Part shown: in pieces, positions 1-64,000 of the stretch | How the letters are laid out: each line of letters begins with the position of its first letter | How positions within the stretch are numbered: position 1 is the stretch's first letter | NCBI GenBank assembly: GCA_910579075.1 | Contig: CAJTSV010000001.1 | Location: forward strand, 11,304 to 75,303 | Length of the DNA stretch: 64,000 bases | Reading direction: 5' to 3' | From: an uncultured Eubacterium sp. | Lineage (GTDB): Bacteria; Bacillota; Clostridia; Lachnospirales; Lachnospiraceae | The notes under the pieces: generated by a model | The model's database searches: none | Told to the model about the DNA's origin: nothing | What the model saw: the letters and a program-made list of their open reading frames with translations, nothing else | Translations under genes and position numbers: made by a program

Positions 1-70
1 TTTTTGCCGCAGCATATTCAAATCCCTCTGTTTCCAAAAAGCCGGAAATGTCCTCTATCTGCCTGTCCAT
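1..70 (-). CDS. 5' end of an unidentified CDS leaving the window (MDRQIEDISGFLETEGFEYAAAK...)
   Basis: ATG at 70 (minus strand) with AAGGAGA about 12 nt upstream. The frame stays open to the window edge. Too short to classify. Confidence 0.3.
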   Translation of the reverse strand, partial: MDRQIEDISGFLETEGFEYAAAK

Positions 71-127
71 ATAGAAATTTATTCTCCTTTATGATAATCT
101 GCGCGGTTTCGGCTCAGATTTATGGCA

Positions 128-493
128 TTATTCATACACTTTCTGTACAGCATCTTCTATCCTTTGCAGCATTGGAATCAACAGTTTTTCCAATGCTTCG
201 GCGATTTTAGCATCCTCCTGCGTCTGCAAAGCTCCTGCAAAGGCCATGACCGCATCATTAATCCTTGTCTTGTTCAATACTTCTTCTTTTTCGTTAATCA
301 AATCCAGCGTATTTCCCAATATGCTCATTTCCCAGTTCACGGCGTCTGTTACACTTTTTAACAGTTTATCCGTATCTGGCTTTCTGCAGATTTTCAGTTC
401 ATTCATTAACAATCCTGCATTTCCGATAATTTTGTCCTGAAAATCTCCCAATACCTTTAATGCCTCTATCTGTTCTTTCCTGTTATTTTCCAT
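128..493 (-). CDS. hypothetical small helical acidic protein (121 aa)
   Basis: Clean ORF in the same orientation as the island. No motif recognised. Confidence 0.5.
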   Translation of the reverse strand: MENNRKEQIEALKVLGDFQDKIIGNAGLLMNELKICRKPDTDKLLKSVTDAVNWEMSILGNTLDLINEKEEVLNKTRINDAVMAFAGALQTQEDAKIAEALEKLLIPMLQRIEDAVQKVYE

Positions 494-607
494 GTTCTCT
501 CTCCATTTCTCTTTTATCTTAACCTAAATCTTTAACATAACTTTCCTACTGCTCAGACATCCTACTGCTTTTTAAAAACTGCGCCGCATAGGGCCCTTCA
601 TTAAAAA

Positions 608-1261
608 TCAAATCCAAAACAGATACGCCATGCTCAAATGCTTCCGATAACTGTGTATATTGCGTTTTTCATCTTTTACTGCAATGCATCCGCCTTCGCC
701 CATGCTGTAATTTTTCGTTTCATGAAATCTATAACATCCATAGTCGCCGATTGCTCCCAGAGCTCGTCCTTTATATGTACTCATGACACCCTGGGCTGCA
801 TCCTCAATAACAGTCAGATGATGTCTTTTTGCAATGTCCATAATCACATCCATCTCACAGCCGACCCCTGCATAATGAACGGGTACAATCGCTCTGGTTC
901 TGCCTGAAACGGCTGCTTCTACCTTCTGCTCATCAATATTCATCGTATCTGGCCGGATATCGACAAATCTGATTCTGGCTCCACGCAGTACAAATGCATT
1001 TGCTGTAGATACAAAAGTGTATGACGGCATAATCACCTCATCTCCCGGTTGGATATCTGCAAGCATTGCAGCCATTTCTATCGCATGTGTACACGATGTG
1101 GTCAGAAATACCTCACCCTTTAAAATTCCACTCCAGCGCTTCAGCCAGAAGCTGCAGCGTCTTGTAAATTCACCGTCTCCGCTGAGTTTTTTATTATGAA
1201 TAGCTTCCCTGACATAGCCAAATGCATTTTCTAGGCAAATCGGTTCGTTAAAATTTATCAT
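608..1261 (-). pseudogene. C-terminally truncated DegT/DnrJ/EryC1/WecE-type sugar aminotransferase
   Basis: The N-terminal 200 aa match the fold-type I sugar aminotransferase pattern (TSCTHAIEMAA, DEVIMPSYTFVSTANAF, VHYAGVGCEMD, IEDAAQG, FHETKN with the PLP lysine). The text then degenerates (NIHSYRKHLSMAYLFWI) and stops at 217 aa, against about 370 aa for the family. Only about 115 nt remain before the next gene. Confidence 0.6.
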
Positions 1262-2759
1262 GCTTATTTTCCCCCGATATCGATAAATCTCCGCTTGTTC
1301 TCCTTTGAAATTCCTCTATTATACTTTGTAATTCTTCTGGAGTATCAATTAATGTTTGTGCTCTTTCTTTTGCGAGTACCGACATCTTTTGGTAAAATTC
1401 TGCATCATCCTTATACTTTCTGATTAAATCCGGCATCGTATCGTAGGATTCCGTACAGAATTCTTTTCCAGCACATACTGCCACATCACCATAATCCATG
1501 GTAATAACAGGCAATCCTTTTAATAATGCATCAGTAGCAGAAACTCCTCCTCCTACGCGGTACGGATTAACATAAACATCACACACTTCAAGCCAGGCAA
1601 GTAAATCTGCTGAATATCCAAGATACTGCACCTTATTCCGCAGTCCTGGCATCATCTGCATATATTTTTCATACGAATGAAATCTGGTGCCGATAGCCGC
1701 TGCTGCCATATCTTCATCCAGCACACGCTCCAGCATCTGCATAAAGCTTTCATCTATTTCACTGTCCAGCCGGTTTCCTGCAACAGCCACTATAAACTTG
1801 TTCTCTGGCAGCTTCAGCTCTTTTCTTGTTACTACTGATTTTTGCATATCAGGATTTACTTTCGGCTGAATCGGAATAATACTTGTTTCTTTTATCCCCA
1901 TTCGGCCCAGCAGCTGAAGCTCTGCTTCTTCCAGCTTTCCGCTTAATGTCTGGCAGCTTGTCATCGTCTCCTGTAAATTTCCGGTTGTGCCATATGTCAG
2001 CACAGGTATCATTTTATCAATCAGATTCGCCAATATGCTGCCGCCTCCAATCGCTATTACCAGTCCAGGCTTTACATTCATGACTGTTTGAAGCAGTGCG
2101 CGTAAGTCTGCTGTATTGGGCATATTATTTTCACACTGGAAATAAGGAATGTCCGCTCCCTTCCACGCAATCGATTCTTTGTATAAATAGCTGTCAATAT
2201 ATTCTGAATAAAACGGTTTATAGAACACGATTTCAATAATTTTAGATAAAAATTCAGCTGTATTGATTACCAGCACTTTTTTATGCATATGCTCCATCAG
2301 AAATTTCGCTTTATCAAACGCCATTTTTGTCGGAGCATGAAAACCGCTCAAAATCTGAGGGACAATCACAAAAACGAGATTCTGATTTCTCTGTTCATAT
2401 GGAATATATTTTAATAAATCCTGTGTTTCATTTTCATAAGAGCTTACAATCTGCTCCAGCAATTTCCATCTTAAATATTTAGAATTACTATTATCATAAC
2501 TGCGATAGCTGAACGACAGCGATGCTATTTGATTATATAAATAAAATTTGAGATTCGGTTCAAGCTTCCGTTCATCTATTACATATTTTATAAACTCCTC
2601 CATGACCTTTGCACTCTGTGTTTCCTCCAGCATCACAGAATACATCCAGACCCTGATAAGAGGTTTGCTTTCTAACAGCATAGCATGAAGCCTGCCTAAT
2701 ATAGTTTCTTTGTTTTCTTTTATTTCTTTTTCCATGATTCCAATCAATGTATTCATCAT
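1248..2759 (-). CDS. putative flagellin-glycan glycosyltransferase with a GT-B (GT41/SPINDLY-like) C-terminal domain
   Basis: The C-terminal segment VAVAGNRLDSEI...VQYLGYSADLLAWLEVCDVYVNPYRVGGGVSATDALLKGLPVITM is paralogous to the C-termini of 13028..14344 and 15861..18599. The true 5' end is uncertain (see finding at 2759-2865). Confidence 0.55.
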   Translation of the reverse strand: MMNTLIGIMEKEIKENKETILGRLHAMLLESKPLIRVWMYSVMLEETQSAKVMEEFIKYVIDERKLEPNLKFYLYNQIASLSFSYRSYDNSNSKYLRWKLLEQIVSSYENETQDLLKYIPYEQRNQNLVFVIVPQILSGFHAPTKMAFDKAKFLMEHMHKKVLVINTAEFLSKIIEIVFYKPFYSEYIDSYLYKESIAWKGADIPYFQCENNMPNTADLRALLQTVMNVKPGLVIAIGGGSILANLIDKMIPVLTYGTTGNLQETMTSCQTLSGKLEEAELQLLGRMGIKETSIIPIQPKVNPDMQKSVVTRKELKLPENKFIVAVAGNRLDSEIDESFMQMLERVLDEDMAAAAIGTRFHSYEKYMQMMPGLRNKVQYLGYSADLLAWLEVCDVYVNPYRVGGGVSATDALLKGLPVITMDYGDVAVCAGKEFCTESYDTMPDLIRKYKDDAEFYQKMSVLAKERAQTLIDTPEELQSIIEEFQRRTSGDLSISGENKHDKF

Positions 2760-2892
2760 CGCTGTCAGTTTTTCTGATACATAATCGGGATGTAAATCTA
2801 TCTCTTTTTGGATAAGTTCACACAGTTTGAATGCTTTCTCAAAAGCCCCATAATTTTCCCCCTCCTTTCATAAATTTTATCATCTGATTATA

Positions 2893-4929
2893 TTAATCAT
2901 AAATACACAAATGCACAATATGCCCTAAAATAATGGACAGATACTTTTGATACAATTCTTCATTTTCCAGGTCATTTCCCTCTAAATCTGCCAGCCTTAC
3001 CCAGCAATCTTTCAGATAGAACCTGCCATCATCCTGTACTGGAAAAGAATTTCTAAAGTAAAATACACAATCCTTCGCATAAATAGCCGCCTGATAAGGG
3101 TCTCCCGGATGGAGGCTTTCTGTAATGGCATATTCCCGTCCTTCCCCTCCAAATGCCTTTGGCAGCATTCCATCAATTTTTATGTCTTTCATTCTAATGT
3201 CCGCAAGCCTGCACATGATTTTTATATAATCACATGTGGAAATCAGCTCATTACATACCTGGCTTTTCACGCCATCTCCCCGGAACATAAATGCTACTCT
3301 GGTGCGTCCCTCAGAGCAGAAATGCTCTCCTTGCGGCACCAGATATCCCTGCCCATGGTCTGCGTACAAAGAAACCAAAATGTCTTCATTCTTATAATTG
3401 CGTTCAATATACTGATATACCATGTTTAACAAAGCATCGATTCGTGTTGCCATTTTTTCATACCAAATGCGTTTATTATCGCTATAATCTTGTTTTACAG
3501 ATGTAAAACCCATTTCTTCATTTGTATAATTTGTGATATCCAGACGACTCTGGACTGACACAGGCATGTCAAATCCATCTGCAATATCATGTAAATCACC
3601 AATGCATACTCCTAAAACCTGATTTGTCTCTTTGAACGCTTCAATATGGTCAACGATTTCGCCCGCTAATTCCTGTGCACGAAATCCAACTGTACCATGC
3701 TGATAAATATACTGGTCACATCCTCTGCCATATCCATGCAGCGGAATGGCTCTCCAATTTCCAGTCATTTCAGAAGTAAAGTAGCCTTTTTCATGAAAAT
3801 ACTCTGTCAATGTCGGGTATTCCAGCGGCAATGCCCCATCAAGAACATTATGGAACAGCATATGATGTGCCGTATATAATCCAGTCGCATAGTTTGCAAT
3901 ACTCGGATATGTCCACTCTGCGGCACTGTATGCCCTCGTGCAAATAGTCCCTTTTTCAAAAAAAGCTGCTGTAAACGGCATCCGTTTTTTGAATTTTTCC
4001 CCATCCAGTATGCACTGGGCAAGACCATCTACAAATAAATTAAGTATTAATTTTTTTCTTCCCTCTTTCTGGTGCATCAAAACAGGTCTTCCATAATAAG
4101 ACTTTCCAGAAGAATATATCGTACTGTCTGGCGGAATGCGGTAATAATTAAAATGTCTGCTGACTGACTGCTTCAACTGATATTCATGATTCGAATGCAA
4201 AATTTTATGTATAGTATTATCATTTTCTGATGCAACTGGCAAAAGCACATCGGAACTTCCATCTTCAACATAAAATTCATTGCCCTCTGTTACCTTTATA
4301 AATTCCCCTTTTATATGCAGCAAATCACGATTGTTATCATAATCTCTTGTCAATACATGATCCCAGTAAATACCTGCATATTTCTTTTTGTAAACCGATT
4401 CCCAATAATATTGTCCTAAAATCTGTTCAGGGCTTCGAAAGGCTCTTTCATTCAAGCCCCATTTCTTTCCAACCCAGTATTCATACCCCGCATGCTGCCG
4501 GCTGTCTGTTCCGGTCTCATGCTTTATGCTGCATAAATACATCCGCTGTTTTAATCCCAGCTTTTCAATTTTCTGCTTTAATTTACAGTACTCATATAAT
4601 GTTAATGCACGCCCATAAGACATCCATGCCAAAAACCATTCTTCTTTCTGCTCATATACGCATCCTAAATTATACTGCAAGTCCCCATTACAAGGATATT
4701 TCCGGACTCCTTCCAGGGCATGCTGCAAAGCGGCGTCTACATTTCCGCTATACAAGTCAAACATTGTTTCCATGGCAGACACATCCAAATCAGCCGGACA
4801 TTCCTCTTTATACTGTTCGATAAGCTTTGCCGCTTGCACCAGCTCTCCTGTCTGTAAGGCCCTTTGTACAAACAGCTTTATGACGCTGACATGCCCTCTC
4901 CTGACAGCAAGCATCTCCTGAATATCCAT
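2893..4929 (-). CDS. TPR + alkaline-phosphatase-superfamily (NPP/phosphodiesterase-like) protein; distal part of a gene split by an in-frame TAA
   Basis: TPR-like N-terminus (ALQTGELVQAAKLIEQYKE..., NLGCVYEQKEEWFLAWMSYGRAL). AP-superfamily motifs are present: LNLFVDGLAQ, EWTYPSIANYATGL, GDLHDIADG, SLYADHGQGY. About 75-80% identical to 5468..7963. No TM segment or signal peptide seen. Confidence 0.65.
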   Translation of the reverse strand: MDIQEMLAVRRGHVSVIKLFVQRALQTGELVQAAKLIEQYKEECPADLDVSAMETMFDLYSGNVDAALQHALEGVRKYPCNGDLQYNLGCVYEQKEEWFLAWMSYGRALTLYEYCKLKQKIEKLGLKQRMYLCSIKHETGTDSRQHAGYEYWVGKKWGLNERAFRSPEQILGQYYWESVYKKKYAGIYWDHVLTRDYDNNRDLLHIKGEFIKVTEGNEFYVEDGSSDVLLPVASENDNTIHKILHSNHEYQLKQSVSRHFNYYRIPPDSTIYSSGKSYYGRPVLMHQKEGRKKLILNLFVDGLAQCILDGEKFKKRMPFTAAFFEKGTICTRAYSAAEWTYPSIANYATGLYTAHHMLFHNVLDGALPLEYPTLTEYFHEKGYFTSEMTGNWRAIPLHGYGRGCDQYIYQHGTVGFRAQELAGEIVDHIEAFKETNQVLGVCIGDLHDIADGFDMPVSVQSRLDITNYTNEEMGFTSVKQDYSDNKRIWYEKMATRIDALLNMVYQYIERNYKNEDILVSLYADHGQGYLVPQGEHFCSEGRTRVAFMFRGDGVKSQVCNELISTCDYIKIMCRLADIRMKDIKIDGMLPKAFGGEGREYAITESLHPGDPYQAAIYAKDCVFYFRNSFPVQDDGRFYLKDCWVRLADLEGNDLENEELYQKYLSIILGHIVHLCIYD

Positions 4930-5004
4930 AGCTATAGCAGCTTCTGTTTCAAGTCTGCTTTCATTTTCCGCATTCAGGTTTATATATAATACTTCTCCAA
5001 TATT

Positions 5005-5382
5005 TTAATATAACTCTTTAAGATATGCCGTTTGCTGCTGGTCCTGACAGATAATAACGGTATTCTGATTACCGCATTTCAGCTTTTCTTCATATTTATA
5101 AAATCCCCCCGATTTCCCCAAAAACGAAATATACATACAATCTGGCATTTCGGATATTTTCTCTATTTCAGCTGCATTGCATGTAATAACAGCTTTGCAA
5201 TCTATTTCTTTTTCCATGGAATGAATATATTTTTTCAATTCATCCATAAAAGTATCGCTGTCTTCCTGTAAAGTTTCCGTTATAAATCCCAGCTGCTCAA
5301 AAATTGTACCCAGCTCTCCAAGCATTTCAGATTCAGCTGGGTACATTGTTTTATTCATAAGCAGCAATAATTTACTTTCCAT
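5005..5382 (-). CDS. N-terminal module (125 aa) split from the downstream TPR/AP-superfamily gene by a TAA codon
   Basis: Aligns residue-for-residue with aa 20-145 of the 850-aa ORF 5468..8020 (MESKLLLLMNKTMYPAE.. against MDNKLLLLMNKTMYPAE..). The stop at 5005..5007 is in frame with the ATG at 4929. Confidence 0.6.
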   Translation of the reverse strand: MESKLLLLMNKTMYPAESEMLGELGTIFEQLGFITETLQEDSDTFMDELKKYIHSMEKEIDCKAVITCNAAEIEKISEMPDCMYISFLGKSGGFYKYEEKLKCGNQNTVIICQDQQQTAYLKELY

Positions 5383-5467
5383 TTCTGTCTCCTCAGCATT
5401 TTATTTTTAACCAATTTCAAAATTTCCCTGAAAACACACCAGAATTACAAATACTCTCTGTTCTATA

Positions 5468-7963
5468 TTAATCATATATACACAAATGTGCAATATGTTC
5501 TAAAATAATTGACAGATACTTTTGAAGCATATCTTCATTATCCATATCATTTCCTTCCAAATCTGCCAGCCTTACATAACAGTCCTTCAGATAAAACCTT
5601 CCATCATCCTGTACTGGAAAAGAGTTTCTGAAATAAAATACACAATCCTTCGCATAAACAGCTGCCTGGTAAGGGTCTCCTGGATGAAGGCTTTCTGTAA
5701 TGGCATATTCCCGGCCTGCTCCGCCAAATGCCTTTGGCAGTACGCCATCGATTTTTATATCTTTCATTTTAATATCTGCAAGCCTGCACATAATTTTTAT
5801 GTAATCACATGTCGAAATCAGCTCGTCACAGACCTGGCTTTTGACACCACTCCCCCGGAACATAAAAGCTACCCTGGCACGCCCTTCTGAACAAAAATGT
5901 TCCCCCTGCGGTACCAAATACCCTTGTCCATGATCCGCATATAACGAAACCAGAATATCTTCACTGTCATAATTGTTTTCAATATACTGATAAACAATAT
6001 TCAATAGAATATCCAGCCTTGTCGCCATCTTTTCATATCGAATTCGTTTATTATCACTATAATCCTGCTTTACCGAAGTAATCCCTGTTTCCTCATTCGT
6101 ACAGTTTGCAATATCCAGCTGGCTCTGAACCATATCAGGCATTTCAAATCCATCTGCAATGTCATGCAGTTCGCCAAAACACACTCCTAACACCTGATTG
6201 GTTTCTTTAAATGTTTCAATATGGTCGATTATCTCGCCAGCCAGCTCCTGGGCCCGGAATCCTAATAATCCGTGCTGATAGACATACTGATCACAGCCCC
6301 TGGTATAGCCATATAATGGTATTGCTCTCCAATTTCCAGTCAGTTCAGATGTAAAATAACCTTTTTCATGAAAATATTCTGTCAGAGTTGGATATTCTTC
6401 AGGCAGCGGAATATCCATCGTATTATGAAACAGCATATGATGTGTAATATCCAGACCAGTCGCATAGCTGGCAATACTCGGATATGTCCACTCCGCTGCG
6501 CTGTATGCTCTTGTACATACAGTCCCTTCTCCAAAAAACCTGGCCGTATAAGGCATGATTCTTTTGAAGTTCTTCCCATCCAGCACGCTCTGAGCCAGGC
6601 CATCCACAAACAAATTCAGAATTAATTTTTTTCTTCCTGCTTCCTGATGCAGAGGAATCGGTCTTCCATAATACGACTTGCCCGATGAATATACCCTGCT
6701 GTCTGGCGGCAGCCGGTAATAAGTGAACTGCTTGTTAACTGACTGCTTTACCTTATACTCATTCCCCAAATGAAGAATTTTGTGAATAGTACCGTCATTT
6801 TCTGCTGCAATTGGCAAAAGCACATCTGCTTTGCCGCTCTTGATATAAAATTCCTCTCCTTCAGTTACTGTAACAAACTCTCCTTTTGTGTGCTGCATAT
6901 CCAGCTGATTATCATAATACCTTGTCAGCACTTGATCCCAGTATATTCCAGCATATTTTTTCTCATATAGGGATATCCAATAATATTTTCCTAATATCTG
7001 CACAGGATCCCGAAATGCTTTTTCGGTCAGTCCAAAATTTTTTTCCAGCCAGTAATCACAGCCTGCATTATTTTTATCTTTTAACCATATTTCATGTTTT
7101 TCCTTGCAGACATATAGCCGTTTATTCAATTCCAGTTTCTCTATTTTTCTATTTCTATTTCCCTTGGTATAAAAAGCAAATGCACGTCCATAAGATATCC
7201 ACGCTAAAAACCATTCTTCTTTCATTTCATAAATGCTTCCCAGATTATAATATAAATCTGCATTACATGGGTACTTATGAACACCTTTTAAAGCATGCTG
7301 CAGAGCCAAATCAATATTTCCACTATATAAATCCAGCATGGTCTCCATTGCAATAACATCTAAATCTAACGGACATACGTTTTTATACTGTATGATTAAT
7401 TCCTCTGCCCGTTGTAAGTCTCCTGATTCCAGCGCTCTTTGTGCGAATAATTTCAAGATACTGGCCTGTCCACGCCTGACAGCAATCAGCTCCTGAATGT
7501 CCATCGCCATTGCAGCTTCTGCTTCAAGCCTTCCGCCACTTTCCAGTACTAAATCTGCATAGAGTACTTCTCCAATATTTTTATAATTTTCTCTGATATA
7601 CCCTATCCAGCTTGAATCTTGGCAGAAAATAACCGTATTTCTATTTCCATATTTTAATTTTTCTTCATATGCCTGAAAACTATGTTCTCCTTTCCCCAAA
7701 TATGTGATATAAAGACAGTTATCAGGCATTTCTGAAATGTATTCTATTTTATCTGCATTACAGGTAATAACAGCCTTGCAGTCTATCTCTGTCTTCATAA
7801 AAATAAAATATTGTTTCAGTTCATCATTGAAAGTACTATTGTCTGTCTGCAGCACTTTCAGTTCAAATCCCAGCTGATCAAATACCTGTCCCAGTTCTCT
7901 AAGCAGTTCGAATTCAGCTGGATACATTGTTTTATTCATCAACAGCAATAATTTATTATCCAT
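5468..7963 (-). CDS. intact N-terminal module + TPR + alkaline-phosphatase-superfamily protein (831 aa from the ATG at 7963)
   Basis: Same motifs as the paralogue: LNLFVDGLAQ, EWTYPSIASYATGL, GELHDIADG, SLYADHGQGY. I chose the start at 7963 because it matches the paralogue N-terminus and has a GGGAGAAAGG RBS. The ORF track start at 8020 adds 19 unmatched residues. Confidence 0.7.
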   Translation of the reverse strand: MDNKLLLLMNKTMYPAEFELLRELGQVFDQLGFELKVLQTDNSTFNDELKQYFIFMKTEIDCKAVITCNADKIEYISEMPDNCLYITYLGKGEHSFQAYEEKLKYGNRNTVIFCQDSSWIGYIRENYKNIGEVLYADLVLESGGRLEAEAAMAMDIQELIAVRRGQASILKLFAQRALESGDLQRAEELIIQYKNVCPLDLDVIAMETMLDLYSGNIDLALQHALKGVHKYPCNADLYYNLGSIYEMKEEWFLAWISYGRAFAFYTKGNRNRKIEKLELNKRLYVCKEKHEIWLKDKNNAGCDYWLEKNFGLTEKAFRDPVQILGKYYWISLYEKKYAGIYWDQVLTRYYDNQLDMQHTKGEFVTVTEGEEFYIKSGKADVLLPIAAENDGTIHKILHLGNEYKVKQSVNKQFTYYRLPPDSRVYSSGKSYYGRPIPLHQEAGRKKLILNLFVDGLAQSVLDGKNFKRIMPYTARFFGEGTVCTRAYSAAEWTYPSIASYATGLDITHHMLFHNTMDIPLPEEYPTLTEYFHEKGYFTSELTGNWRAIPLYGYTRGCDQYVYQHGLLGFRAQELAGEIIDHIETFKETNQVLGVCFGELHDIADGFEMPDMVQSQLDIANCTNEETGITSVKQDYSDNKRIRYEKMATRLDILLNIVYQYIENNYDSEDILVSLYADHGQGYLVPQGEHFCSEGRARVAFMFRGSGVKSQVCDELISTCDYIKIMCRLADIKMKDIKIDGVLPKAFGGAGREYAITESLHPGDPYQAAVYAKDCVFYFRNSFPVQDDGRFYLKDCYVRLADLEGNDMDNEDMLQKYLSIILEHIAHLCIYD

Positions 7964-8037
7964 TTCAGCCTTTCTCCCATGTATCCGCCTATGGCAAATA
8001 TGTTCATTTTCTTTTGTCAAACACCCACTCTAACCAT

Positions 8038-8484
8038 CTACAGCATATATGTTAAATCTTTTATCATTGTCAGCCAGTTTTCCTTTCTGCAAATCACCCT
8101 GCATCCCTGCTCCTGGTAAAATCTGACTGCAGTAATGTTCTTCCCATATACCTCCAGCTTAATCTTAGAAATTCCCCGTATACATGCTTCTTTTTCTACA
8201 CATTCCCATAAAATTCTGCCTATCCCTTTTCCCTGAACTTCTGGCATTACTGCAATAGAACTAATATATGTACAAGACTGATTATTCATATATACCGCAC
8301 AATGCCCAAGTACTTTTTCTTTTTCATGTACATAAAACATTACTGCATTCTGTGCAAGCTTCCAGGCATAATCTTTTATATCAACACGCTGCGAAAGGGC
8401 TGGTACAAGCACTGTATCAAACTGTTTTAAAATTGTTTCGACTTTTTTTATTTCAACAGGCGGATAATAAGCTGCAATTTCCAT
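8038..8484 (-). CDS. GNAT family N-acetyltransferase
   Basis: Acetyl-CoA binding motif IAVMPEVQGKGIGRILW. 148 aa. Confidence 0.7.
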   Translation of the reverse strand: MEIAAYYPPVEIKKVETILKQFDTVLVPALSQRVDIKDYAWKLAQNAVMFYVHEKEKVLGHCAVYMNNQSCTYISSIAVMPEVQGKGIGRILWECVEKEACIRGISKIKLEVYGKNITAVRFYQEQGCRVICRKENWLTMIKDLTYML

Positions 8485-8496
8485 GTGAACCTTCTC

Positions 8497-9225
8497 CTAG
8501 GATATCGTATACCTGTCCAACAGATTCTTTACCTTTTCTTTTGAATTAAACATTAATACATCCAGAATAGATAATAATTCTACAAAAGAATTATCAAACT
8601 GCTGGTACACAATATTCTCCATCTGCAAAAATGACAGCTGAATGCCTTCCTTTTTAAATTCTTCTTTATCATACAAGGCTTTTCCACCATATGGATTCAA
8701 ATATTCATCAGCATCCAGCCTATGGCAGATTTCCAGAACTTTCTCATTTTTCTTTAACTCATGTCCAATCTCCAGTTTGGATGAAACAATTATTTCTGTA
8801 CCAATATCCAGATATTCTGCTATCTTCTTAACGGAATAAAATATGTATTCAAATAAATTTTCATTTTGACAATCAATGCATTCACAAAATAGCCAAAAAA
8901 TATTTTCAAAAAAAGGAGCTTTTTGATAAGCCATTTTAATCTGGTTCTTAATTTTCGCACGGTCAAAATTTGCTGCCGTCTTCCTATTTATAACATCTGA
9001 ATAGTCAGACGCTCTGGCTATTGGAATGGTGAAATATTTTGCCTGCCCATTACATAAATATCGATTTCGGTTAAACCATCCTTTTTTTGTATATTCAATA
9101 TTATCATAAATCACATATTTATCAACTGCGCGCAAAAGCTGAAAATATCCCAGATAAGGCCAAAAATACGGCTGCATAATTCCTATTCTCAAATTCTTCC
9201 ACCTTCTATTGTAACACCTTTCCAT
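8497..9225 (-). CDS. WbqC-family protein
   Basis: IMQPYFWPYLGYFQLL...KGWFNRNRY is the characteristic WbqC N-terminus. The start at 9225 lies just after the stop of the upstream gene. The longer ORF reaching 9357 overlaps that gene. Confidence 0.7.
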   Translation of the reverse strand: MERCYNRRWKNLRIGIMQPYFWPYLGYFQLLRAVDKYVIYDNIEYTKKGWFNRNRYLCNGQAKYFTIPIARASDYSDVINRKTAANFDRAKIKNQIKMAYQKAPFFENIFWLFCECIDCQNENLFEYIFYSVKKIAEYLDIGTEIIVSSKLEIGHELKKNEKVLEICHRLDADEYLNPYGGKALYDKEEFKKEGIQLSFLQMENIVYQQFDNSFVELLSILDVLMFNSKEKVKNLLDRYTIS

Positions 9226-9233
9226 TCGTATTG

Positions 9234-9977
9234 TTATGCCATCTTTGTACAGACACAATAAATACTTGAACACAATTCCGGGTACTGCTGCCCCAGAGAA
9301 AAACATCCATCCAGATATTCTTTTGAAATAATATCTGTCCCTAACAGCCTGTCCCATTGAAAATTTGCGAGTGCCTTAAAAAATATACCCGATTTATGTA
9401 TCACATTCAGCTCAGCATTTTTGATTTCAGACTCCAGCGTGTCCAGACTGTATGTAATCCTATGCCCGTGTGCCCGCTCTGCTTCTGTAACCGCTGCATT
9501 AGATTCTATGAGCCCCATTTTAACAGCAATTTGTCTGGAAGGTGCATTCGCATTCGGACATGCCACAAATAAAACCCCTTTTTCTGAAAGCCACTCATTT
9601 TTAATTTTTTTCAGCAGCTCCACGCGGTCATCTATATGTTCCAAGACGTGTGTTAAAAATATATTATCATATTTTTTATGTAATTTTGCTTCCTCAAACC
9701 GTGATTCCACGAATTCTATATGTCCATAAGGCTTTAAGCGTTCCCTCGCAATACAGACAGCTTCCCCAGATGCTTCCACGCATGTTATTTCATCAAATAT
9801 AGCTGCAATACGCTCTGTAAATGCCCCTTGAAAACAGCCCAGTTCTAATGCATTTCCTTCTTTTATAAATGGCAGAAATGATTTTATCATATATGGATGC
9901 ATGACATCAAAGTCAAAATGATATGCATATTTCCTTGTCTCATTATCCCTGCTTTCTGTATCATAATCTCGTTTCAT
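9234..9977 (-). CDS. class I SAM-dependent methyltransferase
   Basis: Motif I LELGCFQGAFTERIA, followed by ITCVEAS. 247 aa. Confidence 0.7.
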   Translation of the reverse strand: MKRDYDTESRDNETRKYAYHFDFDVMHPYMIKSFLPFIKEGNALELGCFQGAFTERIAAIFDEITCVEASGEAVCIARERLKPYGHIEFVESRFEEAKLHKKYDNIFLTHVLEHIDDRVELLKKIKNEWLSEKGVLFVACPNANAPSRQIAVKMGLIESNAAVTEAERAHGHRITYSLDTLESEIKNAELNVIHKSGIFFKALANFQWDRLLGTDIISKEYLDGCFSLGQQYPELCSSIYCVCTKMA

Positions 9978-10910
9978 TTATAATTTCTCCAATTCTGCTA
10001 ATCCAAAACCATTTTTTCCAAACTCATTTCCATTATACAGCAGATAGAGTTTCCCGTCCATTTCAAAAATATTAGGATAACACTGCATCTGACTGTCCCA
10101 TTCATCTTCCGCGATTGGAAAATTCAATTTCTCATCACATCTGTTCCAATGATTCAAAGAATCCGAACAAGCATATCCCAATCGGTAAGTATTATTTTCA
10201 TTATTACGAAAATCATATGAATATCTGTAGCAGAAAAACATATGATACTGGTTATTAAAAAAGATAACACATGGCAGTGCCTGCGACTCATCCTTTATCC
10301 TGTCTGGTATTATCTGCATACCATCCCTGCGCCAGTCAATGCCATCATGCGATACAGCATGCCCTATTTTATAAATCCGTTCTGGTTCATCTTCTGGCTT
10401 ATACTGCTTCCACTCTTTTCCATAAATATACCACATATGAAATCTGTCTTCAAACCATCTTACAAATGCATCAATCACTAAAAAGGGTTCATCCAGGGAA
10501 CTGGACATTACCGGGCCATCACCCAGTCTGTGGAAGCTCTTTCCGCCATCCTCCGATACTGCAATACCGATTCCAGTATCTACAGAGACAGAAACTCTCC
10601 TCGACCACCCGCTGGTATAAGCACATATCTTATTGTCAAATTGCAGCGGGCTGAACGGAAAAATACCATGTTCATCAAAACATCCCAGAGCCCCATCTGG
10701 AATAATCTGCTTTTGCACGTTTAAAACATCGGAAAAATCTTTCGTAAAATCTGCCAGGCAGACATAGCTAATCAATTTATTCTTATCATGTCTGCAAGCC
10801 GAAAAATAAATTCTGACAAAATCGTGAAATACTACTGCCTGTGGCGATTTTGCATATTCAATTCCATATTTTTCGGGAATAAATATCCTTCCATACTTTC
10901 TCCATATCAC
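9978..10910 (-). CDS. predicted beta-propeller, glycoside-hydrolase-like protein (GH32/43/68-clan-like), paralogue 1
   Basis: Repeated blade-like segments (SEDGGKSFHRLGDGPV, SHDGIDWRR, LYLLYNGNEFGKNGFGLAELE). About 40% identical to the neighbour 10907..11893. The family call is from memory of such propellers and was not searched. Confidence 0.4.
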   Translation of the reverse strand: MIWRKYGRIFIPEKYGIEYAKSPQAVVFHDFVRIYFSACRHDKNKLISYVCLADFTKDFSDVLNVQKQIIPDGALGCFDEHGIFPFSPLQFDNKICAYTSGWSRRVSVSVDTGIGIAVSEDGGKSFHRLGDGPVMSSSLDEPFLVIDAFVRWFEDRFHMWYIYGKEWKQYKPEDEPERIYKIGHAVSHDGIDWRRDGMQIIPDRIKDESQALPCVIFFNNQYHMFFCYRYSYDFRNNENNTYRLGYACSDSLNHWNRCDEKLNFPIAEDEWDSQMQCYPNIFEMDGKLYLLYNGNEFGKNGFGLAELEKL

Positions 10911-11893
10911 TTTAATTCTCCTTTCAATTCAGCGAGTCCAAATCCATATTTTCCCACTTCATTGCCAAGATACAGCATGTATGTTCTTCCATCGCAGACA
11001 AATACGTGTGGATATGCCGTCATCTCACTGTCCCACGCGCTGCTGTTCGAAGCCACATCAATTCCCGCCATAGCATCATTACGTTCCCAATGATATAAAT
11101 CCTCAGACCTTGCATATCCGATTCTATAGCTATTTGCAGGGTTTCTTCGAAAATCAGTATGATTCCGGTAGCAGAAAAACATATGGTATGCCTGATTCTG
11201 ATAAATCACATCCCCACATGCCTGTGACTCTGTCTCTCCAAGCCTGTTCTGCATAATATCACGGTTACACTTTTCCCAGTGAATACCATCTGTTGAAACT
11301 GCCATGCGAAGTTTATAACATATCTCCGGCCGGCCTTCTTCTATGCTCCAATATTTGCCAGCTGAATAAAACAAATACCATTTTCCATCGTAAATGCGGA
11401 TTTTAGGAGAACATATCATAAACGGTTCCTGCAGCGATGCTGTTAAAACCGGCCCTCTCCCTATCTTATAAAAAGATTCCCCACCATCTTCACTTACTGC
11501 ACAGCCAATAGATGCGTTAAACGGAACAGACTCGCATCTGGTAATTCCCCCATAATACCCAAAAATTTTACCCTGATACCGGACGACTGAAAACGGATAC
11601 GTTCCAAATTCATCAAACTCACCTAATCCCCCCAGTTCCAATACCGGTCGGTCTCCTATTTTTAATATATGGCAAGGATTTTCGCGCGCTAAATCTACAT
11701 AGGATATTCTGCTGACTGTCTGCCCAGACTCATCTGGTTTTTCCCTGCTGCAAAAATATACCCGGATAAAATCATCAAACAGCAGAGTATTCTCGCCCTG
11801 TGCAAAATTCCATCTCCAAGCTGGCCTTTGTTCACACTCTGCCGGATTAAATATAATCCCTTTCTTTTCCCATTGAAACATAAAAGCCTCCAT
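10907..11893 (-). CDS. predicted beta-propeller, glycoside-hydrolase-like protein, paralogue 2
   Basis: SEDGGESFYKIGRGPV, STDGIHWEK, YMLYLGNEVGKYGFGLAELK. Overlaps the paralogue by 4 nt (ATGA). Confidence 0.4.
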   Translation of the reverse strand: MEAFMFQWEKKGIIFNPAECEQRPAWRWNFAQGENTLLFDDFIRVYFCSREKPDESGQTVSRISYVDLARENPCHILKIGDRPVLELGGLGEFDEFGTYPFSVVRYQGKIFGYYGGITRCESVPFNASIGCAVSEDGGESFYKIGRGPVLTASLQEPFMICSPKIRIYDGKWYLFYSAGKYWSIEEGRPEICYKLRMAVSTDGIHWEKCNRDIMQNRLGETESQACGDVIYQNQAYHMFFCYRNHTDFRRNPANSYRIGYARSEDLYHWERNDAMAGIDVASNSSAWDSEMTAYPHVFVCDGRTYMLYLGNEVGKYGFGLAELKGELK

Positions 11894-11906
11894 TTTTACA
11901 GTACTA

Positions 11907-13022
11907 TTATTTTTTTCTGCATTTTATTATTATGTCTGCTATTTTTTCTATATTTTCCATTTCCAGTTTTTCATAAAGCGGAAGCACAAGAACACGCTTT
12001 GACAAATACCGTGCCTGCTCCAAAGAAGCATTTCTATATTTATTTTTAAAACAAGCCTGGTCCGATGTTAAGGGGTAGAAATATTTTCGGGAGTAAATAT
12101 CATTTTCCTTTAAATACTCATACAGCTCATCCCTGGTCATTCCATATTCTATATCTATCATAACAGGAAAATATGCATAATTTTTATTTGCATCCTGACT
12201 GCCTTCAAAAAAATGAATCCCCTCTGCATTTTGAAGACACTTTTGATAAAAATCATGCCTTTTCCTGCGTTCTTCCATAGCATGCTGAATATGTTTTAAA
12301 TTACAAAGTCCCATAATGGCTGAAAATTCATTCATCTTCGCATTTGCACCAACTTCTGTAACCAGTTCCTCTCCATGAATTCCAAAGTTTTTTAAATTAT
12401 ACAGCCTGTCATAAATTTTATGGTCAGAAAAAGAAACAGCCCCGCCTTCAATTGTATTGAATACTTTTGTCGCATGAAAGCTGAAAATAGATGCATCTCC
12501 AAAACTCCCAATTCCGTTTCCCTTATATTCGATTCCAAACGCATGAGCCGCATCATAAATCACCTTGAGACTGTAACGTTCAGCAATCTTTTGTATAGCT
12601 TCTACATTGCATATATTCCCATATACATGTACTGGAATAATTGCCGCTGTATTTTCTGTAATTAAATCTTCTATTTTTGTTTCATCTATTGTTCCATCAC
12701 TTAATTTTACATCACAGAAAACCGGTTTCAGATGATTTCTGACAATCGCATGTGTTGTGGAAATAAATGTGAAAGGAGTAGTAATTATTTCCGCTCCTTC
12801 TGGAAAATGAAAAGCCTGAATGGCCATCTCTAATGCCATATGACCATTTACCATCAGGGAAAGTTCTGGAACCTTTAGAAATTCCCGTAATTTTTCTTCC
12901 AGTTCTTTATGATAACATCCCATATTTGTAAGCCAATGGCTCTCCCATAAGGGCCTGACTGCTTCTGTAAATTCTTCAAAAGAAGGCAGGGAAGACTGCG
13001 TAACATATATTTTTTTTTGCAT
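11907..13022 (-). CDS. DegT/DnrJ/EryC1/StrS family sugar aminotransferase
   Basis: EIITTPFTFISTTHAI, VHVYGNICNV, IYDAAHAFG, FSFHATKVFNTIEGG (PLP lysine). 371 aa. Confidence 0.8.
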   Translation of the reverse strand: MQKKIYVTQSSLPSFEEFTEAVRPLWESHWLTNMGCYHKELEEKLREFLKVPELSLMVNGHMALEMAIQAFHFPEGAEIITTPFTFISTTHAIVRNHLKPVFCDVKLSDGTIDETKIEDLITENTAAIIPVHVYGNICNVEAIQKIAERYSLKVIYDAAHAFGIEYKGNGIGSFGDASIFSFHATKVFNTIEGGAVSFSDHKIYDRLYNLKNFGIHGEELVTEVGANAKMNEFSAIMGLCNLKHIQHAMEERRKRHDFYQKCLQNAEGIHFFEGSQDANKNYAYFPVMIDIEYGMTRDELYEYLKENDIYSRKYFYPLTSDQACFKNKYRNASLEQARYLSKRVLVLPLYEKLEMENIEKIADIIIKCRKK

Positions 13023-13027
13023 GAATC

Positions 13028-14344
13028 TCAGAGTCCTTTCACTGCTTCTAATACATCCTTTATCTGTACCGCTATTTCGGCATCTCCAATCAAAAGACGT
13101 TCAAACTGGTTTTCCGCCTTTTTACTCTGCATATCATAATAAGCTTTATCTTCTACATATCGTTTTATAATTGCTGGATATTGTGAAATATCATCACACT
13201 GAAAATCTTCCCCTGCACAGGAGACTATATCTCCTGTTTTTAAGCACACTACTGGTTTCCCCTCATTCATTGCAGCGACACCAGCCCCTCCATTCCCAAG
13301 TCCTGGTGTCGCTGCAAGCAAATCTATCAATGCGACTGCTTCTGCAAATTCTTCCTGCCTGCCTAAAAAGCGTAAACGCTCTTTACACTTTACATGTTCA
13401 GCTACCTTTTTCTCAAATACTTCAACAGTTCTTCCAATAAAAATCAGCCAAATATCTTTTACGGTATGTAAATGCACAATCTGCTTTAATACATCCAAAA
13501 ATGATTCTGTACAATCACTTTGAAGCCGGTTACCTATAATACCAATACAAAATGCATTTTCTGGAATATCAAAGCAGTCTCTTTTTAATTTTCCTTTAGA
13601 CTTTTGATAAGATTTAAGCCCGATATTAATGTCCCGGATTATAACATGATGTTCTAATAAAAATTGTTTATCCTCTTTATAAAGTTCTGATGCCCGTTTA
13701 AAATAATTTACCACCATATCAGCGGGAATCCCTGGATACCCTTCACTAAACTGAGTATACAGCATAGGCGTAAATTGTTTCATTGCACCTGCAAACGCTG
13801 GCATGCCGCCAAAACACCAGACACAGTACGGCTTTTTCTGATATAAATAATTCATTAACTGTTTCATTTCCTGAATATTTTCCTGATTCAGCATTATCTG
13901 ATATCCACGATATGTAACTTCTTTTTTTTGAAGTGTAAATTCTCCTGTCAGCCTTTCATCATAATCCATCTCATAACATTGAAATCCCATGCTCATGCAC
14001 TTGGTCATATCTGATGTTTTAATCTCCAAAATTAAAAATACCTCTTTGTTAAGATATTTTCTAATTATTTTGCAGATTTCCAGTATAATCCGGCTGGGTG
14101 CATGTCTTTCAGATAATAACTGCGTTGCAGCTACAACAATAAAATCCGAATTCCTTTCACATACAGGAATCCTTTTATATTCGATTTTCAGCATCTTCTG
14201 CATGGTTTGTATAAAATATTCAGCGTGATTCCAATTCTCTGTAATTGCTATTTTTTTCCCATTCAAAAAGCAAACACTTGAGTACTGATTTCTTAATAAC
14301 AGACACTGAAAGAAATCCTGTTTACTGCCCAGTGCTTCACACAA
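13028..14344 (-). CDS. C-terminal half (GT-B domain) of a split FlmG-like TPR-glycosyltransferase
   Basis: Collinear with aa 475-912 of 15861..18599 (IGIIGNRLQSDCTESFLDVL..LLAATPGLGNGGAGVAAMNEGKPVVCL). The ORF-track start is a TTG. The frame is open upstream as far as the poly-G tract. Confidence 0.6.
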   Translation of the reverse strand: MCEALGSKQDFFQCLLLRNQYSSVCFLNGKKIAITENWNHAEYFIQTMQKMLKIEYKRIPVCERNSDFIVVAATQLLSERHAPSRIILEICKIIRKYLNKEVFLILEIKTSDMTKCMSMGFQCYEMDYDERLTGEFTLQKKEVTYRGYQIMLNQENIQEMKQLMNYLYQKKPYCVWCFGGMPAFAGAMKQFTPMLYTQFSEGYPGIPADMVVNYFKRASELYKEDKQFLLEHHVIIRDINIGLKSYQKSKGKLKRDCFDIPENAFCIGIIGNRLQSDCTESFLDVLKQIVHLHTVKDIWLIFIGRTVEVFEKKVAEHVKCKERLRFLGRQEEFAEAVALIDLLAATPGLGNGGAGVAAMNEGKPVVCLKTGDIVSCAGEDFQCDDISQYPAIIKRYVEDKAYYDMQSKKAENQFERLLIGDAEIAVQIKDVLEAVKGL

Positions 14345-14493
14345 TAATCCGTAAACATGTGCCAGTTCATCCTCTTTTCTATTCTTCTTGTATGCCGTTT
14401 CTATTTTTGCATATTCTTTTAAAATGTGTACATATCGATAATCTAAAAATGCATTATTCTGTTCTGTATTTCTCAGATTATCTATACACGGTT

Positions 14494-15771
14494 CTACCCC
14501 CCCCGCTTCCAGAAAGGCAGTTTCATTACAGCATAATCAGAATACATGCACATTACCATTGCTATACAAATATGCAGATGCCCTGCCAAGGATAAATTCC
14601 CCTTTATTTCCTTTATCTCTTGAAAATCACAAATACTGCGATACAAATTCATATTATAGGTAATACCCGTCAGGTAATTAATCTTTGCTACCGCAGAAAC
14701 TGCTTCATATCCTTTCTCATATATCCTGTTAGATAATATAACAGCATCTTCCCCATATCCCGATTCTAAAAATACACCGCATGTTAAATGCGATTTTATA
14801 AAATTTAAATACTCGCCCAATTGTTCCCACAGCATAATATCACAGCCATTTATGAGTATGGCAAAATTCCCCCATGCAGACTCTAAAAGTTTAAATATGC
14901 CTTGTTCACAGCTTTGTTCTTTCTCCAGATTGCAGACACGTATTCTGGAATCTTTGATTTGTTTATATTCTTCTGTTTTACGGCAAAGAATGACAAATTC
15001 TATCTCACTGTCATATGGGCACTGCAATAACTGAATTACATTCTGTATAGCAGTATTTTTATCAGATAAGTCAATAATACAAACTGATAAAAATATATTA
15101 TTATGTTCAGGCATTAATTGCGTTATCCTTTTTTGATGAAAAACATTTATCATATTCCAATACTTATTTTTATTTTCAGTTACCATCTGCTTTGGAAGAT
15201 AGAATTCATTATATTCTTCAAAATATATTTTCATATATCTATCATCTGGGAAAACAATTATATTTTCAAGATATAACTCACTAAAACGAGGCAGTTTGAA
15301 AAAAGAAGCAAACTGGGGTTCCAGCATTTCATTTAATAACAGATATACTGTATTCCAGCTTGTTTCTTTTAAATCTGGTATAATCTGCCTGATATCCCAA
15401 ATATCTGTATATAAAATGCTATCAAATTCAACATTTTCTCCCTGAATCGGATTTTTTTCGAGAAGGAATACGCCTTCAAATTCTTTTGTTTTTGAATTAA
15501 ATACAAAAAACTGTTCTTCACTGACAGGTATAAAGTCTATCGCACATGCCTCATAAGCAAGCCGGGTAAATCCAAGATTATTATGTTCATAATTTCGCTT
15601 AAATTCTTCCTCATTTGGCATTATAAAGCAATCGTACAAAATATTTAAAATCTTTTCTTTCTCGTATTCCAGCTCATATGCCTGAATAAAAGCATGAACA
15701 GCTTGTTCATATTGATTCAGTTCAAAAAAGAGAATCCCTTGATTAAAATATAATTCTCCAGCATTTCCCAT
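14494..15771 (-). CDS. N-terminal half (TPR-like + degenerate GT-A-like region) of the same split gene
   Basis: Collinear with aa 1-425 of 15861..18599 (MGNAGELYFNQGILFFELNQYEQAV against MNKGESFFKQGIQFFESEQYEQAV). Terminates immediately after the G8 tract. Confidence 0.6.
   Translation of the reverse strand: MGNAGELYFNQGILFFELNQYEQAVHAFIQAYELEYEKEKILNILYDCFIMPNEEEFKRNYEHNNLGFTRLAYEACAIDFIPVSEEQFFVFNSKTKEFEGVFLLEKNPIQGENVEFDSILYTDIWDIRQIIPDLKETSWNTVYLLLNEMLEPQFASFFKLPRFSELYLENIIVFPDDRYMKIYFEEYNEFYLPKQMVTENKNKYWNMINVFHQKRITQLMPEHNNIFLSVCIIDLSDKNTAIQNVIQLLQCPYDSEIEFVILCRKTEEYKQIKDSRIRVCNLEKEQSCEQGIFKLLESAWGNFAILINGCDIMLWEQLGEYLNFIKSHLTCGVFLESGYGEDAVILSNRIYEKGYEAVSAVAKINYLTGITYNMNLYRSICDFQEIKEIKGNLSLAGHLHICIAMVMCMYSDYAVMKLPFWKRGG
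14497..14504 (-). repeat. poly-C(8) on plus strand / poly-G(8) on the coding strand
   Basis: Read directly: gttcta-cccccccc-gcttcc. Confidence 0.95.
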
Positions 15772-15860
15772 TCAGCCACCCCACCATACCTGTATTTGTA
15801 ATCTATCCTGTTACCAGCATATTGTCATACATCCTGACACTCCTGACTTTATTGCCATCT

Positions 15861-18599
15861 TTATGTTTCTTTCACCATTTCCAGCACATTCTTTATCTGT
15901 ACAGCTATTTCTTCATCTTGAACCAAGAGACTTTCAAACTGCTTTTGTACCTTTTTACTCTGCATTTCATAATAGTCTTCATCTTCTATGTATCGTCTTA
16001 TCATTTCTGGATATTGAGTAATATCGCCACACTGGAAATCATCGCCTGTACAGGCAGCTATATCACCTGAATTTAAACAAACCACTGGTTTGCCTTCATT
16101 CATTGCTGTCACACCAGCGCCTCCATTTCCAAGTCCCGGTGTTGCTGCAAGCAAATCTATCAATGCAACAGCTTCTGCAAATTCCTTCTGATATCCTATA
16201 AACCGAAGCTGTTCACTTTCTGTAACATATTCTGCCACTTTTTTCTCAAATGCTTCGCTTGTTTCTCCAATAAAAATCAGGCAGATTTTTTTTGCTGTAT
16301 GTATTTGTACAATTTTCTTCAGCACATTCAAAAATGCATCTGTGCAGTCACTGTGAAGTCGATTTCCCGCAATCCCTATGCAAAATGCATCCTCTGGAAT
16401 ATCAAAGCTGCTCCGTTTCAGCTTGCCTGATGATTTTTGATAGGAATTCATCCCTATATTAATATCCTGAATAATAACATTATGTTCTAGTAAAAAATTT
16501 TTTTCTTCTGGATATGACGCAGCAGCCCGTTCAAAATAATTAACCACAATATCCGTGACAAATCCAGGATAGCCTTCATTAAATTGGGTATAAACCATAG
16601 TCGTAAACTGTCTCATAGCACCTGCAAAAGCCGGAATACCACCAAAGCACCAGACACAATACGGCTTTTTTTGATACAAATGCTGCATAACCTGCTTCAT
16701 TTCCCTGATATTCTGATGTGCAAGTATTACCTGATATCCATAATAGGTATCTCCATTATATGGATATCCAAAATTTCCTGTCAGCGTTTTTGTATAATTT
16801 ACTTCATGCCCGAAGAACCCTAAATCCCAGCATTTTTCTTCTTCTGTAACTGTAATCTCAATCATCAGAAATACTTGTTTCTGAAGGTATTTTTCAATCA
16901 GCCTGCAAATTTCCAATATAATTCTTGTCGGTGCATGTCTGACCGACAGCAGCTGCGCTGCCGCTATCACTATAAAATCAGCATTCCGTTCCTGTAATGG
17001 TATTTTAGAATAATTCATATTCAGTGTTTCCTGCATAGCCTGCATAAAGTATGCAGAATGATTCCAAACATCCTCTATATGCGGCCTTATGCCATTCATA
17101 AAACAACGGCCCATATACTGCTGCTTTAAAAGCAGACACTCAAATAAATCATTCTTTTTCATAACTGCACCAGATAATAAATCATAAATATAATCCAGCT
17201 CATTCTTACCATTTCTTAATTCCATGTTTCTCTTATATACTTCTGGCAAAATATTCCTGCTTCGGAATTCCAAAAATGCCTTTTTCTGTTTCTCTAAAAT
17301 TTCATCCTTTCTTTCATGCAAAGATTCCTTTGATTTTGTTTTCCACAATAACATCCCCGTAGTCGCACAGCTGGAAAATCTGCATAACAATGTTGCTATG
17401 CAAATATGTGTATATTCTTCCAGTAACCGATTTTCCTTCACCTTATCCATAAAATCCAGGCTGCTGATGCTGCGAAATAATTTCATGTTATATGTAATTC
17501 CCGTTAAATATTGCTGCTCTGACAAAGCACGCAAGGCATCATATCCCTTTGCACTTTCTTTTTCAGGCAGCCTGGAAAATATTTCTCCATCTCCTGATTC
17601 CAGAAATACACCGCTTACTGCATGCGCTTTAATAAAACTTAAATATTTTTCCAGTTCATCAACAATCATACTGTCGGTTTCGTACATGAAAACCGCATAC
17701 TGGCCCTGCACCAGTTCCAGCGCTTTCCATATTGCTGATGCATATCCATCTCCATTTTCCAACTCGCAAAAGCGGACTCTGGCATCCTTTATCTGTTCAT
17801 ATTCTTTCGGTCTGTTCTGCAATATAAGAATCTCAATTTCACTATCATAAGGACATTTTAATAACTGCAAGGCATTCTGCACAGCCACTGAATGATTCCT
17901 GAAGCTTAAAATACAAATAGACAAAAAGATATTTTTCCGGTCTGTATCAATATTTTTTACGCGGTTCTCATGCAATCTGTGAATCTGGTTCAGATACTTT
18001 GCCGTTTGATTTGTAACGAGCTGTTTCGGCAGGTAAAATTCCTCATATTCTTCAAAAAAAATCTGCATGTATTTTTCGTTCGGGAATACAACCACATTTT
18101 CCAGATACAATTCATGAAAATGTGGCAGCTTAAAAAAAGAAGCAAATTTCGCCTCCTGCCCGTTTAATAATATATAAACAGTCCCCCAGTAATTTTCATG
18201 CAAATCTGGCAGTATCTGACGAATATCCCATATATCTGTATAAAGAATACTATCAAACCGTACATTTGTACCGCGGACAGGCTTATCTTCTAATTCAATC
18301 AAGCCTTCAAATTTCGCTTCTTCCCGATTAAAAATATAAAAACAAACATCACTCACAGGTATAAAATCCAGCATGCATTCTTCATAAGCAATCCTGGTAT
18401 GCGCAGCGCTGTTGTATTTATAATTATTTCGAAATTCCTGTTCATTCGGGATAATAAAGCAATTATATAAAATATCCAGTATATGCTCTTTCTCATAACT
18501 ATGTTCATATGCCTGAACCAAACATGCTACAGCCTGTTCATATTGTTCTGATTCAAAAAACTGTATTCCTTGCTTAAAAAAACTCTCCCCTTTATTCAT
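15861..18599 (-). CDS. 912-aa multidomain protein: TPR-like N-terminus, degenerate GT-A-like middle, GT-B (GT41-like) C-terminus; candidate FlmG-type flagellin glycosyltransferase
   Basis: Intact version of the 14494..15771 + 13028..14344 pair. The start overlaps the pseC stop by 8 nt. Confidence 0.6.
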   Translation of the reverse strand: MNKGESFFKQGIQFFESEQYEQAVACLVQAYEHSYEKEHILDILYNCFIIPNEQEFRNNYKYNSAAHTRIAYEECMLDFIPVSDVCFYIFNREEAKFEGLIELEDKPVRGTNVRFDSILYTDIWDIRQILPDLHENYWGTVYILLNGQEAKFASFFKLPHFHELYLENVVVFPNEKYMQIFFEEYEEFYLPKQLVTNQTAKYLNQIHRLHENRVKNIDTDRKNIFLSICILSFRNHSVAVQNALQLLKCPYDSEIEILILQNRPKEYEQIKDARVRFCELENGDGYASAIWKALELVQGQYAVFMYETDSMIVDELEKYLSFIKAHAVSGVFLESGDGEIFSRLPEKESAKGYDALRALSEQQYLTGITYNMKLFRSISSLDFMDKVKENRLLEEYTHICIATLLCRFSSCATTGMLLWKTKSKESLHERKDEILEKQKKAFLEFRSRNILPEVYKRNMELRNGKNELDYIYDLLSGAVMKKNDLFECLLLKQQYMGRCFMNGIRPHIEDVWNHSAYFMQAMQETLNMNYSKIPLQERNADFIVIAAAQLLSVRHAPTRIILEICRLIEKYLQKQVFLMIEITVTEEEKCWDLGFFGHEVNYTKTLTGNFGYPYNGDTYYGYQVILAHQNIREMKQVMQHLYQKKPYCVWCFGGIPAFAGAMRQFTTMVYTQFNEGYPGFVTDIVVNYFERAAASYPEEKNFLLEHNVIIQDINIGMNSYQKSSGKLKRSSFDIPEDAFCIGIAGNRLHSDCTDAFLNVLKKIVQIHTAKKICLIFIGETSEAFEKKVAEYVTESEQLRFIGYQKEFAEAVALIDLLAATPGLGNGGAGVTAMNEGKPVVCLNSGDIAACTGDDFQCGDITQYPEMIRRYIEDEDYYEMQSKKVQKQFESLLVQDEEIAVQIKNVLEMVKET

Positions 18600-19713
18600 A
18601 TATGATATCCTTTAAATGCTCTATAACATAATCCTGCTGATTATCTGTCAATTCTGCAAATAATGGCAGACTGATTATATGTTCGTATAGCTTTTCTGCT
18701 TCCTGACAGCAGATATGCTGATATCCATGTTCCTGATAATAAGGGTGCTGATAAACTGGTATATAATTTACATTTACCTGAATTCCGGCATTTCTCAATC
18801 TATCAAAGACTTTCTTTCTGTTCTGAACCTGTATCACATATAAATGCCAGCTGTTATTGCATCCTTTTTCCTGATATGGGCATGTAATGGCTTCGATATC
18901 GCGAAACGCATCCTCATATCGTTTTACCAGTTCCTTTCTTCTTATAATAAACTTGTCCAGTTTCCGCATCTGAGACACACCAAGCGCACACTGTATATCT
19001 GTAATCCGGTAATTATAACCTAAATCCACCTGCTGATAATACCAGCCGCCTTCATTTTTCGTCATCAGGCCTTCTTCTCGCGTAATCCCATGGCTGCGGA
19101 ATAATTTCAGCTTTTCGTACAGCTTCTTATCATTTGTAGTTATCATTCCGCCTTCTCCCGTTGTAATATGCTTTACCGGATGGAAACTGAATGTCGTCAT
19201 ATCTGAAATTGTCCCTATTTTTCTGCCTTTGTAATCAGCCCCCAGCGCATGTGCCGCATCCTCAATCACTGTAAGATGATGCTCTTTTGCAATTGCATGA
19301 ATCTCATCCATATCACATGGCTGGCCTGTATAATGCACTGCTATAATTGCTTTTGTTTTTTTTGTTATTTTTTTCCGGATATCTGACGGGTCAATATTAT
19401 AAGTATCTGGCCTGATATCAGCAAAAACAGGCATACCCCCGCAATACAGCACACAATTTGCAGATGCTGCAAAAGTCATCGGTGTTGTAATAACCTCATC
19501 TCCGTCCTTAATACCCGCTGCAAAACAGGCAGCATGTAATGCTGCCGTCCCATTCGCAATTGCAACTGCATATTTTGCACCAGTGTACTCACACACAGCT
19601 TTTTCAAATTCACAAACTGCCGGCCCTGTTGTAAGGTAATCACTTTGCAGTATTTCTGCTACTGCCTGTATATCATCCTCATCTATCCATTGCTTTCCAT
19701 ATGGTATAATCAT
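18592..19713 (-). CDS. pseC: UDP-4-amino-4,6-dideoxy-N-acetyl-beta-L-altrosamine transaminase
   Basis: N-terminal signature IPYGKQWIDEDDIQAV..LQSDYLTTGP, then FSFHPVKHITTGEGG. Sits among pse genes. Confidence 0.85.
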   Translation of the reverse strand: MIIPYGKQWIDEDDIQAVAEILQSDYLTTGPAVCEFEKAVCEYTGAKYAVAIANGTAALHAACFAAGIKDGDEVITTPMTFAASANCVLYCGGMPVFADIRPDTYNIDPSDIRKKITKKTKAIIAVHYTGQPCDMDEIHAIAKEHHLTVIEDAAHALGADYKGRKIGTISDMTTFSFHPVKHITTGEGGMITTNDKKLYEKLKLFRSHGITREEGLMTKNEGGWYYQQVDLGYNYRITDIQCALGVSQMRKLDKFIIRRKELVKRYEDAFRDIEAITCPYQEKGCNNSWHLYVIQVQNRKKVFDRLRNAGIQVNVNYIPVYQHPYYQEHGYQHICCQEAEKLYEHIISLPLFAELTDNQQDYVIEHLKDIIYE

Positions 19714-19800
19714 TCTCTGATACCTGCCTCTATGTTATATTCCTTTCTTTCACAATCATTGCATTTCTTGCCTTAGTGTCTTTGCATTTCATTTAACAAC

Positions 19801-20829
19801 TCAGTTATGTTTACTGTTACAATTCATCCCTATTAACTCTTTCGCAATTCTCGCCGCCCCGCCACCATCTACCAGTTCCTGCATTCCCCTGATGCGCTGT
19901 TCCCTTAGTTCATACTGCTGCTCATACTGTTCAAGCACCAATGCAGCTTTCTCAGATACATCCTCAAAACGTATATCTCCAAGATAATCCATTAATCCAT
20001 CCTGTGCAAACTGACGTACATTATCCAGCTGATTATCTGCAAAAGAATATGTTATCGTCGGTGTCCCACAGGCGCAAAGCTCATATAGTGTTGTTCCACC
20101 AGCGGATATTGCTGCATCTGCCCTCAGCATATAATCTTTTATGTCATTGACAGATTTATGAATATGAATATTTCTATTCTGGCCATATTCCCGACTCAGC
20201 TGTTCATAATCAGTGCAATATGTCCCGCAAATCACATCAACTGCCTTATATTTGCTGCAATTAAGCCTTTTCAGAAATTGTGGCAATATATGAAATTTAT
20301 CGCTGCCACCCGACATTAACAGAATATTTTCCAGCCGGCTTTTAACCTCATTTCTTTTCAGTCCATGAAAATCTTTTCTAAGGGGAACATACTGTGTTCC
20401 AAGCAAAAGTTTTGTTTCTTTATAGTTCTGACTATATTTAAATTTCTGCCAATAATTCGCATAACAAATCAGAATATGAACTGGATACACAAACGTATTT
20501 CTATCATCTATATATGCAGTTTTTGTCCATTTTGCCAAAGCCTGAAGGTAACTTTTTGTTACCATATAACTGTCTATCAGCAAGGCTTTAATTCTCTTTT
20601 CCTGAATTACCTGATACAATGCATCCAATTCAGAATCCATATCATCCCATTTTGTATGTAGCACGACAGCCTGATATCCTCTCTCCTGAATCAATCCAAG
20701 CGCCTCGCTGTCTGCCAGAATAAACGTAACATCCTCGCCCAGACTGGCCGCTGCATCCGCAATCGAAAGACATCTCATCATGTGTCCGGTAGCAATCGAC
20801 GGATTCATATCCGTTCTTATATATAACAT
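19801..20829 (-). CDS. pseG: UDP-2,4-diacetamido-2,4,6-trideoxy-beta-L-altropyranose hydrolase
   Basis: YIRTDMNPSIATGHMMRCLSIADA N-terminus and GT28/MurG-like C-terminus (SAGGTTLYELCACGTPTI). Neighbours are pseC and pseH. Confidence 0.75.
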   Translation of the reverse strand: MLYIRTDMNPSIATGHMMRCLSIADAAASLGEDVTFILADSEALGLIQERGYQAVVLHTKWDDMDSELDALYQVIQEKRIKALLIDSYMVTKSYLQALAKWTKTAYIDDRNTFVYPVHILICYANYWQKFKYSQNYKETKLLLGTQYVPLRKDFHGLKRNEVKSRLENILLMSGGSDKFHILPQFLKRLNCSKYKAVDVICGTYCTDYEQLSREYGQNRNIHIHKSVNDIKDYMLRADAAISAGGTTLYELCACGTPTITYSFADNQLDNVRQFAQDGLMDYLGDIRFEDVSEKAALVLEQYEQQYELREQRIRGMQELVDGGGAARIAKELIGMNCNSKHN

Positions 20830-20853
20830 GTTCTACCCTCAAAAAGTCTCTAT

Positions 20854-21543
20854 TTAAGAAAAAATCTCCATTCTATAATATTGCTCTTTATATCCCATTT
20901 CAATGTTTTTATATCTTCTAAGAAAATCTCCTATATTATCATTCCAGCTAAATTTTATTTTTTCTTTCAGCATATCCAGTTCTTTTTTGACATGACAGCT
21001 TCCTTTTCCTGCCTGCTCTGTTAATGAATAACAGCCATCTTTCATTTCATCCCATTTTTCCTTCATTAATTCCACAATTTCTTTATTCAATTTGTCATAA
21101 GTGGTCTGTAATGTTTCCTTCTCAATGTCAAAAAAACACTGTTTTTGATACAATATTTTTCCAGTATCGAGTCCTTCATTTACCTGATGTATGGTTACTC
21201 CTTTTGGCGTGTCATCAATAAAACTCCATATATTTGGATTGGAACCGCGATTCCATGGCAGAAATGAAATGTGGAGGTTCCAGATTCTCCCATTCATATA
21301 TTCTATCAGTTCTCTGCTAATCAGGTATTTATAATTATAGCTGATAATAAAATCCGGCTTCAGATTCTGCAACTGGCACATCAGCAAGCGTTCACTATAT
21401 ATATGAACTGTTTCACGCTGTTTCAGCCAATGATACAAATCCAGAGAGTTACTGTTATTCGTTAAAAATAATACCCCCCCCCGAATTTGTTTCCAGTGTT
21501 TTAGATATAGCGCCACAGGCATCTGTTTCAATTTCATATACAT
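20854..21543 (-). CDS. formyltransferase-family domain protein; its own start is doubtful and it may be the C-terminal half of a GNAT-formyltransferase fusion
   Basis: Formyl_trans_N-like pattern: VLFLTNNSNSLDLYHWL, FIISYNYKYLI, NLHISFLPWNRG, HQVNEGLDTG. All in-frame ATGs lie inside the upstream GNAT gene and lack an RBS. Confidence 0.6.
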   Translation of the reverse strand: MYMKLKQMPVALYLKHWKQIRGGVLFLTNNSNSLDLYHWLKQRETVHIYSERLLMCQLQNLKPDFIISYNYKYLISRELIEYMNGRIWNLHISFLPWNRGSNPNIWSFIDDTPKGVTIHQVNEGLDTGKILYQKQCFFDIEKETLQTTYDKLNKEIVELMKEKWDEMKDGCYSLTEQAGKGSCHVKKELDMLKEKIKFSWNDNIGDFLRRYKNIEMGYKEQYYRMEIFS

Positions 21544-21952
21544 TGCATTTGTACGTATATCCTGTATCTAAAAACACTTTTTGGGAAGCGATATTATCCG
21601 GTTTCACTTTTGCAATCAGTTTCTTTACTCCTGGAAAATCCTTCTGTACCTGTACTTGAAGAAGCCCAACCATTTCTTTGGCATACCCCATGCACCTTTT
21701 TTCAACACAGATACTGTAACTAATCTCAGCTGTATCTCCACTGACAGTAATTCGTATCTGTCCAACTGGTTCATCTTCCATATAAATATACTGTTTCGCA
21801 TCCTTGCGCACCAGCATATTGTCAAACCACTTTATGTGCTCCTCATATGTTATCTCCGCAGAGGAAAATGCATTTTTCCTGACAGTACTTTCATTTGCCC
21901 AATGAAATAATAAATCCGCGTCTTCCTGTACGGCATCTCTCAAATAACCCAT
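21455..21952 (-). CDS. pseH: GNAT N-acetyltransferase, PseH-like
   Basis: GNAT fold (DLLFHWANESTVRKNAF, CVEKRCMGYAKEMV). Located between the Pse-associated methylase and pseG. Ends 6 codons after a G9 tract. Confidence 0.6.
   Translation of the reverse strand: MGYLRDAVQEDADLLFHWANESTVRKNAFSSAEITYEEHIKWFDNMLVRKDAKQYIYMEDEPVGQIRITVSGDTAEISYSICVEKRCMGYAKEMVGLLQVQVQKDFPGVKKLIAKVKPDNIASQKVFLDTGYTYKCNVYEIETDACGAISKTLETNSGGGIIFNE
21474..21482 (-). repeat. poly-C(9) on plus strand / poly-G(9) on the coding strand
   Basis: Read directly: aata-ccccccccc-gaattt. Confidence 0.95.
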
Positions 21953-22028
21953 AACGTAATCTCCAGTTTCTATTTCATCCTGTCCAGTCTTTCCGAATCA
22001 GCGGCATGCCCTTGCTGCTCTCACTGGC

Positions 22029-22658
22029 TTATCTTTTTTCAAGCAGGAACCAGGTAGAATCGTCCTGTGGGAAATGATAATCCCTGTGATAATTAAATTT
22101 ATAATCAACAAGTGCTGTATCTGGGTATTTATCCATAAATTCACCCGCAAAATCGCGCTTAAAAAGCCTGTCCGAATTACCGCGGTATTGTACCGTAACC
22201 GGAGTCGGGTTATAATATTCTGCAATACAGATATACCGTTTGGAAGATTCATATAATTTACGATAAACCTCCTGCAGTTCATCCGGATTTATATGAATTA
22301 ACACCCCTTTTATCAGTACAAAATCAAACTGCTTTTCTGGTTCATATTCTAATATAGACTGTTCATATACCTGTATCTCATGGTTAAAAAATGCATCATT
22401 CTTTAAAATCTCAGCTGCTTTATGGTTAATCTCAATCGCAGAACATGCAATTTGTGGAACCAATGTTTTAATAGCTTTTAAATTCATTCCAATATTAGAA
22501 CCAAATTCTATGACTGAATCTATTTTATTCATTCTCTGAATAATTTCTGAAAAAACACCAATATTACCTGCCAGCAGCTGTGTACTGTCGTTTCTTTCAA
22601 TATATGCATCTCCAAATTCGCCACTCCAAAATTCTTCCTGTTCTGTTTTATATGCCAT
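22029..22658 (-). CDS. pseudaminic acid biosynthesis-associated methylase
   Basis: The N-terminus (EEFWSGEFGDAYIERN) and SAM motif (VIEFGSNIGMNL) fit that family as I remember it. Adjacent to pseB. Confidence 0.65.
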   Translation of the reverse strand: MAYKTEQEEFWSGEFGDAYIERNDSTQLLAGNIGVFSEIIQRMNKIDSVIEFGSNIGMNLKAIKTLVPQIACSAIEINHKAAEILKNDAFFNHEIQVYEQSILEYEPEKQFDFVLIKGVLIHINPDELQEVYRKLYESSKRYICIAEYYNPTPVTVQYRGNSDRLFKRDFAGEFMDKYPDTALVDYKFNYHRDYHFPQDDSTWFLLEKR

Positions 22659-22790
22659 TTTTCATTCTCCTTTATAACCTGTCCATATTGAATTATATTC
22701 TGCTTGTTTTAACTTTTTATATTTGAATAGTTCCTTTTCGTAATTGCCTGCATTTCACTTCACAACGTATACAGGTTAATTTGTCCATTT

Positions 22791-23786
22791 TCAATGGTTC
22801 AAATCCATATTGGCAAGCAGTCCCTGAAGCTGTTCTACACTCAGCCATTCTGTATTTGTTCCTGAACTATATTCAAAACCATCCTCTACTTTTTTTCCGC
22901 CCGGAATAATCCGGTCTTCTCCCCACCAGTTATAATGCGGATATACAATATAATGCTTCTCATATTCATAAGTCATAGCAGAATCTTCCCGCGTAACCAT
23001 TACCTCGTGCAGCTTTTCACCTTCACGGATTCCCACCTCCGGCATCTCGCATCCTGGCTGAATCGCCTGGGCCAAATCCGTAATTTTAAAAGAAGGTATT
23101 TTGGATATAAACGTTTCCCCGCCCCGTGCTTCTTCCAAAGCTTTGATAACAAGCCGGACTCCTTCTGCCAGGCTAATCCAGAATCTTGTCATACGGTAAT
23201 CTGTAATTGGCAGTTTATCCCCGCCATTTTTTACGATGTTCTGAAAAAATGGGATGACAGACCCACGGCTCCCTGCTACGTTTCCATACCGGACAATAGA
23301 GAACCGTACATCTTTGGTACCGGAATAAGCATTTGCTGCTACAAATAATTTGTCGGATACAAGCTTCGTGCCGCCATAAAGATTAATCGGATTCACGGCC
23401 TTATCCGTAGAAAGTGCTACTACGCGCTTTACCCCGCAATCCAGTGCTGCATCTGCAATATTCATTGCTCCATTAATATTTGTTTTAACCGCTTCCATTG
23501 GATTATATTCACATGCCGGCACCTGCTTTAATGCTGCTGCATGTATTACATAATCTACACCGTCAAATGCACGATACAAACGTTCCTTATCCCTCACATC
23601 TCCGATAAAAAAACGTAGTTTATCTTTATACTGATTAAATTTTCCCGCCATATGAAACTGCTTAAATTCATCTCTGGAATAGATAATAATTTTTCGAGGG
23701 TTGTAATTTGACAACGCATATTCTGTAAATGCGTTTCCAAATGAACCTGTCCCACCAGTTACTAATATTGTTTTTCCGTTTAACAT
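22791..23786 (-). CDS. pseB: UDP-N-acetylglucosamine 4,6-dehydratase (inverting)
   Basis: ILVTGGTGSFGNAF, YSRDEFKQ, HAAALKQVP, STDKAVNPINLYGGTKL. 331 aa. Confidence 0.9.
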   Translation of the reverse strand: MLNGKTILVTGGTGSFGNAFTEYALSNYNPRKIIIYSRDEFKQFHMAGKFNQYKDKLRFFIGDVRDKERLYRAFDGVDYVIHAAALKQVPACEYNPMEAVKTNINGAMNIADAALDCGVKRVVALSTDKAVNPINLYGGTKLVSDKLFVAANAYSGTKDVRFSIVRYGNVAGSRGSVIPFFQNIVKNGGDKLPITDYRMTRFWISLAEGVRLVIKALEEARGGETFISKIPSFKITDLAQAIQPGCEMPEVGIREGEKLHEVMVTREDSAMTYEYEKHYIVYPHYNWWGEDRIIPGGKKVEDGFEYSSGTNTEWLSVEQLQGLLANMDLNH

Positions 23787-23804
23787 CTTAATGCCTCCTG
23801 TTAA

Positions 23805-25661
23805 TTAATGAATTTCAAGCAGTGTTTCTTCTGCAAATTCTTTGAGTATCTGTGCACACTGCTGCAGCAGTTTTGCATACTTCATGCCCTGTTTTGATAT
23901 GGCTTTTCCTTCTTCTTCAATCGAATCCAGTGAAAACAGGCTTTCACTTTTGACAATAAGTTCACCAACCGTCATTGTCGAAGACACAATCTGGTACATA
24001 CTGTTTCTTTCGCACGTTTTTGTCATTTTCTTAACTTTTTTTAACAGTTTTTCATAATCTGCCCGGTTCATGTTTCTGGCCCTGCACATTAAATTTATCT
24101 TGTGGTAAGCGGTATAGAGCTTTTTCGCATCACGGTAAATATATGCGAACTGCTCTGGAATCGAATGCAGATATTCTACAACTTTATCACGTTCATCATT
24201 TATAAATTCTGGTTTTACATTTTGAATACATTCCTCAAAATTAATTTCTTCCTTTGGACACGTTGCTTCAATTGCATCACGCAGAGGCATTACCTCTGTT
24301 CCTTCAATATATGCTCCCCCAGCCGTTGCATTAATCACCCTGACATTTGGCCGGTGTTCTTTCATCCCTTTAATATGTGCTTCAAACCACTCTAAATACA
24401 TTTTCAAATTGCCAAGTGTTGGCAGTTCTTCTTCGTAATTTCCTTTTACCCGTATCATTCCATCTGTATTTTCTTCTGGCATTACATCTTTAAACGTGCC
24501 GTCTGCGTGAGAACGGTTATCTGTATATGCCAAATCCTGTCCTACCAGAATAATCGTATCAAATCCCATTTTATAGAGCAGTGAAAGACAAGTACATGCA
24601 ACAGACCCGCCGCTTGACAGAGATGGCAGTATCCTTCCAATAGCTGTATATGCATAATAAGCTAAGACATGACCGTCTGAATAAAAAAATTTCTTTCCCC
24701 TCTGTTCTTGCAGAATATCTGAATTAGCAGTAGCAGACGCAATAATTGGAATGTCTTTCGCCTCATCTGCCTGAACCAAATCCAGCGGTTTCATAGGATC
24801 AATTGTACAGAATGCATCAGGATGGATTCCCGCTCGAAGCAGTGGCTTCATCGCTGTATCGACTGCAAGGATAAAAGCCCTGTTTTTTGCTGCCTTCAGC
24901 TCCTGTATATTTTTATTTAAAGAAGGACCAGCTGCCACCAAAATTGCGGGCCTGTCATGAGGTACTGTCTGCATCAGGCATTTTACATGATATCCTTCAC
25001 ATAAATATTTCATATTTGCCATCTGGTTACGCGCCATATAAGTCGAAAAATTAACGCCTGTCATCTGATTTGAGACTACAAATTCTTCTCTTTTCTGAAT
25101 CAGCTTTGTTTTTTCAAACACTTTATCATAAAACAGTTCCTGGTAATTCGGATGAATTACCACTTTTAAGAACATCCTGTTTTCAAAAGACAATATTCTA
25201 CGGCATGCTGTGTCAAATGCAGCCTCATTCAACCCTTCCACTACAAAAATAATCGGACGATTTTCTATTTCACTGGATAAATCTACTTCGTTCAGCATTT
25301 GAAGAAAAATGGAAAGAGATGGCTCATATACAACAACAGCAACCGTCTTGTCCGATTCTTTTATCAGACGTTTTAAGTATATCCCGCTGCCTGTTCCAAG
25401 CAAAAAAACAGGAGCATATTTATGAATTTCTCCGAGATGCTCCATCCAGATATCTGCCGGTTCCCTGGCATTTCTTTTCCCATTCAGATACAAAAGACGT
25501 TCTCCCTGTTTCACCCGGAAAATTAATTCCCCATCCTGAGAAACCTCTTTTATAATTTCTAATTCATCTAATTTATAATCACCATTTCTCAGCTGTTCTG
25601 CAAACGCTGGATACCATTTTTCCATTGCCATTAAATTGCCATCCAATATTTCTTTACTCAT
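23805..25661 (-). CDS. maf: motility accessory factor (Maf, DUF115/MptE-like) putative flagellin pseudaminyl transferase
   Basis: Core AILVAAGPSLNKNIQELKAAKNRAFILAVDTAMKPLLRAGIHPDAFCTIDP. I prefer the start at 25661 (GGGGTGGA RBS; the ATG overlaps the upstream stop as ATGAGTAA). The ORF track starts at 25682. Confidence 0.8.
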   Translation of the reverse strand: MSKEILDGNLMAMEKWYPAFAEQLRNGDYKLDELEIIKEVSQDGELIFRVKQGERLLYLNGKRNAREPADIWMEHLGEIHKYAPVFLLGTGSGIYLKRLIKESDKTVAVVVYEPSLSIFLQMLNEVDLSSEIENRPIIFVVEGLNEAAFDTACRRILSFENRMFLKVVIHPNYQELFYDKVFEKTKLIQKREEFVVSNQMTGVNFSTYMARNQMANMKYLCEGYHVKCLMQTVPHDRPAILVAAGPSLNKNIQELKAAKNRAFILAVDTAMKPLLRAGIHPDAFCTIDPMKPLDLVQADEAKDIPIIASATANSDILQEQRGKKFFYSDGHVLAYYAYTAIGRILPSLSSGGSVACTCLSLLYKMGFDTIILVGQDLAYTDNRSHADGTFKDVMPEENTDGMIRVKGNYEEELPTLGNLKMYLEWFEAHIKGMKEHRPNVRVINATAGGAYIEGTEVMPLRDAIEATCPKEEINFEECIQNVKPEFINDERDKVVEYLHSIPEQFAYIYRDAKKLYTAYHKINLMCRARNMNRADYEKLLKKVKKMTKTCERNSMYQIVSSTMTVGELIVKSESLFSLDSIEEEGKAISKQGMKYAKLLQQCAQILKEFAEETLLEIH

Positions 25662-25992
25662 TCTTTGCATCCACCCCGTCATTTTCTTCTGTGATGAATA
25701 TATCCAACAATTCCCTCAAACCAAAGTCCAGCGTATCTATCATAAGCACCAAGTCTCTCTGACGCACTGCTTCCATGTAATCATTTAGAACATGCAGTAT
25801 ATAGTCCTGCAAACCTCTGCTTTCTTCCGTCTGCTCGCCCTCACTGATTCCCTGTATCATGGCAGAAGCAAACTGCTGAATCTGTCCTGCCAGTTTTTCT
25901 CCCTCCGTAACTGCGTCAAATTTATGCAGAAAATAATAATTAATGCAAATTATTCCGATTTTATCAGCCAGATTTTTTGCCAATACTTCCAT
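25654..25992 (-). CDS. hypothetical small acidic protein (112 aa), translationally coupled to maf
   Basis: First ORF after the fliC terminator. Its stop overlaps the maf start. Confidence 0.5.
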   Translation of the reverse strand: MEVLAKNLADKIGIICINYYFLHKFDAVTEGEKLAGQIQQFASAMIQGISEGEQTEESRGLQDYILHVLNDYMEAVRQRDLVLMIDTLDFGLRELLDIFITEENDGVDAKNE

Positions 25993-26023
25993 ATATTACA
26001 GCTCCCGCTTTTCATCTTTTATT

Positions 26024-26057
26024 CAAAAAAACAGAGGTACGATACCTCGTACCTCTG
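26024..26057 (-). terminator. rho-independent terminator of the flagellin gene
   Basis: Perfect 11-bp stem cagaggtacga/tcgtacctctg with a 4-nt loop. On the minus strand it is followed by TTTTTTT. Confidence 0.8.
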
Positions 26058-26096
26058 CAATTTTGTATTCCAATTCTATTTAACAGTATAATCAGA

Positions 26097-27299
26097 TTAC
26101 CCTAACAGAGATAATACGCCCTGTGTACTCTGATTAGCCTGTGCAAGCATTGACTGTCCAGCCTGTGCAAGAATATTATTCTTGCTGTACTCAACCATTT
26201 CAGAAGCCATATCTGTATCACGAATACGGGATTCTGCTGACTGTGTATTCTCAGCTACGTTATCAAGGTTTGCAATTGTATGCTCTAATCTGTTCTGGAT
26301 AGCACCAAGTGCTGACCTCTGGGAAGACACCTTGTTAATAGCATCCTGAATAGCATCAATAGAAGCGTTTGCAACCTGATAGTTATCTACGCCAACCATA
26401 CCTTTTGCAGTATATCCGCTCAACTGCACACCAGATGTAACCTTTGTCTCAAGGAAATCTGCAAAATTTGTTTTCAGGTCTTCTTCTGCCTTATCCATAG
26501 CAATGCTGAAATCTGCTGCTGCAACACTTGCTGATGTTCCAAATCTCTGGTTTGTCAGTTTGCCAATAAAATATACACTGCCTGTATCTGTATCAAACTG
26601 TGCAGCGTAAGTAGAAGCACGGTAAATAGAAGTGCCAAAGCGAAGGCTGATGCTTCCTAAAACTGCAGATATATTAGCACCTTTAGACAAACCTGTACTA
26701 TATATATGACTGGTACCTTTATACCTAACAACAGTAGGACCATTGCCATGCTGAATATCGCCTGCATACTCTTTATTAATTGTCTTTAATCCCAATGTCT
26801 GAGCATTCATGTTGCCGATACTGATACGAATCTTCTGATTTGAGTTTGCGCCAACCTGAAGGTTCTTGTTTGTAAATGTACCATCCAGCAAGTTCTGCTT
26901 ATTGAACTGTGTTGTCTGAGAAATTCTGTCTAATTCAGCTGTTAAAGCAGATAACTCCTGATTAATAGCATCGCGGTCGATTTCTTCGTTTGTATCGTTA
27001 GCACCCTGAACTGCCAGTTCATTCATACGCTGTAAGATAGAATGAGCTTCATTTAAAGCACCTTCAGCTGTCTGGATAAGAGATACACCATCCTGTGCAT
27101 TGGAAGAAGCTTTGTTTAAGCCGCGAACCTGGCTTCTCATTTTTTCAGAAATCTTTAAGCCTGCTGCATCATCGCCCGCACGGTTGATTCTGTAACCAGA
27201 AGATAACTTTTCAGAAGATTTAGCCTGTGAACCAGTTGTAACGCCTAACTGACGGTTAGCGTTCATAGCTGTGAGATTATGCTGTACTACCATTGCCAT
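26097..27299 (-). CDS. fliC: flagellin
   Basis: MAMVVQHNLTAMNANRQLG..SSEKLSSGYRINRAGDDAAGL..SLIQTAEGAL N-terminus. C-terminus is ..NILAQAGQSMLAQANQSTQGVLSLLG. The central region is S/T-rich. Confidence 0.95.
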   Translation of the reverse strand: MAMVVQHNLTAMNANRQLGVTTGSQAKSSEKLSSGYRINRAGDDAAGLKISEKMRSQVRGLNKASSNAQDGVSLIQTAEGALNEAHSILQRMNELAVQGANDTNEEIDRDAINQELSALTAELDRISQTTQFNKQNLLDGTFTNKNLQVGANSNQKIRISIGNMNAQTLGLKTINKEYAGDIQHGNGPTVVRYKGTSHIYSTGLSKGANISAVLGSISLRFGTSIYRASTYAAQFDTDTGSVYFIGKLTNQRFGTSASVAAADFSIAMDKAEEDLKTNFADFLETKVTSGVQLSGYTAKGMVGVDNYQVANASIDAIQDAINKVSSQRSALGAIQNRLEHTIANLDNVAENTQSAESRIRDTDMASEMVEYSKNNILAQAGQSMLAQANQSTQGVLSLLG

Positions 27300-27307
27300 A
27301 ATAATTT

Positions 27308-27339
27308 TCCTCCTTGAATTTACTGCATCGTCCCTGATG
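27308..27339 (-). promoter_or_regulatory. fliC leader: hairpin presenting AGGGA in its loop, plus a GGAGG Shine-Dalgarno (putative CsrA binding sites)
   Basis: Minus-strand text gcatcAGGGAcgatgc (27324..27339), about 10 nt upstream of caAGGAGGa. fliW and csrA are encoded in the same window. Confidence 0.5.
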
Positions 27340-27435
27340 CAAATTTGTTATTTTGATTTCGATAGAACTCTGGCAAGCCGTACGCACCTGTCTGAAATCC
27401 TATCATTTTAAGTAATGTTGTTTTACTTGTATTAT

Positions 27436-27462
27436 ATATCGGACGCATGGGCAGATACTTTA
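27436..27462 (-). promoter_or_regulatory. sigma-28 (SigD/FliA)-type promoter of fliC
   Basis: Minus strand reads TAAA-16 nt-CCGATAT, about 135 nt upstream of the ATG. Confidence 0.7.
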
Positions 27463-27514
27463 TAGCCATCTTAAAATTTTTTAAAGGTTTTATTTAGTCT
27501 CCTGCCAGCTTCTG

Positions 27515-28175
27515 TTATTTATCACAGCGCCGCAAAACAGGAACCAGATTTTTATATGTAATTTCCAGCCTTTCCCATCTTCCATCAATAACTACAGAAT
27601 CTGGCAGTAATAAATTCTGCGCCTCAGAAAATGGCGTCATATCTGCCACCATTTGAAATAATTTAATCAAATCTGCTCCCAGTCCATGTTCTGCATGCTT
27701 AAATATGTTTCCATCCACATCATCTGGCCACACAGTTATCAGCGCTGCCCTGTTTCCTAATGTGTTGAAAAACTGTTTCTTTTCACCATTTCCTGCATAA
27801 CGCCCATATCATTGCAATCCAGCCAGCTTTCTCCAGTATCAATATCTGCCTGAATCTCATCTTTACCACTCAGCATCTGTCCATCAACAATTTGTTCCAG
27901 TTTTTCTTCAAAATTCTGCATATACTGGATGCCAAAATAATCGCACTGCAAGACGGCCATATTATATTCATCTGCAAACTGAGTCCTCATTTTATGATAC
28001 ACTCTCGAATCAATACAGTCTCCATACCCGGGAATCAGACACAAAATACCTGTCTTGGCATTGATTCCCATCTCTGGAATGCTAAACACAACACGAAGCC
28101 TACGCTGCTTATTACCCCCCCCGGAACATATATGCTGTCCTGAGCAGAAATAAACACTTCCATTTCACTTGCCAT
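27515..28175 (-). pseudogene. decayed alpha/beta-hydrolase-like gene, possibly DUF2920-like, with a 5' poly-G tract and a second frameshift
   Basis: RBS AGGAGA + ATG at 28175 gives MASEMEVFISAQDSIYVPGG. After the G8 tract the frame switches to GNKQRRLRVVFSIPEMGINAKTGILCLIPGYGD (ORF 27757..28089). A further shift near 27760 leads into ORF 27515..27733 (..DVDGNIFKHAEHGLGADLIKLF..). Total length is only about 215 codons. Confidence 0.55.
28115..28122 (-). repeat. poly-C(8) on plus strand / poly-G(8) on the coding strand
   Basis: Read directly: atta-cccccccc-ggaaca. Confidence 0.95.
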
Positions 28176-28292
28176 AATCTGTCTCCTGAATTTCACTTAC
28201 TGTAAAATGCACCTGCTTCACTAAATTATTTTAATTGTTTTATATAATACATTTTTTCAGCTATCAGGCCGTACATGCTGCCAGCTGCTGCA

Positions 28293-29339
28293 TTACTCTG
28301 CATATTTCCATTCCATCGGAGTCCCTTTTGGAATATCACACCGTGCTCTCTGCCCAAGTACATTTTCATAATATTTTGTATGCATCCCAATCCCTGGCCT
28401 GATTGATTTCAGATTGGATTCTGAAAATACATCCCCTTTTTTCATATCCTGCGCCACAAATAAGGAACGTGAATTTTTGCGGCTTTTGACTTGTTCTTCA
28501 TTCAGCTCATACGTCACTCTGCCTAATGCCCGTTCTGTGTTTCTGATTTTTCTTACCATCTGTCCAAATTCTTCAGGCTCCATGGAAAAAGCCGCATCCG
28601 GTCCGCCGTCACTGCGTTTTAATGTCAGATGCTTTTCCACCATCTTTGCTCCAAGCGCAACTCCTGCAATCGCCGTTTCGTCCCCCAGCGAATGATCCGA
28701 CAGCCCTGTGATACAGCCAAATGTCTGACCCATATTTGATATTACTTTTAAATTCATATTTTCATAAGGTGCCGGATACGCAGAAACACATTTTAACAGA
28801 ATGACATTCTCATTCTGTTCCTGCCGGCAGGTCCTGAGTGCTAAATCAATGTCTTCCAGATAAGCAATCCCTGTTGATATAATGACGGGCTTGCCAGTTT
28901 TTGCTATTTTTTTTATAAATGGAATGTCATTAATTTCAAATGACGCCACTTTATAAGCCGGAACTTCCAGCTTTTCCAGAAAGTCAATGGCAGTCAAATC
29001 AAAAGGAGACGAAAAGCAGCCGATTCCCCTTGCTTTTGCATGCTGCATCAATTCCTCGTGCCATTCCCATGGCGTATATGCCTTTTGATACAGCTCATAT
29101 AACGTCTGTCCTTTCCAAAGGCCTCTTGCCTGAAAATACTCAGCGCTGCCATTCATCGTAATTGTGTCCGGTGTGTATGTCTGTAATTTTACTGCATCTG
29201 CCCCCGCATCTGCCGCCGCATCGACAATTTCTTTCGCCCTGTTCAAATCCATTTTATGATTTGCCGACATTTCAGCAACAATATATACGGGCCCGTTCTC
29301 TGTAATTACGTGATTTCCTATCTTTATTTCTTTGTTCAA
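28293..29339 (-). CDS. pseI: pseudaminic acid synthase (NeuB family)
   Basis: VYIVAEMSANHKMDLNRAKEIVDAAADAGADAVKLQTY, with a C-terminal SAF/antifreeze-like domain. Next to pseF. Confidence 0.85.
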   Translation of the reverse strand: MNKEIKIGNHVITENGPVYIVAEMSANHKMDLNRAKEIVDAAADAGADAVKLQTYTPDTITMNGSAEYFQARGLWKGQTLYELYQKAYTPWEWHEELMQHAKARGIGCFSSPFDLTAIDFLEKLEVPAYKVASFEINDIPFIKKIAKTGKPVIISTGIAYLEDIDLALRTCRQEQNENVILLKCVSAYPAPYENMNLKVISNMGQTFGCITGLSDHSLGDETAIAGVALGAKMVEKHLTLKRSDGGPDAAFSMEPEEFGQMVRKIRNTERALGRVTYELNEEQVKSRKNSRSLFVAQDMKKGDVFSESNLKSIRPGIGMHTKYYENVLGQRARCDIPKGTPMEWKYAE

Positions 29340-29379
29340 ATTGTTTCCCTCTCTTATTTTGTAATGCTGCCTGCACTTT

Positions 29380-30084
29380 CTAACTGCCTTCTTCTTTATG
29401 CTTCTTTAAATACTCTGCTTTCAATTCAGCCATTTTCCAGTCTTCTTCCGTATCAATGTCCTGAACTTCCTGCTCCGGACATATAATCGGATAAATCTTT
29501 CCATGAATCTGTCTGTATTTCATAAAGCTGGAAACCTCATAGAAATAAAACTGCCCCGCATCATGGTACATTTTTTCCAAATCCTGCGACCTTGCATTTT
29601 TGAATTCCTCCCATTTATAATGAAAAGAACCATCATCAGAAAAAACATAAGACCTCTGAGGCGGGTAAGAAAACGGAACAACCGGAAGCACCTGCACATA
29701 ATCATTCGACGAAATCAGCTGCATGCACTGTTTTAATTTATCTGCTGTAATAAACGGATTGGCCGGATACAGGCAGGCCATATAATCAAATGTCCTTCCC
29801 ATCTTCTGGTATTCTTCGAGCACCTCCAGTAAAACATCTGTCGTCGTCGAATAATCATCGGAAGCTGCCGCGCTGCGCATAAACGGTACCGACGCGCCTG
29901 CCCTTCTGGCAATTTGCGCGATTTCCTCATCGTCCGTAGAAACCATGACTTCATCAAAGATTTCCGCTTTTAATGCCGCTTCAATGGAATATAGCATAAT
30001 CGGTTTTCCAAGAAACTCTTTTATATTCTTTCTGGGAATCCGTTTGCTTCCTCCACGTGCAGTAATGATTGCAATTGTATTCAT
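29380..30084 (-). CDS. pseF: pseudaminic acid cytidylyltransferase
   Basis: IAIITARGGSKRIPRKNIKEFLGKPI (CMP-sugar synthetase motif). 234 aa. Confidence 0.8.
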   Translation of the reverse strand: MNTIAIITARGGSKRIPRKNIKEFLGKPIMLYSIEAALKAEIFDEVMVSTDDEEIAQIARRAGASVPFMRSAAASDDYSTTTDVLLEVLEEYQKMGRTFDYMACLYPANPFITADKLKQCMQLISSNDYVQVLPVVPFSYPPQRSYVFSDDGSFHYKWEEFKNARSQDLEKMYHDAGQFYFYEVSSFMKYRQIHGKIYPIICPEQEVQDIDTEEDWKMAELKAEYLKKHKEEGS

Positions 30085-30237
30085 TTACACCTGTTCCCCT
30101 CATCCTTTCACATTGGTGCATCAGCATTCCTGTATTTCCAGTTGATGCTGGTTTGCACAAGATTCATCTGGCAGTTTTATGCTACTACCATTCCAGCAGC
30201 TTGTCAATTATATATTCTATTTTCTTCAGAAAGCATC

Positions 30238-30897
30238 TTATTTTACTGCCACTACATGATACCACGAATGCCTGGTTTTTCTATTGTTTTCTGTAAACTC
30301 AAATAATTCAAGGGATTCCACCCGAAGCCCCGCCTTTTCGTATATCTGCCTTACTTCTTGTTCATTACAGAAAAAATAACGGCATCCATCCCGGCTGGAA
30401 TCTTCTCCCAGCTTATACAGCCCGTTCTCCAATCTGCTCCCCTTTTCTATCAGTGTATTTCTCTCGCTTCTCCAGTCTGCCCATATTTTTCCGCCTGCTT
30501 TCAATGCCTTGCACAGATTTTGTAAAATAATGGTATTATCTTCTTTATTATTATAAAACAGGCTGCCATCTGCAATAATTCCATCCATGCTTTCACTGTT
30601 AACCGGAATATCAAATCCTTCGTTTTTTATAACTGTTATCTTTAAATTTTCTGATTCTGCTTTTCGTTTTACGGCCTGAACCGCTTCCTGCGTATAATCC
30701 ATGGCCACGATTTCAAATCCCTCCTGCGCAAGCGCTATGGCATTTCTCCCTGCGCCGCACCCAAAATCTAATAAAACAGCAGGAACCTTGAAATTCTTTT
30801 TCACAAACCTGATTACCCGTTCATCCGGCCACACTAAATTTCCCCTGAGAATTTCTCCGCCCCAGAATTTTCTTGTCTGCTCAAAATCAGCATTCAT
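30238..30897 (-). CDS. class I SAM-dependent methyltransferase
   Basis: LLDFGCGAGRNAIALAQEGFEIVAMDYT. Confidence 0.7.
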   Translation of the reverse strand: MNADFEQTRKFWGGEILRGNLVWPDERVIRFVKKNFKVPAVLLDFGCGAGRNAIALAQEGFEIVAMDYTQEAVQAVKRKAESENLKITVIKNEGFDIPVNSESMDGIIADGSLFYNNKEDNTIILQNLCKALKAGGKIWADWRSERNTLIEKGSRLENGLYKLGEDSSRDGCRYFFCNEQEVRQIYEKAGLRVESLELFEFTENNRKTRHSWYHVVAVK

Positions 30898-30964
30898 TCT
30901 AATTTCCTCCCTAATGAATCTGTTCTTAATTTTATTTCCACAAATGTATTCTGCATCTTTTCCA

Positions 30965-32017
30965 TCAGCAGTTTTTATTTTTTATAAGCTCTTTAATAAT
31001 ATCAGCAATTCGTTCTGCGCCTTTTCCATCAACCAGCTTCTTATTTCTGCGAATAAGTTTTTCTTTTTCTGCCACCGGCTGCCTGTGCATTTTTTCCAGG
31101 AGCAGCATTATCTGTTCTGCCACGGCTTGTGCATCTTCCCTGGCATCTCCTGCCCACAAACCGTTTTCATGTTCTTCCAGCCGTCTGCCAAAATACACCT
31201 GGTCGTCCGAAAAACCGAAACACACAAATGGAACTCCGCTGGCCATCAATTCATATACCGTTGTTCCGCCAGCAGTAACTGCACAGCGGCTCTGGCGCAT
31301 GACCTCATTCATGTTGTTTATATTCTGCATAACTGTAATGTTAGAATAATTCCTGCATAATTCTTTTATTTTTTTATCATCCCTGTTCATCGTTCCCATC
31401 ACAATACAGCAGGATTTTCTTTCGAACCATGGCCGTTCCAGTATTTTTTGCAGCAGACGCCAGGTCATATGATATGTATCACTGCCTCCTGTTGTAATCA
31501 GCAAGTCATATATTTTTTTTATCTTATGATATTCGTTATGTTCCGATACAAATCCTTCTCTTAACGGCACATACTTCATTCCGGCATAAATATTTACTCC
31601 GCTTCCTCTGTACAGCTTTTCAATCGTATGCTCATTTTCCCATTCAGAATAATGCAAAACCCCGCACAGATGATATCGCTCTTTGCACAAATCATCCAGA
31701 TAAAAAACCGGAACTTCACTTGACAGCTGCTCAAAAAAATAACCTGTTGCTTGATAGGAATCCACAACCAGGCAGTCTATTCCATATTTTTTAATACTCT
31801 GTCTTACTTTGCTGATTCCAGAATCCCAGTCATCCCATCTCACATTCAGTATATGATAGGGGATATTTTCCTGTTTCAATTTATCTGTATATGCATCTTC
31901 CGCCAATAAAAAAATACATTCCTCCCCGGCAGCCGCACAGCATTTTGCAATGGATATACAGCGAAACAGGTGTCCTGTGGCAATATATTCATTTGCATCA
32001 GCCCGAAAAGCAATCAT
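30965..32017 (-). CDS. second PseG-like / GT28-like protein
   Basis: IAFRADANEYIATGHLFRCISIAK N-terminus and TAGGTTVYELMASGVPFV C-terminus. Paralogous to 19801..20829. Confidence 0.6.
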   Translation of the reverse strand: MIAFRADANEYIATGHLFRCISIAKCCAAAGEECIFLLAEDAYTDKLKQENIPYHILNVRWDDWDSGISKVRQSIKKYGIDCLVVDSYQATGYFFEQLSSEVPVFYLDDLCKERYHLCGVLHYSEWENEHTIEKLYRGSGVNIYAGMKYVPLREGFVSEHNEYHKIKKIYDLLITTGGSDTYHMTWRLLQKILERPWFERKSCCIVMGTMNRDDKKIKELCRNYSNITVMQNINNMNEVMRQSRCAVTAGGTTVYELMASGVPFVCFGFSDDQVYFGRRLEEHENGLWAGDAREDAQAVAEQIMLLLEKMHRQPVAEKEKLIRRNKKLVDGKGAERIADIIKELIKNKNC

Positions 32018-32088
32018 ATTACACCTCCTGTCTGGACAGTCTGTTTCATTACTTCTTACATCCTGTTATTGTCAGGCTATTCCGGCAT

Positions 32089-33081
32089 TTATAGCATAAT
32101 TCTGTTTTGCATTATCAGCATTTCTTTTTCGCTTTTCATCATCGCATCTGTGTACTTTAGCATAACCTCATTTTCATCATACTGTCCAATTTCCGGAATG
32201 CTTCTTTTCCTGCCCGCATTCCGTGACAAGCAGCGGATAAAATTAACTCCGCATGCATAAGCATGTGGATAGCCACCTCCAAATCTTGGGTTAATTTCTA
32301 ATACATGGTATTTTCCATCATATTTAAATAAATCTATATCGGCTGCTCCCCGCAAATTGACTGTCTGAACTATTTTTTTTATAAAATCAAAAAGAGCCTC
32401 ATCTTTTACAGACTTTGATTTCTCTGTTTCTCCTGCCCTCATCCGGATTTTTTCTTTTACAAAAACAGCTGTCATCTCTCCGCTTAGAAAGTCTACATAT
32501 ACATCTGCACCATATTCCTGTGCGTCAATATATGGCTGGACAACCAGCTTTTCCTGAACATCTTCTGCGTAATAAAACAGCAGTGGAAATGATTTTATTT
32601 TAAGATTTCCAATGCTTCCAGCCCCCATCCTCTTTTTCGCTATAACTGGAAATTTCATATGATTAATCACATCCTGCATTGTGTTATAATCATACGTTTC
32701 TATACATGAGATACCATTTCCGACAAGCTGTTGATATAACATCAGTTTGTCTCTGCAAGTTCTGACTGTTTCAATATCCGATACTGCTGCCAGTATTCCT
32801 TCTTTTTCAAATATTTCTTTGTTAGAGGCAATCAGTTCTAACTCATCTTCTTGAAGGGGCAGTATCATATGGATATCTTCTTTTTTACAAATTCCTAAAA
32901 TAACAGATAAGTAATTACTTTCTACAGCTTTTGGAACAATATAATAAATATCAGACATATAGATTGCAGGTGCATAAATACTGCAGTCAGTCGTTACTAC
33001 TTTATCAAATCCATTCGTTTTCTGTTTAAAATATTTTACTAGCTGGCATCTGGTTCCTGCACTTAAAATCAAAATATTCAC
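32089..33081 (-). CDS. ATP-grasp domain ligase
   Basis: FPVIAKKRMGAGSIGN, VVQPYI, DIDLFKYDGKYHVLEINPRFGGGYP. I prefer the GTG start at 33081, 4 nt after a GGGGGAGGGG RBS. The ORF track start at 33225 adds an unlikely basic leader. Confidence 0.7.
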   Translation of the reverse strand: MNILILSAGTRCQLVKYFKQKTNGFDKVVTTDCSIYAPAIYMSDIYYIVPKAVESNYLSVILGICKKEDIHMILPLQEDELELIASNKEIFEKEGILAAVSDIETVRTCRDKLMLYQQLVGNGISCIETYDYNTMQDVINHMKFPVIAKKRMGAGSIGNLKIKSFPLLFYYAEDVQEKLVVQPYIDAQEYGADVYVDFLSGEMTAVFVKEKIRMRAGETEKSKSVKDEALFDFIKKIVQTVNLRGAADIDLFKYDGKYHVLEINPRFGGGYPHAYACGVNFIRCLSRNAGRKRSIPEIGQYDENEVMLKYTDAMMKSEKEMLIMQNRIML

Positions 33082-33313
33082 TCTGCCCCTCCCCCTATCA
33101 AAAATGCATTTATGCCAGCACATATTCTTTTTTCTTTCATAATTTAATGATGTACACTCCCTGTTTTTTCTTCCTAAATTTGCATATATATTTTTCACAA
33201 CTCTTTCCTTGCTCGTTCTATGCATTTCTTAAATAAACATTTACATGCTGTGATGTTTACAATTAAACCTAAATAAACTCGTAATCTTAACTACAGCATC
33301 GAATTTATAATCA

Positions 33314-33455
33314 AAATGTGTACTTTTGTCTTTCAGAACGTATTGAAATATATATCGTTTATATCTTACAAATTCTTAATATGTAAAATTTAATTTTTAA
33401 TACATTCTATCTAAATTTTTATCTTAATGAAGATATTCTATAAAAGTACACATTT
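33314..33455. repeat. perfect 14-bp inverted repeat (aaatgtgtactttt at 33314..33327; aaaagtacacattt at 33442..33455) flanking 114 bp
   Basis: Read directly. Lies between the recombinase stop and the first gene of the island. Confidence 0.8.
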
Positions 33456-33499
33456 AGAGAATTTCAAACATATACAAATGTATATGTATATCACTATAA

Positions 33500-34114
33500 T
33501 TATGTACCCATAGATTTTTGTTCTTTTATTTTATTTGCCTGCTTATAAAAAGTTGAAGCTGCCATTTTACAAATTTTTGCAGCTTCTTTTCCTGTCAATT
33601 CCCCGCTTTCCCATTTCTGCAAAGCCTCACTAAAATTCTCAGGCAAAGGTTTTGCGGGCCTTCCAAACTGTACTCCCCTTAACCTGGCAGCACTGATTCC
33701 CTCTTTCTGGCGCTGTTTGATATTCTTCCTTTCATTTTCTGCCACATAGCTTAAAAGAGCCAGAACTATATCGCTCAAAAATGTGCCTAACAAATCTTTT
33801 CCTCTCCTTGTATCAAGCAAAGGCATATCTAATACTACTATGTCTATTTTTTTCTCTTTTGTTAAAATTCTCCACTGTTCTATAATTTCTTCATAATTTC
33901 TTCCAAGCCGGTCTATGCTTTGAATATATAATACATCATCCTTTTTTAATTTTCGTAAAAGTTTTTGATACATTGGCCTGTTAAAATCTTTTCCAGACTG
34001 CTTATCTATATAAATATTCCTGTTGGGAACAGGCACTTTCTCCAATGCCATAAGCTGTCTGCATTCATTCTGTTCTTTCGTGCTGACGCGCACATAACCA
34101 TACACTGCACACAT
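33500..34114 (-). CDS. small serine recombinase (resolvase/invertase family)
   Basis: YGYVRVSTKEQNECRQ (catalytic Ser), SIDRLGRNYEE, and a C-terminal HTH (GKEAAKICKMAASTFYK). ATG at 34114 lies 5 nt after GGAGG. The ORF track begins at a GTG at 34126. Confidence 0.9.
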   Translation of the reverse strand: MCAVYGYVRVSTKEQNECRQLMALEKVPVPNRNIYIDKQSGKDFNRPMYQKLLRKLKKDDVLYIQSIDRLGRNYEEIIEQWRILTKEKKIDIVVLDMPLLDTRRGKDLLGTFLSDIVLALLSYVAENERKNIKQRQKEGISAARLRGVQFGRPAKPLPENFSEALQKWESGELTGKEAAKICKMAASTFYKQANKIKEQKSMGT

Positions 34115-34960
34115 ATAAACCTCCACATACTTAAAAATAGACTGTATTAAGTATGGCAGATTTTATGAAAAATTTAAATTAACATTTATATAAACTGTTC
34201 ATTTCCTCTATAAACACCTACTGGCGAATTTGTTTGCTTAGTGCAGGCCGAAACTCCTATACGCTTTCTGTCTAATATTAAAAAAACGCCTCGTCATTTT
34301 TCTAAATGCACAGCATTTTCATTTCAAATCATCTGCAATCATCGAAATGACCTTCTCAGAAAGGATATCCAGATCTGACCTTTTATCCATGAAAAGTAGG
34401 TTACTGTATTTAGGTGCTGAATTATCTTTTGAAAAAATATGGCTGACTTCGTATGCAGTCCTGCTTTTACTAAAACAGTCTTCATCCCGGAGTAATTCCA
34501 CTATGTAACACTCACTTTTTTCCTTTCAATTTTTAACATACTCTTTGTTCAGACACAAAGTAAAATTAAGGTTGGTTGTCCCAAATCTGTAGCTTTTTGT
34601 ATTGGTCAGAATCTTCTGCAGCATTGGGCACTCATCAATCCCAACTGTATCTCTGCCCTGTGCGTAGCTATGCAGATTTTCATGGAACTGATGGTGCCTG
34701 CATGGGATTAACTTGTAAAAAAAGAAAATTATAATGAGCACTTATAAATATCATAAATGTTAAGCTGCAGATGGTGGTTTTCTCTGAAGAAAGCAATAAA
34801 AATGCGCTGGATATCTAGCCATCCAACACATCAGTAATTTAAAATAGCGGTTTTATGATAAAAAAATTATTTTTTGAATTAAATATGTTCGTCAAAAGTG
34901 GTATATAAATAGCAAGACTATTACTATATTATTAAAAGTACATCACAGATTTTGCACAGT

Positions 34961-35004
34961 AAACCGCTGGTACAGGCTGACCACATTGCCTATACCAGCG
35001 GTTT
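34961..35004. terminator. 12-bp perfect hairpin (aaaccgctggta / taccagcggttt, 20-nt loop); possible terminator of the flaG-fliT operon
   Basis: Read directly, about 140 nt downstream of fliT. Only a short T-run follows on either strand. Confidence 0.4.
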
Positions 35005-35144
35005 GTTTACTTCTAACTTACCAAAAATCCGTAACTATACTTTCCCATATGCTATAGAAATCAGTATCAAAAGCTTGTACCATTACTGTCCGCTTCGCCT
35101 ATTTCACCGAAACATATATCTTTAAAAGGAATTATAAATATCTT

Positions 35145-35624
35145 CTACTTTTTATTATCCAGAAACTGTGCATCTATATAATTGACTTTCATCATATTTT
35201 TATAATACTTCTGAACAGCACTTTGACTGTTCTTAACTTCCCGAATCTGTTTTTTCACATCACTGAATTTTTGCTGTGCCAGCTGGTAATTGCGCTGTTC
35301 TTCTGCCTGTATGCTGCTGCTTTCCGCAGTTATGTCACGAATCAATTCCTGAAATTTCCGAATCTGCTCCTGATACTTCTCTTTATTTCCGGTAATCTCC
35401 TCACGGACACGCTCATACAGATTATCAAACCCTTCATCCAGCATATCCAGGCTTTCTACAAGCTTTGCCTTGCTTTCAATATTTCTCTCAAAATCTGCCG
35501 GAGCCAGATTTTCATCCAGCAGCATAATCCGCTGCTCCTCATTTTTTTTTCGGATTTCCCCCAGTACCGCCAGCTTTTTTGTCAGACTCTGCGTCATGAT
35601 TTCCAGATATTCCTGTTCCTGCAT
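35145..35624 (-). CDS. fliT: FliT-like flagellar export chaperone
   Basis: Helical 159-aa protein directly after fliS, as in the B. subtilis flaG-fliD-fliS-fliT order. ATG at 35624 follows an AGGGGTG RBS. Confidence 0.5.
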   Translation of the reverse strand: MQEQEYLEIMTQSLTKKLAVLGEIRKKNEEQRIMLLDENLAPADFERNIESKAKLVESLDMLDEGFDNLYERVREEITGNKEKYQEQIRKFQELIRDITAESSSIQAEEQRNYQLAQQKFSDVKKQIREVKNSQSAVQKYYKNMMKVNYIDAQFLDNKK

Positions 35625-35660
35625 ATAATACACCCCTGCTTCTTTTTTGTTATTGCCAGC

Positions 35661-36041
35661 TTATTTCTGTGCTGGTGCCAGACGCATAACCTCTTTCCAT
35701 GTGTCGCGCATCGTCCTCAGATGTGTCAGTACTTCTTCCAATATTTCTTTATCTTTTTTCATATTTGCCTGAACCAGGCGTTCGCTTATATAAATATACA
35801 CGTTATTAAAATCTTTTGCTACTTCATATTTAAAATTCAAGGTGGCTTGAAATTCTTCGATAATTTTTTCTGCTTTGACTATATTTGCATGTGCTTTTTC
35901 TATATCTTTATCTTCAATAGCCTTCACCGCTATATTGCAGAATTTAATTGCCCCTTCGTATAGCATTAATGTCAGCTCCGCTGGCGACGCTGTCATTATC
36001 TTATTTGTTGCGTAAGCTGAATATGCATTATTCTTTAACAT
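35661..36041 (-). CDS. fliS: flagellin-specific chaperone FliS
   Basis: MLKNNAYSAYATNKIMTASPAELTLMLYEGAIKF. I chose the start at 36041 because it follows an AGGGAGGA RBS. Confidence 0.9.
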   Translation of the reverse strand: MLKNNAYSAYATNKIMTASPAELTLMLYEGAIKFCNIAVKAIEDKDIEKAHANIVKAEKIIEEFQATLNFKYEVAKDFNNVYIYISERLVQANMKKDKEILEEVLTHLRTMRDTWKEVMRLAPAQK

Positions 36042-36191
36042 CCCGAATCCTCCCTGATATTCCGACATTAAATTTTTTTCTTCGCTGCCAAAACCAGCAA
36101 AATACCCTGCAGCCAGCTGAAGCATTTTATGCAAATGCTCACTGAGCTGTGGGGTATTTTACTTTATAAAACAGTTATCAGATTCATCTGA

Positions 36192-38396
36192 TTATCCAAG
36201 CATGCTTGTAAAAGATGACATCTGACTTTGAAGCTTTGAGAGAGCTACTTCCATTGCAGAAAACTTCTTATAGTAAGAATCTTCAATTTCCTCAACTTTT
36301 TTATTCCACTCTTTAATCGTAGTCGTATAATCGCTGTAGCTCTTTGCCATCTCCTTATCATTATATACAGTATAGGCACTTCTAAGCGATGTAGCTTTCA
36401 TCTTCGCATCCAGATTGGAATACAGATTGGAAGTAACCTTTTTCATAATTTCTTCTACAACTTCTGGGTTTGAAGTCAGCATTTCCATCAATTTATCTGG
36501 ATTAGAAGAAGAATTGTTATCCTCGCTGTCTCCATCAATATGCAAGGCATTCTTTTCATTTTTAGAACTATTAAAATAACCAAGTGTCTTAATCCCAAGA
36601 TTGGCAAGGCTGTAATTTTTACCATTTACATTCACAGATACAGACATTGCACTGGACATTGCACTGATAATTCCACTTAACGTATTATCCCTTCTTAACA
36701 GGGAATCTTTGATTTTCTTTTCCCAATCAGCAACCTCCGAATCAGACATTGCCTCTTTTTCATCAGATGTCAGCGGCTCATAGCCCTTCGAAGAATCTGC
36801 ATTATAAAGGCTGGACATTTCATTCATTAACGCGTTATAGTCTGTAATCAGTCCTTTAATCTTATCATACATCCCCTGCGCATCGTTATCTGTCGTAATT
36901 GATATTTCTCCATCTGTCACAGCCTGGGCCTGTATTGTAAGGCCATTTACCTTAAAGGTATTGGATGAAGATGTATACTCAACGCCGTTCAGCTTAATTG
37001 TCGCGTCGCTGCCATCTACTTTTACTGCTCCGTTACCTGTATTCAGCTTCAGCATGTTCAATACATTATTGCCAGCCATTCCGTCGCTTGTAATCTCGAA
37101 ATCTCCCTCTGCGCCCGTCTTCTGTGATGTAATGTAGAAACGCTGGTTTTCTGCATCAAAAGATGCCTTCACGCCAGTACCTGAATCATTTATAGCATTC
37201 ACAAATTCACGGATGGTAGTTTCGCCATTTACTTTAATACTCTTTTCTCCGTTGCTTCCCTTGATATTTATCCAGGCATCTCCACTGTTGTAGCCTAATG
37301 CTGATAAAGCAGTGTCTGCCGTCACTTTCTGGTCTTTCGATAAAACACCGCCCGCTTTTAATTCGCTTCCGATTATTTTCCCAGTCTTTCCATCCACGCC
37401 TGCAGTTACGGATGCGCCAGTAAATCCTAACTTATCCATTATATCATCACCAGCATCGGATGTTACATCAAAGCTGACATTGCTTCCTTTTTCAGCCGCA
37501 GTAAAATTCAGCTTCTGTGTGCTTTCATTGAATACCAGCTTAACCCCCGCGCCAGAATCTTCTACTTTCTTTTTCAGGTCGTCAATGGTATCATTCTCAG
37601 ACACCGAAATTTCTTTTACAGTATCAACGCCATCTTTCGTAACTTTTATTTTAATCTTGCCAGAAGGATTTGTATAACCTAAATCAGATAATTTTGTACT
37701 GCCTGTAACAGAAGTTCCATCTGTCTTTGCCAGAGTATTTCCAAGCATATATGCAGCTTTTGCATAAGCTCCGTCTGTCTTATTGCCGTCACTGATTCCA
37801 AGGCTGCTTAATGCCCGTTCTCCATCCGCATCACCTGTAATCTCAAAAGCACTATCCTTGGAAAGCAGGGTAATGCTGCCGTCTTTAAATTCTGCGGTTA
37901 CTCCTGTCCCTGATTCATTAATCTGTTTTACCAAATCGTTTACGGATGTCGCAGACGATACTTTAATTTCTTTTTCACCGTCTTTACCCTTTAACTTGAT
38001 ATTGCCAATGCCCCCTTTATAGCCCAATTCTGATAAAGTAGGATTAGCAGACAGTTCATTCAGCTTGCCGCCCGTCAGGTAACCGCCCTGAGCCGTTTTG
38101 AGAATTTCCAGCTTCTGTGTACCATTTACCGCACTTCCGCTTGCCGTTACAGAAGCTTTGGAAGAATCTGACACCGTAGCTTTTTTCGCTGTCAGCCCGC
38201 CAAACCGGAAATTATCCAGGCTTTTATAAAAATTAAAAATCTTTGTATTCAATGATTTCCACACACTCTGCGTCCAGGACAGCTTTGTCTGCGATTTTAC
38301 ATATTTATCACCTTTCGCCCGATACGCAGACACCAGCTCTGAAATAATCGCATCTGTATCAAGCCCCGAGTTCATACCCGTAATTCGAATCGTCAT
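36192..38396 (-). CDS. fliD: flagellar filament cap protein FliD
   Basis: MTIRITGMNSGLDTDAIISELV N-terminus. Three internal IN-type repeats. C-terminus is FSAMEVALSKLQSQMSSFTSMLG. Confidence 0.9.
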   Translation of the reverse strand: MTIRITGMNSGLDTDAIISELVSAYRAKGDKYVKSQTKLSWTQSVWKSLNTKIFNFYKSLDNFRFGGLTAKKATVSDSSKASVTASGSAVNGTQKLEILKTAQGGYLTGGKLNELSANPTLSELGYKGGIGNIKLKGKDGEKEIKVSSATSVNDLVKQINESGTGVTAEFKDGSITLLSKDSAFEITGDADGERALSSLGISDGNKTDGAYAKAAYMLGNTLAKTDGTSVTGSTKLSDLGYTNPSGKIKIKVTKDGVDTVKEISVSENDTIDDLKKKVEDSGAGVKLVFNESTQKLNFTAAEKGSNVSFDVTSDAGDDIMDKLGFTGASVTAGVDGKTGKIIGSELKAGGVLSKDQKVTADTALSALGYNSGDAWINIKGSNGEKSIKVNGETTIREFVNAINDSGTGVKASFDAENQRFYITSQKTGAEGDFEITSDGMAGNNVLNMLKLNTGNGAVKVDGSDATIKLNGVEYTSSSNTFKVNGLTIQAQAVTDGEISITTDNDAQGMYDKIKGLITDYNALMNEMSSLYNADSSKGYEPLTSDEKEAMSDSEVADWEKKIKDSLLRRDNTLSGIISAMSSAMSVSVNVNGKNYSLANLGIKTLGYFNSSKNEKNALHIDGDSEDNNSSSNPDKLMEMLTSNPEVVEEIMKKVTSNLYSNLDAKMKATSLRSAYTVYNDKEMAKSYSDYTTTIKEWNKKVEEIEDSYYKKFSAMEVALSKLQSQMSSFTSMLG

Positions 38397-38408
38397 ATTC
38401 TTTCCCTC

Positions 38409-38858
38409 CTAAAATTTCTCATCAAACATTATCCCAGCCATTTCCCACACCTTCTGAATCATGTCGAGTGTCTGTTCCGGCGGGTATTCTTTTAATATAT
38501 CTTTTGTGTCCTTGTCTACAATCTTAATCATAACGCGGTTCGTGCCTTCGTGGATGCCGAATACTGCTTCCGTTTTATGATTCATTTTTTCCTTGAACTT
38601 TTCAATTGCCTGCTGCAGCTGTTTGTTGTTCTGCTGGCTGCCGCCCTGAAACTCTTTCTTTTTTTCCTGCTGTCCTTCCCTTACCGGCTCAAAAAGCCTG
38701 ATTTCAGAATCCGAGATATTTTCTTCCGGCCTGTCAGCAGTTTCGGCTGCGGGTGTCTTTGCAGCTGGCTTTTCATTTGTCCTGCTCTTATGTTCTGCTG
38801 CACCTGACGTTCGTCCATGATAAGTCACTGCAGCCATGTTCATTGCTTCTATCGCCAT
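38409..38858 (-). CDS. flaG: FlaG family protein
   Basis: C-terminus AVFGIHEGTNRVMIKIVDKDTKDILKEYPPEQTLDM. ATG at 38858 lies 5 nt after GGAGGTGA. Confidence 0.8.
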   Translation of the reverse strand: MAIEAMNMAAVTYHGRTSGAAEHKSRTNEKPAAKTPAAETADRPEENISDSEIRLFEPVREGQQEKKKEFQGGSQQNNKQLQQAIEKFKEKMNHKTEAVFGIHEGTNRVMIKIVDKDTKDILKEYPPEQTLDMIQKVWEMAGIMFDEKF

Positions 38859-38911
38859 ATCATCACCTCCATGCGAATGCTCTGGCTTGCCCACTACTCC
38901 TATTGCTCTTT

Positions 38912-38939
38912 ATATCGGTTCGTATACCTGAAAAATTTA
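38912..38939 (-). promoter_or_regulatory. candidate sigma-28 promoter for flaG-fliD-fliS-fliT
   Basis: Minus strand reads TAAA-17 nt-CCGATAT, about 55 nt upstream of flaG. The spacer is one nt longer than the usual 15-16. Confidence 0.45.
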
Positions 38940-38941
38940 TA

Positions 38942-39157
38942 TTAAAACATATTTTTCAATATTTCCATGCTTTCTGCGCTGGATGATTCTTCGTTTTCTT
39001 TCTGAATCTGGAGATATACTTCCTTACGGTAGATTGGTACTTCTTTTGGAGCAGATACGCCTATTTTTACCTGATCGCCCCGGATTTCAAGTATCGTTAC
39101 TTCAATATTGTTGTTCAGCACCAGTGCTTCGCCTTTTTTTCTGGTCAGTGCCAGCAT
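38942..39157 (-). CDS. csrA: carbon storage regulator CsrA
   Basis: MLALTRKKGEALVLNNNIEVTILEIRGDQVKIGVSAPKEVPIYRKEV. Confidence 0.95.
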   Translation of the reverse strand: MLALTRKKGEALVLNNNIEVTILEIRGDQVKIGVSAPKEVPIYRKEVYLQIQKENEESSSAESMEILKNMF

Positions 39158-39615
39158 TACTGCTCACCTGCTTTCTTCTTATTTAAAATGTCATAAATCA
39201 TGTATTTGACCGGGTAATCGTCTTCCACAATGAGCTGCGCTCCCTGCAGGTTTTCCATATTGATGATAAACGGGGCTTTCAGGTTCACCGACATTTTTTC
39301 GATGTCCTTCGGCACGGTGATTGTAACCAGGATAAAGGTGCTTTCAATCGGCATTTCGCCGAGTGCTTCCAGTTCTTCCCTGCTGACGGACGGCTTATAA
39401 TCCGGTTTTACGTCCAGCGGGTTGATGACAGGCAGCGCAAAATCCGGGTCATCCATCGACTGGAGCCATTTTACGCCGGCCTTCTCCTTTTTTTCTTCAT
39501 CGAAAATAAGCGTAAAATGCTGCAAATCCGGAAATCCGATAATGCCTTCATTTAATGTGATGATTTTATCATCCTGTATATCAATCTCGCCAAATAATCT
39601 CGTATCTGCCTTCAT
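39157..39615 (-). CDS. fliW: flagellar assembly factor FliW
   Basis: FGEIDIQDDKIITLNEGIIGFPDLQHFTL..WLQSMDDPDFALPVINP. Immediately upstream of csrA. Confidence 0.9.
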   Translation of the reverse strand: MKADTRLFGEIDIQDDKIITLNEGIIGFPDLQHFTLIFDEEKKEKAGVKWLQSMDDPDFALPVINPLDVKPDYKPSVSREELEALGEMPIESTFILVTITVPKDIEKMSVNLKAPFIINMENLQGAQLIVEDDYPVKYMIYDILNKKKAGEQ

Positions 39616-39796
39616 TTGATACTCCTTCTGCGTTTTTGGGCATTCTGCATGATTGTTTTTAAATATGCCCTGTGTTCTGTTTCTGAATAAATTCTGATGA
39701 AAGTTATGAACGCCAAAAACACCGCAATGTTTCTGACGTCCATGTCCTTTTATTATGATATTAATCCTGCTGTCCTGTGCATGCTATGCAGCCAGT

Positions 39797-41665
39797 TTAA
39801 ATGAAATCCAGCAGTGTCATCTTGCCTATTTTGGCTGCTGCCTGCAGTGCACACTGGTAAGCAACGGATGCTGCTGTATAGTTAATGACAAGGTCTGACA
39901 AGTCCATATCTTCATTAATGGATTTTAATTCCTTAAAGGTGGACTGCTGCACGCCCATCCGGCTCTTGGTCAGCGCTACGCGTTCGCCGCGGCCGCCCAG
40001 GTCTGTGATTTCCAGATTGGTATCATCCAGATAGCCCTGGAATTTTGTAATGTAAGAACTGTAGGTATCGTGCATGTTCTGCTTTGCATAGTCAAGCTGT
40101 TTATTTGCTGCATCGTACCATTCTTCCAGCTTTTTCAAATCCTCGCCTTCATAGTTTCCGGAATCAATTTTTTTCTTGATATCATCTACTGTTGTCTGCG
40201 CAGAAATAGCTGTGCTTACGATATCAATCAGTTCATCCAGGTCACGGCGGATATCGGAATTGAAGACTTCCCTTGCCTCGGTATTTATCTGCATCTGCTG
40301 CCCGCCGGCGATATTGTAAAAGATGCCCTGCGTCAGCCAGTTTCCGTCTTCATCGAAATTTTCATATGTGATATTGTCCCGGTCTTTCATGTAACGGGTA
40401 CAGTTGAAATAATATTCCGGGCGCAGCTCGCCTTCTTCAAAGCCTGTTTTATCATAATCCAGCTGTAAGTCTGCACGGTTGGAGTCCAATACCTCCGCTA
40501 CTTTATCACTGAAAATCAGCTCGCCGTTTTCATGGTCAAACACGATTTCGTTATCACCGATTTTATAATCAGCATCACGCAGCGATGTGGTATCTGTTAC
40601 CCGGTAGCTGATTGGAGCGGATGTGCCTGCACCGGCAGACAGCACCGGGCTTTTCGTGTTATCGCCAGCTACTTGTATATTCACGGTTTCTGCTGGCACA
40701 GCACCGGCTTTTGGCTGATTATTCGCTGCATCCCAGTCTTCATTTTTATATACGCCGTAAGTATATGGCGGCGTTGTACCAGCCGATGTCTGATAGATAT
40801 GGTACTGCTCCCCTTCTGCGCTATTCGGCTGCACAACTGTCAGCGGCTGTTTTAATGCCATAAGAGGATTGCCGTCTGCATCCGTCAGAACATTGCCGGC
40901 CGCATCTTTCTGAACTTCCAGCTCGGCGGTAATGCTGCCGCCGCCTTTTACGCCAACGGTAATCTTATTTTCTTCAAATTTTGTGTCGACAACATCGCCG
41001 TAAGAAACCGTCAGCGAATTCCCATCCTTCGTAATCTTGTCATAAGCCAGCCGCAGCCTGTTAAGCTCAACCTCTTTAAATACATCCGGGCTGTTATTTT
41101 TCAGGTTTTCGTCCGAAGTATCATCAAACCCGTTTGCATAATATTTTTTCTTTTCGACATCCCGGTAATCAAATTTTTCGGTAATCTCGTAATGCTCCTG
41201 TTTTGCTTCCGCATTGCTCATAAACGTCAGGTTCTGGTCGGTTTTATATCCGGTAAAGACCGTCCTTCCTGCATAATCTGCATTGCCTTCGCAGTAAATC
41301 TGCTGCTGCAGGGACTGGAGCGCTTTTAAAATAGTCTGGCGGTCTTCGGTTTCAAGTTCGTCCGTTGCACCGTATACTACGCGGCTGTATGCATCTGTGA
41401 GCAGGTCTTTCATATTGGTCAGCGCTGTTTCCGTACAGTCCATCCAGGATTCTGCATCCGGGATATTGTTTTCGTAATACTGCGTAATTGTGCTTAAGGT
41501 GCTGCGCAGTCGCAGGGAACGGATTGCAATAATCGGGTTGTCGGAAGGCTTTGTAATTTTCTTCTGGGTAGACATCTGGTTATTGGTATAGTCTACCTTG
41601 GACCTGTTGTTATTGATATTTGTCTTGGTCCGCTTGACAATCATGGAATTTGTTACTCGCATCAT
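39797..41665 (-). CDS. flgL: flagellar hook-associated protein 3 FlgL (large, 622 aa)
   Basis: MRVTNSMIV..NNQMSTQKKITKPSDNPIIAIRSLRLRS N-terminus with a flagellin-like C-terminus. Position after flgK. Confidence 0.85.
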   Translation of the reverse strand: MMRVTNSMIVKRTKTNINNNRSKVDYTNNQMSTQKKITKPSDNPIIAIRSLRLRSTLSTITQYYENNIPDAESWMDCTETALTNMKDLLTDAYSRVVYGATDELETEDRQTILKALQSLQQQIYCEGNADYAGRTVFTGYKTDQNLTFMSNAEAKQEHYEITEKFDYRDVEKKKYYANGFDDTSDENLKNNSPDVFKEVELNRLRLAYDKITKDGNSLTVSYGDVVDTKFEENKITVGVKGGGSITAELEVQKDAAGNVLTDADGNPLMALKQPLTVVQPNSAEGEQYHIYQTSAGTTPPYTYGVYKNEDWDAANNQPKAGAVPAETVNIQVAGDNTKSPVLSAGAGTSAPISYRVTDTTSLRDADYKIGDNEIVFDHENGELIFSDKVAEVLDSNRADLQLDYDKTGFEEGELRPEYYFNCTRYMKDRDNITYENFDEDGNWLTQGIFYNIAGGQQMQINTEAREVFNSDIRRDLDELIDIVSTAISAQTTVDDIKKKIDSGNYEGEDLKKLEEWYDAANKQLDYAKQNMHDTYSSYITKFQGYLDDTNLEITDLGGRGERVALTKSRMGVQQSTFKELKSINEDMDLSDLVINYTAASVAYQCALQAAAKIGKMTLLDFI

Positions 41666-41682
41666 ATAGCCGTTCCCTCCTT

Positions 41683-43647
41683 TTATACACCTGTCTGCGT
41701 AATCAGCCGGTCATACATCTGATTCATTGTGGATATGATTTTGGAAGCGAGATTGTAGGCGTTCTGGAATTTAATCAAGTCCATGCCTTCCTCGTCTTCA
41801 TCCACACTGGAAACAGACATCCGGTAAGTATCTACGATTGAACCGATATCTCCATAATTCGCAGCCAGAATTTCTGCTTCCTGGGCATCTACGGTAATGT
41901 CCGAGATAATATAGCGCAGGAACTGGTCGCCGCCTGCCCCGCGGTAAATCTGTGTCTTGGACTCTAACTGCAGCATCATATCGATAATGCCGGCCTCGCT
42001 TTCATCCGTGTCCGTGCGGATGGATGATGCAAAATAACCCGCCGTTACATTCAGGCTCTTATTATTGACAGCCGCATTTCCTGCGGTAAGCTGGTAATAA
42101 TTGCCGCCGATGGCATCTGACGAATATTTCATGCGCTGGCCTGGTTCGCCATCTGATTTTTTGGTATCTAAAAATGTATTTTCTTCGCCGTTTGTCTTGA
42201 TTGCTACGAAAAACGCACCCATCTGGTTGCCTTCCGTATCAACACCGCCGTTTTTATAATCAATATCTTTTGGAATGACATTTCCGTCTGCATCAATGGT
42301 ATAACGTTCTCCTACGGCATTGCCCTCGCTGTCGACTGTCCCGTCTCCTTTTCCGTAAATCTGCATATCGTTAAATTTACGGCAGAAGGAACGCAGGAAT
42401 TCATTCATCTGCGACATATAATACGGAATGCCGCGTGAATCAATGGCACGGCCAATCGATACTTCCCGCCCGGCTTTTCCGGCCAGGGAAGATACGTTAT
42501 TCCCCTCCAGCTCAAATACATAGCTGTATTTTTCCTTGCCGTTTTCATCCAGGGAAACACGCATTTCAAACCTGGAATAGGTGTAAGTGCGGTTTGCAAT
42601 CGTAATCTGCCCTGCTGCCGGCATGTTCATGCCTTCTACGGTTGTAATGTTCGGGTTTTCTATTGTAATCTTGTTGCCCTCTACTTTGGACATGATTCCC
42701 TGGAAGTTTTCTTTGTTATTGCCGTCACGGATATTTAAGACTGCTTTTAATTCCCCTGACATCGTGTCAGACGAAGCGTAAAATTCATTGCCCGTATGTG
42801 ACCAGCGGATATCATACAGTCCTTCGATATCGCTCTGTCCGACTTTTTCTGTACGCGCGTAGCATTCCAGCTCGTTATAGTCGCTGCCGTCTACCAGAAG
42901 CTGCCCTTCTACGCGCACACGGAACCTGGTGCCGCCCAGATAATTGTCCGGGTCATAGGAATTTTGTACTTCGGTTTCTTCGATTTCAATCGGCACAATC
43001 GCAGAAAGCTGGTCAAGCAGGTAAGCGCGCTGGTCACGCAGCTCGTTTGCACGCCTGCCCTGGATTTCAATCGTATTGATTTTTTCATTAATAATCGAAA
43101 TTTTCTGCGCATAGGAATTAATATCCGTAACAAGCGCTTTGACTTCCTGATTACAGTCAGACTGGATATCCTGAAGGTTTTTATACATGCTGTTGAAGTA
43201 TTCCATCATGCTCTGCGCATCGTTGATAAACTGGTTGCGGATATATAAATCCGCTGGTGCGCCCTTTAAGGAATCCATGGTCTTAAACATTTTTGAATAA
43301 AGCTTTTCAAAGCCAGCCAGATTGACCGAATCATCCCGGTACAGGTTTTCAATCTGGGACATATAATATACTTTTTTCTCATACTGCCCGACATTGCTGT
43401 TGTTCGTCCAGTATTTTACATCATAATAAGTATTGCGCAGCTGCGTAATCGAAACCGCGTCTACACCGCTGCCTAACGTGCCGTATGTGTAATTGCGCAG
43501 CGCTGCTTTTGCTTCAAGGTTTACAACCTGCTTGCTGTAGCCCGGCGTATTGGCATTGGACACGTTATTTGCTGTTGTATTTATGGAAGCCGAATATGCA
43601 TTTAATGCAGACCAGCCGATATTCAATCCGAAAAATGTAGAACTCAT
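41683..43647 (-). CDS. flgK: flagellar hook-associated protein 1 FlgK
   Basis: MSSTFFGLNIGWSALNAYSASINTTANNVSNANTPGYSKQ. C-terminus is LIKFQNAYNLASKIISTMNQMYDRLI. Confidence 0.9.
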   Translation of the reverse strand: MSSTFFGLNIGWSALNAYSASINTTANNVSNANTPGYSKQVVNLEAKAALRNYTYGTLGSGVDAVSITQLRNTYYDVKYWTNNSNVGQYEKKVYYMSQIENLYRDDSVNLAGFEKLYSKMFKTMDSLKGAPADLYIRNQFINDAQSMMEYFNSMYKNLQDIQSDCNQEVKALVTDINSYAQKISIINEKINTIEIQGRRANELRDQRAYLLDQLSAIVPIEIEETEVQNSYDPDNYLGGTRFRVRVEGQLLVDGSDYNELECYARTEKVGQSDIEGLYDIRWSHTGNEFYASSDTMSGELKAVLNIRDGNNKENFQGIMSKVEGNKITIENPNITTVEGMNMPAAGQITIANRTYTYSRFEMRVSLDENGKEKYSYVFELEGNNVSSLAGKAGREVSIGRAIDSRGIPYYMSQMNEFLRSFCRKFNDMQIYGKGDGTVDSEGNAVGERYTIDADGNVIPKDIDYKNGGVDTEGNQMGAFFVAIKTNGEENTFLDTKKSDGEPGQRMKYSSDAIGGNYYQLTAGNAAVNNKSLNVTAGYFASSIRTDTDESEAGIIDMMLQLESKTQIYRGAGGDQFLRYIISDITVDAQEAEILAANYGDIGSIVDTYRMSVSSVDEDEEGMDLIKFQNAYNLASKIISTMNQMYDRLITQTGV

Positions 43648-43721
43648 ATATTCACCTCACGTCCTCATATTCCAAAGCATGAGACTGCTGCCCGCAGCGT
43701 TTCATGCCCCGGCATATGCTG

Positions 43722-45722
43722 TTATAATCCTGTTACAAGTGCCTCTATCATGTCACTGACTGTCTGGATATAGCGGCTGGAAGCATTGTACGCATTCTGG
43801 TATTTTATCATTCGGGTCAGTTCTTCGTCTGTAGATACACCGATAACCTCATTGCGGTGGTTTTCTACCGAAGAAAGCGTTCCTTCCAGTTTTTCTGCCG
43901 TCGTTCCGTACATGGAACCGACAATTGCTATTTCACCAATCATTTCCTTGTAATATTCACTGTAACTGTACTTTGACTCTGTGTAACGCGGATTAATCGC
44001 CAGTGTCTTGTCATCCCATAAATTTGCCAGCTTGATTGCCATGTCATGGGCAATTTCCATATTATCATGCTTATGCGGAAGGTTTTTAATATCCGTCAGC
44101 AGCGCAAAATTAATTTCGATTTCCAGCGATGTGTACTGTTTGGATGTATCGTATTTATAATCTTCATTGATAATCCAGTGTCCGTTTATTTTCTGGCCTG
44201 TGTATTTCCTGTTTCCAGGCTTATCCCACGGCGTGTACGGCTTTGGTTCGGAATCGGATATAATATCCAGCGTTCCGTCCGCCTTAATGCCGTCGCCATT
44301 GACACCCGGCCCTATTTTCATATCAGAAACCATGGCATTTTCTTCATTAAATACCCGGTATGTCTGGCCATTGCTCATATGATAAGGCTCTGAGTCATTC
44401 ACGTCTTCTTCATTATACATATAAAACGTGCGCCATTCGCCTGTTTCCTCGTCGAACGCAGACACTTCCTTGTAACGCGGGCAGCCAGACCTTGTAAACA
44501 GCTCCTGCGGCGGCTTCTTTCCGTCTACGCCGACGCAGCAGTTTTCTTCATCCAGTACTTTTACGTTCCGGTAATTGGAATAAGAATAGCTGCCATCCGC
44601 ATTCTGCACCCGGACAACCAGGCTGTCCATTTTCTTATTCGGTGCCAGCAGATCGTTAATCTGCTTGACAATGCCGTGCACCAGCTGGTCAAATTCTGCC
44701 TGTGTATTCTGCATAATCGACAGGCCGACTGTTTCATCAAATACATCCGGGTCTGCATTCAGGATATCGTTGAAATTCGAAACGGTTTTGCCCCTTGCCT
44801 GCACAAGCGCTTTCAGCTCGCCGATATCCGTATCAAACTGTGTGCTGATTTCCCTTGTAAAATCAAATACTTCGTAGTAGTGTCCTGCATCCTCATTGGA
44901 CAAATGCGGCCAGTACGGAGTAATATACCCGGTCAGCTTATCGGTCTGTTTTCCCATCTGATAGAAGAACATATCGTCCGCTACCAGCTCACCCTCGAAT
45001 TTTATCGATACGGTGCCATTTGTTCTTTCTTCGTATGTAATATTTCCATATTTACTCAGCTGGTCGATTGCATAATCCCTTGCATCGCGCTCATTCATCG
45101 CTGTTTCGCGCCCGCCGGATTCTATGGATGCAATCTGTACATTTAACTGGTAAATCTGTTTGATATATTTATTAATATCATCTATATTATCAGAAATCTG
45201 AATATTGATATCCTTCTGGTAATCCATCAGCCCTTTAAAAACTGCCTGCGCCCTTGTCGCAAACAGGCTTGCTTTCTGGATTACAAGGTTTTGTGCCGCC
45301 ATGTCCGACGGGTCTTTGGAAAATTCCTCAAATGCCTGCCACAGGCTGCCCTCATTGCCGTCTAATATCTGCTGGAACGCAGTTCCTTCCAGCTCCTGAA
45401 AGAAATTCTGCACTTCGTCAATGGCATCGTAGCTCGCCTGGTAATAGGCCTGCCTTCCGTTTTCCTTGCGGAATGCCTTATCCAGAAAAATATCCCTTGC
45501 ATGAACGATTTCCCCGATGGAAGTTCCCTGTCCTATTAATTTTTTGTAATTGTTTTTGGAATATGCTAAATTGCTGTAGCGTGCATCACGAAAAACAACC
45601 TGCTGACGTACATACCCGTTGGTGTTTACGTTAGCCAGGTTGTTTGCTACATTATGAATCGAATCCTGAGAAGCTTTCAACCCCGAATGCCCTACAAAAA
45701 TAGAACCCATTCCATTTGCCAT
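43722..45722 (-). CDS. second FlgK-like hook-associated protein
   Basis: GSIFVGHSGLKASQDSIHNVANNLANVNTNGYVRQQ N-terminus. C-terminus is MIKYQNAYNASSRYIQTVSDMIEALV. Confidence 0.75.
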   Translation of the reverse strand: MANGMGSIFVGHSGLKASQDSIHNVANNLANVNTNGYVRQQVVFRDARYSNLAYSKNNYKKLIGQGTSIGEIVHARDIFLDKAFRKENGRQAYYQASYDAIDEVQNFFQELEGTAFQQILDGNEGSLWQAFEEFSKDPSDMAAQNLVIQKASLFATRAQAVFKGLMDYQKDINIQISDNIDDINKYIKQIYQLNVQIASIESGGRETAMNERDARDYAIDQLSKYGNITYEERTNGTVSIKFEGELVADDMFFYQMGKQTDKLTGYITPYWPHLSNEDAGHYYEVFDFTREISTQFDTDIGELKALVQARGKTVSNFNDILNADPDVFDETVGLSIMQNTQAEFDQLVHGIVKQINDLLAPNKKMDSLVVRVQNADGSYSYSNYRNVKVLDEENCCVGVDGKKPPQELFTRSGCPRYKEVSAFDEETGEWRTFYMYNEEDVNDSEPYHMSNGQTYRVFNEENAMVSDMKIGPGVNGDGIKADGTLDIISDSEPKPYTPWDKPGNRKYTGQKINGHWIINEDYKYDTSKQYTSLEIEINFALLTDIKNLPHKHDNMEIAHDMAIKLANLWDDKTLAINPRYTESKYSYSEYYKEMIGEIAIVGSMYGTTAEKLEGTLSSVENHRNEVIGVSTDEELTRMIKYQNAYNASSRYIQTVSDMIEALVTGL

Positions 45723-45743
45723 AATTGCTCACACTCCTGTCCG

Positions 45744-46256
45744 TTATTGTTTTGCGTCAAATCCGCCGCCACCTAGTATCTCTCCCGTATTATATGCGTT
45801 CTTGTTATAGTTCGCTGTCTCGGGTGCGGTTCGCATGCTTCGAAACAGAGTCAGGTCAAACTCTACCATTTCCAGAGCCTGATTCAGCAATGTCTGGTTT
45901 TGTTCATTGATTTTCCGAACTTCTGCTAATGTCGTCTTTAACTGTTCTTTTACGTCCTGTAACCGTTTCTGTTCCTTTGGCTGGCTGCCCAGCATTTCGA
46001 TAACAGAATCAAGTGTAAAATCCTGCTCCGGCTTATTGAGCACAACGGCCATATCGCTCATGACCTTGCGCCTGTGGTTATCCAGATTCTGGATTCTGCT
46101 CGTTACATCCTGTTCCAAATCTACAATTTTTTCCAGCGCCGGAACGTTGGCATCTATGATGACCTGTTTTTTTTCCTTAGATAACTCGGCTAATTTCCGA
46201 TACTGTTCGTTCTCGCTCTCTAAGACCTGTACCAGGTCATCCATTAAACTTGCCAC
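45744..46256 (-). CDS. flgN: FlgN family flagellar chaperone
   Basis: LVQVLESENEQYRKLAELSKEKKQVIIDANVPALEKIV. Position between flgM and flgK. GTG start after GAGGA. Confidence 0.75.
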   Translation of the reverse strand: MASLMDDLVQVLESENEQYRKLAELSKEKKQVIIDANVPALEKIVDLEQDVTSRIQNLDNHRRKVMSDMAVVLNKPEQDFTLDSVIEMLGSQPKEQKRLQDVKEQLKTTLAEVRKINEQNQTLLNQALEMVEFDLTLFRSMRTAPETANYNKNAYNTGEILGGGGFDAKQ

Positions 46257-46290
46257 ATTTTATCCTCACATTTCTTTTTGTTTTGTTACT

Positions 46291-46569
46291 TTAATTAGCC
46301 GCATAATAGCTCGCTAACAATTTGCTCGCAAAATCTCCAGTATCAACGTCATAGTTTCCAGACTTTATGCTTGATTTAAGCTCTGCAACTTTATCTTCCC
46401 TGATATCCGAAGCTGCTGCGACTGCCTGTTTTGCGATTTGATAATCCTTCCCTGCCCTCGAAATCTGAACCTGATCACGTGCAGAGCTGATTTCTGCGGT
46501 ACCCGCTGCCTTAGAAGGCTTTGTCGTTTTGTATAAGGCTGCAATCTGGTTATAAGCATCTATACGCAT
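46291..46569 (-). CDS. flgM: anti-sigma-28 factor FlgM
   Basis: C-terminal REDKVAELKSSIKSGNYDVDTGDFASKLL. I prefer the ATG at 46569 because it is 9 nt after AAAGGAG. The ATG at 46578 abuts the RBS. Confidence 0.8.
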   Translation of the reverse strand: MRIDAYNQIAALYKTTKPSKAAGTAEISSARDQVQISRAGKDYQIAKQAVAAASDIREDKVAELKSSIKSGNYDVDTGDFASKLLASYYAAN

Positions 46570-46673
46570 AATAGGCATCTCCTTTCATCGTCTCATCCCT
46601 GAATCAAATTTCTACAAAACTCCACTTGAATGCTGCTGTTTTTTTGCTGCTTTGTGAAGTTCTATAACTTGTT

Positions 46674-46699
46674 TATCGGATGTTTTCGGGATTTTGTTA
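46674..46699 (-). promoter_or_regulatory. weak candidate sigma-28 promoter upstream of flgM
   Basis: Minus strand reads TAAC-16 nt-CCGATAA, with two mismatches to TAAA/CCGATAT. Confidence 0.3.
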
Positions 46700-46965
46700 G
46701 CTGTTTTTCTAATTTTGTTTAAAAATGCGGGATATGGAAGGCGGCTTGGATTATTATTGGCTGTTTTGCAGATTTCTATTACCAGAAATGAATTTTAGGT
46801 TTGCAGGGTCTGCCCCAGGGGCATTCACTGCAAAGTCCGTAAGAACGTGATTCAGGAGTGAGCAAATCCCATTCGCGAAGCGAATTTAAAATGGATTTGC
46901 GAAGGTTACTGGTCACAGAGTGAACAGTAACGTGCCGGATGCTTTCTCAGATTTGCATTCTGATT

Positions 46966-48018
46966 CTATACACTAATTACATAATGCTCCTTCCACTCAT
47001 TCATCATGCTGTATTTCAAGTATCCTTCACGCTGCAGCCTTCCAATCACAATGCCAGGCGCGATATTTATAGTACCGGCAAATTCGCAGATGCTGGAACT
47101 GGTAAAATTCTGCCTGCCAGTAAATTCTTTAAATGCATCCGCTGGAATCAGCATATCTTCAGACCAGGCATCAGCCGCTTTCTCGTCTTCCTGAGTCGTT
47201 CCATTCATCTGTCCAATATGTCCGAGGGCAATATGTGCCATCTCATGAAAAAAACTGAACCAGAACTTATCCGCATCTTTTCCCCTTGCTGTTAAACCTG
47301 TCACAATCCTGCTTCCATCTATAAAGGTAGCCCCCTGCAGAAACGAGCCTTGCAAATGAGGAAGAAAAACCAGTGCAACTCCGCATTCCGCAAGCATTAT
47401 TTTTAACTCTGGTGCAAAGACTGACGGTTTCATAACCGTTAACGCCCTTATATCAGGCAGAATGGCCAGCAGCTCCTTCATATTAACCGGTGCAGTTTCC
47501 ATGCTTCTTGCTTTCCTCTTTGCCTGCTGTGCCCAGGCCATCAGGGCCAGGTCGCTCTTTTGCGTAACAGCCAGCCTTCTGCAGGCAATTCTTGTAATCT
47601 GATTATTTTCAAGAAGTGAAAGCTCAGCTACTTCAAAATATTTTCTGAGATTTATGACTTTTTCTTTTGCATTCCTTGTCTCAGCAACCCATCCATACTT
47701 TGCCATTTCACGATACGGAAACTGCCCTGCTAAATACTCATCTGCATCCATCGCATTTTCTGCTTTAGCCTTAATTATTTTCTCACGATATTCTGACTCC
47801 AGATTATTCCAGAATTTTGCCGGCACGCCAAGCACCATTTCCAGTCTGAGAGCTGTTTCCTGAGTCAGCTGGACGTCTCCATTGATAAGCCTGCTGATAT
47901 GCTTTTCAGACATATCCATCCTTGCAGCAAATTCCTTCTGGCTCATTTCCCTGTCTTCCAGCTGCTCCTTAATTGTTGCTCCGGGCGGTACTGCAATATA
48001 ACTCTGACTTCTTATCAT
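46966..48018 (-). CDS. higA: HigA-type HTH antitoxin fused to an ImmA/IrrE (COG2856) zinc-metallopeptidase domain
   Basis: N-terminus VPPGATIKEQLEDREMSQKEFAARMDMSEKHISRLINGDVQLT. C-terminal half carries FFHEMAHIALGH (HEXXH). Confidence 0.75.
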   Translation of the reverse strand: MIRSQSYIAVPPGATIKEQLEDREMSQKEFAARMDMSEKHISRLINGDVQLTQETALRLEMVLGVPAKFWNNLESEYREKIIKAKAENAMDADEYLAGQFPYREMAKYGWVAETRNAKEKVINLRKYFEVAELSLLENNQITRIACRRLAVTQKSDLALMAWAQQAKRKARSMETAPVNMKELLAILPDIRALTVMKPSVFAPELKIMLAECGVALVFLPHLQGSFLQGATFIDGSRIVTGLTARGKDADKFWFSFFHEMAHIALGHIGQMNGTTQEDEKAADAWSEDMLIPADAFKEFTGRQNFTSSSICEFAGTINIAPGIVIGRLQREGYLKYSMMNEWKEHYVISV

Positions 48019-48050
48019 AGCGCTGCCTCCTGGTTTCTATCTATTCTATG

Positions 48051-48347
48051 TTAATGGTAATCCGCTATTTCCATAATATGTGCAATCTGGATTTCACTGC
48101 CATGCTTCTCAAAAACAAGCCTGTATGGATGAACCAAATCTACAGCATACTGCCCCTTTCTGTTATTCGTCAGCGGATGACATCTGCCAATGCGGAACTG
48201 AACCATCATTTCTATGGTATCTGCAGCTGTTATTTCTCCTATACGCATTTGGATTTTTTCTGCCATCTCCCTGCCATAGGAACGCTCTGCAGCCCTGGCA
48301 TTTGTACAAATTTTTTCAAGCTTCCTGCTTTTGTACGATATTTCCAC
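48051..48347 (-). CDS. higB: HigB / plasmid-maintenance killer family toxin (RelE/ParE superfamily)
   Basis: SRKLEKICTN..., CHPLTNNRKGQYAVDLVHPYRLVFEK..., and ends ..IADYH. GTG start after AGAGGTGG. Confidence 0.7.
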   Translation of the reverse strand: MEISYKSRKLEKICTNARAAERSYGREMAEKIQMRIGEITAADTIEMMVQFRIGRCHPLTNNRKGQYAVDLVHPYRLVFEKHGSEIQIAHIMEIADYH

Positions 48348-48386
48348 CCCGCCACCTCTTTCTGAATTAACCTCTAGGGTAAATTT

Positions 48387-48415
48387 ATTATACCATGTTC
48401 AAAATACACCGTCAA
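48387..48415 (-). promoter_or_regulatory. sigma-70 promoter of higBA
   Basis: Minus strand reads TTGACG-17 nt-TATAAT, about 35 nt upstream of the higB start. Confidence 0.65.
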
Positions 48416-48486
48416 GAAAAAGGGGCTGAAAAACACGACATACACATCCATCTTTTTCCGTTCCTGATTCTGGGATAACGGTGATT

Positions 48487-50832
48487 TCACCGGCACATTC
48501 TCCTGTGAAGCAGATACCAGAAAATCACCGCCGGAAACGCCAGGCAGGCAAGCCCCATGCCTGCATCCGCCACTGCAAACAGGGCTGCAGGCGCACCAGG
48601 GCTTCCTGCACACAGCGCGGCCTGTGCGATGCCTGCTGCCAGTACTGCTGCGGCGGCGTGGCATGCGCCTTCTTTTAACACCATGCCATACATTTCCTTC
48701 TTCCGGATGCCGATTTTATGCATTACGGCAAAATCTCTCCTGCGGCCCAGCAGATTTGTGAACACTGCATTAAAGTAAACCAGCAGCCCGGCCGATGCAC
48801 ATATGACGGCAAAAAATCCACGCATAATTTTCTGGGTACGGTCTGAATCGGCATATTTGCGCATCTGGCGGCTGGCACTGTGAAACGAACAGCCATATTC
48901 CTGTGCCAGGCGCTCTGCATCTGCTGTGACAGCTGCTTCCATTCCTTCTTTTACCCATATATTGATGACCTGCCTGGACTGGCTGCCTTTAAATGCACGC
49001 GCTGTTTCCCTGTCTACAATCAGCAGGTTTCCGCCCAGATGGCTTTCGGACAGTATGATATTGCGGGTGTCTGCAAGCGTCAGCCGGACACTTTCGCATT
49101 TCTTTTTGGAAGCGTTTGCGATTATCGGCTCATCGTACAGGGTAAACATATCGCCGGCTTTTAAGCCTAACGTTTCCGCCAGCCCGGTTTCCATTACAGC
49201 ATATCCGGCTCCTGTTTCTTCTCTGGCGTTATCGTCAGCAGCCAGTATCACATTGTAAAGACACTGCTGCTTTCCGTCTATCTGCTGCTCCATGTCCAGC
49301 ATTGTACGGTAATACCCGCCCTGTGGATTTAACTGCTGTTTTTCCGCGCACAAAAACACGCCCCTGTCATAATTGATTTCATATGCCTGCACCCAATCCA
49401 CGCCCGGATGCTGCCTGATTTGCTGCAATACCCGGCTGGATATGGAAGGAACGCTGCCGCCCATAATATTTTCAAAAATACTGCCGCAGGTCAGCTGCAG
49501 GTCTCCCGGTACATAATCTTTTACATAAAGAATCCCCGCATCGCTCTGATTATCCCGGATTCCCAGCATGCTGGCCAGAACTGCCGACAGGGAAAGCGTC
49601 AGGATTGCAGGAAGCATTTTCCTGCTTCTGTTTCTCTTTCCGGCACGCATTGTATCTGCAGGGAGAACATCCGGCAGCTGCACCAGAATCACTGCCACAG
49701 CTGGCAGGATGATAAGCACAAGCATAACAGCCGTATTCCTGATGCTTTCCCATGACAGCCCGGATGCCGCGATTCCAGCTGCATCATAAGACCGGACAAA
49801 GATATTCAGCACTTTTTTATAAATAACCCGGTTCACCAGAATTCCGGCCAGCATCCCCGGCACAGCTCCCATGCAGCCAAGCGCCAGAAATTCCGTTCCG
49901 GTAATTTTCAAAAGGTCAGCCCTTTGAAATCCGATTTTCCGCAAAGCAGCAAAGTCCCGCTTTTTTCCAAGAAGACGGATATAAAAAATATGGCAGGCAG
50001 CAGCAGCGCTTATCAGCCATACGGCCAGGTTCATTATCCGGTTCTGCTTTTTTAAGCTTCCGGTGTTTTCAGCAGCAGCCGCCAGCATAAAATTTTTCCG
50101 TGCATTCAGTGCCTGCGCTTTTTCGTCCGCATAGCCTAAATATGCATTCAGTTTTTCAAAGTCCCGTGATATATTTTCCTGGCTTTCAAACCGCACGAGC
50201 GCATCGGCCAGCACTTTTTGCTTTCGGATAACGGATTCAGCCAGTTTTTCTGATACATATCCCATCTTACGCTCCATAAAACCAGGCGCATTATCGATTA
50301 CCCCGACAGCCACAAGCTCCAGTCCCGGCATGCAAAACCGGATTTCTCCAGTGTCCGCATCCGCGGCTGTCAGATTTATGCAGACCGCATCCCCCAGCTT
50401 CAGCCTGTGCTGTTCCATATAGTTGTTGGTAAACACAGCTTCGTTTTCTTTTTCAGCCCACCGTCCTTCGATGGTCTGTTTCAGATTCCCGTCAGCTACT
50501 GCCGCACTTAAATCCCTGAAATTTTCATCAATATAAGCAAACGATGTCCCGTCCTCTGCCTGGCCGAGAGAAATGCTCCGCCCGGCCTGTGCCGTAAAGC
50601 TGCATTCTTTTATTTTTTCAAATTCTGCAAGTGTAATGCCATAATACGATACATGCTGGCTTCCTTCGAGCGCCCGTGCATTCTGCAGGTCTGTAATCCG
50701 GACATTTTCAAAAAGCTGGTTTCCGGTCAGAAGAAAGACCGTAACACAGCAGAGAAACAGCACTGTTAAAAAGGTGCTTCTTTTATCCGTTAAAAGATAT
50801 CCCTTCACGATGGTAATTATTTTCTGATTCAT
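48487..50832 (-). CDS. ABC transporter permease with two FtsX-type domains (MacB/BceB-like)
   Basis: 781 aa with multiple TM clusters separated by large loops. Overlaps the ATPase gene by 4 nt. Confidence 0.75.
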   Translation of the reverse strand: MNQKIITIVKGYLLTDKRSTFLTVLFLCCVTVFLLTGNQLFENVRITDLQNARALEGSQHVSYYGITLAEFEKIKECSFTAQAGRSISLGQAEDGTSFAYIDENFRDLSAAVADGNLKQTIEGRWAEKENEAVFTNNYMEQHRLKLGDAVCINLTAADADTGEIRFCMPGLELVAVGVIDNAPGFMERKMGYVSEKLAESVIRKQKVLADALVRFESQENISRDFEKLNAYLGYADEKAQALNARKNFMLAAAAENTGSLKKQNRIMNLAVWLISAAAACHIFYIRLLGKKRDFAALRKIGFQRADLLKITGTEFLALGCMGAVPGMLAGILVNRVIYKKVLNIFVRSYDAAGIAASGLSWESIRNTAVMLVLIILPAVAVILVQLPDVLPADTMRAGKRNRSRKMLPAILTLSLSAVLASMLGIRDNQSDAGILYVKDYVPGDLQLTCGSIFENIMGGSVPSISSRVLQQIRQHPGVDWVQAYEINYDRGVFLCAEKQQLNPQGGYYRTMLDMEQQIDGKQQCLYNVILAADDNAREETGAGYAVMETGLAETLGLKAGDMFTLYDEPIIANASKKKCESVRLTLADTRNIILSESHLGGNLLIVDRETARAFKGSQSRQVINIWVKEGMEAAVTADAERLAQEYGCSFHSASRQMRKYADSDRTQKIMRGFFAVICASAGLLVYFNAVFTNLLGRRRDFAVMHKIGIRKKEMYGMVLKEGACHAAAAVLAAGIAQAALCAGSPGAPAALFAVADAGMGLACLAFPAVIFWYLLHRRMCR

Positions 50833-51497
50833 GCGTCATGCCCCCTGCTTTCAATACCGCCATCCTCCAGGCGGATTACCTCGTCTGCGTCTTTTACCAG
50901 TGCTTCATTATGCGTGACCATCACAATACCCGTTTCATAGGTCTTCACCAGTTTTTTCAGCAAACCCATAACTATCCGCTCTGTTTTCGAATCCAGGTTT
51001 CCGGTCGGCTCATCGGCAAACAGAATGCGCGGATGATTCACAAGCGCCCTTGCAATTGCCGTTCTCTGCTGCTGTCCGCCGGAAAGCTGTCCGGGATAAA
51101 ACGCCTGGTATGTTTCAATTTCCAGCACATCCATCAGCTCACGGACATAGCCTGCATCCGGCTTAAGCTGCGGCAGCCGGATATTATCCAGCACCGTCAG
51201 CGATGGCAGCAGTTCGTATGCCTGAAAGATAAAGCCTGTTTTTTCCCGCCGCAGCCGTGTCCGTTTTTCCTCACTCAGGCTGAAGATATCCGTGCCGTCA
51301 ATCCAGACCTTTCCCTGTGAGGGGCAGTCCAGGCCAGCCAGAATATTTAAAAGCGTTGATTTCCCGGAACCGCTTCTCCCAAGCACGGCTGTAAAACTGC
51401 CCTTCTGAATACACAGTGATACACTGCGCAGTACCTGCAGGGATATTTCGTTCTGGGAATATGTTTTTGAAATATTTTCTGCCTTTAATACTTCCAT
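50829..51497 (-). CDS. ABC transporter ATP-binding protein
   Basis: Walker A GRSGSGKSTLLN, signature LSGGQQQR, Walker B ILFADEPTGNLD. I prefer the start at 51497 (MEVLKAENISKTY). Confidence 0.9.
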   Translation of the reverse strand: MEVLKAENISKTYSQNEISLQVLRSVSLCIQKGSFTAVLGRSGSGKSTLLNILAGLDCPSQGKVWIDGTDIFSLSEEKRTRLRREKTGFIFQAYELLPSLTVLDNIRLPQLKPDAGYVRELMDVLEIETYQAFYPGQLSGGQQQRTAIARALVNHPRILFADEPTGNLDSKTERIVMGLLKKLVKTYETGIVMVTHNEALVKDADEVIRLEDGGIESRGHDA

Positions 51498-51546
51498 AAA
51501 GATTCCCCGTCCTTTTTCACTATTTTTTACAGGCAAAATTGTGCGG

Positions 51547-52302
51547 TTACACACGCTCCGCCTGTTTCCTGATTTTTACATGCTCCATACGGTCTATGTC
51601 CCGCATGCTGGACACGTACTGTTCCAGCCGCCGGACTGCTTCCCCCATCCCGCAGACAGCTGTGTGAAAGCTGTCATACGGCAGCTTTAATACCGTTTCC
51701 TCTTTCTGGCTGGCGTCTTTCAGACAATCTGATTCCAGATATTCCAGATATCCCTTCAGCACGGTAAGCGGCGTGCGCAGGTCATGGGCCAGCGATGCGT
51801 ACAGCAGCCTTTCGTGCTGCATCAGCTCCCACGTCTTTTTCTTGCTGCGGCACAGCTCCCGGCGCATGCGCTCCATGGAATGACACAGTCTTCCAAGCTC
51901 GTCTTCGCTTTCATAGGAAATCGAAAAATCCAGATTATCCGATGTAATCCGGGTAATCCCATTGTGCAGCTCCCGGAGCGGCTTTTGCAGCTTCAGCCGG
52001 TAAACGGCACAGGATGAGGCTGTTATTCCAAGAAAGAAAATCCCGGCAGGCAGCACAGCCATGGCAGCATTGCAGCCATAGTACAGGGCAGCTTCTGAGG
52101 CTGTAAACGTTTCATATGCAAGTGTATTTTCCTGTTCATGGAAAACCAGCTTTTTCTCCCGCAGCATACTCTCCTGCAGCTGATGTATTTGGAAAACTGC
52201 CGCTCCTGTTAAAATCCCGGAGCACAAAAGCGCTGTAAAAAAAGCCAGCCCGATTGCTTTGCGTAACGGCATTGCGGAAAATTTCTTCTTTATTTTATCC
52301 AT
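51547..52302 (-). CDS. sensor histidine kinase lacking the HATPase_c catalytic domain (truncated)
   Basis: Two TM segments and an H-box (SLAHDLRTPLTVLKGYLEYL). The ORF ends at 251 aa, directly against the ABC gene, with no N/G1/F/G2 boxes. Confidence 0.65.
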   Translation of the reverse strand: MDKIKKKFSAMPLRKAIGLAFFTALLCSGILTGAAVFQIHQLQESMLREKKLVFHEQENTLAYETFTASEAALYYGCNAAMAVLPAGIFFLGITASSCAVYRLKLQKPLRELHNGITRITSDNLDFSISYESEDELGRLCHSMERMRRELCRSKKKTWELMQHERLLYASLAHDLRTPLTVLKGYLEYLESDCLKDASQKEETVLKLPYDSFHTAVCGMGEAVRRLEQYVSSMRDIDRMEHVKIRKQAERV

Positions 52303-52964
52303 TTATATCCAATCCCCCAGACTGTTTCGATATATGAAATATCCGTATAAGCGAGCAGCTTTTTACGGATATTGCGGATATGCTCCTTTACAACCATGCT
52401 GTCTCCTTCGCCGTCATAGCCCCAGACCTTTTCATAAATACTTTCCCGGCTGAATACCATGCCTGCGTTTTTGGAAAGAAACTGTATGATTTCAAACTCT
52501 TTATTTGAAAATGCAACTGGCTGCGTTTCCCAGAATACTGCATGGCTGCTGTAATCTATCGCGAGCTTTCCCTCAAAATGAAGCTCCGGCGCGGACTTCC
52601 TGCGTTCTTCGCGGCGCAGATGCGCCATAATCCTGGCCAGCAGTTCTTCCATTCCAAACGGTTTTGTAATGTAATCATCCCCGCCTGCCAGAAAGCCGTC
52701 CACCTTATCCTGTTCGGTAACCCTTGCCGTTAAAAACACAACCGGACAGCTGAGATGTTCCCGGATAAGCGCGCACAGCTCCAGCCCGTTCATGCCCGGC
52801 ATATTAATATCCAGCAGAATCAGGTCTGGTGCCCGTTCCAGGTATCTGAGCGCCTGTTCTGCTGAAAGTGCTGTGAATACCTCATACCCTTTTGCTTCCA
52901 GTGCCAGCTTCATCATGTCCGCAATTATTTTTTCATCGTCAATGACTAAAATCTTATGCTTCAT
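52290..52964 (-). CDS. OmpR-family response regulator
   Basis: MKHKILVIDDEK..DLILLDINMPGMNG, with a winged-helix C-terminus (..ETVWGIGYKW). ATG at 52964 follows GGGAGGAG. Confidence 0.9.
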   Translation of the reverse strand: MKHKILVIDDEKIIADMMKLALEAKGYEVFTALSAEQALRYLERAPDLILLDINMPGMNGLELCALIREHLSCPVVFLTARVTEQDKVDGFLAGGDDYITKPFGMEELLARIMAHLRREERRKSAPELHFEGKLAIDYSSHAVFWETQPVAFSNKEFEIIQFLSKNAGMVFSRESIYEKVWGYDGEGDSMVVKEHIRNIRKKLLAYTDISYIETVWGIGYKWIK

Positions 52965-53066
52965 GCCTGCTCCTCCCGGTGCAATTTTCCCTTTTATCAG
53001 GGATATTTTCCGAACCCTGGGATTATTATAAATGATAAATGACAAAAAAGAGACAAGATTTGTGAA

Positions 53067-53155
53067 GCTGTCGCATTAAGTAAATTTATACAAGATATAG
53101 TACAAAAACGATTTGAACAAACTATATCTTGTATCGTTTTTCTTAATGTGACAGC
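53067..53155. repeat. palindromic intergenic repeat, copy A (89 bp)
   Basis: gctgtcgcattaag..atacaagatatag / ctatatcttgtat..cttaatgtgacagc. The arms are similar to copies at 57447..57538 and 53901..53966. Confidence 0.7.
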
Positions 53156-53188
53156 CCAATGTCCTTTATTTTTTATAGAATAAAATCA

Positions 53189-53217
53189 TTGACGATACGC
53201 ACAATGCGCATTATAAT
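53189..53217 (+). promoter_or_regulatory. sigma-70 promoter of hicAB
   Basis: TTGACG-17 nt-TATAAT. The spacer contains the small palindrome gcgca-caa-tgcgc. Confidence 0.6.
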
Positions 53218-53270
53218 ATAATCAGCAAAACAGAAAGGAGAGATGCCATGAATGAATACGGAGGTATTGG

Positions 53271-53450
53271 ATGAAATTTCGAGAAATTGAAAATATGATA
53301 TTAAAAAACGGATGGTATCAAGTAAAGCAAAAAGGTTCACATCACCAATATAAACACCCGGCAAAACCCGGAAAAGTTACAATTCCAGAACATGGCGGGG
53401 ATTTGAATTCTGATACAGTAAAATCAATTATGAAACAGGCAGGACTTTAA
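53271..53450 (+). CDS. hicA: HicA mRNA-interferase toxin (59 aa; below the ORF-track cutoff)
   Basis: MKFREIENMILKNGWYQVKQKGSHHQYKHPAKPGKVTIPEHGGDLNSDTVKSIMKQAGL. GGAGGT RBS at 53260. hicB follows directly. Confidence 0.8.
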   Translation: MKFREIENMILKNGWYQVKQKGSHHQYKHPAKPGKVTIPEHGGDLNSDTVKSIMKQAGL

Positions 53451-53489
53451 GCCCTGATTGTTCATGCAATATAAAAGGAGGCAGCTATA

Positions 53490-53891
53490 TTGAAATTAAT
53501 TTATCCGGCTGTATTTAAGCCTTTTACAGATCAAAGCGGTGGATATGTAGTAGAATTTCCAGACTTACCCGGCTGTGTAACAGAGGGAAAAGACCTGGAA
53601 CAGGCTATCGAAATGGGAATTGACGCAGCCAGTGGCTGGATATTAGGAGAGCTTGAGGATGGAGAGAAAATTCCTCATGCTTCTGACTATTCGGAAATAA
53701 CTGCTGAAAATGGATGCATGGTAAATATGTTATTGTTAGACATAGATGCCTATGAAGAAAAATATGGTGAAAAAGCTGTAAGAAAAAACCTTACGATTCC
53801 TGCATGGCTGAATACGTTTGCTGAAAAAAATAATATCAATTTTTCCAAGCTTTTACAGGAAACATTATTCGCAATGGCACAGGCAAAATAA
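53490..53891 (+). CDS. hicB: HicB family antitoxin
   Basis: YPAVFKPFTDQSGGYVVEFPDLPGCVTEGKDLEQAIEMGIDAASGWI. TTG start. Confidence 0.8.
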   Translation: MKLIYPAVFKPFTDQSGGYVVEFPDLPGCVTEGKDLEQAIEMGIDAASGWILGELEDGEKIPHASDYSEITAENGCMVNMLLLDIDAYEEKYGEKAVRKNLTIPAWLNTFAEKNNINFSKLLQETLFAMAQAK

Positions 53892-53900
53892 ATGCAGAAA

Positions 53901-53966
53901 GCTGCCGCATGAAGCAGACTGATACAGCATATCGCTGGTTTCATATGTTTTGCTTCGTGCGGCAGC
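53901..53966. repeat. palindromic intergenic repeat, copy C (66 bp); likely a bidirectional terminator between hicB and cutC
   Basis: gctgccgcatgaagca ... tgcttcgtgcggcagc. The right arm is nearly identical to the left arm of copy B in reverse complement. Confidence 0.65.
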
Positions 53967-53985
53967 TCCCTTTTTCTTTTCCCGC

Positions 53986-54729
53986 TTATTCCGCTTCCCC
54001 GATGCTTTCTGACAGCTTTCTGACCAGCTCTGCGGAAACCACGTCGTAAGCCCCTTCATGCGGCGGGGCTGCAAAGGCGTAGGAAACGCCGTTTACTATC
54101 GTGGTCGTATCTTCCACCCAGTCCTTGCAGGAGCTGTGCACCTGGGTAATGCCGGTATCATCCATCAGCTTTCTGGCATTTGCGGCATGGATGCCGCTGC
54201 CGGCCAGAATCTCTATCTGATTGCCGTAGCGGGCCTGCAGCTCTTTTAAAAGCCCCGCCCCGTCGGCGGCTTTTGCTTTCTGCCCGCTGGTCAGTACCCG
54301 GTCAGCTCCCATTTCAATCAGCAGTTCCATGGACTGGCATGGATTTTTTGTACAGTCAAACGCCCGGTGGAACACGGCTTCTTTTCCGTATTCATGGATG
54401 ATGGAAATGAGGCGCTCGTTTTGTTCCCTGTTGATGGATGCATCCGGGTTCAGGCAGCCAAAGGCAATTCCGTCCGCCCCGTGGCTTGCCAGAAGGCGTG
54501 CATCCCGCTCCATAACGGCAAAATCTTCTTCGCAGTAGCAAAAGCCGCCGCCCCGCGGGCGCACCATTGCCACGGTTTTGATGCCGCAGTGTTCTTTTAC
54601 CAGCTCCAGCGTGCCCAGGGAAGGCGTCAGCCCGCCCAGATGCAGCCCGCTGTTTAATTCAATTCTCTTTGCGCCGCCAGATGCAGCCTGAAGTGCATCA
54701 TAATAGCTGCCACAGCATATTTCCAGCAT
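53986..54729 (-). CDS. cutC: CutC family protein
   Basis: MLEICCGSYYDALQAASGGAKRIELNSGLHLGGLTPS. 247 aa. Confidence 0.8.
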   Translation of the reverse strand: MLEICCGSYYDALQAASGGAKRIELNSGLHLGGLTPSLGTLELVKEHCGIKTVAMVRPRGGGFCYCEEDFAVMERDARLLASHGADGIAFGCLNPDASINREQNERLISIIHEYGKEAVFHRAFDCTKNPCQSMELLIEMGADRVLTSGQKAKAADGAGLLKELQARYGNQIEILAGSGIHAANARKLMDDTGITQVHSSCKDWVEDTTTIVNGVSYAFAAPPHEGAYDVVSAELVRKLSESIGEAE

Positions 54730-54743
54730 TTTCCTGCTCCTTT

Positions 54744-55895
54744 CTACAGCTGTCCCAGCCGATACAGTGCCAGTGCGTAGATTCTGGCATTTGCCATCAA
54801 ATCATCCACGGTCATCCATTCGTTCGGGTTATGCCCGATTCCCTTCTGTCCCGGGAAGCTCGGCCCGAACGGCACAATGCCGGGCAGCGCCTTTGCATAA
54901 GTCCCGCCCGTTGTCGTAACCGGGCTTCCGTCTTTTCCGGTCACGATTTCGTAGCTTTCCTGCAGCGCCTTTACCATAGGGCTGTCTTTCTCAAAGATAA
55001 CCGGGTTATAGTTCATATCCAGTTCTGCCTGCAGCCCGGCTTCCTGTGCCTTTGCCTGGATTTTTCCCATAATCTGCCCAATGGAAAACCCGCCCGGATA
55101 GCTGAGTGTCACGTCAAAGCTGACTTTATCCGAACTGCCGTCTTCCGTCTTCACGCACCCCAGTTTATAGCCACGCATTTCCATCACGCCGTATTCTTCA
55201 TGGAAAAAATCAATGCCCAGGCGGTCGCCCGTATTTTTCGCACCGATAAAGTATTCGTTTACAAAATGAAAAAACGGCTCCAGGTTTTCTTTCTCGCCAT
55301 AAATACGCACAACGGCACGGCCTCTCTCGCTGTATACGACCGGGTATTTGCAGTCCGGCGTAAAGCCATAAACCGGCGGTTTTTCTTTGGTGAGATAATA
55401 TTTCAAATCCTCAAAGCCGGATTCCTCATCACAGCCAAAAATAATGCGCACCGGGCGTTTTAATGAAAGGCCAAGCTTTTTGAGTGCTGCCAGCCCGTAA
55501 AGACAGGCCATCACAGGCCCCTTGTTATCCAGGACGCCCCGGCTGTATATCGTTCCGTTTTCCATATGCCCGCTAAACGGCGGCTGTTTCCAGCCTTCGC
55601 CCACAGGCACGACATCCACATGCCCGATGGCACAGGCATAGCCGTCTTCCCCCGTGCCGTACTGGGCATAGCCGATGTAATTATCCAGGCTCACTGTTTC
55701 AAAGCCAAGGCGGCTGCTGATATCCAGCGCCTTTAACAGTGCCTGCCTGACACCCGCGCCGAACGGGGCATCATTTGATGCCTCGCCTTCCACGCTGTCA
55801 ATCCGTACCAGCTCCAGAATGCTTTCAAGCATTTCATCCTGCAGGCTGTTTACGGCTTCTATAATACGCTCATCCAAGCTTACATTCAAGTCCAT
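54744..55895 (-). CDS. M20 family metallo-dipeptidase (PepV/Sapep-like)
   Basis: AIGHVDVVPVGEGWKQPPFSG..IYSRGVLDNKGP..GCDEESG. Confidence 0.75.
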   Translation of the reverse strand: MDLNVSLDERIIEAVNSLQDEMLESILELVRIDSVEGEASNDAPFGAGVRQALLKALDISSRLGFETVSLDNYIGYAQYGTGEDGYACAIGHVDVVPVGEGWKQPPFSGHMENGTIYSRGVLDNKGPVMACLYGLAALKKLGLSLKRPVRIIFGCDEESGFEDLKYYLTKEKPPVYGFTPDCKYPVVYSERGRAVVRIYGEKENLEPFFHFVNEYFIGAKNTGDRLGIDFFHEEYGVMEMRGYKLGCVKTEDGSSDKVSFDVTLSYPGGFSIGQIMGKIQAKAQEAGLQAELDMNYNPVIFEKDSPMVKALQESYEIVTGKDGSPVTTTGGTYAKALPGIVPFGPSFPGQKGIGHNPNEWMTVDDLMANARIYALALYRLGQL

Positions 55896-55907
55896 GATAC
55901 ACGATTC

Positions 55908-56864
55908 CTATTCTTCGATTGGTGCCATGCGCGTCTTCATATAGTTTTCCATCCATTCCTCGGAAGCGGTTTCAAACGTGCAGTGTCCATCCTCTGTGCG
56001 TGTTACAAGGTAAACCGTCGGTTCCTGTTTTTCTGTAACAACGGCAAAGGAAAAGCCTTCTATGTTTGTCGCAACGCCCCATTCTCCCTGCGGATTCATG
56101 GCTATCAGGGAAAGGTCGCCGGCCTGGCCCCTTCTTTCCTTAAGCTGCGCATCCAGGTAATTGACCACTGTCTCGCAGGCTTTTTGCGGATGCATGCCTT
56201 CGCCCATCAGGCGCACGATTTCATAGGAAATGCATCCCTTCATCAGGTCTTCCCCGAGCCCGGTCGCACTGGCTGCGCCGCGCCTGCTGTCTGCATAAAA
56301 GCCGGAGCCGGAAACCGGCGAATCACCGATACGTCCCTTTTTCTTCATAAAAAGCCCGCTCGTAGAGGTCGCAGCTGTCATTTTGCCCGACATATCCAGG
56401 CATACCATGCCTACCGTATCATGCCCGGCATACGGCCTGATTTCCTGTGCCGCTGTTTCTTTTACGCGCTTGCGGTAATGCGCCTTTGCACGGTCGGTCA
56501 GCATATTTTTGCGCTCAAAGCCTTCTTTATGGGCAAACTTTTCCGCGCCTTCCGCTGCCAGAAAGCTGTTGACCTTTTCACGGCTTAAGCGCCTTGCAAT
56601 GGAAACCGGATTGGCAAAATCCTTAATCGCACACACAGCACCAATGTCCAGCGTGTCGCCGTCCATATACGCGGCGTCCATCTCTACTTCCATTTCTTCA
56701 TTTGGCAGGCCGCCATAGCCTACCGATTTATAGTACGGAAAGTCTTCCACTTCGCGGATAGCGGTCTCTATCGCATCCCCCGCGCCTTTTTGCTCCTTTA
56801 ACAGCTTTGCACCTTTTGTAATGCCTTCCACGGCCATGCGCCAGGTTGCTATCATTCCCCACAT
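55908..56864 (-). CDS. Ntn-hydrolase of the asparaginase-2 family (glycosylasparaginase / isoaspartyl peptidase)
   Basis: GHDTVGMVCLD autoprocessing motif, with GYGGLPNEEMEVEMDAAYMDG. Confidence 0.75.
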   Translation of the reverse strand: MWGMIATWRMAVEGITKGAKLLKEQKGAGDAIETAIREVEDFPYYKSVGYGGLPNEEMEVEMDAAYMDGDTLDIGAVCAIKDFANPVSIARRLSREKVNSFLAAEGAEKFAHKEGFERKNMLTDRAKAHYRKRVKETAAQEIRPYAGHDTVGMVCLDMSGKMTAATSTSGLFMKKKGRIGDSPVSGSGFYADSRRGAASATGLGEDLMKGCISYEIVRLMGEGMHPQKACETVVNYLDAQLKERRGQAGDLSLIAMNPQGEWGVATNIEGFSFAVVTEKQEPTVYLVTRTEDGHCTFETASEEWMENYMKTRMAPIEE

Positions 56865-56880
56865 GCCAGTCCCCTCCTTG

Positions 56881-57405
56881 TTATTGAAAGCAAAATGTAT
56901 TCTTCAAGCCGCTGATATCTTCGCCGGCAGCCAGTGCCTTTGCCAGCGTGCACATATTTTTCAATGCATCGTTTAATCCCATGCCGCCCTTCTTTGGCGT
57001 TTCCACAATGGCTACCTTGTCTTTCCAGGCTGCAATGGTGTCCGCATTTTCCACGGACATGGCTGCAAATGCTTTTGCGTCCGTAGTCTGATTGATGTCA
57101 TACGCTACCTTTGCACACATGGCAGCATAGTCTGCAAAATTAAATGCCGGGCCGCACATAACCACATCCGGCTGGAGTTTTTTTACCATGGCACAGAGCT
57201 TGCGGCTTACTTCCTCCGGGTCTGCAAGATATGTCCCGTTGCCGCAGCACAGGCATGCAGCAACATTTCCATCGACCTGTTTTAAAAACGGCTCCATCAT
57301 GACTGCAGGCCCGATAACCTCTTTTTTGCCTTTAAGCGGAACCATCGTATCGTCTTTTGTTCCAAGTCCTGACTGAATCTGGTCATATATCATAATAATT
57401 TTCAT
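56881..57405 (-). CDS. GrdB N-terminal-domain-like protein (function unknown)
   Basis: The pattern IMIYDQIQSGLGTKDDTMVPL..VIGP...GPAFNFADYAAMCA resembles the N-terminal region of glycine/betaine reductase B subunits. This is from memory. Confidence 0.4.
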   Translation of the reverse strand: MKIIMIYDQIQSGLGTKDDTMVPLKGKKEVIGPAVMMEPFLKQVDGNVAACLCCGNGTYLADPEEVSRKLCAMVKKLQPDVVMCGPAFNFADYAAMCAKVAYDINQTTDAKAFAAMSVENADTIAAWKDKVAIVETPKKGGMGLNDALKNMCTLAKALAAGEDISGLKNTFCFQ

Positions 57406-57446
57406 AATCGTCACCTGTTTCCTTTCATAATTGTTTTCAGAACGAG

Positions 57447-57538
57447 GCTGTCGCACGAAGCAAAACATATACAAGATATTCTTTGAAAGAACCATTCGAA
57501 CGAACGGTATCTTGTATCATTTTTCTTAATGCAACAGC
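57447..57538. repeat. palindromic intergenic repeat, copy B (92 bp)
   Basis: The right arm tatcttgtatcatttttcttaatgcaacagccc differs from copy A (tatcttgtatcgtttttcttaatgtgacagccc) at three positions. Confidence 0.7.
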
Positions 57539-57661
57539 CCCGGCTATACGTGAAAGCCTCTGTCAGACCTTCCTCCAGCTCATTCATGCTGTAAATCCGT
57601 CTCAGGCACGCCAGCCCGATTCATCTGCTGCAGGCTTTTGCCGTCCTGATTCCGGCACTTT

Positions 57662-58304
57662 TTACAGGTCGTCGAACGAAAGGTCGTCAAAGTCAATATC
57701 ATCGTCATTTTTGCTTTCCACAGCCTTTGCTTCGTCATCCAGATACTGTTTATCCATCATCTTGATAAACGGCATGTAAATAAATACGCCGAGAATCAAA
57801 AGCAGCAGCTGCAGCACTGCTCCCTGCCATCCGGTCGCCAGGAAGCCGGAAAGTACAACCGGCATCGTCCATGGAATTGCAACACCGGAACACAGCGGAA
57901 CCAGCCCATCCAAGCGGAATGCCGGTTACGGTCACATCGCCTGAAATAATTTCATAAGGCATGATTAAAAACCAGCAGACCATGGATATGGCAGCGCCAA
58001 ATAATTTATCCACGTTCATCTGCTCTGCAAAGGAATAGCCGATGCCGACTACTGCAAAGATTGCCATAATGGTAAATGTGGCATCGGTTGGCTTTGCAAA
58101 GCAGGAAGTCCAGTTCTCGCCAAAGATTTTTCCCCAGAAATCATTCCAGCCCGGAATTGGGAAATTGGCAATCAGCAGGAAGAAAGACCCTACAATCAGC
58201 AGTGGCATGGATAGCAGGAAACCGTCACGGATAGCCATCAGATACTTATTCTTTCCGATTTTCTCAGCCAGAGGCATGAGTACGGACTCTAACTTACTTA
58301 ACAT
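57662..58304 (-). pseudogene. PTS lactose/cellobiose-family EIIC with a large internal deletion plus a frameshift
   Basis: The N-terminal ~140 aa (MLSKLESVLMPLAEKIGKNKYLMAIRDGF...) and C-terminal ~80 aa (..AIPWTMPVVLSGFLATG..) are present in different frames. About 640 nt remain, against about 1300 nt expected. Confidence 0.7.
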
Positions 58305-58364
58305 AGAATTTTCCCCCAATCCCAAATCAGATTTTATGTAAAGGCGCCCCTGCGCCTGTCTTTC

Positions 58365-58685
58365 TTATTTCGCTGACTTCATCAGCTTGATTGCTGATTT
58401 CAGTACTTTTTCTCCGTTCATCATGCCATAATCTGTCTGGTCAATGACCTGAATCGGAATGCCGGTGCTGCCGTATTTTTCTGAAATTTCATTAAAGCGG
58501 TATTTTACCTGAGGCCCTAACAGAATGACATCCGGATGTCTTTCCTCGATAATCTGCCCGATTTTTCCATCTGGAAATGCCTCCACTTCAATCGGAAGGT
58601 CATGCTCATTTGCCACGCCCTGCATTTTGCTTGCGAGCATGCTGGTTGACATCCCTGCGCTGCAGAATAAATATACACGTTTCAT
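58365..58685 (-). CDS. PTS EIIB, lactose/cellobiose family
   Basis: MKRVYLFCSAGMSTSMLASKM (active-site Cys). Confidence 0.85.
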   Translation of the reverse strand: MKRVYLFCSAGMSTSMLASKMQGVANEHDLPIEVEAFPDGKIGQIIEERHPDVILLGPQVKYRFNEISEKYGSTGIPIQVIDQTDYGMMNGEKVLKSAIKLMKSAK

Positions 58686-58777
58686 AATCTAATCCTCCTG
58701 TTTTTCATTTTTTACAGCTGCCGTGCAGCCGCTTTTTGTTTCAGATTCCTGTGCCGGGTAACTTCCGGATTTCTGAT

Positions 58778-59113
58778 TTAAGCTTCCTGCTTTTTTTCCA
58801 GCTCTGCTATGCGCTCATAGGCCGCAATCATTTCCTCAGCAATGATTTTAAAGCCTTCCGCACTCATCAGCTGGTCTTCTGCGTGAATCAGAATGAGCGA
58901 GCCGCCGACTGCTTCTCCCTGGGCTTCTTTCTGTATCAGCCCGAAATGCGCCTCGTGTCCAATCAGAAACTGTTTCTTTCCTTCTTCGATGCATTCCCGT
59001 GCACCTTCAAAGTCCCCTTGTTTTGCCTTCTGGATTGCTTCGATGTAACTCGAACGCGCCGCGCCTACATTCGAAATAATCTGAAAGCAGCTTGTTTCTA
59101 AATCTTCTCCCAT
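58778..59113 (-). CDS. PTS EIIA, lactose/cellobiose family
   Basis: IISNVGAARSSYIEAIQKAKQGDFEGA...LILIHAEDQLMSAE. ATG at 59113 follows AGGAGGT. Confidence 0.85.
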   Translation of the reverse strand: MGEDLETSCFQIISNVGAARSSYIEAIQKAKQGDFEGARECIEEGKKQFLIGHEAHFGLIQKEAQGEAVGGSLILIHAEDQLMSAEGFKIIAEEMIAAYERIAELEKKQEA

Positions 59114-59193
59114 AATCAATACCTCCTGTATTCTATTCTTTTTCAAAAGCTGCACCAGGGGCTCCTGCTGCACTTTTGAATGAAGCTGTCTTT

Positions 59194-59251
59194 ATTATAC
59201 CGGACAGCTTCCTTTTTTCGTGTTAAGCGTATTTCCTAGCAGCTAGGAAAT
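59194..59251 (-). promoter_or_regulatory. 21-bp palindromic operator (59231..59251) plus -10 box TATAAT (59194..59199) upstream of the PTS operon
   Basis: atttcctag-cag-ctaggaaat, then exactly 31 nt to cggTATAAT on the minus strand. The same architecture occurs at 62361..62417. Confidence 0.55.
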
Positions 59252-61174
59252 TCAGGCCATAATCCGGTCGATAAATTCCTCATAGCTGCAGGATGACACC
59301 AGCCCTGCCAGCTCCTGCGGGTGGTTGACGACATTGCTTACCCAGTCAAAGAATATTTTAATCATGCGCTCATCGCCTTCATTTGTTGCAAAAAGCATGA
59401 CCAGGCTGACATGGAAATTGCCCCAGCGTACCGGGTTTTTCAGCATCGCTACCGCAATCGTGGAGCTGCTGGCAAACGCCCCGAAGGCGTGCGGAATCGC
59501 AAATGCATTGACAAAAGAGGTCGGCGACATCTGTTCCCTTTTGAGCACGATATCCTTAAATTCCGGCTCTACAATGCCTTCCTTTTCCAGGCCGCCGCAC
59601 AGCATGGCGATTATTTCCTCCGGCGTCTCAAGGCCGACATTTTCATGAAAATGCTCCCGCCGTATCAGCCTCCCGATACAGGAGGTCAGCTCGAGCTGGA
59701 ACCGTTTTTTGTCCAGCCGGTTCAGCGCCTGGAGAATGCTCGACTCCGTCTCGGAATCGACAAACAGGCTGATAGCCACCGTCGGCACATCCAGCTTATG
59801 CTCCAGCGGAAAGGTCGTCAGTATCAGATCCGGGTCCAGCGCAGAGGCTGTTTCTTCTTCAAAATAACTGAAAATGCCAGCTACTTCCATCCGTTCCCGG
59901 AACATGTCGGATATCTTGCGGACACACATTTCGGAAAAGGTCTGGTTGTGCGGGATAATCATCACCGCCCTGTACCTGCGCACACTCTGAATCCGCTCGC
60001 TGGCACCGCCCAGGTGAAGGGCAATATAACAGGACTCCGCTTCCGGGATATAGGCTTCGAGCTTGTCCTGAAGCAGCTCCACCACATAGATGCCCATATC
60101 GTATACAAACGGGTATTTGCGCTTAATCTCCTCTGCCAGCACCTCCTGCATATGCACCTTTGCCTTCACCCGGTCGATAAGCCCGTGAATGTGTATTTTA
60201 AGCCCGGCTATCAAATCCGCGTCACTGCGGAAATCCAGCCCGAACAGGGCATTGATGCCTTCCAGCGCTTCGGTAACCAGCTTTTTTGTATTCAGCCATT
60301 TTCCGTTAAAATTCACATAATCATTGGTATAGCTGGAAGCACGCTTTCCCATAATGACCAGCGCAAACATGCCGACCTCGCTGGCCTGCACCTCAAGGTG
60401 CAGGCGTTTTGAGACACGTTCAAAAAAGGTTTTGGAAATCTGATATTCAATCGTATCTTCCAGCCCCTGGGAAGCATTCTCCATTGTTACAAAATGGGCG
60501 CAGTTCATGCGCTCAATGCTTGTACCGGCATGGAGAAGAACCATCAGGAACATGGATTCATGAATGGAATAATCATATTCTTCCAATACTTCCACAAAGA
60601 TATCCTTGACTGCAAGAAGGTCAAAGCTTTTATAAAGATTGGCAAGCAGGTTCATGTTCAGAAAATTGTCCTGCACCTCGGCTACAAGCAGGTCCCTGTA
60701 AAAGCGCCGCTTGCCGGCCTCATCGCCTTTTAAGGAAATACATTCCCTGTTACGCACAAGCTTCAGGCTGGCATAAGGCTCCAGCATCCTGCGTATGCGT
60801 TTGATATCATTGTCAATCGAATAGCCGCTGACATAAATCTGATTCTGAAGCGAGACCAGGTTCAGTTCCCTGGCCTCAAACAAAAGCTTCTGGATAATAT
60901 AAATGCACCGCGCACCCGGCGTCTGCGGAATTTCCGTTTCCGGCACCTTTTTTTCCGGTGCAAAAAGGCCCGTCCGGGCATCTTCCATCATCCGATAGCC
61001 CAGGCGCACATTCGACTCGATAGGCGGCGGTGTTATCCGTTTGTTAATGGCATCCACATCCGAGCGGATTGTCCTGTCTGAAACTCCCAGGAGCCTGGCC
61101 AGCTGCCTGCTGGTCATCCAGCCTTCCCGTTCGCAAAGCATGGCAAGCAGCTTTTCCTGTCTCACGTTCTGCAT
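59252..61174 (-). CDS. PRD-containing PTS regulator (LicR/MtlR-like: HTH, two PRDs, EIIB-like and EIIA-2-like domains)
   Basis: 640 aa. N-terminal HTH (SRQLARLLGVSDRTIRSDV). The C-terminus FAIPHAFGAF...VSLVMLFA is typical of EIIA(Mtl/Fru). Confidence 0.75.
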   Translation of the reverse strand: MQNVRQEKLLAMLCEREGWMTSRQLARLLGVSDRTIRSDVDAINKRITPPPIESNVRLGYRMMEDARTGLFAPEKKVPETEIPQTPGARCIYIIQKLLFEARELNLVSLQNQIYVSGYSIDNDIKRIRRMLEPYASLKLVRNRECISLKGDEAGKRRFYRDLLVAEVQDNFLNMNLLANLYKSFDLLAVKDIFVEVLEEYDYSIHESMFLMVLLHAGTSIERMNCAHFVTMENASQGLEDTIEYQISKTFFERVSKRLHLEVQASEVGMFALVIMGKRASSYTNDYVNFNGKWLNTKKLVTEALEGINALFGLDFRSDADLIAGLKIHIHGLIDRVKAKVHMQEVLAEEIKRKYPFVYDMGIYVVELLQDKLEAYIPEAESCYIALHLGGASERIQSVRRYRAVMIIPHNQTFSEMCVRKISDMFRERMEVAGIFSYFEEETASALDPDLILTTFPLEHKLDVPTVAISLFVDSETESSILQALNRLDKKRFQLELTSCIGRLIRREHFHENVGLETPEEIIAMLCGGLEKEGIVEPEFKDIVLKREQMSPTSFVNAFAIPHAFGAFASSSTIAVAMLKNPVRWGNFHVSLVMLFATNEGDERMIKIFFDWVSNVVNHPQELAGLVSSCSYEEFIDRIMA

Positions 61175-61192
61175 GTTCAGCTCCTTATCTGC

Positions 61193-62287
61193 TTATACCC
61201 TGCAGAAGGAAAATACCTTCCATGGTTCCACATAGTTTAACAGCACATGCTCGTATTCCGGCAGATGCCCGATTACATTCTTGCGCCCGTCATTTGGCAT
61301 GTCTTTGAGCACGATATGCAGCTCGCCCTTGTACTGCTGGTAGCCGTCATTTAAAATCACGACATCCCCGCGCTTTAAGTCATGCGTATTGTCAGCCGTC
61401 ACGGATTCATCCTTGAACGTTACCCTCGGCCAGGTCGAACGAATCATATATTCGCTCATATCGCCTCGCACAACGTGCTTCATTTCGTAATTCAGGATTT
61501 TGCTTTCTGTTTGTGTCAGCTCTTTTTCCAGAATCAGGCCAAACGTCAGAATCGCCGGATTCACTGCCGCACACGCTTCCAGCTCTGCATCCGAAGCATA
61601 GGCATTCGCTACAAGCACATCGTCTACCATTCCTGTGGCAAACAGGTGGCGTGCCTGGAAATCCATCGGCAGGCCGCGGTGCATCTCAAGCGTGCAGAGT
61701 CCTTCATTCACCGGCCACGGGCCATAGGCTCCTTCGCTGCTGCTGGATATAAAGGCAGCGACTGGCAGGTGCATGGATTTCATTTTCTCATTGCACGTGT
61801 TAAAATGCTCCAGGCTCAGTCCGGTATACTGCTGCGGATAGAAGTTGTGGCAGGTAACCAGCCTGGAGCGGTCCGGGTGATGGTCCATAATATTCTCAAT
61901 ATAGACTAACTGCGTGCTGGCATTCAGCTCAATTTTAAGCCCCTGAGGATTATAGCTCATCAGGCTTTCTTTCATGCCGTCAAATCCCTCGTCCAGCCGG
62001 ATGCCGTCTACATGCATTTCCTGAAATACAGACAGGTCGTCATACGAAATCCCCAGGCGCGAAAATACAGCCGGACTGACGTCCGGAATAATCTCCATGC
62101 CGCACTCGTGTGCCGTGTCTGCCAGCGCACGGAATTCATTTACCACTTCTTCCCTGCTTTTGTCCCCAACACTCAAAAGGCAGGTAAAAATGCGCTTGTA
62201 GCCAAGGCTTCCCGCTTTCCGGATATATGCCTGGTCTTTCTCGATTGTGGAATGCTCTGGATAGACCGATATGCCTAATCTTGCCAT
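61193..62287 (-). CDS. DUF871 / MupG-like 6-phospho-glycosidase family protein
   Basis: MARLGISVYPEHSTIEKDQAYIRKAGSLGYKRIFTCLLSV matches the family N-terminus as I remember it. ATG at 62287 follows AGAGGGGGA. Confidence 0.6.
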   Translation of the reverse strand: MARLGISVYPEHSTIEKDQAYIRKAGSLGYKRIFTCLLSVGDKSREEVVNEFRALADTAHECGMEIIPDVSPAVFSRLGISYDDLSVFQEMHVDGIRLDEGFDGMKESLMSYNPQGLKIELNASTQLVYIENIMDHHPDRSRLVTCHNFYPQQYTGLSLEHFNTCNEKMKSMHLPVAAFISSSSEGAYGPWPVNEGLCTLEMHRGLPMDFQARHLFATGMVDDVLVANAYASDAELEACAAVNPAILTFGLILEKELTQTESKILNYEMKHVVRGDMSEYMIRSTWPRVTFKDESVTADNTHDLKRGDVVILNDGYQQYKGELHIVLKDMPNDGRKNVIGHLPEYEHVLLNYVEPWKVFSFCRV

Positions 62288-62360
62288 CGTAAAATCCCCC
62301 TCTTTCTTTTTTCTGCACAAGGCTGCTTTACAGCCATATTTCGTCAGTTACTATGTATAT

Positions 62361-62417
62361 AATATACCGAATTGTCAGAAAAAATCGAGGTAAACTTATT
62401 TCCTAGCAGTTAGGAAA
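62361..62417 (-). promoter_or_regulatory. second copy of the palindromic operator (62398..62417) plus -10 box TATATT (62361..62366) upstream of the mupG-like gene
   Basis: Minus strand reads tttcctaactgctaggaaat, then 31 nt, then cggTATATT. Confidence 0.55.
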
Positions 62418-63705
62418 CGGAACTGCTGCCAGAATTATCAAAAATCCGCCTGATTTCTGAAATTTCATCAAAACCGGCTTTCGAAATGCAGATTCCCAGT
62501 TCCGGCATGGCATGGACAACCATCCCGTCTCCGATGTAAATTGCCACATGGGCAGGCGTATCATAAAAAATAAAATCTCCGGGCACTGCCTGTTCCAGGT
62601 TTTCTATTTTTGTCCCAAATTCCCGCTGCCTGGCCGAATCATGCGGAAGACTGATTCCAAAATGCCCGCATACGCTTTTGGTAAAGCCGGAGCTGTCCGT
62701 GCCTTCTGTCAGGCTGTCTTTCCCCCATGCATATGGATTGCCGGTAAACTGCAGGGCATACGAAGCGGCGGCCGCTCCCTTTTTATAAGCTTTTGGTGCA
62801 TGCACTTCAAAGGATTCCCCCGGGCTGGCATACAGCTTTTCTTTTTGAATATCCGTCTCAGGCCCCAGGCCTGCCATATATTCTGCTGCTTTTTCAAAAT
62901 CTGGTTCTGCACCGTCCGCCGGCAGCTCAAACAAAGCGTTCAGTCCCTGGTATTCCTGATTTCTGCTGATTTTTCCTGTTTCCTCATCATAGATATAAGC
63001 CTCTTTCTGATAAAATGTTCCTTCGCAAACGCACAGATACCGGTCATAGCCTGCAAAAATCCCGATATCATCACATTCTAAAAGCCTGTACAGGATGCCG
63101 TCTTCCGTGATATCTGTATAATTGCCTGACATGTCCGCGATGTTATACAAAGCCGGATTATATCCGCCAATAAGCGGGGAAACAAAAAATTCCAGCTCTC
63201 CATATGCTTCCTCAGAAGTGTCCGGCACCGGCCTGCCATCCGCGTATTCAATGGCCGCCACCGCATAAGTCCTGTCTGTGGCAATCCGGCCATTTTCTTT
63301 CCCATGCGGGTATTCCGACAGCAGCTCCCCGGATATAATGCCCAGCAGGGTAACACGGTAATCCCCGTAATTCTGCGTTTCGTTTATGATAAATGCCTGG
63401 CTGCTTAAAAATGCCTCCGCCAGCTTCCGGTCCTGTACATGCGCGGCAATATCAGACGATGACAGATATTTCCATGCCGCATATGCGGTCACGGAGCTGG
63501 TGCACAGCACTGCTGCGGCGATAGCTGCTGCAGACAGGCCCCGTTTTTTTCTTCTTATTCCCATCTTATTTTTTTCTTCTTTTATATCTTCTTTGTTTTC
63601 TGCCAGGCCTGCTGCACGGTTTAATATTTTCTGATTCAGCCAGAAATCTGCTTCTTCACATGGCGCAAGTGCCTGTCTTAATGCTTCATCCAGTTTTTTA
63701 TCCAT
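62410..63705 (-). CDS. membrane anti-sigma factor fused to an extracytoplasmic NlpC/P60 peptidoglycan endopeptidase domain
   Basis: Overlaps the ECF sigma gene by 8 nt. One TM segment (LSAAAIAAAVLCTSSVTAYAAW). C-terminus is GNPYAWGKDSLTEGTDSSGF...HVAIYIGDGMVVHA. Confidence 0.65.
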   Translation of the reverse strand: MDKKLDEALRQALAPCEEADFWLNQKILNRAAGLAENKEDIKEEKNKMGIRRKKRGLSAAAIAAAVLCTSSVTAYAAWKYLSSSDIAAHVQDRKLAEAFLSSQAFIINETQNYGDYRVTLLGIISGELLSEYPHGKENGRIATDRTYAVAAIEYADGRPVPDTSEEAYGELEFFVSPLIGGYNPALYNIADMSGNYTDITEDGILYRLLECDDIGIFAGYDRYLCVCEGTFYQKEAYIYDEETGKISRNQEYQGLNALFELPADGAEPDFEKAAEYMAGLGPETDIQKEKLYASPGESFEVHAPKAYKKGAAAASYALQFTGNPYAWGKDSLTEGTDSSGFTKSVCGHFGISLPHDSARQREFGTKIENLEQAVPGDFIFYDTPAHVAIYIGDGMVVHAMPELGICISKAGFDEISEIRRIFDNSGSSSVS

Positions 63706-64000
63706 TTAGAACATCCTCCAATTCCTTTTTTAATATTTTCCGGGCCCGGTGTAATCTGCTCAGTACGGTTCCTGCCGGTATTCTGACCGCTTTGGCAATC
63801 TGGGCTGCCGGCAGGTCTTCCATATAAAACAGAAGCACTACAATCTTCAGCTTGTCCGGCAGCCTGTTTACCGCCATTCGGACAGCTTCGGCATTCTCTC
63901 TGCCTACAATTCTTTCTTCCGGTGAAAACTCCGTGCATTCCATGCCTGCTTCCTGTATGTCTGCTGCCGGCTGCACATCTGCAATCCGTTTGCGCCATGC
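63698..64000 (-). CDS. ECF-type sigma-70 family factor (3' part; the 5' end lies outside the window)
   Basis: Region 4: LPDKLKIVVLLFYMEDLPAAQIAKAVRIPAGTVLSRLHRARKIL. The frame stays open to position 64000. Confidence 0.8.
   Translation of the reverse strand, partial: AWRKRIADVQPAADIQEAGMECTEFSPEERIVGRENAEAVRMAVNRLPDKLKIVVLLFYMEDLPAAQIAKAVRIPAGTVLSRLHRARKILKKELEDVLNG

Follow-up and report, generated by a model that had tools for sequence, protein, structure and literature searches.

Soluble TPR and alkaline-phosphatase-superfamily proteins of a flagellin glycosylation island as candidate transferases of phospho-linked head groups

Two tandem paralogues, A and B, join TPR-like repeats to a catalytic domain of the alkaline-phosphatase superfamily and lie in a flagellin glycosylation island, within the 64,000-nucleotide stretch of DNA from an uncultured Eubacterium sp. 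that we analysed (the window; Table 1). On sequence comparison, structure prediction and gene neighbourhood we propose, with moderate confidence, that they are soluble, flagellin-directed transferases of phosphate- or phosphonate-linked head groups. An initial annotation had described them as cytoplasmic enzymes and candidate phospho-substituent transferases or phosphodiesterases; profile, structure and context agree with this description, and it is the genomic context that favours a transferase over a phosphodiesterase. We found no earlier description of this TPR-AP family in the literature. If the proposal is true, it supplies an enzyme for the attachment of phospho-head-groups to flagellin, a step without a known enzyme.

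Table 1. Features of the window discussed in the text (positions in the window; residue numbers refer to paralogue A)
Feature	Position	Strand	Basis or remark
Choline/ethanolamine-kinase-family gene, first 23 codons, cut at window edge	2..70	-	100% over 23 aa against L079 kinase
Small helical protein, 121 aa	128..493	-	PF26154 DUF8042 in gene-position index; own Pfam search without match
GT1-family glycosyltransferase, directly 3' of paralogue B	1248..2759	-	Pfam Glyco_trans_1_4, Glycos_transf_1
Paralogue B	2893..5382	-	829 codons; architecture as in A; single in-frame stop
In-frame TAA, codon 126 of B	5005..5007	-	CAA (Gln) in L079 and L080 orthologues
G6 tract, N-module of B	5105..5110	-	G7 (frameshift) in L079, G6 in intact L080
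Paralogue A	5468..7963	-	Intact 831-aa gene; PF00884 E = 2.4e-13
Start of A	ATG at 7963	-	Listed ORF reaches back to TTG at 8020
A: alkaline-phosphatase-superfamily (PF00884) domain, alpha/beta	5471..6631	-	Pfam, AlphaFold2, Foldseek
A: key codons	D454 6602-6604; T493 6485-6487; H600 6164-6166; D677-H678 5930-5935	-	
A: beta-rich region, aa ~320-440	6644..7006	-	Strands E326-E432 in AlphaFold2 model
A: TPR-like helical repeats, aa ~142-293	7085..7540	-	~10 helices in AlphaFold2 model
A: N-module, aa 1-135, alpha/beta	7559..7963	-	DSSP on AlphaFold2 model
Maf-type flagellin nonulosonic-acid glycosyltransferase	23805..25682	-	Pfam MptE-like, E = 3e-43
Flagellin, presumed ultimate target	26097..27299	-	Pfam Flagellin_N and Flagellin_C

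The paralogues share 73.5% identity in protein and 75% in DNA sequence. They do form the tandem pair of roughly 830-codon genes first reported, but paralogue A is the only intact copy in this strain and B is disrupted by a nonsense codon, which cuts it into ORFs of 125 aa (the N-module, 5005-5382) and 678 aa (2893-4929). Upstream of the latter there is no recognisable Shine-Dalgarno sequence; upstream of A stands the Shine-Dalgarno-like GGGAGAAAGG. Two other loci, L079 and L080, are 98.4% and 98.5% identical to the window in DNA, and an intact orthologue of B, 99% identical, is present in the second (P0002/L080).

The AlphaFold2 model of A (mean pLDDT 87.4, pTM 0.82) reproduces the domain order originally read from the sequence, that is, an N-module, TPR-like helices, a beta-rich region and the C-terminal PF00884 domain. 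Matches of the TPR-like region to Pfam TPR_17, TPR_14 and TPR_11 are weak, while in phmmer it matches a designed protein, CTPR3, at E = 5e-4, and the TPR domain of OGT at E = 2e-3; a Pfam search with the beta-rich region returned no match. An HMM of the N-module matches the N-termini of Glyco_trans_1_2 proteins in four loci (L036, L037, L039 and L023), and by this measure the module is a homologue of the N-terminal half that CgeB-like (Glyco_trans_1_2) GT-B glycosyltransferases of related islands possess. It is missing in most family representatives, which are ~670-690 aa long. Neither paralogue has a transmembrane helix or signal peptide, as had been noted, the top Kyte-Doolittle 19-residue mean being 0.98 in A and 1.1 in B; the same measure (median 1.08, maximum 1.63) reveals no transmembrane segment in 78 family members.

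Membership of the alkaline-phosphatase superfamily is borne out by PF00884 scores above the gathering threshold in both paralogues (50.5 and 56.1 bits; cut-off 25) and by Foldseek, which aligns the C-terminal domain with S1 sulfatases and PbgA/YejM at probability 1.00 and a target TM-score of at most 0.70. Both copies carry the four motifs first picked out, LNLFVDGLAQ, EWTYPSIA(S/N)YATGL, G(E/D)LHDIADG and SLYADHGQGY. The suggestion that the threonine has a nucleotide pyrophosphatase/phosphodiesterase (NPP) context needs refinement: PF01663 matches below its cut-off and covers only the domain's initial ~60-80 residues, and the threonine sits on the sulfatase C/S-x-P-S-R...TG motif; the domain is of the PF00884 sulfatase/EptA/LtaS type rather than the NPP type. 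T493 aligns with the sulfatase formylglycine Cys/Ser and the DHG motif with sulfatase metal ligands, and where sulfatases have C/S-x-P-x-R the family has an invariant T-x-P-S-[ILVM]. Formylglycine cannot be made from threonine, which serves EptA, LtaS and NPP as nucleophile, so its position here indicates an enzyme with a Thr nucleophile rather than a sulfatase. Across 63 divergent relatives, with identity down to 22%, D454, T493, G503, H600 and D677-H678-G679 are invariant. The 'D..H' motif proposed earlier therefore stands in its histidine, H600, but not fully in its aspartate, D604, which is found in 50 of the 63 sequences; His760, a candidate second-metal residue, is found in 43. The conserved metal site looks mononuclear, with D454, T493, D677 and H678, plus H600, as its predicted residues.

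The flagellin glycosylation context is confirmed by Pfam, which finds flagellin, Maf, NeuB, CTP_transf_3, PseB/PseC-like, FliD, FliS, FlaG, FliW, FlgK and FlgN in the window. Downstream, beyond window position 1, L079 and L080 contain a kinase, a LicC-like NTP-transferase and BCCT fragments (Pfam APH/Choline_kinase, NTP_transferase and BCCT, with NCBIfam matches for BCCT); the BCCT gene is fragmented in both loci, and all NCBIfam matches fall below cut-off. Judged by these two loci, the window's own island continues into this kinase/LicC-like/BCCT module just past position 1. The head group in this island is probably phosphocholine (or phosphoethanolamine), made by the module, which starts at window position 70; choline, ethanolamine or another alcohol may be the substrate of the kinase and nucleotidyltransferase, each being a candidate. 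LicD is absent from both the window and L079. Cluster members of the 121-aa protein next to the kinase gene adjoin a TPR-AP gene in three further loci (L009, L052 and L069).

The family's wider distribution was surveyed in 70 genome loci with relatives, mostly from Lachnospiraceae/Clostridia, 54 of which are long loci of at least 15 kb. Locus L032 belongs to a cultured relative, Roseburia inulinivorans DSM 16841. Relatives sit in flagellin/Maf/nonulosonic-acid islands: Maf, flagellin, NeuB or CMP-NulO synthetase lies within 10 kb in 43 of the 54 long loci, and in L025 flagellin is the immediate neighbour of the TPR-AP gene. A head-group activation gene lies within 10 kb in 38 of the 54, a count confined to loci that carry the TPR-AP gene. 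These activation genes often adjoin the TPR-AP gene and run in its direction, at a spacing of -10 to +25 bp. Phosphonate-type modules consist of a PepM-cytidylyltransferase fusion, Ppd and an aminotransferase or Fe-ADH; others contain an NTP_transferase-CobD fusion or an APS-kinase-methyltransferase fusion, while L034 and L013 have an HTH-NTP_transferase-choline-kinase fusion, a LicC-like NTP-transferase and a full BCCT gene directly upstream of the TPR-AP gene. The remaining 16 long loci, including L005 with its tandem pair, have no donor module within 10 kb. LicD occurs in only six of the 54 long loci, where it could carry out transfer.

In the mechanism that we propose, the head group would be attached to flagellin before export, the acceptor being its O-linked nonulosonic-acid glycan or Ser/Thr directly, with flagellin held by the TPR-like region by analogy with FlmG and Maf-1. 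A metal bound by D454, T493, D677 and H678 would activate T493, which would attack a nucleotide-activated donor at its head-group phosphorus. This would release a nucleoside monophosphate such as CMP and leave a covalent head-group-phospho-Thr enzyme, to be resolved by a hydroxyl group on flagellin or on its glycan in a ping-pong reaction like that of EptA and LtaS. The head group would vary by genome; many relatives may transfer 2-aminoethyl- or 2-hydroxyethyl-phosphonate from CMP-activated donors, an aminopropanol-phosphate or the product of an APS-kinase-methyltransferase.

The proteins could instead be hydrolases, that is, phosphodiesterases or nucleotide pyrophosphatases that trim head groups from flagellin glycans or degrade surplus activated donors while another enzyme performs the transfer. 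The soluble Thr-nucleophile members of the superfamily, such as NPPs and ENPP6, are generally known as hydrolases, the weak PF01663 match covers the N-terminal part of the domain, ENPP6 is matched at the DHG region, and the six loci with LicD have another potential transferase. However, the donor modules of the 48 long loci without LicD would then be left without a detected transferase (TagF-like enzymes being outside the search), and the close operonic linkage to activation genes, together with fusion to a protein-binding TPR domain, fits a biosynthetic step better than salvage or editing. We consider hydrolysis unlikely.

It is less likely still that A and B resemble EptA, LtaS and PptA in drawing phosphoethanolamine, phosphoglycerol or phosphocholine from phospholipids, as peripheral proteins at the inner membrane face with no relation to the adjoining nucleotidyltransferases. 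They share Pfam family, nucleophile and metal-ligand set with EptA and LtaS, and a housekeeping donor is possible in the 16 loci that lack a nearby donor module; but the 78 family members are devoid of transmembrane segments and CDP-/CMP-type activation genes are recurrently adjacent. Phosphonate head groups, moreover, are activated as CMP-AEP, after which the tailoring steps have been termed enigmatic (PMC6697681). We give little credence to the idea that the proteins lack catalytic activity and serve only as scaffolds or adaptors, a role proposed for PbgA/YejM, gathering flagellin with other modifying enzymes: PbgA/YejM does rank with the best structural matches and the TPR region and GT-B half-domain are additional binding modules, but invariance of the nucleophile and all metal ligands in so divergent a set of sequences argues for retained catalysis. 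A sulfatase function, directed at a sulfated glycan of flagellin or at another substrate, is barely credible, even though S1 sulfatases are the best sequence and structure matches and an APS-kinase domain gene adjoins the TPR-AP gene in eight loci, because the formylglycine motif is replaced by one that cannot mature, the protein is cytoplasmic and no sulfatase-maturating enzyme occurs among the Pfam-annotated ORFs (some short ORFs lay outside the scan).

The soluble transferases that we propose combine features in a way that differs from each known system compared, in keeping with the initial annotation, which could not match them to a characterised enzyme. EptA/EptC/PptA and LtaS/GacH likewise belong to PF00884, have a Thr nucleophile and an Asp/Glu, Asp and His metal site, and decorate surface macromolecules, proteins included. 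They differ in having an N-terminal multi-TM domain, an extracytoplasmic location and phospholipid donors, whereas A and B have no transmembrane segment, fuse the catalytic domain to TPR and beta domains, and are encoded beside genes for nucleotide-activated donors. To our knowledge, the characterised PF00884 phosphotransferases all draw on membrane lipids as donors, on the external face of the membrane, and we know of none that uses a CDP- or CMP-linked donor. PptA, which adds phosphocholine or phosphoethanolamine, acts on pilin, and EptC on FlgG (PMC10434233, PMC10525099); a Lic-1 pathway is not known to coexist with PptA (PMC10434233).

Other members of the superfamily offer partial likenesses. 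The motif T-Y-P-S-I-A-x-Y-x-T-G aligns with the C/S-x-P-S-R-x-x-x-x-T-G of S1 sulfatases, from which A and B depart in their invariant Thr, in I/L/V/M at the Arg of the maturation motif and in their cytoplasmic location. NPPs (PF01663, e.g. ENPP6) share a Thr nucleophile in T-[FY]-P-x...TG and act on nucleotide-linked or choline phosphodiesters, ENPP6 forming a phosphocholine-Thr intermediate; they are hydrolases, however, and a second metal site is not conserved across the TPR-AP family. LicD, which in the Lic-1 pathway transfers phosphocholine from CDP-choline to an acceptor (PMC10434233), would have an equal role beside LicA/LicC-like or PntC/PepM genes, and LicD-like genes occur in phosphonate tailoring clusters (PMC6697681), but its fold is unrelated to that of A and B.

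Precedents for the substrate come from flagellin itself. The type A flagellin of C. difficile (CD0241-CD0244; 2-AEP variant) bears a Clostridia O-glycan with phosphodiester-linked and phosphonate substituents, and CD0244 is annotated as a glycerophosphotransferase-like protein not known to be related to the fold of A and B. The paper reporting 2-AEP on this glycan names no enzyme that adds it, and according to it no function has yet been described for cd0241, cd0242 or cd0244 (PMC8861647). Proteins of the FlmG, Maf-1 and GmaR type are, like A and B, cytoplasmic, and fuse a flagellin-recognising TPR module to a catalytic domain, binding of flagellin by the TPR domain being reported for FlmG and Maf-1 (bioRxiv 10.1101/2023.12.03.569772); their catalytic domain, however, is a glycosyltransferase, in place of the alkaline-phosphatase-superfamily domain found in A and B.

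Paralogues A and B are encoded on the minus strand, like all their neighbours in this part of the window, and they belong to what we call the TPR-AP family, whose members combine an optional N-module, a TPR-like region, a beta-rich region and an alkaline-phosphatase-superfamily domain. The mechanical list of open reading frames begins A at an upstream TTG (8020); we place its start at the ATG, which follows a Shine-Dalgarno-like GGGAGAAAGG and gives the same length as the 99%-identical database protein P0001 (831 aa). The initial annotation described both paralogues as having about 830 codons. This stands for A, but B, which matches A in length and domain order and shares 73.5% identity with it, is broken at codon 126 by a single in-frame TAA, and the wording therefore needs correction. 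Of the two ORFs that result, the 125-aa one for the N-module has a good ribosome-binding site and the 678-aa one has none; the 99%-identical orthologue of B, P0002 from the near-identical contig L080, is intact and has CAA at this codon. That stop codon apart, the earlier observation is confirmed, since all four of the motifs quoted are found in both A and B, and the putative function it put forward, transfer or hydrolysis of phospho-substituents on flagellin glycans, is supported and can be stated more sharply.

Coordinates of features in the window and, where a genome locus (L number) is named, in related loci
Feature	Coordinates	Strand	Size	Remark
Kinase-family gene, start	70-2			
DUF8042-like protein	128-493	(-)		
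DUF8042-like protein, L009	12328-12729			
DUF8042-like protein, L052	9491-9874			
DUF8042-like protein, L069	8128-8502			
DegT-family aminotransferase fragment	608-1261	(-)		profile positions 7-191 of 360 only
Paralogue B	2893-5382	(-)		
In-frame TAA of B	5005-5007			codon 126
G6 tract in B	5105-5110	(-)		
Paralogue A	5468-7963	(-)	831 aa	ATG 7963 to stop 5468
GH32/GH130-like propeller pair	9978-11893	(-)	310 and 328 aa	
Second tandem pair	13028-18599	(-)		
Split copy, 438-aa part	13028-14344	(-)	438 aa	
Split copy, 425-aa part	14494-15771	(-)	425 aa	
G8 tract	14497-14504	(-)		coding strand
912-aa protein	15861-18599	(-)	912 aa	
GNAT (PseH-like) and formyltransferase	20854-21952	(-)	165 and 229 aa	89-bp overlap
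G9 tract	21474-21482	(-)		coding strand
Maf	23805-25682	(-)		Pfam
Flagellin	26097-27299	(-)		Pfam
Three short consecutive ORFs	27515-28196	(-)	53, 110 and 72 aa	
G8 tract	28115-28122	(-)		coding strand
Serine recombinase	33500-34126	(-)		Pfam Resolvase, E = 1e-28
FlgK paralogues, adjoining	41683-45722	(-)	654 and 666 aa	

The C-terminal domain had been assigned to the alkaline-phosphatase superfamily from its motifs, and both profiles and structure bear this out. The Pfam profile PF00884 ('Sulfatase') matches residues ~488-749 of A and 316-577 of the 678-aa ORF of B, scoring 50.5 and 56.1 bits (cut-off 25) over profile positions 25-300 of 301, and it is present in all 32 relatives returned by a word-indexed protein search. 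An AlphaFold2 model of A, built from an alignment of 22 sequences (pLDDT 87.4, pTM 0.82), runs from an alpha/beta N-module (1-135) through about ten helices (142-293) and a beta-rich part (~320-440) to an alpha/beta C-terminal domain; when compared with the PDB by Foldseek it retrieved S1 sulfatases and the periplasmic domain of PbgA/YejM (probability 1.00, E ~1e-14 to 1e-12, target TM-score 0.5-0.7). Sulfatases were likewise the top matches when PDB sequences were searched with a profile of 63 C-terminal domains, T493 (numbering of A) aligning with the formylglycine-forming Ser/Cys of the sulfatase C/S-x-P-S-R motif and the DHG with the sulfatase metal ligands.

Across these 63 sequences, which reach down to 22% identity, D454, T493, G503, H600 and D677-H678-G679 never change, D604 is kept in 50 and H760, the candidate for a second metal site, in 43, and I, L, V or M takes the place of the sulfatase Arg. 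The metal Asp, the nucleophile at a helix N-terminus and the D-H/N pair typical of the superfamily would thus correspond to D454, T493 and D677-H678, matching their sulfatase equivalents. Given these invariant residues, the replaced Arg and the variable H760, we predict a single-metal site with a Thr nucleophile, as in EptA/LtaS, and neither a sulfatase nor a two-metal NPP site. The NPP-type context suggested initially was not borne out: PF01663 reached 19.9 and 21.9 bits (cut-off 23), its match spanning no more than profile positions 4-80 of 342 and the first ~60-80 residues of the catalytic domain, and we reject membership of that family on this partial, sub-threshold match and the lack of conservation of H760.

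The claim that A and B lack a transmembrane helix or signal peptide holds good, their peak 19-residue hydropathy being 0.98-1.1, and no sufficiently hydrophobic segment was found in A, B or 78 relatives (median 1.08, maximum 1.63). Matches of the TPR-like region to Pfam TPR models are weak and below threshold; phmmer relates it to CTPR3 (E = 5e-4) and the OGT TPR (E = 2e-3). The N-module is optional, most family members being ~670-690 aa long and beginning at the TPR region. Its HMM matches CgeB-like glycosyltransferases (Glyco_trans_1_2) of related islands at their N-terminus, and by this homology it would be a borrowed GT-B half-domain.

The surroundings of the pair are, as first described, a flagellin glycosylation island, in which Pfam identifies a flagellar late-gene block and genes for nonulosonic-acid glycosylation of flagellin. 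The former contains FlgN, two FlgK paralogues, FliW, FlaG, FliD, FliS and a 622-aa protein with a Flagellin_N domain, which we take to be FlgL-like; besides flagellin and Maf, there are sugar-pathway genes for PseB-like, DegT/PseC-like and two PseG-like GT28 proteins, GNATs, a formyltransferase, NeuB/PseI and a CTP_transf_3 CMP-sugar synthetase. Close around A and B are a GNAT, WbqC, a methyltransferase, DegT, GT1-family enzymes and two adjoining paralogous GH32/GH130-like beta-propellers, which lie between the methyltransferase and DegT. At the DegT-family fragment, gene calls in the near-identical contigs L079 and L080 give a 539-aa GT1+DegT protein; either this fusion is disrupted in the window or the gene calls differ. 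The G+C content of the island (about 1-38 kb) is 0.33-0.42 against 0.44-0.53 in the flank, and a serine recombinase lies between an ATP-grasp gene and the FliS/FliD block; the recombinase and the G+C step, from about 0.36 to 0.45-0.53 beyond ~38 kb, suggest a mobile or invertible hypervariable island.

Slipped-strand phase variation is known in Campylobacter and in pptA, and several reading frames here look like cases of it among flagellin-decoration genes, homopolymer sequencing error being the alternative. Only three G/C homopolymers of at least 7 bases occur in the 64 kb, all inside the island and at reading-frame breaks. The first G8 tract separates the 425-aa and 438-aa ORFs, where L079, at 98.4% identity, has G9 and an intact 914-aa gene. 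These ORFs are the split, downstream copy of a second tandem pair, whose intact member has an N-terminal TPR motif, a GT2 domain and a GT1-like C-terminus; in both tandem pairs the broken copy is the downstream one. Around the G9 tract the GNAT and formyltransferase ORFs overlap and may be one frameshifted fusion gene, and the other G8 tract is the first junction of three short ORFs between flagellin and NeuB that look like remains of one disrupted gene. B itself contains a G6 tract, at which L079 has a frameshifting G7.

The family is larger than the 32 relatives of the word-indexed search suggest, with 438 cluster representatives at E <= 1e-30 from an exhaustive profile search of 1.84 billion proteins, and a scan of GTDB species genomes yielded 70 loci, mostly from Lachnospiraceae (Roseburia, Agathobacter, Lachnospira, Petralouisia) but also from Clostridium, Selenomonas and Paenibacillus. 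All ORFs of the loci were clustered, cluster representatives were annotated with Pfam and NCBIfam, and neighbours were counted within 10 kb in the 54 loci that span 15 kb or more, all of which carry a TPR-AP gene. The expected co-occurrence with flagellin-glycan genes was found, Maf, flagellin, NeuB or CMP-NulO synthetase being present in 43/54, and 38/54 have one or more genes with which a phosphate or phosphonate head group could be activated. The remaining 16 have no visible donor module, and the window was first scored among them until it was followed past its edge, which indicates that the 10-kb horizon undercounts such modules.

The donor modules are of five kinds. A PEP mutase-cytidylyltransferase fusion with phosphonopyruvate decarboxylase and either an aminotransferase (AEP) or an Fe-alcohol dehydrogenase (HEP) occurs in 18 loci, a short LicC/PntC-like nucleotidyltransferase in 17, and an HTH-nucleotidyltransferase-choline/ethanolamine-kinase fusion in five; in L034 and L013 this last fusion precedes a LicC-like gene and a full BCCT transporter, the set lying immediately upstream of the TPR-AP gene. 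A nucleotidyltransferase-CobD-like threonine-phosphate decarboxylase fusion adjoins the TPR-AP gene in all six loci that have it, and an APS-kinase-SAM methyltransferase fusion does so in seven of eight (L044, L046, L051, L054, L056, L058, L033 and L001). In the O-methyl-phosphoramidate pathway of Campylobacter an APS-kinase homologue (Cj1415) makes a 3'-phospho-CDP donor, and by this parallel a methylated phosphate-type head group is conceivable in these loci. Where TPR-AP and donor genes adjoin, the gaps are about -10 to +25 bp. LicD, the transferase expected after LicC-type activation, is present in only 6/54 loci.

Several loci have a helical protein of ~120-130 aa (PF26154, DUF8042, in a gene-position index) directly beside the TPR-AP gene, and DUF8042 also matches the N-terminus of Maf proteins, weakly in L005 and faintly in L008; it could be a putative GlfM-like flagellin adaptor. 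In L073 (Selenomonas felix) and L075 (Selenomonas flueggei), the catalytic domain is repeated in tandem beside phosphonopyruvate decarboxylase, as four to six divergent copies that are 22-28% identical to A and retain the nucleophile and metal ligands. In an inventory of phosphonate clusters, those for AEP in Selenomonas are said to 'encode multiple sulfatases', which the authors place with phosphonolipids (PMC8942020); these are probably the same arrays.

Within the 64-kb window tblastn found no gene for PEP mutase, Ppd, LicD, APS-kinase-methyltransferase or NTP-CobD. The island's own donor module is seen only in L079 (contig CAPDER010000002.1, GCA_948596855.1; DNA 98.4% identical to window 1-17960) and L080 (98.5% identical to 1-5532), both of which extend beyond window position 1. 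After the small DUF8042-like protein they encode a 310-aa choline/ethanolamine-kinase-family protein, whose first 23 codons lie inside the window at 100% identity, a 246-aa LicC-like nucleotidyltransferase and BCCT fragments. The module is recognised from Pfam (Choline_kinase/APH, NTP_transferase, BCCT), all NCBIfam matches of the kinase and nucleotidyltransferase being under cut-off; a LicD representative found no counterpart in the window, L079 or L080 (tblastn, E <= 1e-3). Lying just past the window edge, these genes make phosphocholine or phosphoethanolamine the candidate local head group.

In EptA and LtaS a metal-activated Thr forms a covalent phospho-intermediate and passes the group to an acceptor hydroxyl. 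We propose that in the TPR-AP enzymes T493 would attack the head-group phosphorus of the donor, be it CDP-choline, CMP-AEP or an analogue, with a nucleoside monophosphate such as CMP leaving, and that the acceptor would be a hydroxyl of flagellin-bound nonulosonic acid, of another glycan sugar or of a flagellin Ser/Thr. The TPR region would hold flagellin, as in FlmG and Maf-1, whose TPR domains bind it experimentally (bioRxiv 10.1101/2023.12.03.569772), and since the protein is soluble the reaction would take place before flagellin export. Fold, catalytic residues, solubility and gene associations are what the analysis shows; donor, acceptor and direction (transfer or hydrolysis) are what we infer here. 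Our contention, which seems to us a good possibility if a little short of probable, is that the family is the missing soluble transferase that moves phosphocholine, phosphoethanolamine, aminopropanol-phosphate and, above all, 2-aminoethyl- or 2-hydroxyethyl-phosphonate from CDP- or CMP-donors to flagellin or nonulosonic-acid glycans, and the first user of nucleotide-activated donors in the alkaline-phosphatase superfamily.

A hydrolytic or editing role is unlikely, as it would leave the donor modules of most loci without a detectable transferase. More doubtful again is an EptA-like enzyme with a lipid donor, which sits badly with the absence of membrane anchoring and with the linkage to donor genes, a context that points to nucleotide-activated donors rather than phospholipid head groups. 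A non-catalytic role is very improbable given invariant catalytic residues, and an S1 formylglycine sulfatase is scarcely credible and was rejected on its defining motif, C/S-x-P-x-R being absent, the nucleophile Thr in 63/63 and the Arg replaced.

Transfer from an activated donor would fit a gap in the literature. CMP-AEP, formed by PntC-type enzymes, was identified in 2019 as an activated phosphonate donor, the later tailoring being called enigmatic, with LicD-like enzymes suggested and those moving CMP-AEP to glycans or proteins poorly defined (PMC6697681); 2-AEP has been detected on the flagellin glycan of C. difficile, the enzyme that adds it not being named (PMC8861647). PptA, a membrane enzyme of the superfamily, places phosphocholine or phosphoethanolamine on Neisseria pilin from an unknown donor, and no coexistence of PptA with the Lic-1 pathway is reported (PMC10434233). 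Our literature search found no description of a soluble TPR-fused member or of a link between the family and flagellin, the nearest being the Selenomonas remark. A soluble family whose genes lie between those for flagellin/Maf and modules of the phosphonate or CDP-choline type is a concrete, assayable candidate. If our reading is right, alkaline-phosphatase-superfamily chemistry would extend to nucleotide-activated donors in the cytoplasm, and phosphocholine or phosphonate would be added as a class of flagellin modification in abundant gut commensals. In many gut Lachnospiraceae the flagellins, major immune antigens, would carry zwitterionic phospho- or phosphono-decorations tied to on/off switching, with possible effects on immune recognition of commensal flagellins and on phage receptors.

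The family can be set beside several known systems. With EptA, LtaS and PptA it shares a Thr nucleophile and a single conserved metal site, but those enzymes join an N-terminal multi-pass membrane domain to an extracytoplasmic catalytic domain, whereas A, B and their relatives have no transmembrane segment. S1 sulfatases derive formylglycine from C/S-x-P-x-R, where the family has an invariant Thr and no Arg, and NPP enzymes (PF01663) have a bimetallo site (D, T, D-x3-H, D-H, H) of which H760 is not conserved here. FlmG and Maf-1 fuse a TPR module to a catalytic domain, and A has a helical repeat region in the model with weak TPR matches. The Lic-1 pathway combines a LicA-like kinase, a LicC-like cytidylyltransferase and a choline transporter, for which L079 and L080 have Pfam counterparts, with BCCT fragmented and NCBIfam matches sub-cut-off; that pathway uses LicD, for which the window, L079 and L080 gave no match.

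Follow-up and report, generated by a model that had tools for sequence, protein, structure and literature searches.

Is the gene that is split by a run of eight G residues in this stretch of DNA dead, misassembled, or merely switched off? The window (the whole 64,000-nt stretch that was analysed) comes from an uncultured bacterium of the gut, Eubacterium-like or Lachnospiraceae-like, with a G+C content of 42%. An earlier note, made from the sequence alone, had claimed that the poly-G(8) at 14497-14504 breaks a 914-aa gene and that one extra G mends the frame. This claim held, and the two ORFs (14494..15771 and 13028..14344) and the neighbouring paralogue that it had listed are all as described. 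The features of the broken gene, here called gene 1, and of its paralogue are as follows.

14497..14504, minus strand: poly-G tract 1, G8 in the window; encodes R423-G424-G425; in frame at G9, and also at G6 or G12
14494..15771, minus strand: gene 1, 5′ part: ORF of 425 aa in the G8 state, ending in FWKRGG and a stop
13028..14496, minus strand: gene 1, 3′ part: flexible linker, helical region and, last, the GT-B (GT4/OGT-like) module
15861..18599, minus strand: intact paralogue of 912 aa, 57% identical to gene 1, with KTKSKE at the equivalent position and no poly-G

The C8 of the plus strand at 14497..14504 is read on the coding minus strand as ...TTC TGG AAG CGG GGG GGG TAG..., an uninterrupted mononucleotide repeat inside the coding sequence that meets the length criterion (at least about 7 units) for a contingency locus. 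Insertion of one G yields 2745 nt, a single ORF of 914 codons plus the stop. Products of 430, 425, 914, 431 and 426 aa result at G7, G8, G9, G10 and G11, respectively; at each of these lengths other than G9, translation ends 0-6 codons past the tract, so that only G9 among them brings the 3′ part into frame and has it read. The 3′ half, in which ORF 13028..14344 accounts for 438 aa, is open throughout and identical to that of the intact allele, and no disabling change beyond tract 1 was seen in the window allele of gene 1. One could envision that the downstream halves are translated separately in the off states. We set this possibility aside because only the native starts show a purine-rich ribosome-binding site; the internal starts lack one, and the internal TTG of gene 1 at 14344 has no Shine-Dalgarno sequence upstream. 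It is possible that the off state at G8 leaks through transcriptional slippage or ribosomal frameshifting.

What would be lost with the 3′ part was judged from an AF2 model. According to the model, the 425-aa product is a complete N-terminal module, composed of helical hairpins (residues 4-64), a beta region and a GT-A/GT2-like domain, which closes with the strand at 412-422. Tract 1 precedes a low-confidence linker (residues 426-465), and a helical region is modelled at 428-528. The full-length protein is predicted, then, to be a helical and GT-A module fused to a helical and GT-B module, and homologues of the two halves exist as separate proteins. The GT-B half has Foldseek matches to OGT, BshA and WaaG (E ~1e-10), which meets the criterion for a C-terminal GT-B domain, and the best structural matches of gene 1 are the TPR plus GT-B protein O-glycosyltransferases (OGT). 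Sequence matches are weaker: Pfam Glyco_trans_1_4 at residues 744-851 (E=2.4e-4) falls below the family cut-off, and the single TPR_1 match (residues 6-34, E=0.0024) scores 18.1 bits against a cut-off of 27.8. The paralogue has a Pfam GT2 match at residues 249-376. The earlier note had aligned only the linker of gene 1 with the paralogue; the whole restored protein aligns with it end to end at 57% identity, but the stretch just past tract 1 (residues 423-476) is the least conserved.

The same note had called gene 1 'FlmG-like', which held in part. FlmG of Caulobacter crescentus is a flagellin O-glycosyltransferase of 596 aa with a TPR N-terminal and a GT-B C-terminal domain (PMC7591256). It has in common with gene 1 its place in a pseudaminic-acid flagellin glycosylation locus and a modelled helical, possibly TPR-like region before the GT-B domain. 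Unlike FlmG, gene 1 encodes 914 aa with an additional N-terminal helical and GT-A (GT2-like) module, so that the two-domain architecture of about 600 aa is not met, and its island also encodes a Maf-type candidate Pse transferase. Neither a PDB sequence search nor NCBIfam supplied a family name for gene 1, and it has no match to PF01973 (MptE-like), which leaves the Maf criterion unmet as well. The likeness is restricted to the fold of the GT-B half, which resembles OGT/GT4 enzymes, and no sequence family names the protein. Phase variation is not known for FlmG.

If the window shows one state of a switch, other states should be present elsewhere on the same DNA. Exact copies of the restored 914-aa protein (P0043, gene 1 at G9) are found on 162 public contigs and the window's exact 425-aa truncated protein on 55. 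As counted from protein ends, tract 1 of the window allele is thus G8 in 55 and G9 in 162 contigs, with G7 in 3, G10 in 17 and G11 in 4. The lengths G8 to G11 were confirmed in DNA whose backbone differs from the window by 0-1 mismatches across 8-22 kb, whereas G7 was inferred from a protein end and not from DNA. Sequencing runs that gave different consensus lengths on identical backbones include SRR27282885 and SRR27310818 (G8), SRR27310472 and SRR27313155 (G9), SRR27282904 and SRR27310808 (G10), and SRR27283002 and SRR24675157 (G11), as well as ERR675563 and ERR2752418. Eighteen of 24 loci from independent samples had no substitution relative to the window over 8-22 kb, and their differences, if any, were just 1-3 nt indels in tracts 1 and 2 (tract 2 is described below). 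Thirty runs of A or T (7-9 nt; one A9, at 13010-13018, and five A8/T8 among them) kept a constant length in the 4-22 loci available for each, and no indels were seen across the loci in the two G6 runs. The paralogue, which serves as an internal control, occurs on 249 contigs in public data, and fragment variants of it are few. An allele that is 96% identical keeps tracts 1 and 2 at other lengths (G9/G8 in MAG GCA_948640785.1) and also has a G8 form of gene 1 (P0051); the two tract-bearing alleles are ~1.5% apart in DNA. A scan of metagenome contigs with the tract flank added one contig, of allele B with G9. These data show the tracts, what they do to the reading frame and that their length varies where the DNA is otherwise identical, and two further criteria for a contingency locus are met: tract length is polymorphic on near-identical DNA far above the background mutation level, and a one-unit change toggles gene 1 between the full-length and truncated frames. 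The tract data consist entirely of consensus sequences assembled from short metagenome reads, in part at low coverage (cov 6.7 in the name of one contig).

Tract 1 is not alone. The earlier note had examined a single tract, which we now find to be one of three in the window, and there is an invertase switch besides. Like tract 1, the other two tracts lie inside a pseudaminic-acid flagellin glycosylation island, the core of which is listed here:

18592..30084, minus strand: island core, pseudaminic-acid flagellin glycosylation
18592..19713, minus strand: PseC; 524.6 bits, passing the NCBIfam cut-off of 423.5
19801..20829, minus strand: PseG; 171.8 bits, passing the NCBIfam cut-off of 153.55
20854..21543, minus strand: formyltransferase-domain ORF, whose own frame reads through tract 2
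21455..21952, minus strand: GNAT (PseH-like) ORF, 165 aa in the G9 state; on 162 public contigs
21474..21482, minus strand: poly-G tract 2, G9 in the window; G7, G8, G9 and G10 seen in DNA
22029..22658, minus strand: methyltransferase, island core
22791..23786, minus strand: PseB-like, island core
23805..25682, minus strand: Maf (candidate transferase); PF01973 match, E=3.1e-43; no poly-G tract
26097..27299, minus strand: flagellin, island core
27515..28175, minus strand: DUF2920-family remnant (alpha/beta-hydrolase-like), with an N-terminal piece at 27757..28175 and a C-terminal 72-aa piece at 27515..27733
28115..28122, minus strand: poly-G tract 3, G8 in the window; G7, G8, G9, G10 and G12 inferred from public proteins
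28293..29339, minus strand: PseI/NeuB, island core
29380..30084, minus strand: PseF-like, island core

Tract 2 sits on the conserved RGG-VLFLTNN junction of gene 2. At G8 the GNAT and formyltransferase domains are joined in one continuous protein of 365 aa (P0190), exact copies of which are on 67 public contigs, and this fusion is the norm among homologues, being present in the great majority of listed homologue clusters. The candidate starts of 20854..21543 have no obvious ribosome-binding site. The GNAT does not meet the PseH criterion (TIGR03585; 39.1 bits against an NCBIfam cut-off of 93.1), and its PseH-like role is inferred from context, because it is the sole GNAT among pseB/C/G/I/F in the island core. 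Tract 3 lies in a gene that has decayed: the DUF2920 remnant carries an internal deletion of ~125 aa in which the GSSHG motif has gone, and by itself it scores 19.5 bits, below the Pfam DUF2920 (PF11144) gathering cut-off of 24.7, a criterion that its intact 349-aa relative (P0217) meets with 73.3 bits. At G9, tract 3 joins the ATG at 28175 with ORF 27757..28089; this form (P0203) is on 238 public contigs and the window's broken form on 27. Since tract 3 varies in an already dead gene, variability by itself is no proof of function.

The presence of a G8 is unremarkable in itself: dinucleotide shuffling predicts 1.18 overlapping matches for the window, where four were found, a number that 8 of 100 shuffled sequences attained. 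What is not attributable to chance is the pattern. Poly-G/C runs in the window are bimodal in length (28 C5, two C6, no C7, two C8 and one C9), and every run of at least 8 sits exactly at a reading-frame break; the three runs fall within ~14 kb of a single gene island, and public sequences show each of them at more than one length. Tracts 1 and 2 vary independently, with ten gene 1/gene 2 length combinations seen. The length distributions of the three tracts differ (gene 1 versus gene 3, chi-square p=5e-5), which disfavours a uniform technical error. G9 is the mode at all three, whatever its consequence for the frame. The same mode is what mutational equilibrium gives in C. jejuni, as measured there (PMC3401435), and such an equilibrium would account for it here, although a constant G9 with noise would fit too. 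In two distant relatives (an uncultured Eubacterium sp. and Lachnospiraceae MGBC110001) the islands are without any G/C run of at least 7, and the trait is therefore narrow. Laboratory mouse is a guess at the host animal, prompted only by accession ranges and by the 'MGBC' relative.

A switch of a different kind lies upstream of the glycosylation genes:

33311..33458, no strand assigned: invertible DNA element with 17-nt inverted repeats at 33311-33327 and 33442-33458 and a 114-nt core at 33328-33441
33500..34126, minus strand: small serine recombinase (resolvase/invertase family), Pfam Resolvase, E=1.3e-28; 42 nt from the element

One public locus (L027) is identical to the window, with 0 mismatches, except that the 114-nt core is inverted exactly, and the window's orientation occurs in five other loci. 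The recombinase has a weak NCBIfam match to an Mpi-type invertase; looking up its exact protein returned no record, probably owing to a differently called start codon. With inverted repeats, both orientations in public assemblies and a recombinase nearby, the criterion for an invertible switch is met; a scan of metagenome contigs for the inverted-repeat junction gave no match. Salmonella hin and the Clostridioides difficile flgB switch are alike in having a short inverted-repeat segment by flagellar genes, two orientations and an adjoining recombinase. The window's element differs in lying upstream of glycosylation genes and in having a small serine recombinase beside it, and the likeness does not extend to the poly-G tracts.

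Because the same DNA carries 7 to 11 Gs in public metagenomes, we think that a reversible slipped-strand on/off switch is the most likely explanation for tract 1, and that overall several loci likely undergo slipped-strand phase variation, the window having captured a truncated state. That slippage occurs within a lineage, that it is reversible and that it alters the glycan are inferences from consensus contigs only, and a change at the cell surface is inferred from the island context only. According to this hypothesis, strand slippage at replication would add or remove a G in tract 1 and so toggle gene 1. The G9 state would provide the full 914-aa enzyme with both glycosyltransferase modules, and the G7, G8, G10 and G11 states would retain the complete N-terminal helical and GT-A module and lose the GT-B module. 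The length of tract 2 would couple or uncouple the formyltransferase domain and the PseH-like GNAT, tract 3 in the decayed DUF2920 gene would vary independently too, and the recombinase-driven inversion upstream may add a further switch. Tracts and inversion combined would give several flagellin glycoforms within a clonal population. Given that gene 1 is inside a pseudaminic-acid flagellin glycosylation island, we infer that an altered flagellin glycan is likely, and not the loss of flagella. The earlier note had also read the tract as slipped-strand phase variation, to be refuted by a uniform G9 or an invariant G8, and had proposed comparing the tract across related strains or metagenome bins. 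That comparison, now run, met neither refuting outcome, and the public tract-length polymorphism supports the reading; switching at the level of reads remains inferred.

One could argue that tract 1 is always G9, that gene 1 is intact everywhere and that the other lengths are sequencing, PCR or assembly miscalls. Poly-G is a difficult, error-prone context, and G9 is modal at all three tracts; the T-to-G substitution directly after tract 3 in locus L017 resembles an Illumina phasing artefact, some contigs have low coverage, and contigs break at the tract (L040). Against this, miscalls would be needed in 19-33% of assemblies, across several assemblers and studies; the A9 and five A8/T8 runs were never miscalled in 21-22 loci. 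Changes of +2 (G11) are present on error-free backbones, the length spectra of the three tracts differ significantly, and a constant G9 would leave gene 2 permanently split, contrary to the fused form of most listed homologue clusters. We consider an artefact unlikely. A fixed pseudogene, with gene 1 permanently dead in the lineage and its function taken over by the paralogue at 15861..18599, is suggested by the broken window allele and the adjoining intact paralogue with 57% identity. This explanation is all but excluded, because 162 contigs carry the identical allele intact and 55 carry it broken, and because there is no other disabling change and the 3′ half is fully open and the same as in the intact allele.

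A further alternative is hypermutability without an adaptive role, in which the tracts are mutational hot spots in a decaying island, and in which frameshifts are noise, selectively neutral or slightly harmful, in place of a bet-hedging switch. Tract 3, although its gene has been destroyed by a deletion, varies as much as the others; the G9 mode is independent of the frame effect, the island has a truncated DegT remnant at its edge, and two related species are without such tracts. These observations are outweighed by several others. G/C runs of 6-7 are depleted and those of 8-9 confined to this island, the tracts are kept in both alleles despite their ~1.5% divergence, and intact forms of gene 1 are still the majority. 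Tracts 1 and 2 are located exactly at module boundaries, so that each state yields a complete folded module, and poly-G tracts occur in the same family (DUF2920) and locus type in C. jejuni (PMC7099621). We think that this alternative is very unlikely.

Phase variation, the reading that we prefer, has its closest counterpart in the flagellar glycosylation loci of C. jejuni, where poly-G tracts are found in maf genes, in cj1295 and in the DUF2920 genes cj1305c, cj1306c and cj1310c (PMC3401435, PMC7099621, PMC3068675). There, too, intragenic G8-G11 tracts with a G9 mode number several per Pse/Leg flagellin glycosylation island, lie in glycan-modifying genes that include a DUF2920 member, and vary independently to give combinatorial phasotypes (PMC3401435, PMC7099621, PMC3068675). 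C. jejuni lacks mismatch repair. The present island differs in its Gram-positive host, in a Maf gene without a tract and in having two tracts at the domain boundaries of fusion enzymes, from which it follows that slippage would remove a module and not act as a simple on/off switch. In Gram-positive bacteria, homopolymer phase variation has been described for pilus loci of Bifidobacterium breve (PMC9187656), and a homopolymer hot spot for a flagellar gene of Paenibacillus glucanolyticus (PMC9941203). In these cases replication slippage likewise switches a surface or motility gene, and Bifidobacterium is also a gut commensal. Their targets are pili or a flagellar structural unit, whereas those here are flagellin glycan enzymes; they have no multi-tract islands, and they rest on read-level or experimental proof, in contrast to the consensus data presented here. 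No report of poly-G phase variation of Firmicute flagellin glycosylation was found in the literature searched, in agreement with the earlier note, which did not know the mechanism as established there.

A bolder interpretation is that this commensal possesses a Campylobacter-style combinatorial flagellin-glycan 'phasome' of three independently slipping tracts and an invertase switch in one island, and that it is of convergent origin, with a DUF2920 gene re-used and with slippage at domain boundaries detaching whole modules. For the two parts taken jointly, we see the arguments for and against as balanced. If this is true, multi-locus repeat-driven phase variation would exist in a non-pathogenic Gram-positive commensal. 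Multi-locus slipped-strand phase variation has been described nearly always from pathogens, and an uncultured gut Clostridia-type commensal, in its flagellin-decorating pathway, is a candidate counter-example. Lachnospiraceae flagellins are major gut antibody and TLR5 targets; recognition of this immunodominant flagellin class by antibody, TLR5 or phage could then be tuned. Poly-G tracts also cause gene callers to split genes in MAGs, in which flagellar glycan capacity may look lost though it is perhaps merely switched.

A split DegT at 608..1261 was considered as a further frameshift and rejected, being a truncation remnant without a homopolymer break.

At the break in gene 1, a glycosyltransferase gene, the coding (minus) strand reads ...CTG CCT TTC TGG AAG CGG GGG GGG TAG, and the 425-aa ORF 14494..15771 ends in FWKRGG*. 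Direct read-out of the sequence places a G8 tract (tract 1) at 14504..14497 of that strand. The adjacent frame continues without a stop from the tract down to 13028, and the addition of one G generates a 2745-nt ORF of 914 codons plus stop. The restored product and the intact 912-aa paralogue (15861..18599) align over their full lengths at 57% identity, with conservation lowest in the stretch right behind tract 1. The earlier note had described the G8 tract, the two ORFs, restoration by G9 and the paralogue, and this description held in every detail upon examination of sequence, ORFs, frames and alignment.

Across the 64 kb, G/C runs exceed 6 nt at just three places:

14497-14504, minus strand: tract 1, G8, in gene 1
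21474-21482, minus strand: tract 2, G9, between the GNAT ORF (165 aa) and the formyltransferase-domain ORF of gene 2
28115-28122, minus strand: tract 3, G8, 18 codons into gene 3, of the DUF2920 family (27515-28175)

All three have G on the coding strand, lie no more than 14 kb apart, and are each positioned exactly at the out-of-frame junction of two ORFs from one gene. The occurrence of G8 alone is not significant, as 4 overlapping matches were observed against a mean of 1.18 in dinucleotide shuffles, 8 of 100 of which reached 4. The run spectrum of the 64-kb window is odd: the + strand has 28 runs of C5, two of C6, none of C7, two of C8 and one of C9, and no G run above 4. Relative to composition, G/C runs of 6-7 are depleted over the whole window, yet runs of 8-9 are present. 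The + strand is strongly asymmetric (C 25.0% vs G 16.8%), and the minus strand carries nearly all of the window's long ORFs.

When the restored protein was used as query, the search returned a 914-aa protein of 96% identity, representing a second allele (allele B), with a G9 tract on its contig (MAG GCA_948640785.1). The 90% cluster holds the window's own allele in several tract states, among them P0043, which matches the G9 reconstruction of gene 1 exactly and is named by NCBI as a glycosyltransferase from a MAG of 'Eubacterium sp.'.

Tract 1 length, product and number of public contigs
G7: product ends ...KRGGRTVYR; 3 contigs
G8: product ends ...KRGG (the window's 425-aa fragment); 55 contigs
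G9: full-length 914 aa (P0043); 162 contigs
G10: product ends ...KRGGGRTVYR; 17 contigs
G11: product ends ...KRGGG; 4 contigs

In allele B, tract 1 is G9 on 28 contigs and G8 on 3. The earlier note had proposed comparing the tract among related strains and metagenome bins; the lengths found, G7 to G11, correspond neither to a uniform G9 nor to an invariant G8.

Thirty-one loci from various runs and studies were compared with the window at the DNA level. Among the 24 that cover the tract 1/tract 2 region, 18 showed zero substitutions across 8-22 kb, any difference being an indel of 1-3 nt within the poly-G tracts. The remaining loci carry 1-50 mismatches, with indels again at the tracts, the exception in mismatch count being the 98.5%-identical allele-B MAG; three loci equal the window over their full length and at the tracts too. 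Thirty A/T runs of 7-9 nt from this stretch (among them A9 and five A8/T8) served as a control and were of constant length in 4-22 loci each, and no indels were seen at G6 runs in the compared loci. Because several independent tract changes occurred against zero substitutions in ~20 kb, tract mutation must be orders of magnitude above that of the average site. The organism is unusually clonal across samples: public loci (L002-L041) aligned with window 3028-25773 are identical except at the tracts, for as much as 22 kb, in at least 5 accession series and three MAGs. The laboratory mouse as host would be a guess only.

At tract 2, G8 yields a 365-aa GNAT-formyltransferase fusion, which is present in exact form on 67 public contigs, versus 162 with the split form. 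Among 120 homologue clusters (40-61% identity), the majority consist of fused proteins in which the RGG-VLFLTNN junction is conserved. The fused form is therefore the ancestral intact one, and the window has the split form. In the public contigs tract 2 is G7, G8, G9 or G10, in ten combinations with tract 1, i.e. the two vary independently. An intact 349-aa version of the DUF2920 protein, above the Pfam cut-off, is found on 3 public contigs. In the common allele of gene 3, the one present in the window, ~125 internal residues are missing, including the GSSHG motif, and the gene is thus a remnant. Tract 3 is still variable (G7, G8, G9, G10 and G12 on 4, 34, 275, 40 and 1 contigs). The C. jejuni flagellar glycosylation locus contains DUF2920 genes with phase-variable poly-G tracts (PMC7099621).

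The main rival explanation is that all of the tracts are truly G9 and that the other lengths are noise. In its favor, G9 is the most frequent length at every tract, poly-G is an error-prone context, and some contigs break off at the tract. In one public locus (L017:2708-2716, window 28114-28122), moreover, the base directly behind tract 3 is changed from T to G, so that G8T becomes G9 with length unchanged; this is either a substitution that extends the tract or an artefact of Illumina phasing, and calls for caution on the quality of poly-G calls. Against the rival, 19-33% of consensus calls would need to be wrong, whereas the A9 and A8 control runs were never miscalled. In addition, +2 alleles occur on error-free backbones, length spectra differ significantly from tract to tract (p=5e-5, gene 1 vs gene 3), and lengths differ among runs of one accession series, probably one study. 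We think that uniform G9 is unlikely and, although no read-level data are available, that the variation is probably biological. The mode of nine is shared with C. jejuni, where it results from a bias towards insertion at G8-G9 and towards deletion at G10-G11 (PMC3401435).

The long minus-strand ORFs from ~600 to ~46000 constitute a flagellar region, and profile searches (including NCBIfam) showed that the island core is a pseudaminic-acid (Pse) pathway:

18592..19713, minus strand: PseC, above the NCBIfam equivalog cut-off
19801..20829, minus strand: PseG, above the NCBIfam equivalog cut-off
22791..23786, minus strand: PseB-like
23805..25682, minus strand: Maf (MptE-like) protein
26097..27299, minus strand: flagellin
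28293..29339, minus strand: PseI/NeuB
29380..30084, minus strand: PseF-like cytidylyltransferase

Downstream of gene 1 are aminotransferase, methyltransferase, WbqC-like, GNAT and sulfatase-family genes; upstream genes encode FliS, FliD, a flagellin-N-terminal-domain protein and two FlgK-type hook-associated proteins. At the island edge, a DegT-family aminotransferase remnant (608-1261) is cut off at ~217 of 370 residues; a frameshift was ruled out, as the remainder is absent and not out of frame. Two large sulfatase-superfamily proteins lie inside the island (2893-4929 and 5468-8020). In related organisms, proteins of 1170-1250 aa have the sulfatase domain fused to a homologue of the N-terminal half of the gene 1 product, a GT2 module; this gives a tentative hint of a phospho-substituent on the glycan.

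No sequence family in Pfam, NCBIfam or a PDB sequence search names the gene 1 product; the latter two gave nothing useful, and Pfam gave only weak matches, to TPR_1 (residues 6-34) and Glyco_trans_1_4 (744-851), with a weak GT2 match in the paralogue (249-376). Homologues of each half occur separately, as ~600-aa GT2 proteins (N-terminal) and ~795-aa proteins (C-terminal), and gene 1 is therefore a two-module fusion. In an AlphaFold2 model, built on a 30-sequence alignment and with a mean pLDDT of 82.8, the product divides as follows:

Residues 1-422: N-terminal module, last strand 412-422
Residues 426-465: low-confidence linker
Residues 469-914: C-terminal module

Tract 1 codes for R423-G424-G425, exactly the module boundary of the model, and the G8 product in the window is thus the N-terminal module in its entirety. 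This state probably yields no GT-B module, an inference from sequence alone, because possible internal starts, unlike native starts, lack a ribosome-binding site. The best PDB structural matches are O-GlcNAc transferases (TPR + GT-B) and GT4 enzymes, among them BshA and WaaG. The earlier note had called the gene 'FlmG-like', which held only in part: what resembles FlmG is the C-terminal half, at the level of fold. FlmG, with an N-terminal TPR domain and a C-terminal GT-B domain, has 596 aa (PMC7591256) as compared with 914 aa, and membership is not established.

Under the favored biological reading, replication slippage would alter tract length, so that gene 1 would toggle between the two-module enzyme and the GT-A module alone, and gene 2 between the GNAT-formyltransferase fusion and GNAT alone. 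The split state of gene 2 would retain the Pse acetyl-transfer step, with the formyl-type modification lost or uncoupled. Because the Pse core pathway and Maf have no tract, variation is expected in flagellin glycan decoration, not filament loss. These glycan consequences are inferred from domain content and context.

In the literature searched, phase variation driven by repeats is not reported for flagellin glycosylation in Clostridia/Lachnospiraceae, in agreement with the earlier note's remark that the mechanism is not established for Firmicutes. In a survey from 2026 on flagellar glycosylation with Pse in Clostridium, C. jejuni is the only organism for which phase variation is mentioned (PMC13317340), and homopolymer switches have already been described from other Gram-positive species (PMC9187656, PMC9941203). 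As a mechanism this is classical; the novelty most likely lies in the lineage, the cluster of three tracts with an invertase switch, and the placement at a domain boundary.

The switch lies upstream of the glycosylation genes:

33311-33458: 114-nt segment (33328-33441) with flanking 17-nt inverted repeats, between the recombinase gene and the next glycosylation gene
33500..34126, minus strand: small serine recombinase gene

One public locus (L027, ERZ14231414 NODE_65) equals the window with exactly the 114-nt segment inverted and is otherwise unchanged; in five other loci the segment is oriented as in the window. Another contig (L030) starts at 33495, beside the repeat. The minus strand of 33328-33441 contains a TAAG-N15-AACGATAT motif, and a sigma-70 scan of this strand gave no match. 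Judged from its sequence alone, the motif, which faces the glycosylation genes when the segment is oriented as in the window, may resemble sigma-D/sigma-28 flagellar promoters, but is a lead only. Two allele-B MAGs (L025, 5063-5224, and L029) carry a 162-nt insertion in the recombinase gene, equivalent to ~window 33790. Its terminal inverted repeats are perfect and 14 nt long (CCTGGATTCTCGGA), and GTGACGAGG is repeated in its interior. The insertion resembles a miniature transposable element; by splitting the recombinase gene, it might lock the invertible element.

Follow-up and report, generated by a model that had tools for sequence, protein, structure and literature searches.

Campylobacter and a few other Gram-negative pathogens are the textbook cases of flagellar glycans that vary in phase through sequence repeats. 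Within the Campylobacter jejuni locus for flagellar glycosylation, the poly-G contingency genes include maf and DUF2920 ('617 family') genes, for example cj1305c, and Cj1295 (PMC3068675, PMC7099621, PMC6321876, PMC8355987). A homopolymer within a glycosyltransferase gene likewise switches pilin glycosylation in Neisseria, as with the poly-G tract of pgtA/pglA (PMC2193922), and in Clostridioides difficile invertible promoters, turned by site-specific inversion between inverted repeats, give flagellum-related phase variation (PMC11868660). As to the sugar itself, PseJ completes the pathway to the 7-N-formyl derivative of pseudaminic acid, Pse5Ac7Fo (PMC11040635), and a 2026 survey of flagellar pseudaminic acid in Clostridium mentions phase variation by analogy only (PMC13317340). 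Our literature search found no report of repeat-driven flagellar glycan phase variation in gut Clostridia, and poly-G switching of flagellin glycosylation genes appears to be new for this bacterial group.

Here we describe three poly-G tracts (hereafter designated T1, T2 and T3) in a 64,000-nucleotide stretch of DNA from an uncultured Eubacterium sp. of the Lachnospiraceae, the whole of which is called the window. The tracts are in all probability real contingency loci, at which the gain or loss of one G, by slippage, would switch flagellin glycosylation genes, with glycan consequences that we infer from the encoded domains.

Three poly-G tracts within a pseudaminic acid and flagellin island

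A regex scan of the window returned only three G/C runs of at least 7 nt, that is, C8 at 14497-14504, C9 at 21474-21482 and C8 at 28115-28122, and the reading frame is broken at each of them; the scan and the frame analysis thus agree with the sequence-only reading, which had placed all three on the coding strand at frame switches. Since nearly all genes of the window lie on the minus strand, the three tracts are G-runs in the coding sense (G8, G9 and G8), and, as uninterrupted homopolymers of at least about 7 nt within reading frames, they have the form that characterizes a simple-sequence-repeat contingency locus. The longest G run on the plus strand is at most 4 nt.

14497-14504, minus strand: T1 poly-G tract, G8 in the window (OFF), G9 being ON; G8 or G9 in related contigs
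21474-21482, minus strand: T2 poly-G tract, G9 in the window (OFF), G8 and G11 being ON; G8, G9, G10 and G11 in related contigs
28115-28122, minus strand: T3 poly-G tract, G8 in the window (OFF), G9 being ON; G8, G9 and G10 in related contigs

Several details of the earlier reading needed revision. The next longest run, given there as a single C6 at 5105, is accompanied by a second C6 at 11628, and the G+C content of the island, taken as one-third, was measured as 33-42%. Its estimate of chance occurrence, about 0.17^8 per position, is too low, because strand skew raises C to 24-25% of the plus strand; our analytic estimates give 0.09-0.92 C runs of at least 8 nt per window, depending on the model, and a probability of 1e-4 to 0.066 for three or more. 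The improbability itself therefore stands, and three such runs by chance are unlikely. Moreover, no G/C run of at least 7 nt was found in about 18.5 kb of the same genome flanking both window ends; all three tracts thus fall within one 13.6-kb stretch, the remaining ~69 kb of window and flanks being tract-free. As a metagenome background, about 250 kb of unrelated loci containing distant stand-alone GNAT genes without tracts, taken from a metagenome contig scan with T2 alignment, held one G/C run of at least 8 nt; a scan of genome contigs with T2 returned one relative (L009) and no contig of the window's own species.

T2 and T3 lie in the core of a pseudaminic acid and flagellin island, the genes of which are as follows.

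18592-32017, minus strand: core pseudaminic acid and flagellin block holding T2 and T3 (NCBIfam, Pfam and source names)
18592-19713, minus strand: PseC (NCBIfam equivalog above cut-off)
19801-20829, minus strand: PseG (NCBIfam equivalog above cut-off)
22029-22658, minus strand: methyltransferase
22791-23786, minus strand: PseB (Pfam Polysacc_synt_2 and source names)
23805-25682, minus strand: Maf (Pfam MptE-like, 148 bits)
26097-27299, minus strand: flagellin (Pfam Flagellin_N and Flagellin_C)
28293-29339, minus strand: PseI (Pfam NeuB and source names)
29380-30084, minus strand: PseF (NCBIfam equivalog above cut-off)
30965-32017, minus strand: second PseG (NCBIfam equivalog above cut-off)

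The block thus unites the Pse pathway genes, a Maf-type transferase and an adjacent flagellin, PseH being represented by the GNAT domain of T2, a weak match to the PseH equivalog (39 bits, the cut-off being 93). Other parts of the island contain decayed genes, among them a truncated DegT-like gene (608-1261), and BCCT transporter fragments lie just beyond the left end of the window.

Upstream of the island, between its first gene and a serine recombinase gene, we found an invertible segment.

33311-33458, no strand: invertible segment of 114 nt between inverted repeats of 17 nt each (33311-33327 and 33442-33458)
33500-34126, minus strand: serine recombinase of the resolvase/invertase family (Pfam Resolvase, 100 bits), adjoining the invertible segment

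A natural contig (L050) carries, between identical flanks, the segment of the window in exact reverse complement, and both orientations thus exist in nature; together with the inverted repeats and the adjacent recombinase gene, these are the marks of an inverton. The recombinase gene is split into 115 and 97 aa in a lineage that shares about 99% identity with the window. A scan of the segment for promoter consensus sites gave none, and inspection by eye revealed a TTTACA-N17/18-TATAAA match pointing to the island in the window orientation. The segment probably adds another layer of control over the island.

Predicted consequences of single-base changes at the tracts

Editing the tracts in silico by one G toggled each product between a full-length and a truncated form, namely 914 versus 425 aa for T1, 365 versus 165 aa for T2 and 139 versus 46 aa for T3. 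One G gained or lost moves each gene between the in-frame and out-of-frame states, the change in tract length being presumably due to slipped-strand mispairing at replication.

13028-15771, minus strand: T1 gene, encoding a glycosyltransferase of 914 aa that combines a TPR region with GT2-like and GT4-like (Glyco_trans_1_4) domains
15861-18599, minus strand: intact T1 paralog of 912 aa, tract-free
20854-21952, minus strand: T2 gene, a PseH-like GNAT N-acetyltransferase (residues 4-132) and a PseJ-type sugar N-formyltransferase (from residue 158)
27515-28175, minus strand: T3 gene, a DUF2920-family alpha/beta-hydrolase-like remnant, with a 5' part from ATG 28175 and a 3' fragment at 27515-27733

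At G8, the T1 gene is split into a 425-aa N-terminal ORF (14494-15771), which ends at a TAG immediately past the tract, and a 438-aa C-terminal ORF (13028-14344) in another frame. The frame is restored by G9 (914 aa) or G6 (913 aa), and residues 423-425, encoded by the tract, lie between the two glycosyltransferase regions. The 912-aa paralog, which has TKSKES where T1 has RGGVEP and whose exact sequence occurs on 249 contigs, served as the reference for the full-length architecture; repaired T1 aligns with it end to end at 57% identity, unbroken across the junction, and the 914-aa form is the commonest T1 state in public data (162 contigs). The 412-aa members of the T1 cluster were considered as contig breaks at the tract arising from heterogeneity within a sample, an interpretation that was rejected, as they represent the C-terminal ORF with a different start codon chosen in gene calling. 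G9 would give a 914-aa enzyme bearing both the GT2-like and GT4-like domains, and at G8 translation would stop at the domain boundary, keeping the TPR and GT2 half and removing the GT4 half, so that one glycosyl-transfer step would be lost.

The T2 tract lies where two ORFs (21455-21952 and 20854-21543) overlap, and G8 (365 aa) or G11 (366 aa) fuses them, the tract then encoding the Gly-Gly with which the formyltransferase domain begins; at G9 the frame covers the 165-aa GNAT alone. Pfam assigns the two domains to Acetyltransf_3 and Formyl_trans_N, and the product also matches sugar formyltransferase profiles. The C-terminal domain matches PseJ in the PDB (6ci2) with E=5.6e-35, with NLHISFLPWNRG aligned to the PseJ motif, which is kept, and the alignment of T2 with the formylation domain of linear gramicidin synthase begins at residue 158. 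These matches support the predicted assignment of the C-terminal domain as a PseJ-type sugar N-formyltransferase. With the fusion as query, 846 clusters matched at E<=1e-20, and the best 120 of the 846 are mostly fused proteins of 340-385 aa. Stand-alone PseJ-like enzymes do exist in other genomes; indeed, the view that formyltransferase-only matches of 200-236 aa are split OFF forms proved wrong for one of them (P0202), a natural, tract-free stand-alone gene directly 3' of pseI.

Either G8 or G11 would thus be expected to give an acetyltransferase-formyltransferase fusion, and G9 the acetyltransferase alone. As the 4-amino group of the UDP-sugar intermediate is the expected substrate of both activities, switching would toggle the flagellar nonulosonate between Pse5Ac7Ac only and a form that includes Pse5Ac7Fo, the two sugars differing by a predicted 14 Da or so. 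The OFF state may be leaky, because an out-of-frame ATG at 21543 in the G9 allele could in principle start a stand-alone formyltransferase of the kind found elsewhere.

The T2 arrangement is also found outside the window's species. In a second species, with a fusion protein 63% identical overall (67% in the best tblastn segment), a G9 tract occupies the same GNAT/formyltransferase junction and is itself polymorphic (G7 in 6 contigs, G8 in 1, G9 in 7 and G10 in 1). Across the T2 family the junction reads x-G-G-(G)-V-L-F-L-T-N-N. In a third species, a G9/G8 polymorphism splits a neighbouring DUF4910/DUF2172 gene.

The T3 tract lies 17 codons past ATG 28175, G8 giving the 46-aa product and G9 the 139-aa product. 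Alignments showed an internal deletion of about 135 residues, to which the GSSHG nucleophile motif belonged, and a broken frame. The 139-aa window fragment scores 19.5 bits against DUF2920 (Pfam PF11144; cut-off, 24.7), compared with 73.3 bits for an intact 349-aa allele of the same 90% cluster (P0057), which carries the same PGGGNK tract, and 69.5 bits for the ortholog in L009; the DUF2920 assignment therefore holds, and the window copy is a remnant. A sequence search found no relative of solved structure for the DUF2920 protein. T3 would formerly have turned a DUF2920 gene on and off from a position close to its 5' end, and it is probably vestigial, without consequence in the window lineage. 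The fused proteins prevailing among the 120 best T2 matches, the alignment of T1 with its paralog and the 349-aa DUF2920 allele were together taken as evidence that the full-length forms are real genes.

Tract-length variation among natural genomes

For comparison, we collected 14 near-identical contigs from independent public samples (ENA, NCBI, JGI and Logan). Over 245 kb aligned to the window they contain 40 mismatches, and their indels are all at the tracts, except for two compensating indels in one Logan contig. Tract length differed from that of the window in 25 of 34 tract observations; in the same contigs, A/T runs of 6-9 nt, observed 662 times, never showed an indel, and the C6 run did not change in length in any of 13 observations. 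The flanking 12-21 kb are identical or nearly so while the three tract lengths change. All four on/off combinations of T1 and T2 are present among the near-clonal contigs, as are six of the eight combinations of T1, T2 and T3 in contigs spanning all three tracts. Tract-length polymorphism among near-identical genomes, with indels almost exclusively at the tracts, is a mark of contingency loci, and that idea itself is strongly supported.

The sequence-only reading had proposed a set of contingency loci generating up to eight combinatorial flagellin glycoforms. The loci stand, and their tracts vary independently among the near-clonal public contigs; the number eight is overstated, because the T3 gene is already inactivated by deletion and its switch is probably without effect, leaving at most about four functional states as judged from the encoded products.

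Wider sampling, by exact-sequence matches to state-specific proteins in public contigs, gave the following counts, which include some re-assemblies of the same samples and therefore yield approximate frequencies.

T1: G7, 3 contigs; G8, 55; G9, 162; G10, 17; G11, 4
T2: G7, 20 contigs; G8, 67; G9, 162; G10, 18; G11, 1
T3: G7, 4 contigs; G8, 30; G9, 238; G10, 24; G11, 3; G12, 1

The distributions of all three tracts are bell-shaped and centred on G9, with 17-238 contigs per state within one base of this mode and about 3-238 within two (one for T2 G11). The tract-free neighbours are essentially monomorphic (PseG, 347 contigs; PseI, 385; PseB, 302; T1 paralog, 249). The commonest population state is T1 ON, T2 OFF and T3 ON, and the window genome is OFF at all three. 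The mode is G9 whether this length means ON (T1 and T3) or OFF (T2), and lengths are spread in much the same way at the T3 remnant, which is presumably neutral; mutation thus seems to shape the distributions, in which there is no evidence that selection acts on state. ON and OFF alleles are both found on identical haplotypes, implying that changes have recurred in both directions. High-frequency reversible switching within a clonal lineage is only implied by this co-occurrence, and it is from differences between samples that we infer heterogeneity within populations, switching rate and reversibility.

The same data could reflect one-way decay, in which GGG-GGG glycine codons are slippery hot spots and the frameshifts are pseudogenisation in progress rather than a reversible adaptive switch. 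The three-out-of-three OFF state of the window genome fits such decay, as do the deletion at T3, the similar length distributions of ON-mode and OFF-mode tracts, and the other decayed island genes (DegT-like at 608-1261 and BCCT fragments past the left end). However, the OFF alleles have no secondary lesions, their downstream frames being intact in 14 of 14 contigs, and lengths of G10 and G11 occur besides G7 and G8. The two-way change implied by identical haplotypes, the retention of a T2 tract of mutable length at this junction in a second species, with a fusion protein 63% identical (67% in the best segment), and the crowding of three tracts into 13.6 kb, with none in the other ~69 kb examined, likewise speak for contingency loci, and decay appears unlikely.

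Sequencing or assembly error would leave the true tracts constant and in frame, with the ±1 calls arising from the platforms, and the sequence-only reading had named this as an outcome that would overturn it. Homopolymers of 8-9 nt are indeed error-prone on several platforms, and many supporting contigs come from low-coverage metagenome assemblies. Nevertheless, the A/T runs are invariant in the same contigs (0 of 662), each state within one base of G9 is supported by 17-238 contigs from different sources and assemblers, 20-40% of contigs are in non-modal states, much more than consensus error would produce, and the T2 tract recurs in the second species; even with wrong calls in the window, long in-frame G-runs would remain at these sites. 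Such an artefact is thus very improbable. Hardly more credible is buffered expression, by which transcriptional slippage or ribosomal frameshifting would supply full-length protein from every state, with little phenotypic effect. Long homopolymers can promote RNA polymerase slippage, as is generally known. Against this, a non-systematic look gave no sign of a frameshift stimulator 3' of the tracts, and Campylobacter tracts of the same length produce clear on/off phenotypes (PMC3068675, PMC8355987). Collectively, contingency switching of the glycosylation genes is the explanation that we prefer.

Relation to known phase-variable systems

Host antibody and TLR5 responses have the flagellins of Lachnospiraceae-type gut bacteria among their major targets. 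If a commensal varies its flagellar sugar coat stochastically, this would bear on its persistence under immune and phage pressure. The switches are documented here directly from public metagenomes, in hundreds of contigs, and a second species has the T2 switch as well. Glycosylation genes that look 'frameshifted' in MAGs from such taxa should not be written off as assembly errors or as pseudogenes. A broader proposal is tentative and rather doubtful at present, namely that several gut Clostridia share a conserved strategy in which a poly-G acetyl/formyl switch at the PseH-like/PseJ-like boundary operates under a DNA-inversion master switch for the whole island, a Campylobacter-like antigenic variation of commensal flagella that would affect anti-flagellin immunity and phage attack.

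The nearest parallel is the C. jejuni locus, which shares with the window G/C homopolymers, some 8-11 nt long, that lie within several genes of an island for flagellin glycosylation with pseudaminic acid, independent tracts with combinatorial states, one tract in a DUF2920-family gene, and the presence of Maf and the Pse pathway. That host, however, is an epsilonproteobacterial pathogen, whereas the window derives from a Gram-positive gut Clostridia bacterium. The genes predicted to be switched in the window are a large glycosyltransferase (TPR, GT2-like and GT4-like) and a fused PseH-like/PseJ-like enzyme, Maf being tract-free; two tracts lie at domain boundaries, so that the C-terminal domain alone would be lost; and a DNA-inversion switch is adjacent.

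The Neisseria pilin genes resemble T1 in that a homopolymer in a glycosyltransferase gene switches a step in the O-glycosylation of a surface-filament protein, but the target there is pilin, the sugars are others, and the hosts are Gram-negative pathogens without a nonulosonic acid pathway. The C. difficile switches are flagellum-related and belong to Clostridia, and the segment at 33311-33458 is similar to them; by contrast, the inversion in the window lies upstream of a glycosylation island and adds to three repeat-based switches, the gene next to it encodes a serine recombinase, and the segment is a candidate promoter carrier only. With PseJ (PDB 6ci2 and 6ci4), finally, the C-terminal domain of T2 aligns and keeps the HxSxLPxxRG-type motif; it differs in being fused behind a GNAT domain, where the poly-G tract at the fusion point would govern its translation.

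Three poly-G tracts in a flagellin glycosylation island

By its gene content, the region is a predicted pseudaminic-acid-type flagellin glycosylation island, with the following features.

22791-23786, PseB
18592-19713, PseC
19801-20829 and 30965-32017, PseG (two copies)
28293-29339, PseI
29380-30084, PseF
23805-25682, Maf-type transferase
26097-27299, flagellin
36-44 kb, FliS, FliD, FlaG, CsrA, FliW, and hook-associated genes (beyond the island on the + strand and, in the coding direction, upstream of it)

A regex scan of the window returned only three G/C homopolymers of at least 7 nt, C8 at 14497-14504 (T1), C9 at 21474-21482 (T2), and C8 at 28115-28122 (T3), exactly those named by the sequence-only reading, which had also correctly ranked a C6 at 5105 next in length but missed a second at 11628. 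G runs on the + strand never exceed 4 nt, and strand skew is strong in the window (+ strand C, 25%; G, 17%). Because the minus strand carries almost all of the genes, the C-runs are G-runs in the coding sense. Depending on the model (order-0 to order-2 or empirical run-length decay), 0.09-0.92 C runs of at least 8 nt are expected per window, with a probability of 1e-4 to 0.066 for three or more; thus, the earlier chance estimate of 0.17^8 was too optimistic for a strand with 25% C, and the island G+C content, put at one-third, is 33-42%. No G/C run of at least 7 nt was found in ~8.75 kb past the left end and ~9.7 kb past the right end of the window in the same organism, nor in the remaining, non-island 31 kb of the window (44-53% G+C); a metagenome scan yielded ~250 kb of unrelated loci containing GNAT genes, and these had one run of at least 8 nt.

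A 503-aa glycosyltransferase (1248-2759) was found on just one other contig, so that the island differs from strain to strain at this end. The DegT-family aminotransferase gene at 608-1261 spans only profile positions 7-191 of 360 and is probably a truncated remnant; its ortholog in L009, the locus of a second species, is full length (378 aa). Comparison of 2893-5382 with 5468-8020 revealed that the neighboring paralog of an 850-aa protein with TPR and sulfatase-like domains is broken into ORFs of 125 aa (5005-5382), within which the C6 at 5105 is in frame, and 678 aa (2893-4929), the junction having no homopolymer and the linker seemingly being deleted. Just beyond window position 1 (12690-15638 of contig L073), genes for choline-kinase-like and nucleotidyltransferase proteins precede a BCCT transporter gene in four fragments; together with the sulfatase-like proteins, these genes hint at a partly decayed phosphocholine-type decoration pathway.

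Reading frames at the tracts

With its frame repaired, the T1 gene encodes 914 aa, the tract forming codons 423-425; the protein comprises a TPR region, a GT2-like part, and a GT4-like domain at the C terminus. At G8, a TAG straight after the tract limits the product to 425 aa, and full length is regained at G9 or G6. The repaired protein aligns end to end, junction included, with the adjoining intact 912-aa paralog (57% identity). Presumably, T1 switches the GT4-like half of a predicted bifunctional glycosyltransferase, the N-terminal half being made regardless.

T2 is located where a GNAT acetyltransferase (weak PseH match) joins a formyltransferase domain, giving a fusion of 365 aa at G8 and 366 aa at G11 and the 165-aa GNAT alone at G9, the window state. 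The best solved-structure match of the formyltransferase domain is PseJ (6ci2, E=5.6e-35), cited as the enzyme completing the Pse5Ac7Fo pathway (PMC11040635), and the alignment with the formylation domain of linear gramicidin synthase begins at residue 158, the tract-encoded glycine. We infer that T2 switches a PseJ-type formyltransferase, with the PseH-like acetyltransferase made regardless, and the sugar on the flagellum would accordingly alternate between Pse5Ac7Ac and a mixture that includes Pse5Ac7Fo. Since the formyltransferase frame at G9 opens with an out-of-frame ATG at 21543 and PseJ-like enzymes also occur stand-alone, the formyltransferase may then be translated independently at a low level. 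The fusion family comprises 846 clusters at E<=1e-20, the best 120 of which are mostly fused proteins of 340-385 aa, so that the fusion is the functional architecture. In nearly all fusion members, the junction reads x-G-G-(G)-V-L-F-L-T-N-N, with two to four glycines and with x usually having codons able to end in G.

T3 is found 17 codons from the start of a small ORF that has a good ribosome-binding site and yields 139 aa at G9 and 46 aa at G8. Intact relatives are clearly DUF2920 proteins, namely P0057 (349 aa, same 90% cluster, 73 bits) and the L009 ortholog (347 aa, 70 bits); from the window copy, ~135 internal residues, among them the GSSHG motif, are missing, with a frame change at that point, and on this comparison the gene is a remnant. 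T3 would be vestigial in the window lineage and a true 5' on/off switch where the DUF2920 gene is intact. An ATG just upstream of the tract (28124-28132) is chosen by gene callers at G7 and G10, the product (MFRGG...) lacking only the first 16 residues; thus, where strains have the DUF2920 gene intact, a near-full-length protein might still come from two of the three frames. The figure of up to eight flagellin glycoforms proposed earlier is overstated, because with T3 vestigial in this lineage the realistic functional diversity is predicted to be about four states.

Tract-length variation in nature

Same-organism contigs (n = 14) were found by exact-protein look-up in independent ENA, NCBI, JGI, and Logan samples, one being GCA_022797015.1, labelled 'MAG: Eubacterium sp.'. 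Over 245 kb aligned with the window, they show 40 mismatches (zero in 9 of the 14), and, except for two compensating indels in one Logan contig, all indels are 1-nt changes in the three tracts. Tract length was unlike that of the window in 25 of 34 tract observations; the corresponding figures were 0 of 662 for A/T runs of 6-9 nt in the 14 contigs and 0 of 13 for a C6 run. The T1/T2/T3 states included 8/9/8 (window), 8/9/9, 9/8/9, 9/9/8, 9/9/9, and 9/8/8, with 9/10/- and 8/8/- from contigs ending before T3, and a lineage ~99% identical to the window has G11 at T2. All four on/off combinations of T1 and T2 and six of the eight of T1, T2, and T3 were seen. Several loci from unrelated studies and sources (L001, L002, L004, L005, L041-L043, L045, and L046) match the window at 100% identity over 12-21 kb except for the tracts, and a near-clonal strain of the organism seems to be in circulation across many samples.

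Contigs per tract-length state, from exact-match look-ups of the product of each length in a collection of 15 billion proteins (ON, in-frame full-length product). Counts are approximate, as some re-assemblies of the same samples are included.
Tract G7 G8 G9 G10 G11 G12
T1 3 55 162 (ON) 17 4 0
T2 20 67 (ON) 162 18 1 (ON) 0
T3 4 30 238 (ON) 24 3 1 (ON)

No G6 product of any of the three tracts was found in this collection. The tract-free neighbors are nearly monomorphic, with the exact sequence on 347 (PseG), 385 (PseI), 302 (PseB), and 249 (T1 paralog) contigs. The tract lengths are unimodal and centered on G9 with tails on both sides, a distribution that fits slippage; neither a single ancestral frameshift nor consensus error fits it. 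Collectively, tract length decides the reading frame and differs between natural contigs of identical background, and at the DNA level there is good support for reading the tracts as contingency loci; the variation would arise by slipped-strand mispairing and be reversible. The mode is common to all three tracts whether ON or OFF, and the vestigial T3 has a similar spread; therefore, these data carry no signal of selection on state.

L009, from an 'uncultured Eubacterium sp.' MAG, encodes a fusion protein 63% identical to that of the window (67% in the best tblastn segment), with G9 at the same GNAT/formyltransferase junction in the split state, and its species is polymorphic there (G7, G8, G9, and G10 in 6, 1, 7, and 1 contigs, respectively). 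Two other species have shorter, invariant junction tracts (G6 in six loci and G7 in seven), a lack of variation biased by the picking of these loci by exact ON protein. In the G7 species (loci L066-L068, with protein P0118), a DUF4910/DUF2172/HTH_47 gene adjoining the pse genes contains a G9 run (e.g., L066 5154-5162) and then encodes an unbroken 433-aa protein; the run is G8 in one contig (L068), where the protein falls into 205 + 227 aa. This gene is likely another contingency locus, in a further species of gut Clostridia. A G10 in L009 (12810-12819) ends 3 nt ahead of the ATG of a DegT/WecE-like aminotransferase gene, where the ribosome-binding site would be, so that its length could tune translation initiation, not the reading frame. 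Poly-G in nonulosonate/flagellin glycosylation loci thus recurs in several related gut Clostridia.

An invertible segment and comparison with known systems

Just upstream of the first island gene, a 114-nt AT-rich segment with 17-nt inverted repeats on either side (33311-33327 and 33442-33458) separates that gene from a serine recombinase gene (33500-34126). One orientation is common to the window and six other loci, and in L050 the segment is the exact reverse complement with both flanks unchanged; it is therefore a genuine invertible element. In the ~99% identical lineage (L047, L049, and L052; locus ~7736-8518), the recombinase is split (115 + 97 aa) and the segment is oriented as in the window at all three loci; in this lineage, the switch may be locked.

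The literature searched contained no description of flagellin glycosylation undergoing phase variation through repeats in Lachnospiraceae or other Clostridia; for Clostridioides, a 2025 review lists inversion systems alone, and phase variation comes up solely by analogy in a 2026 survey of flagellar pseudaminic acid in Clostridium (PMC13317340). The nearest known counterpart is the Campylobacter jejuni locus for flagellar glycosylation, in which poly-G switches maf genes, DUF2920 genes, and Cj1295 (PMC3068675, PMC7099621, PMC6321876, PMC8355987), the presence of the DUF2920 family in both being a striking parallel. In contrast to C. jejuni, however, the host here is a Gram-positive commensal-type Clostridia bacterium, other genes are switched, two of the tracts lie at domain boundaries, and the tracts are accompanied by an inversion switch.
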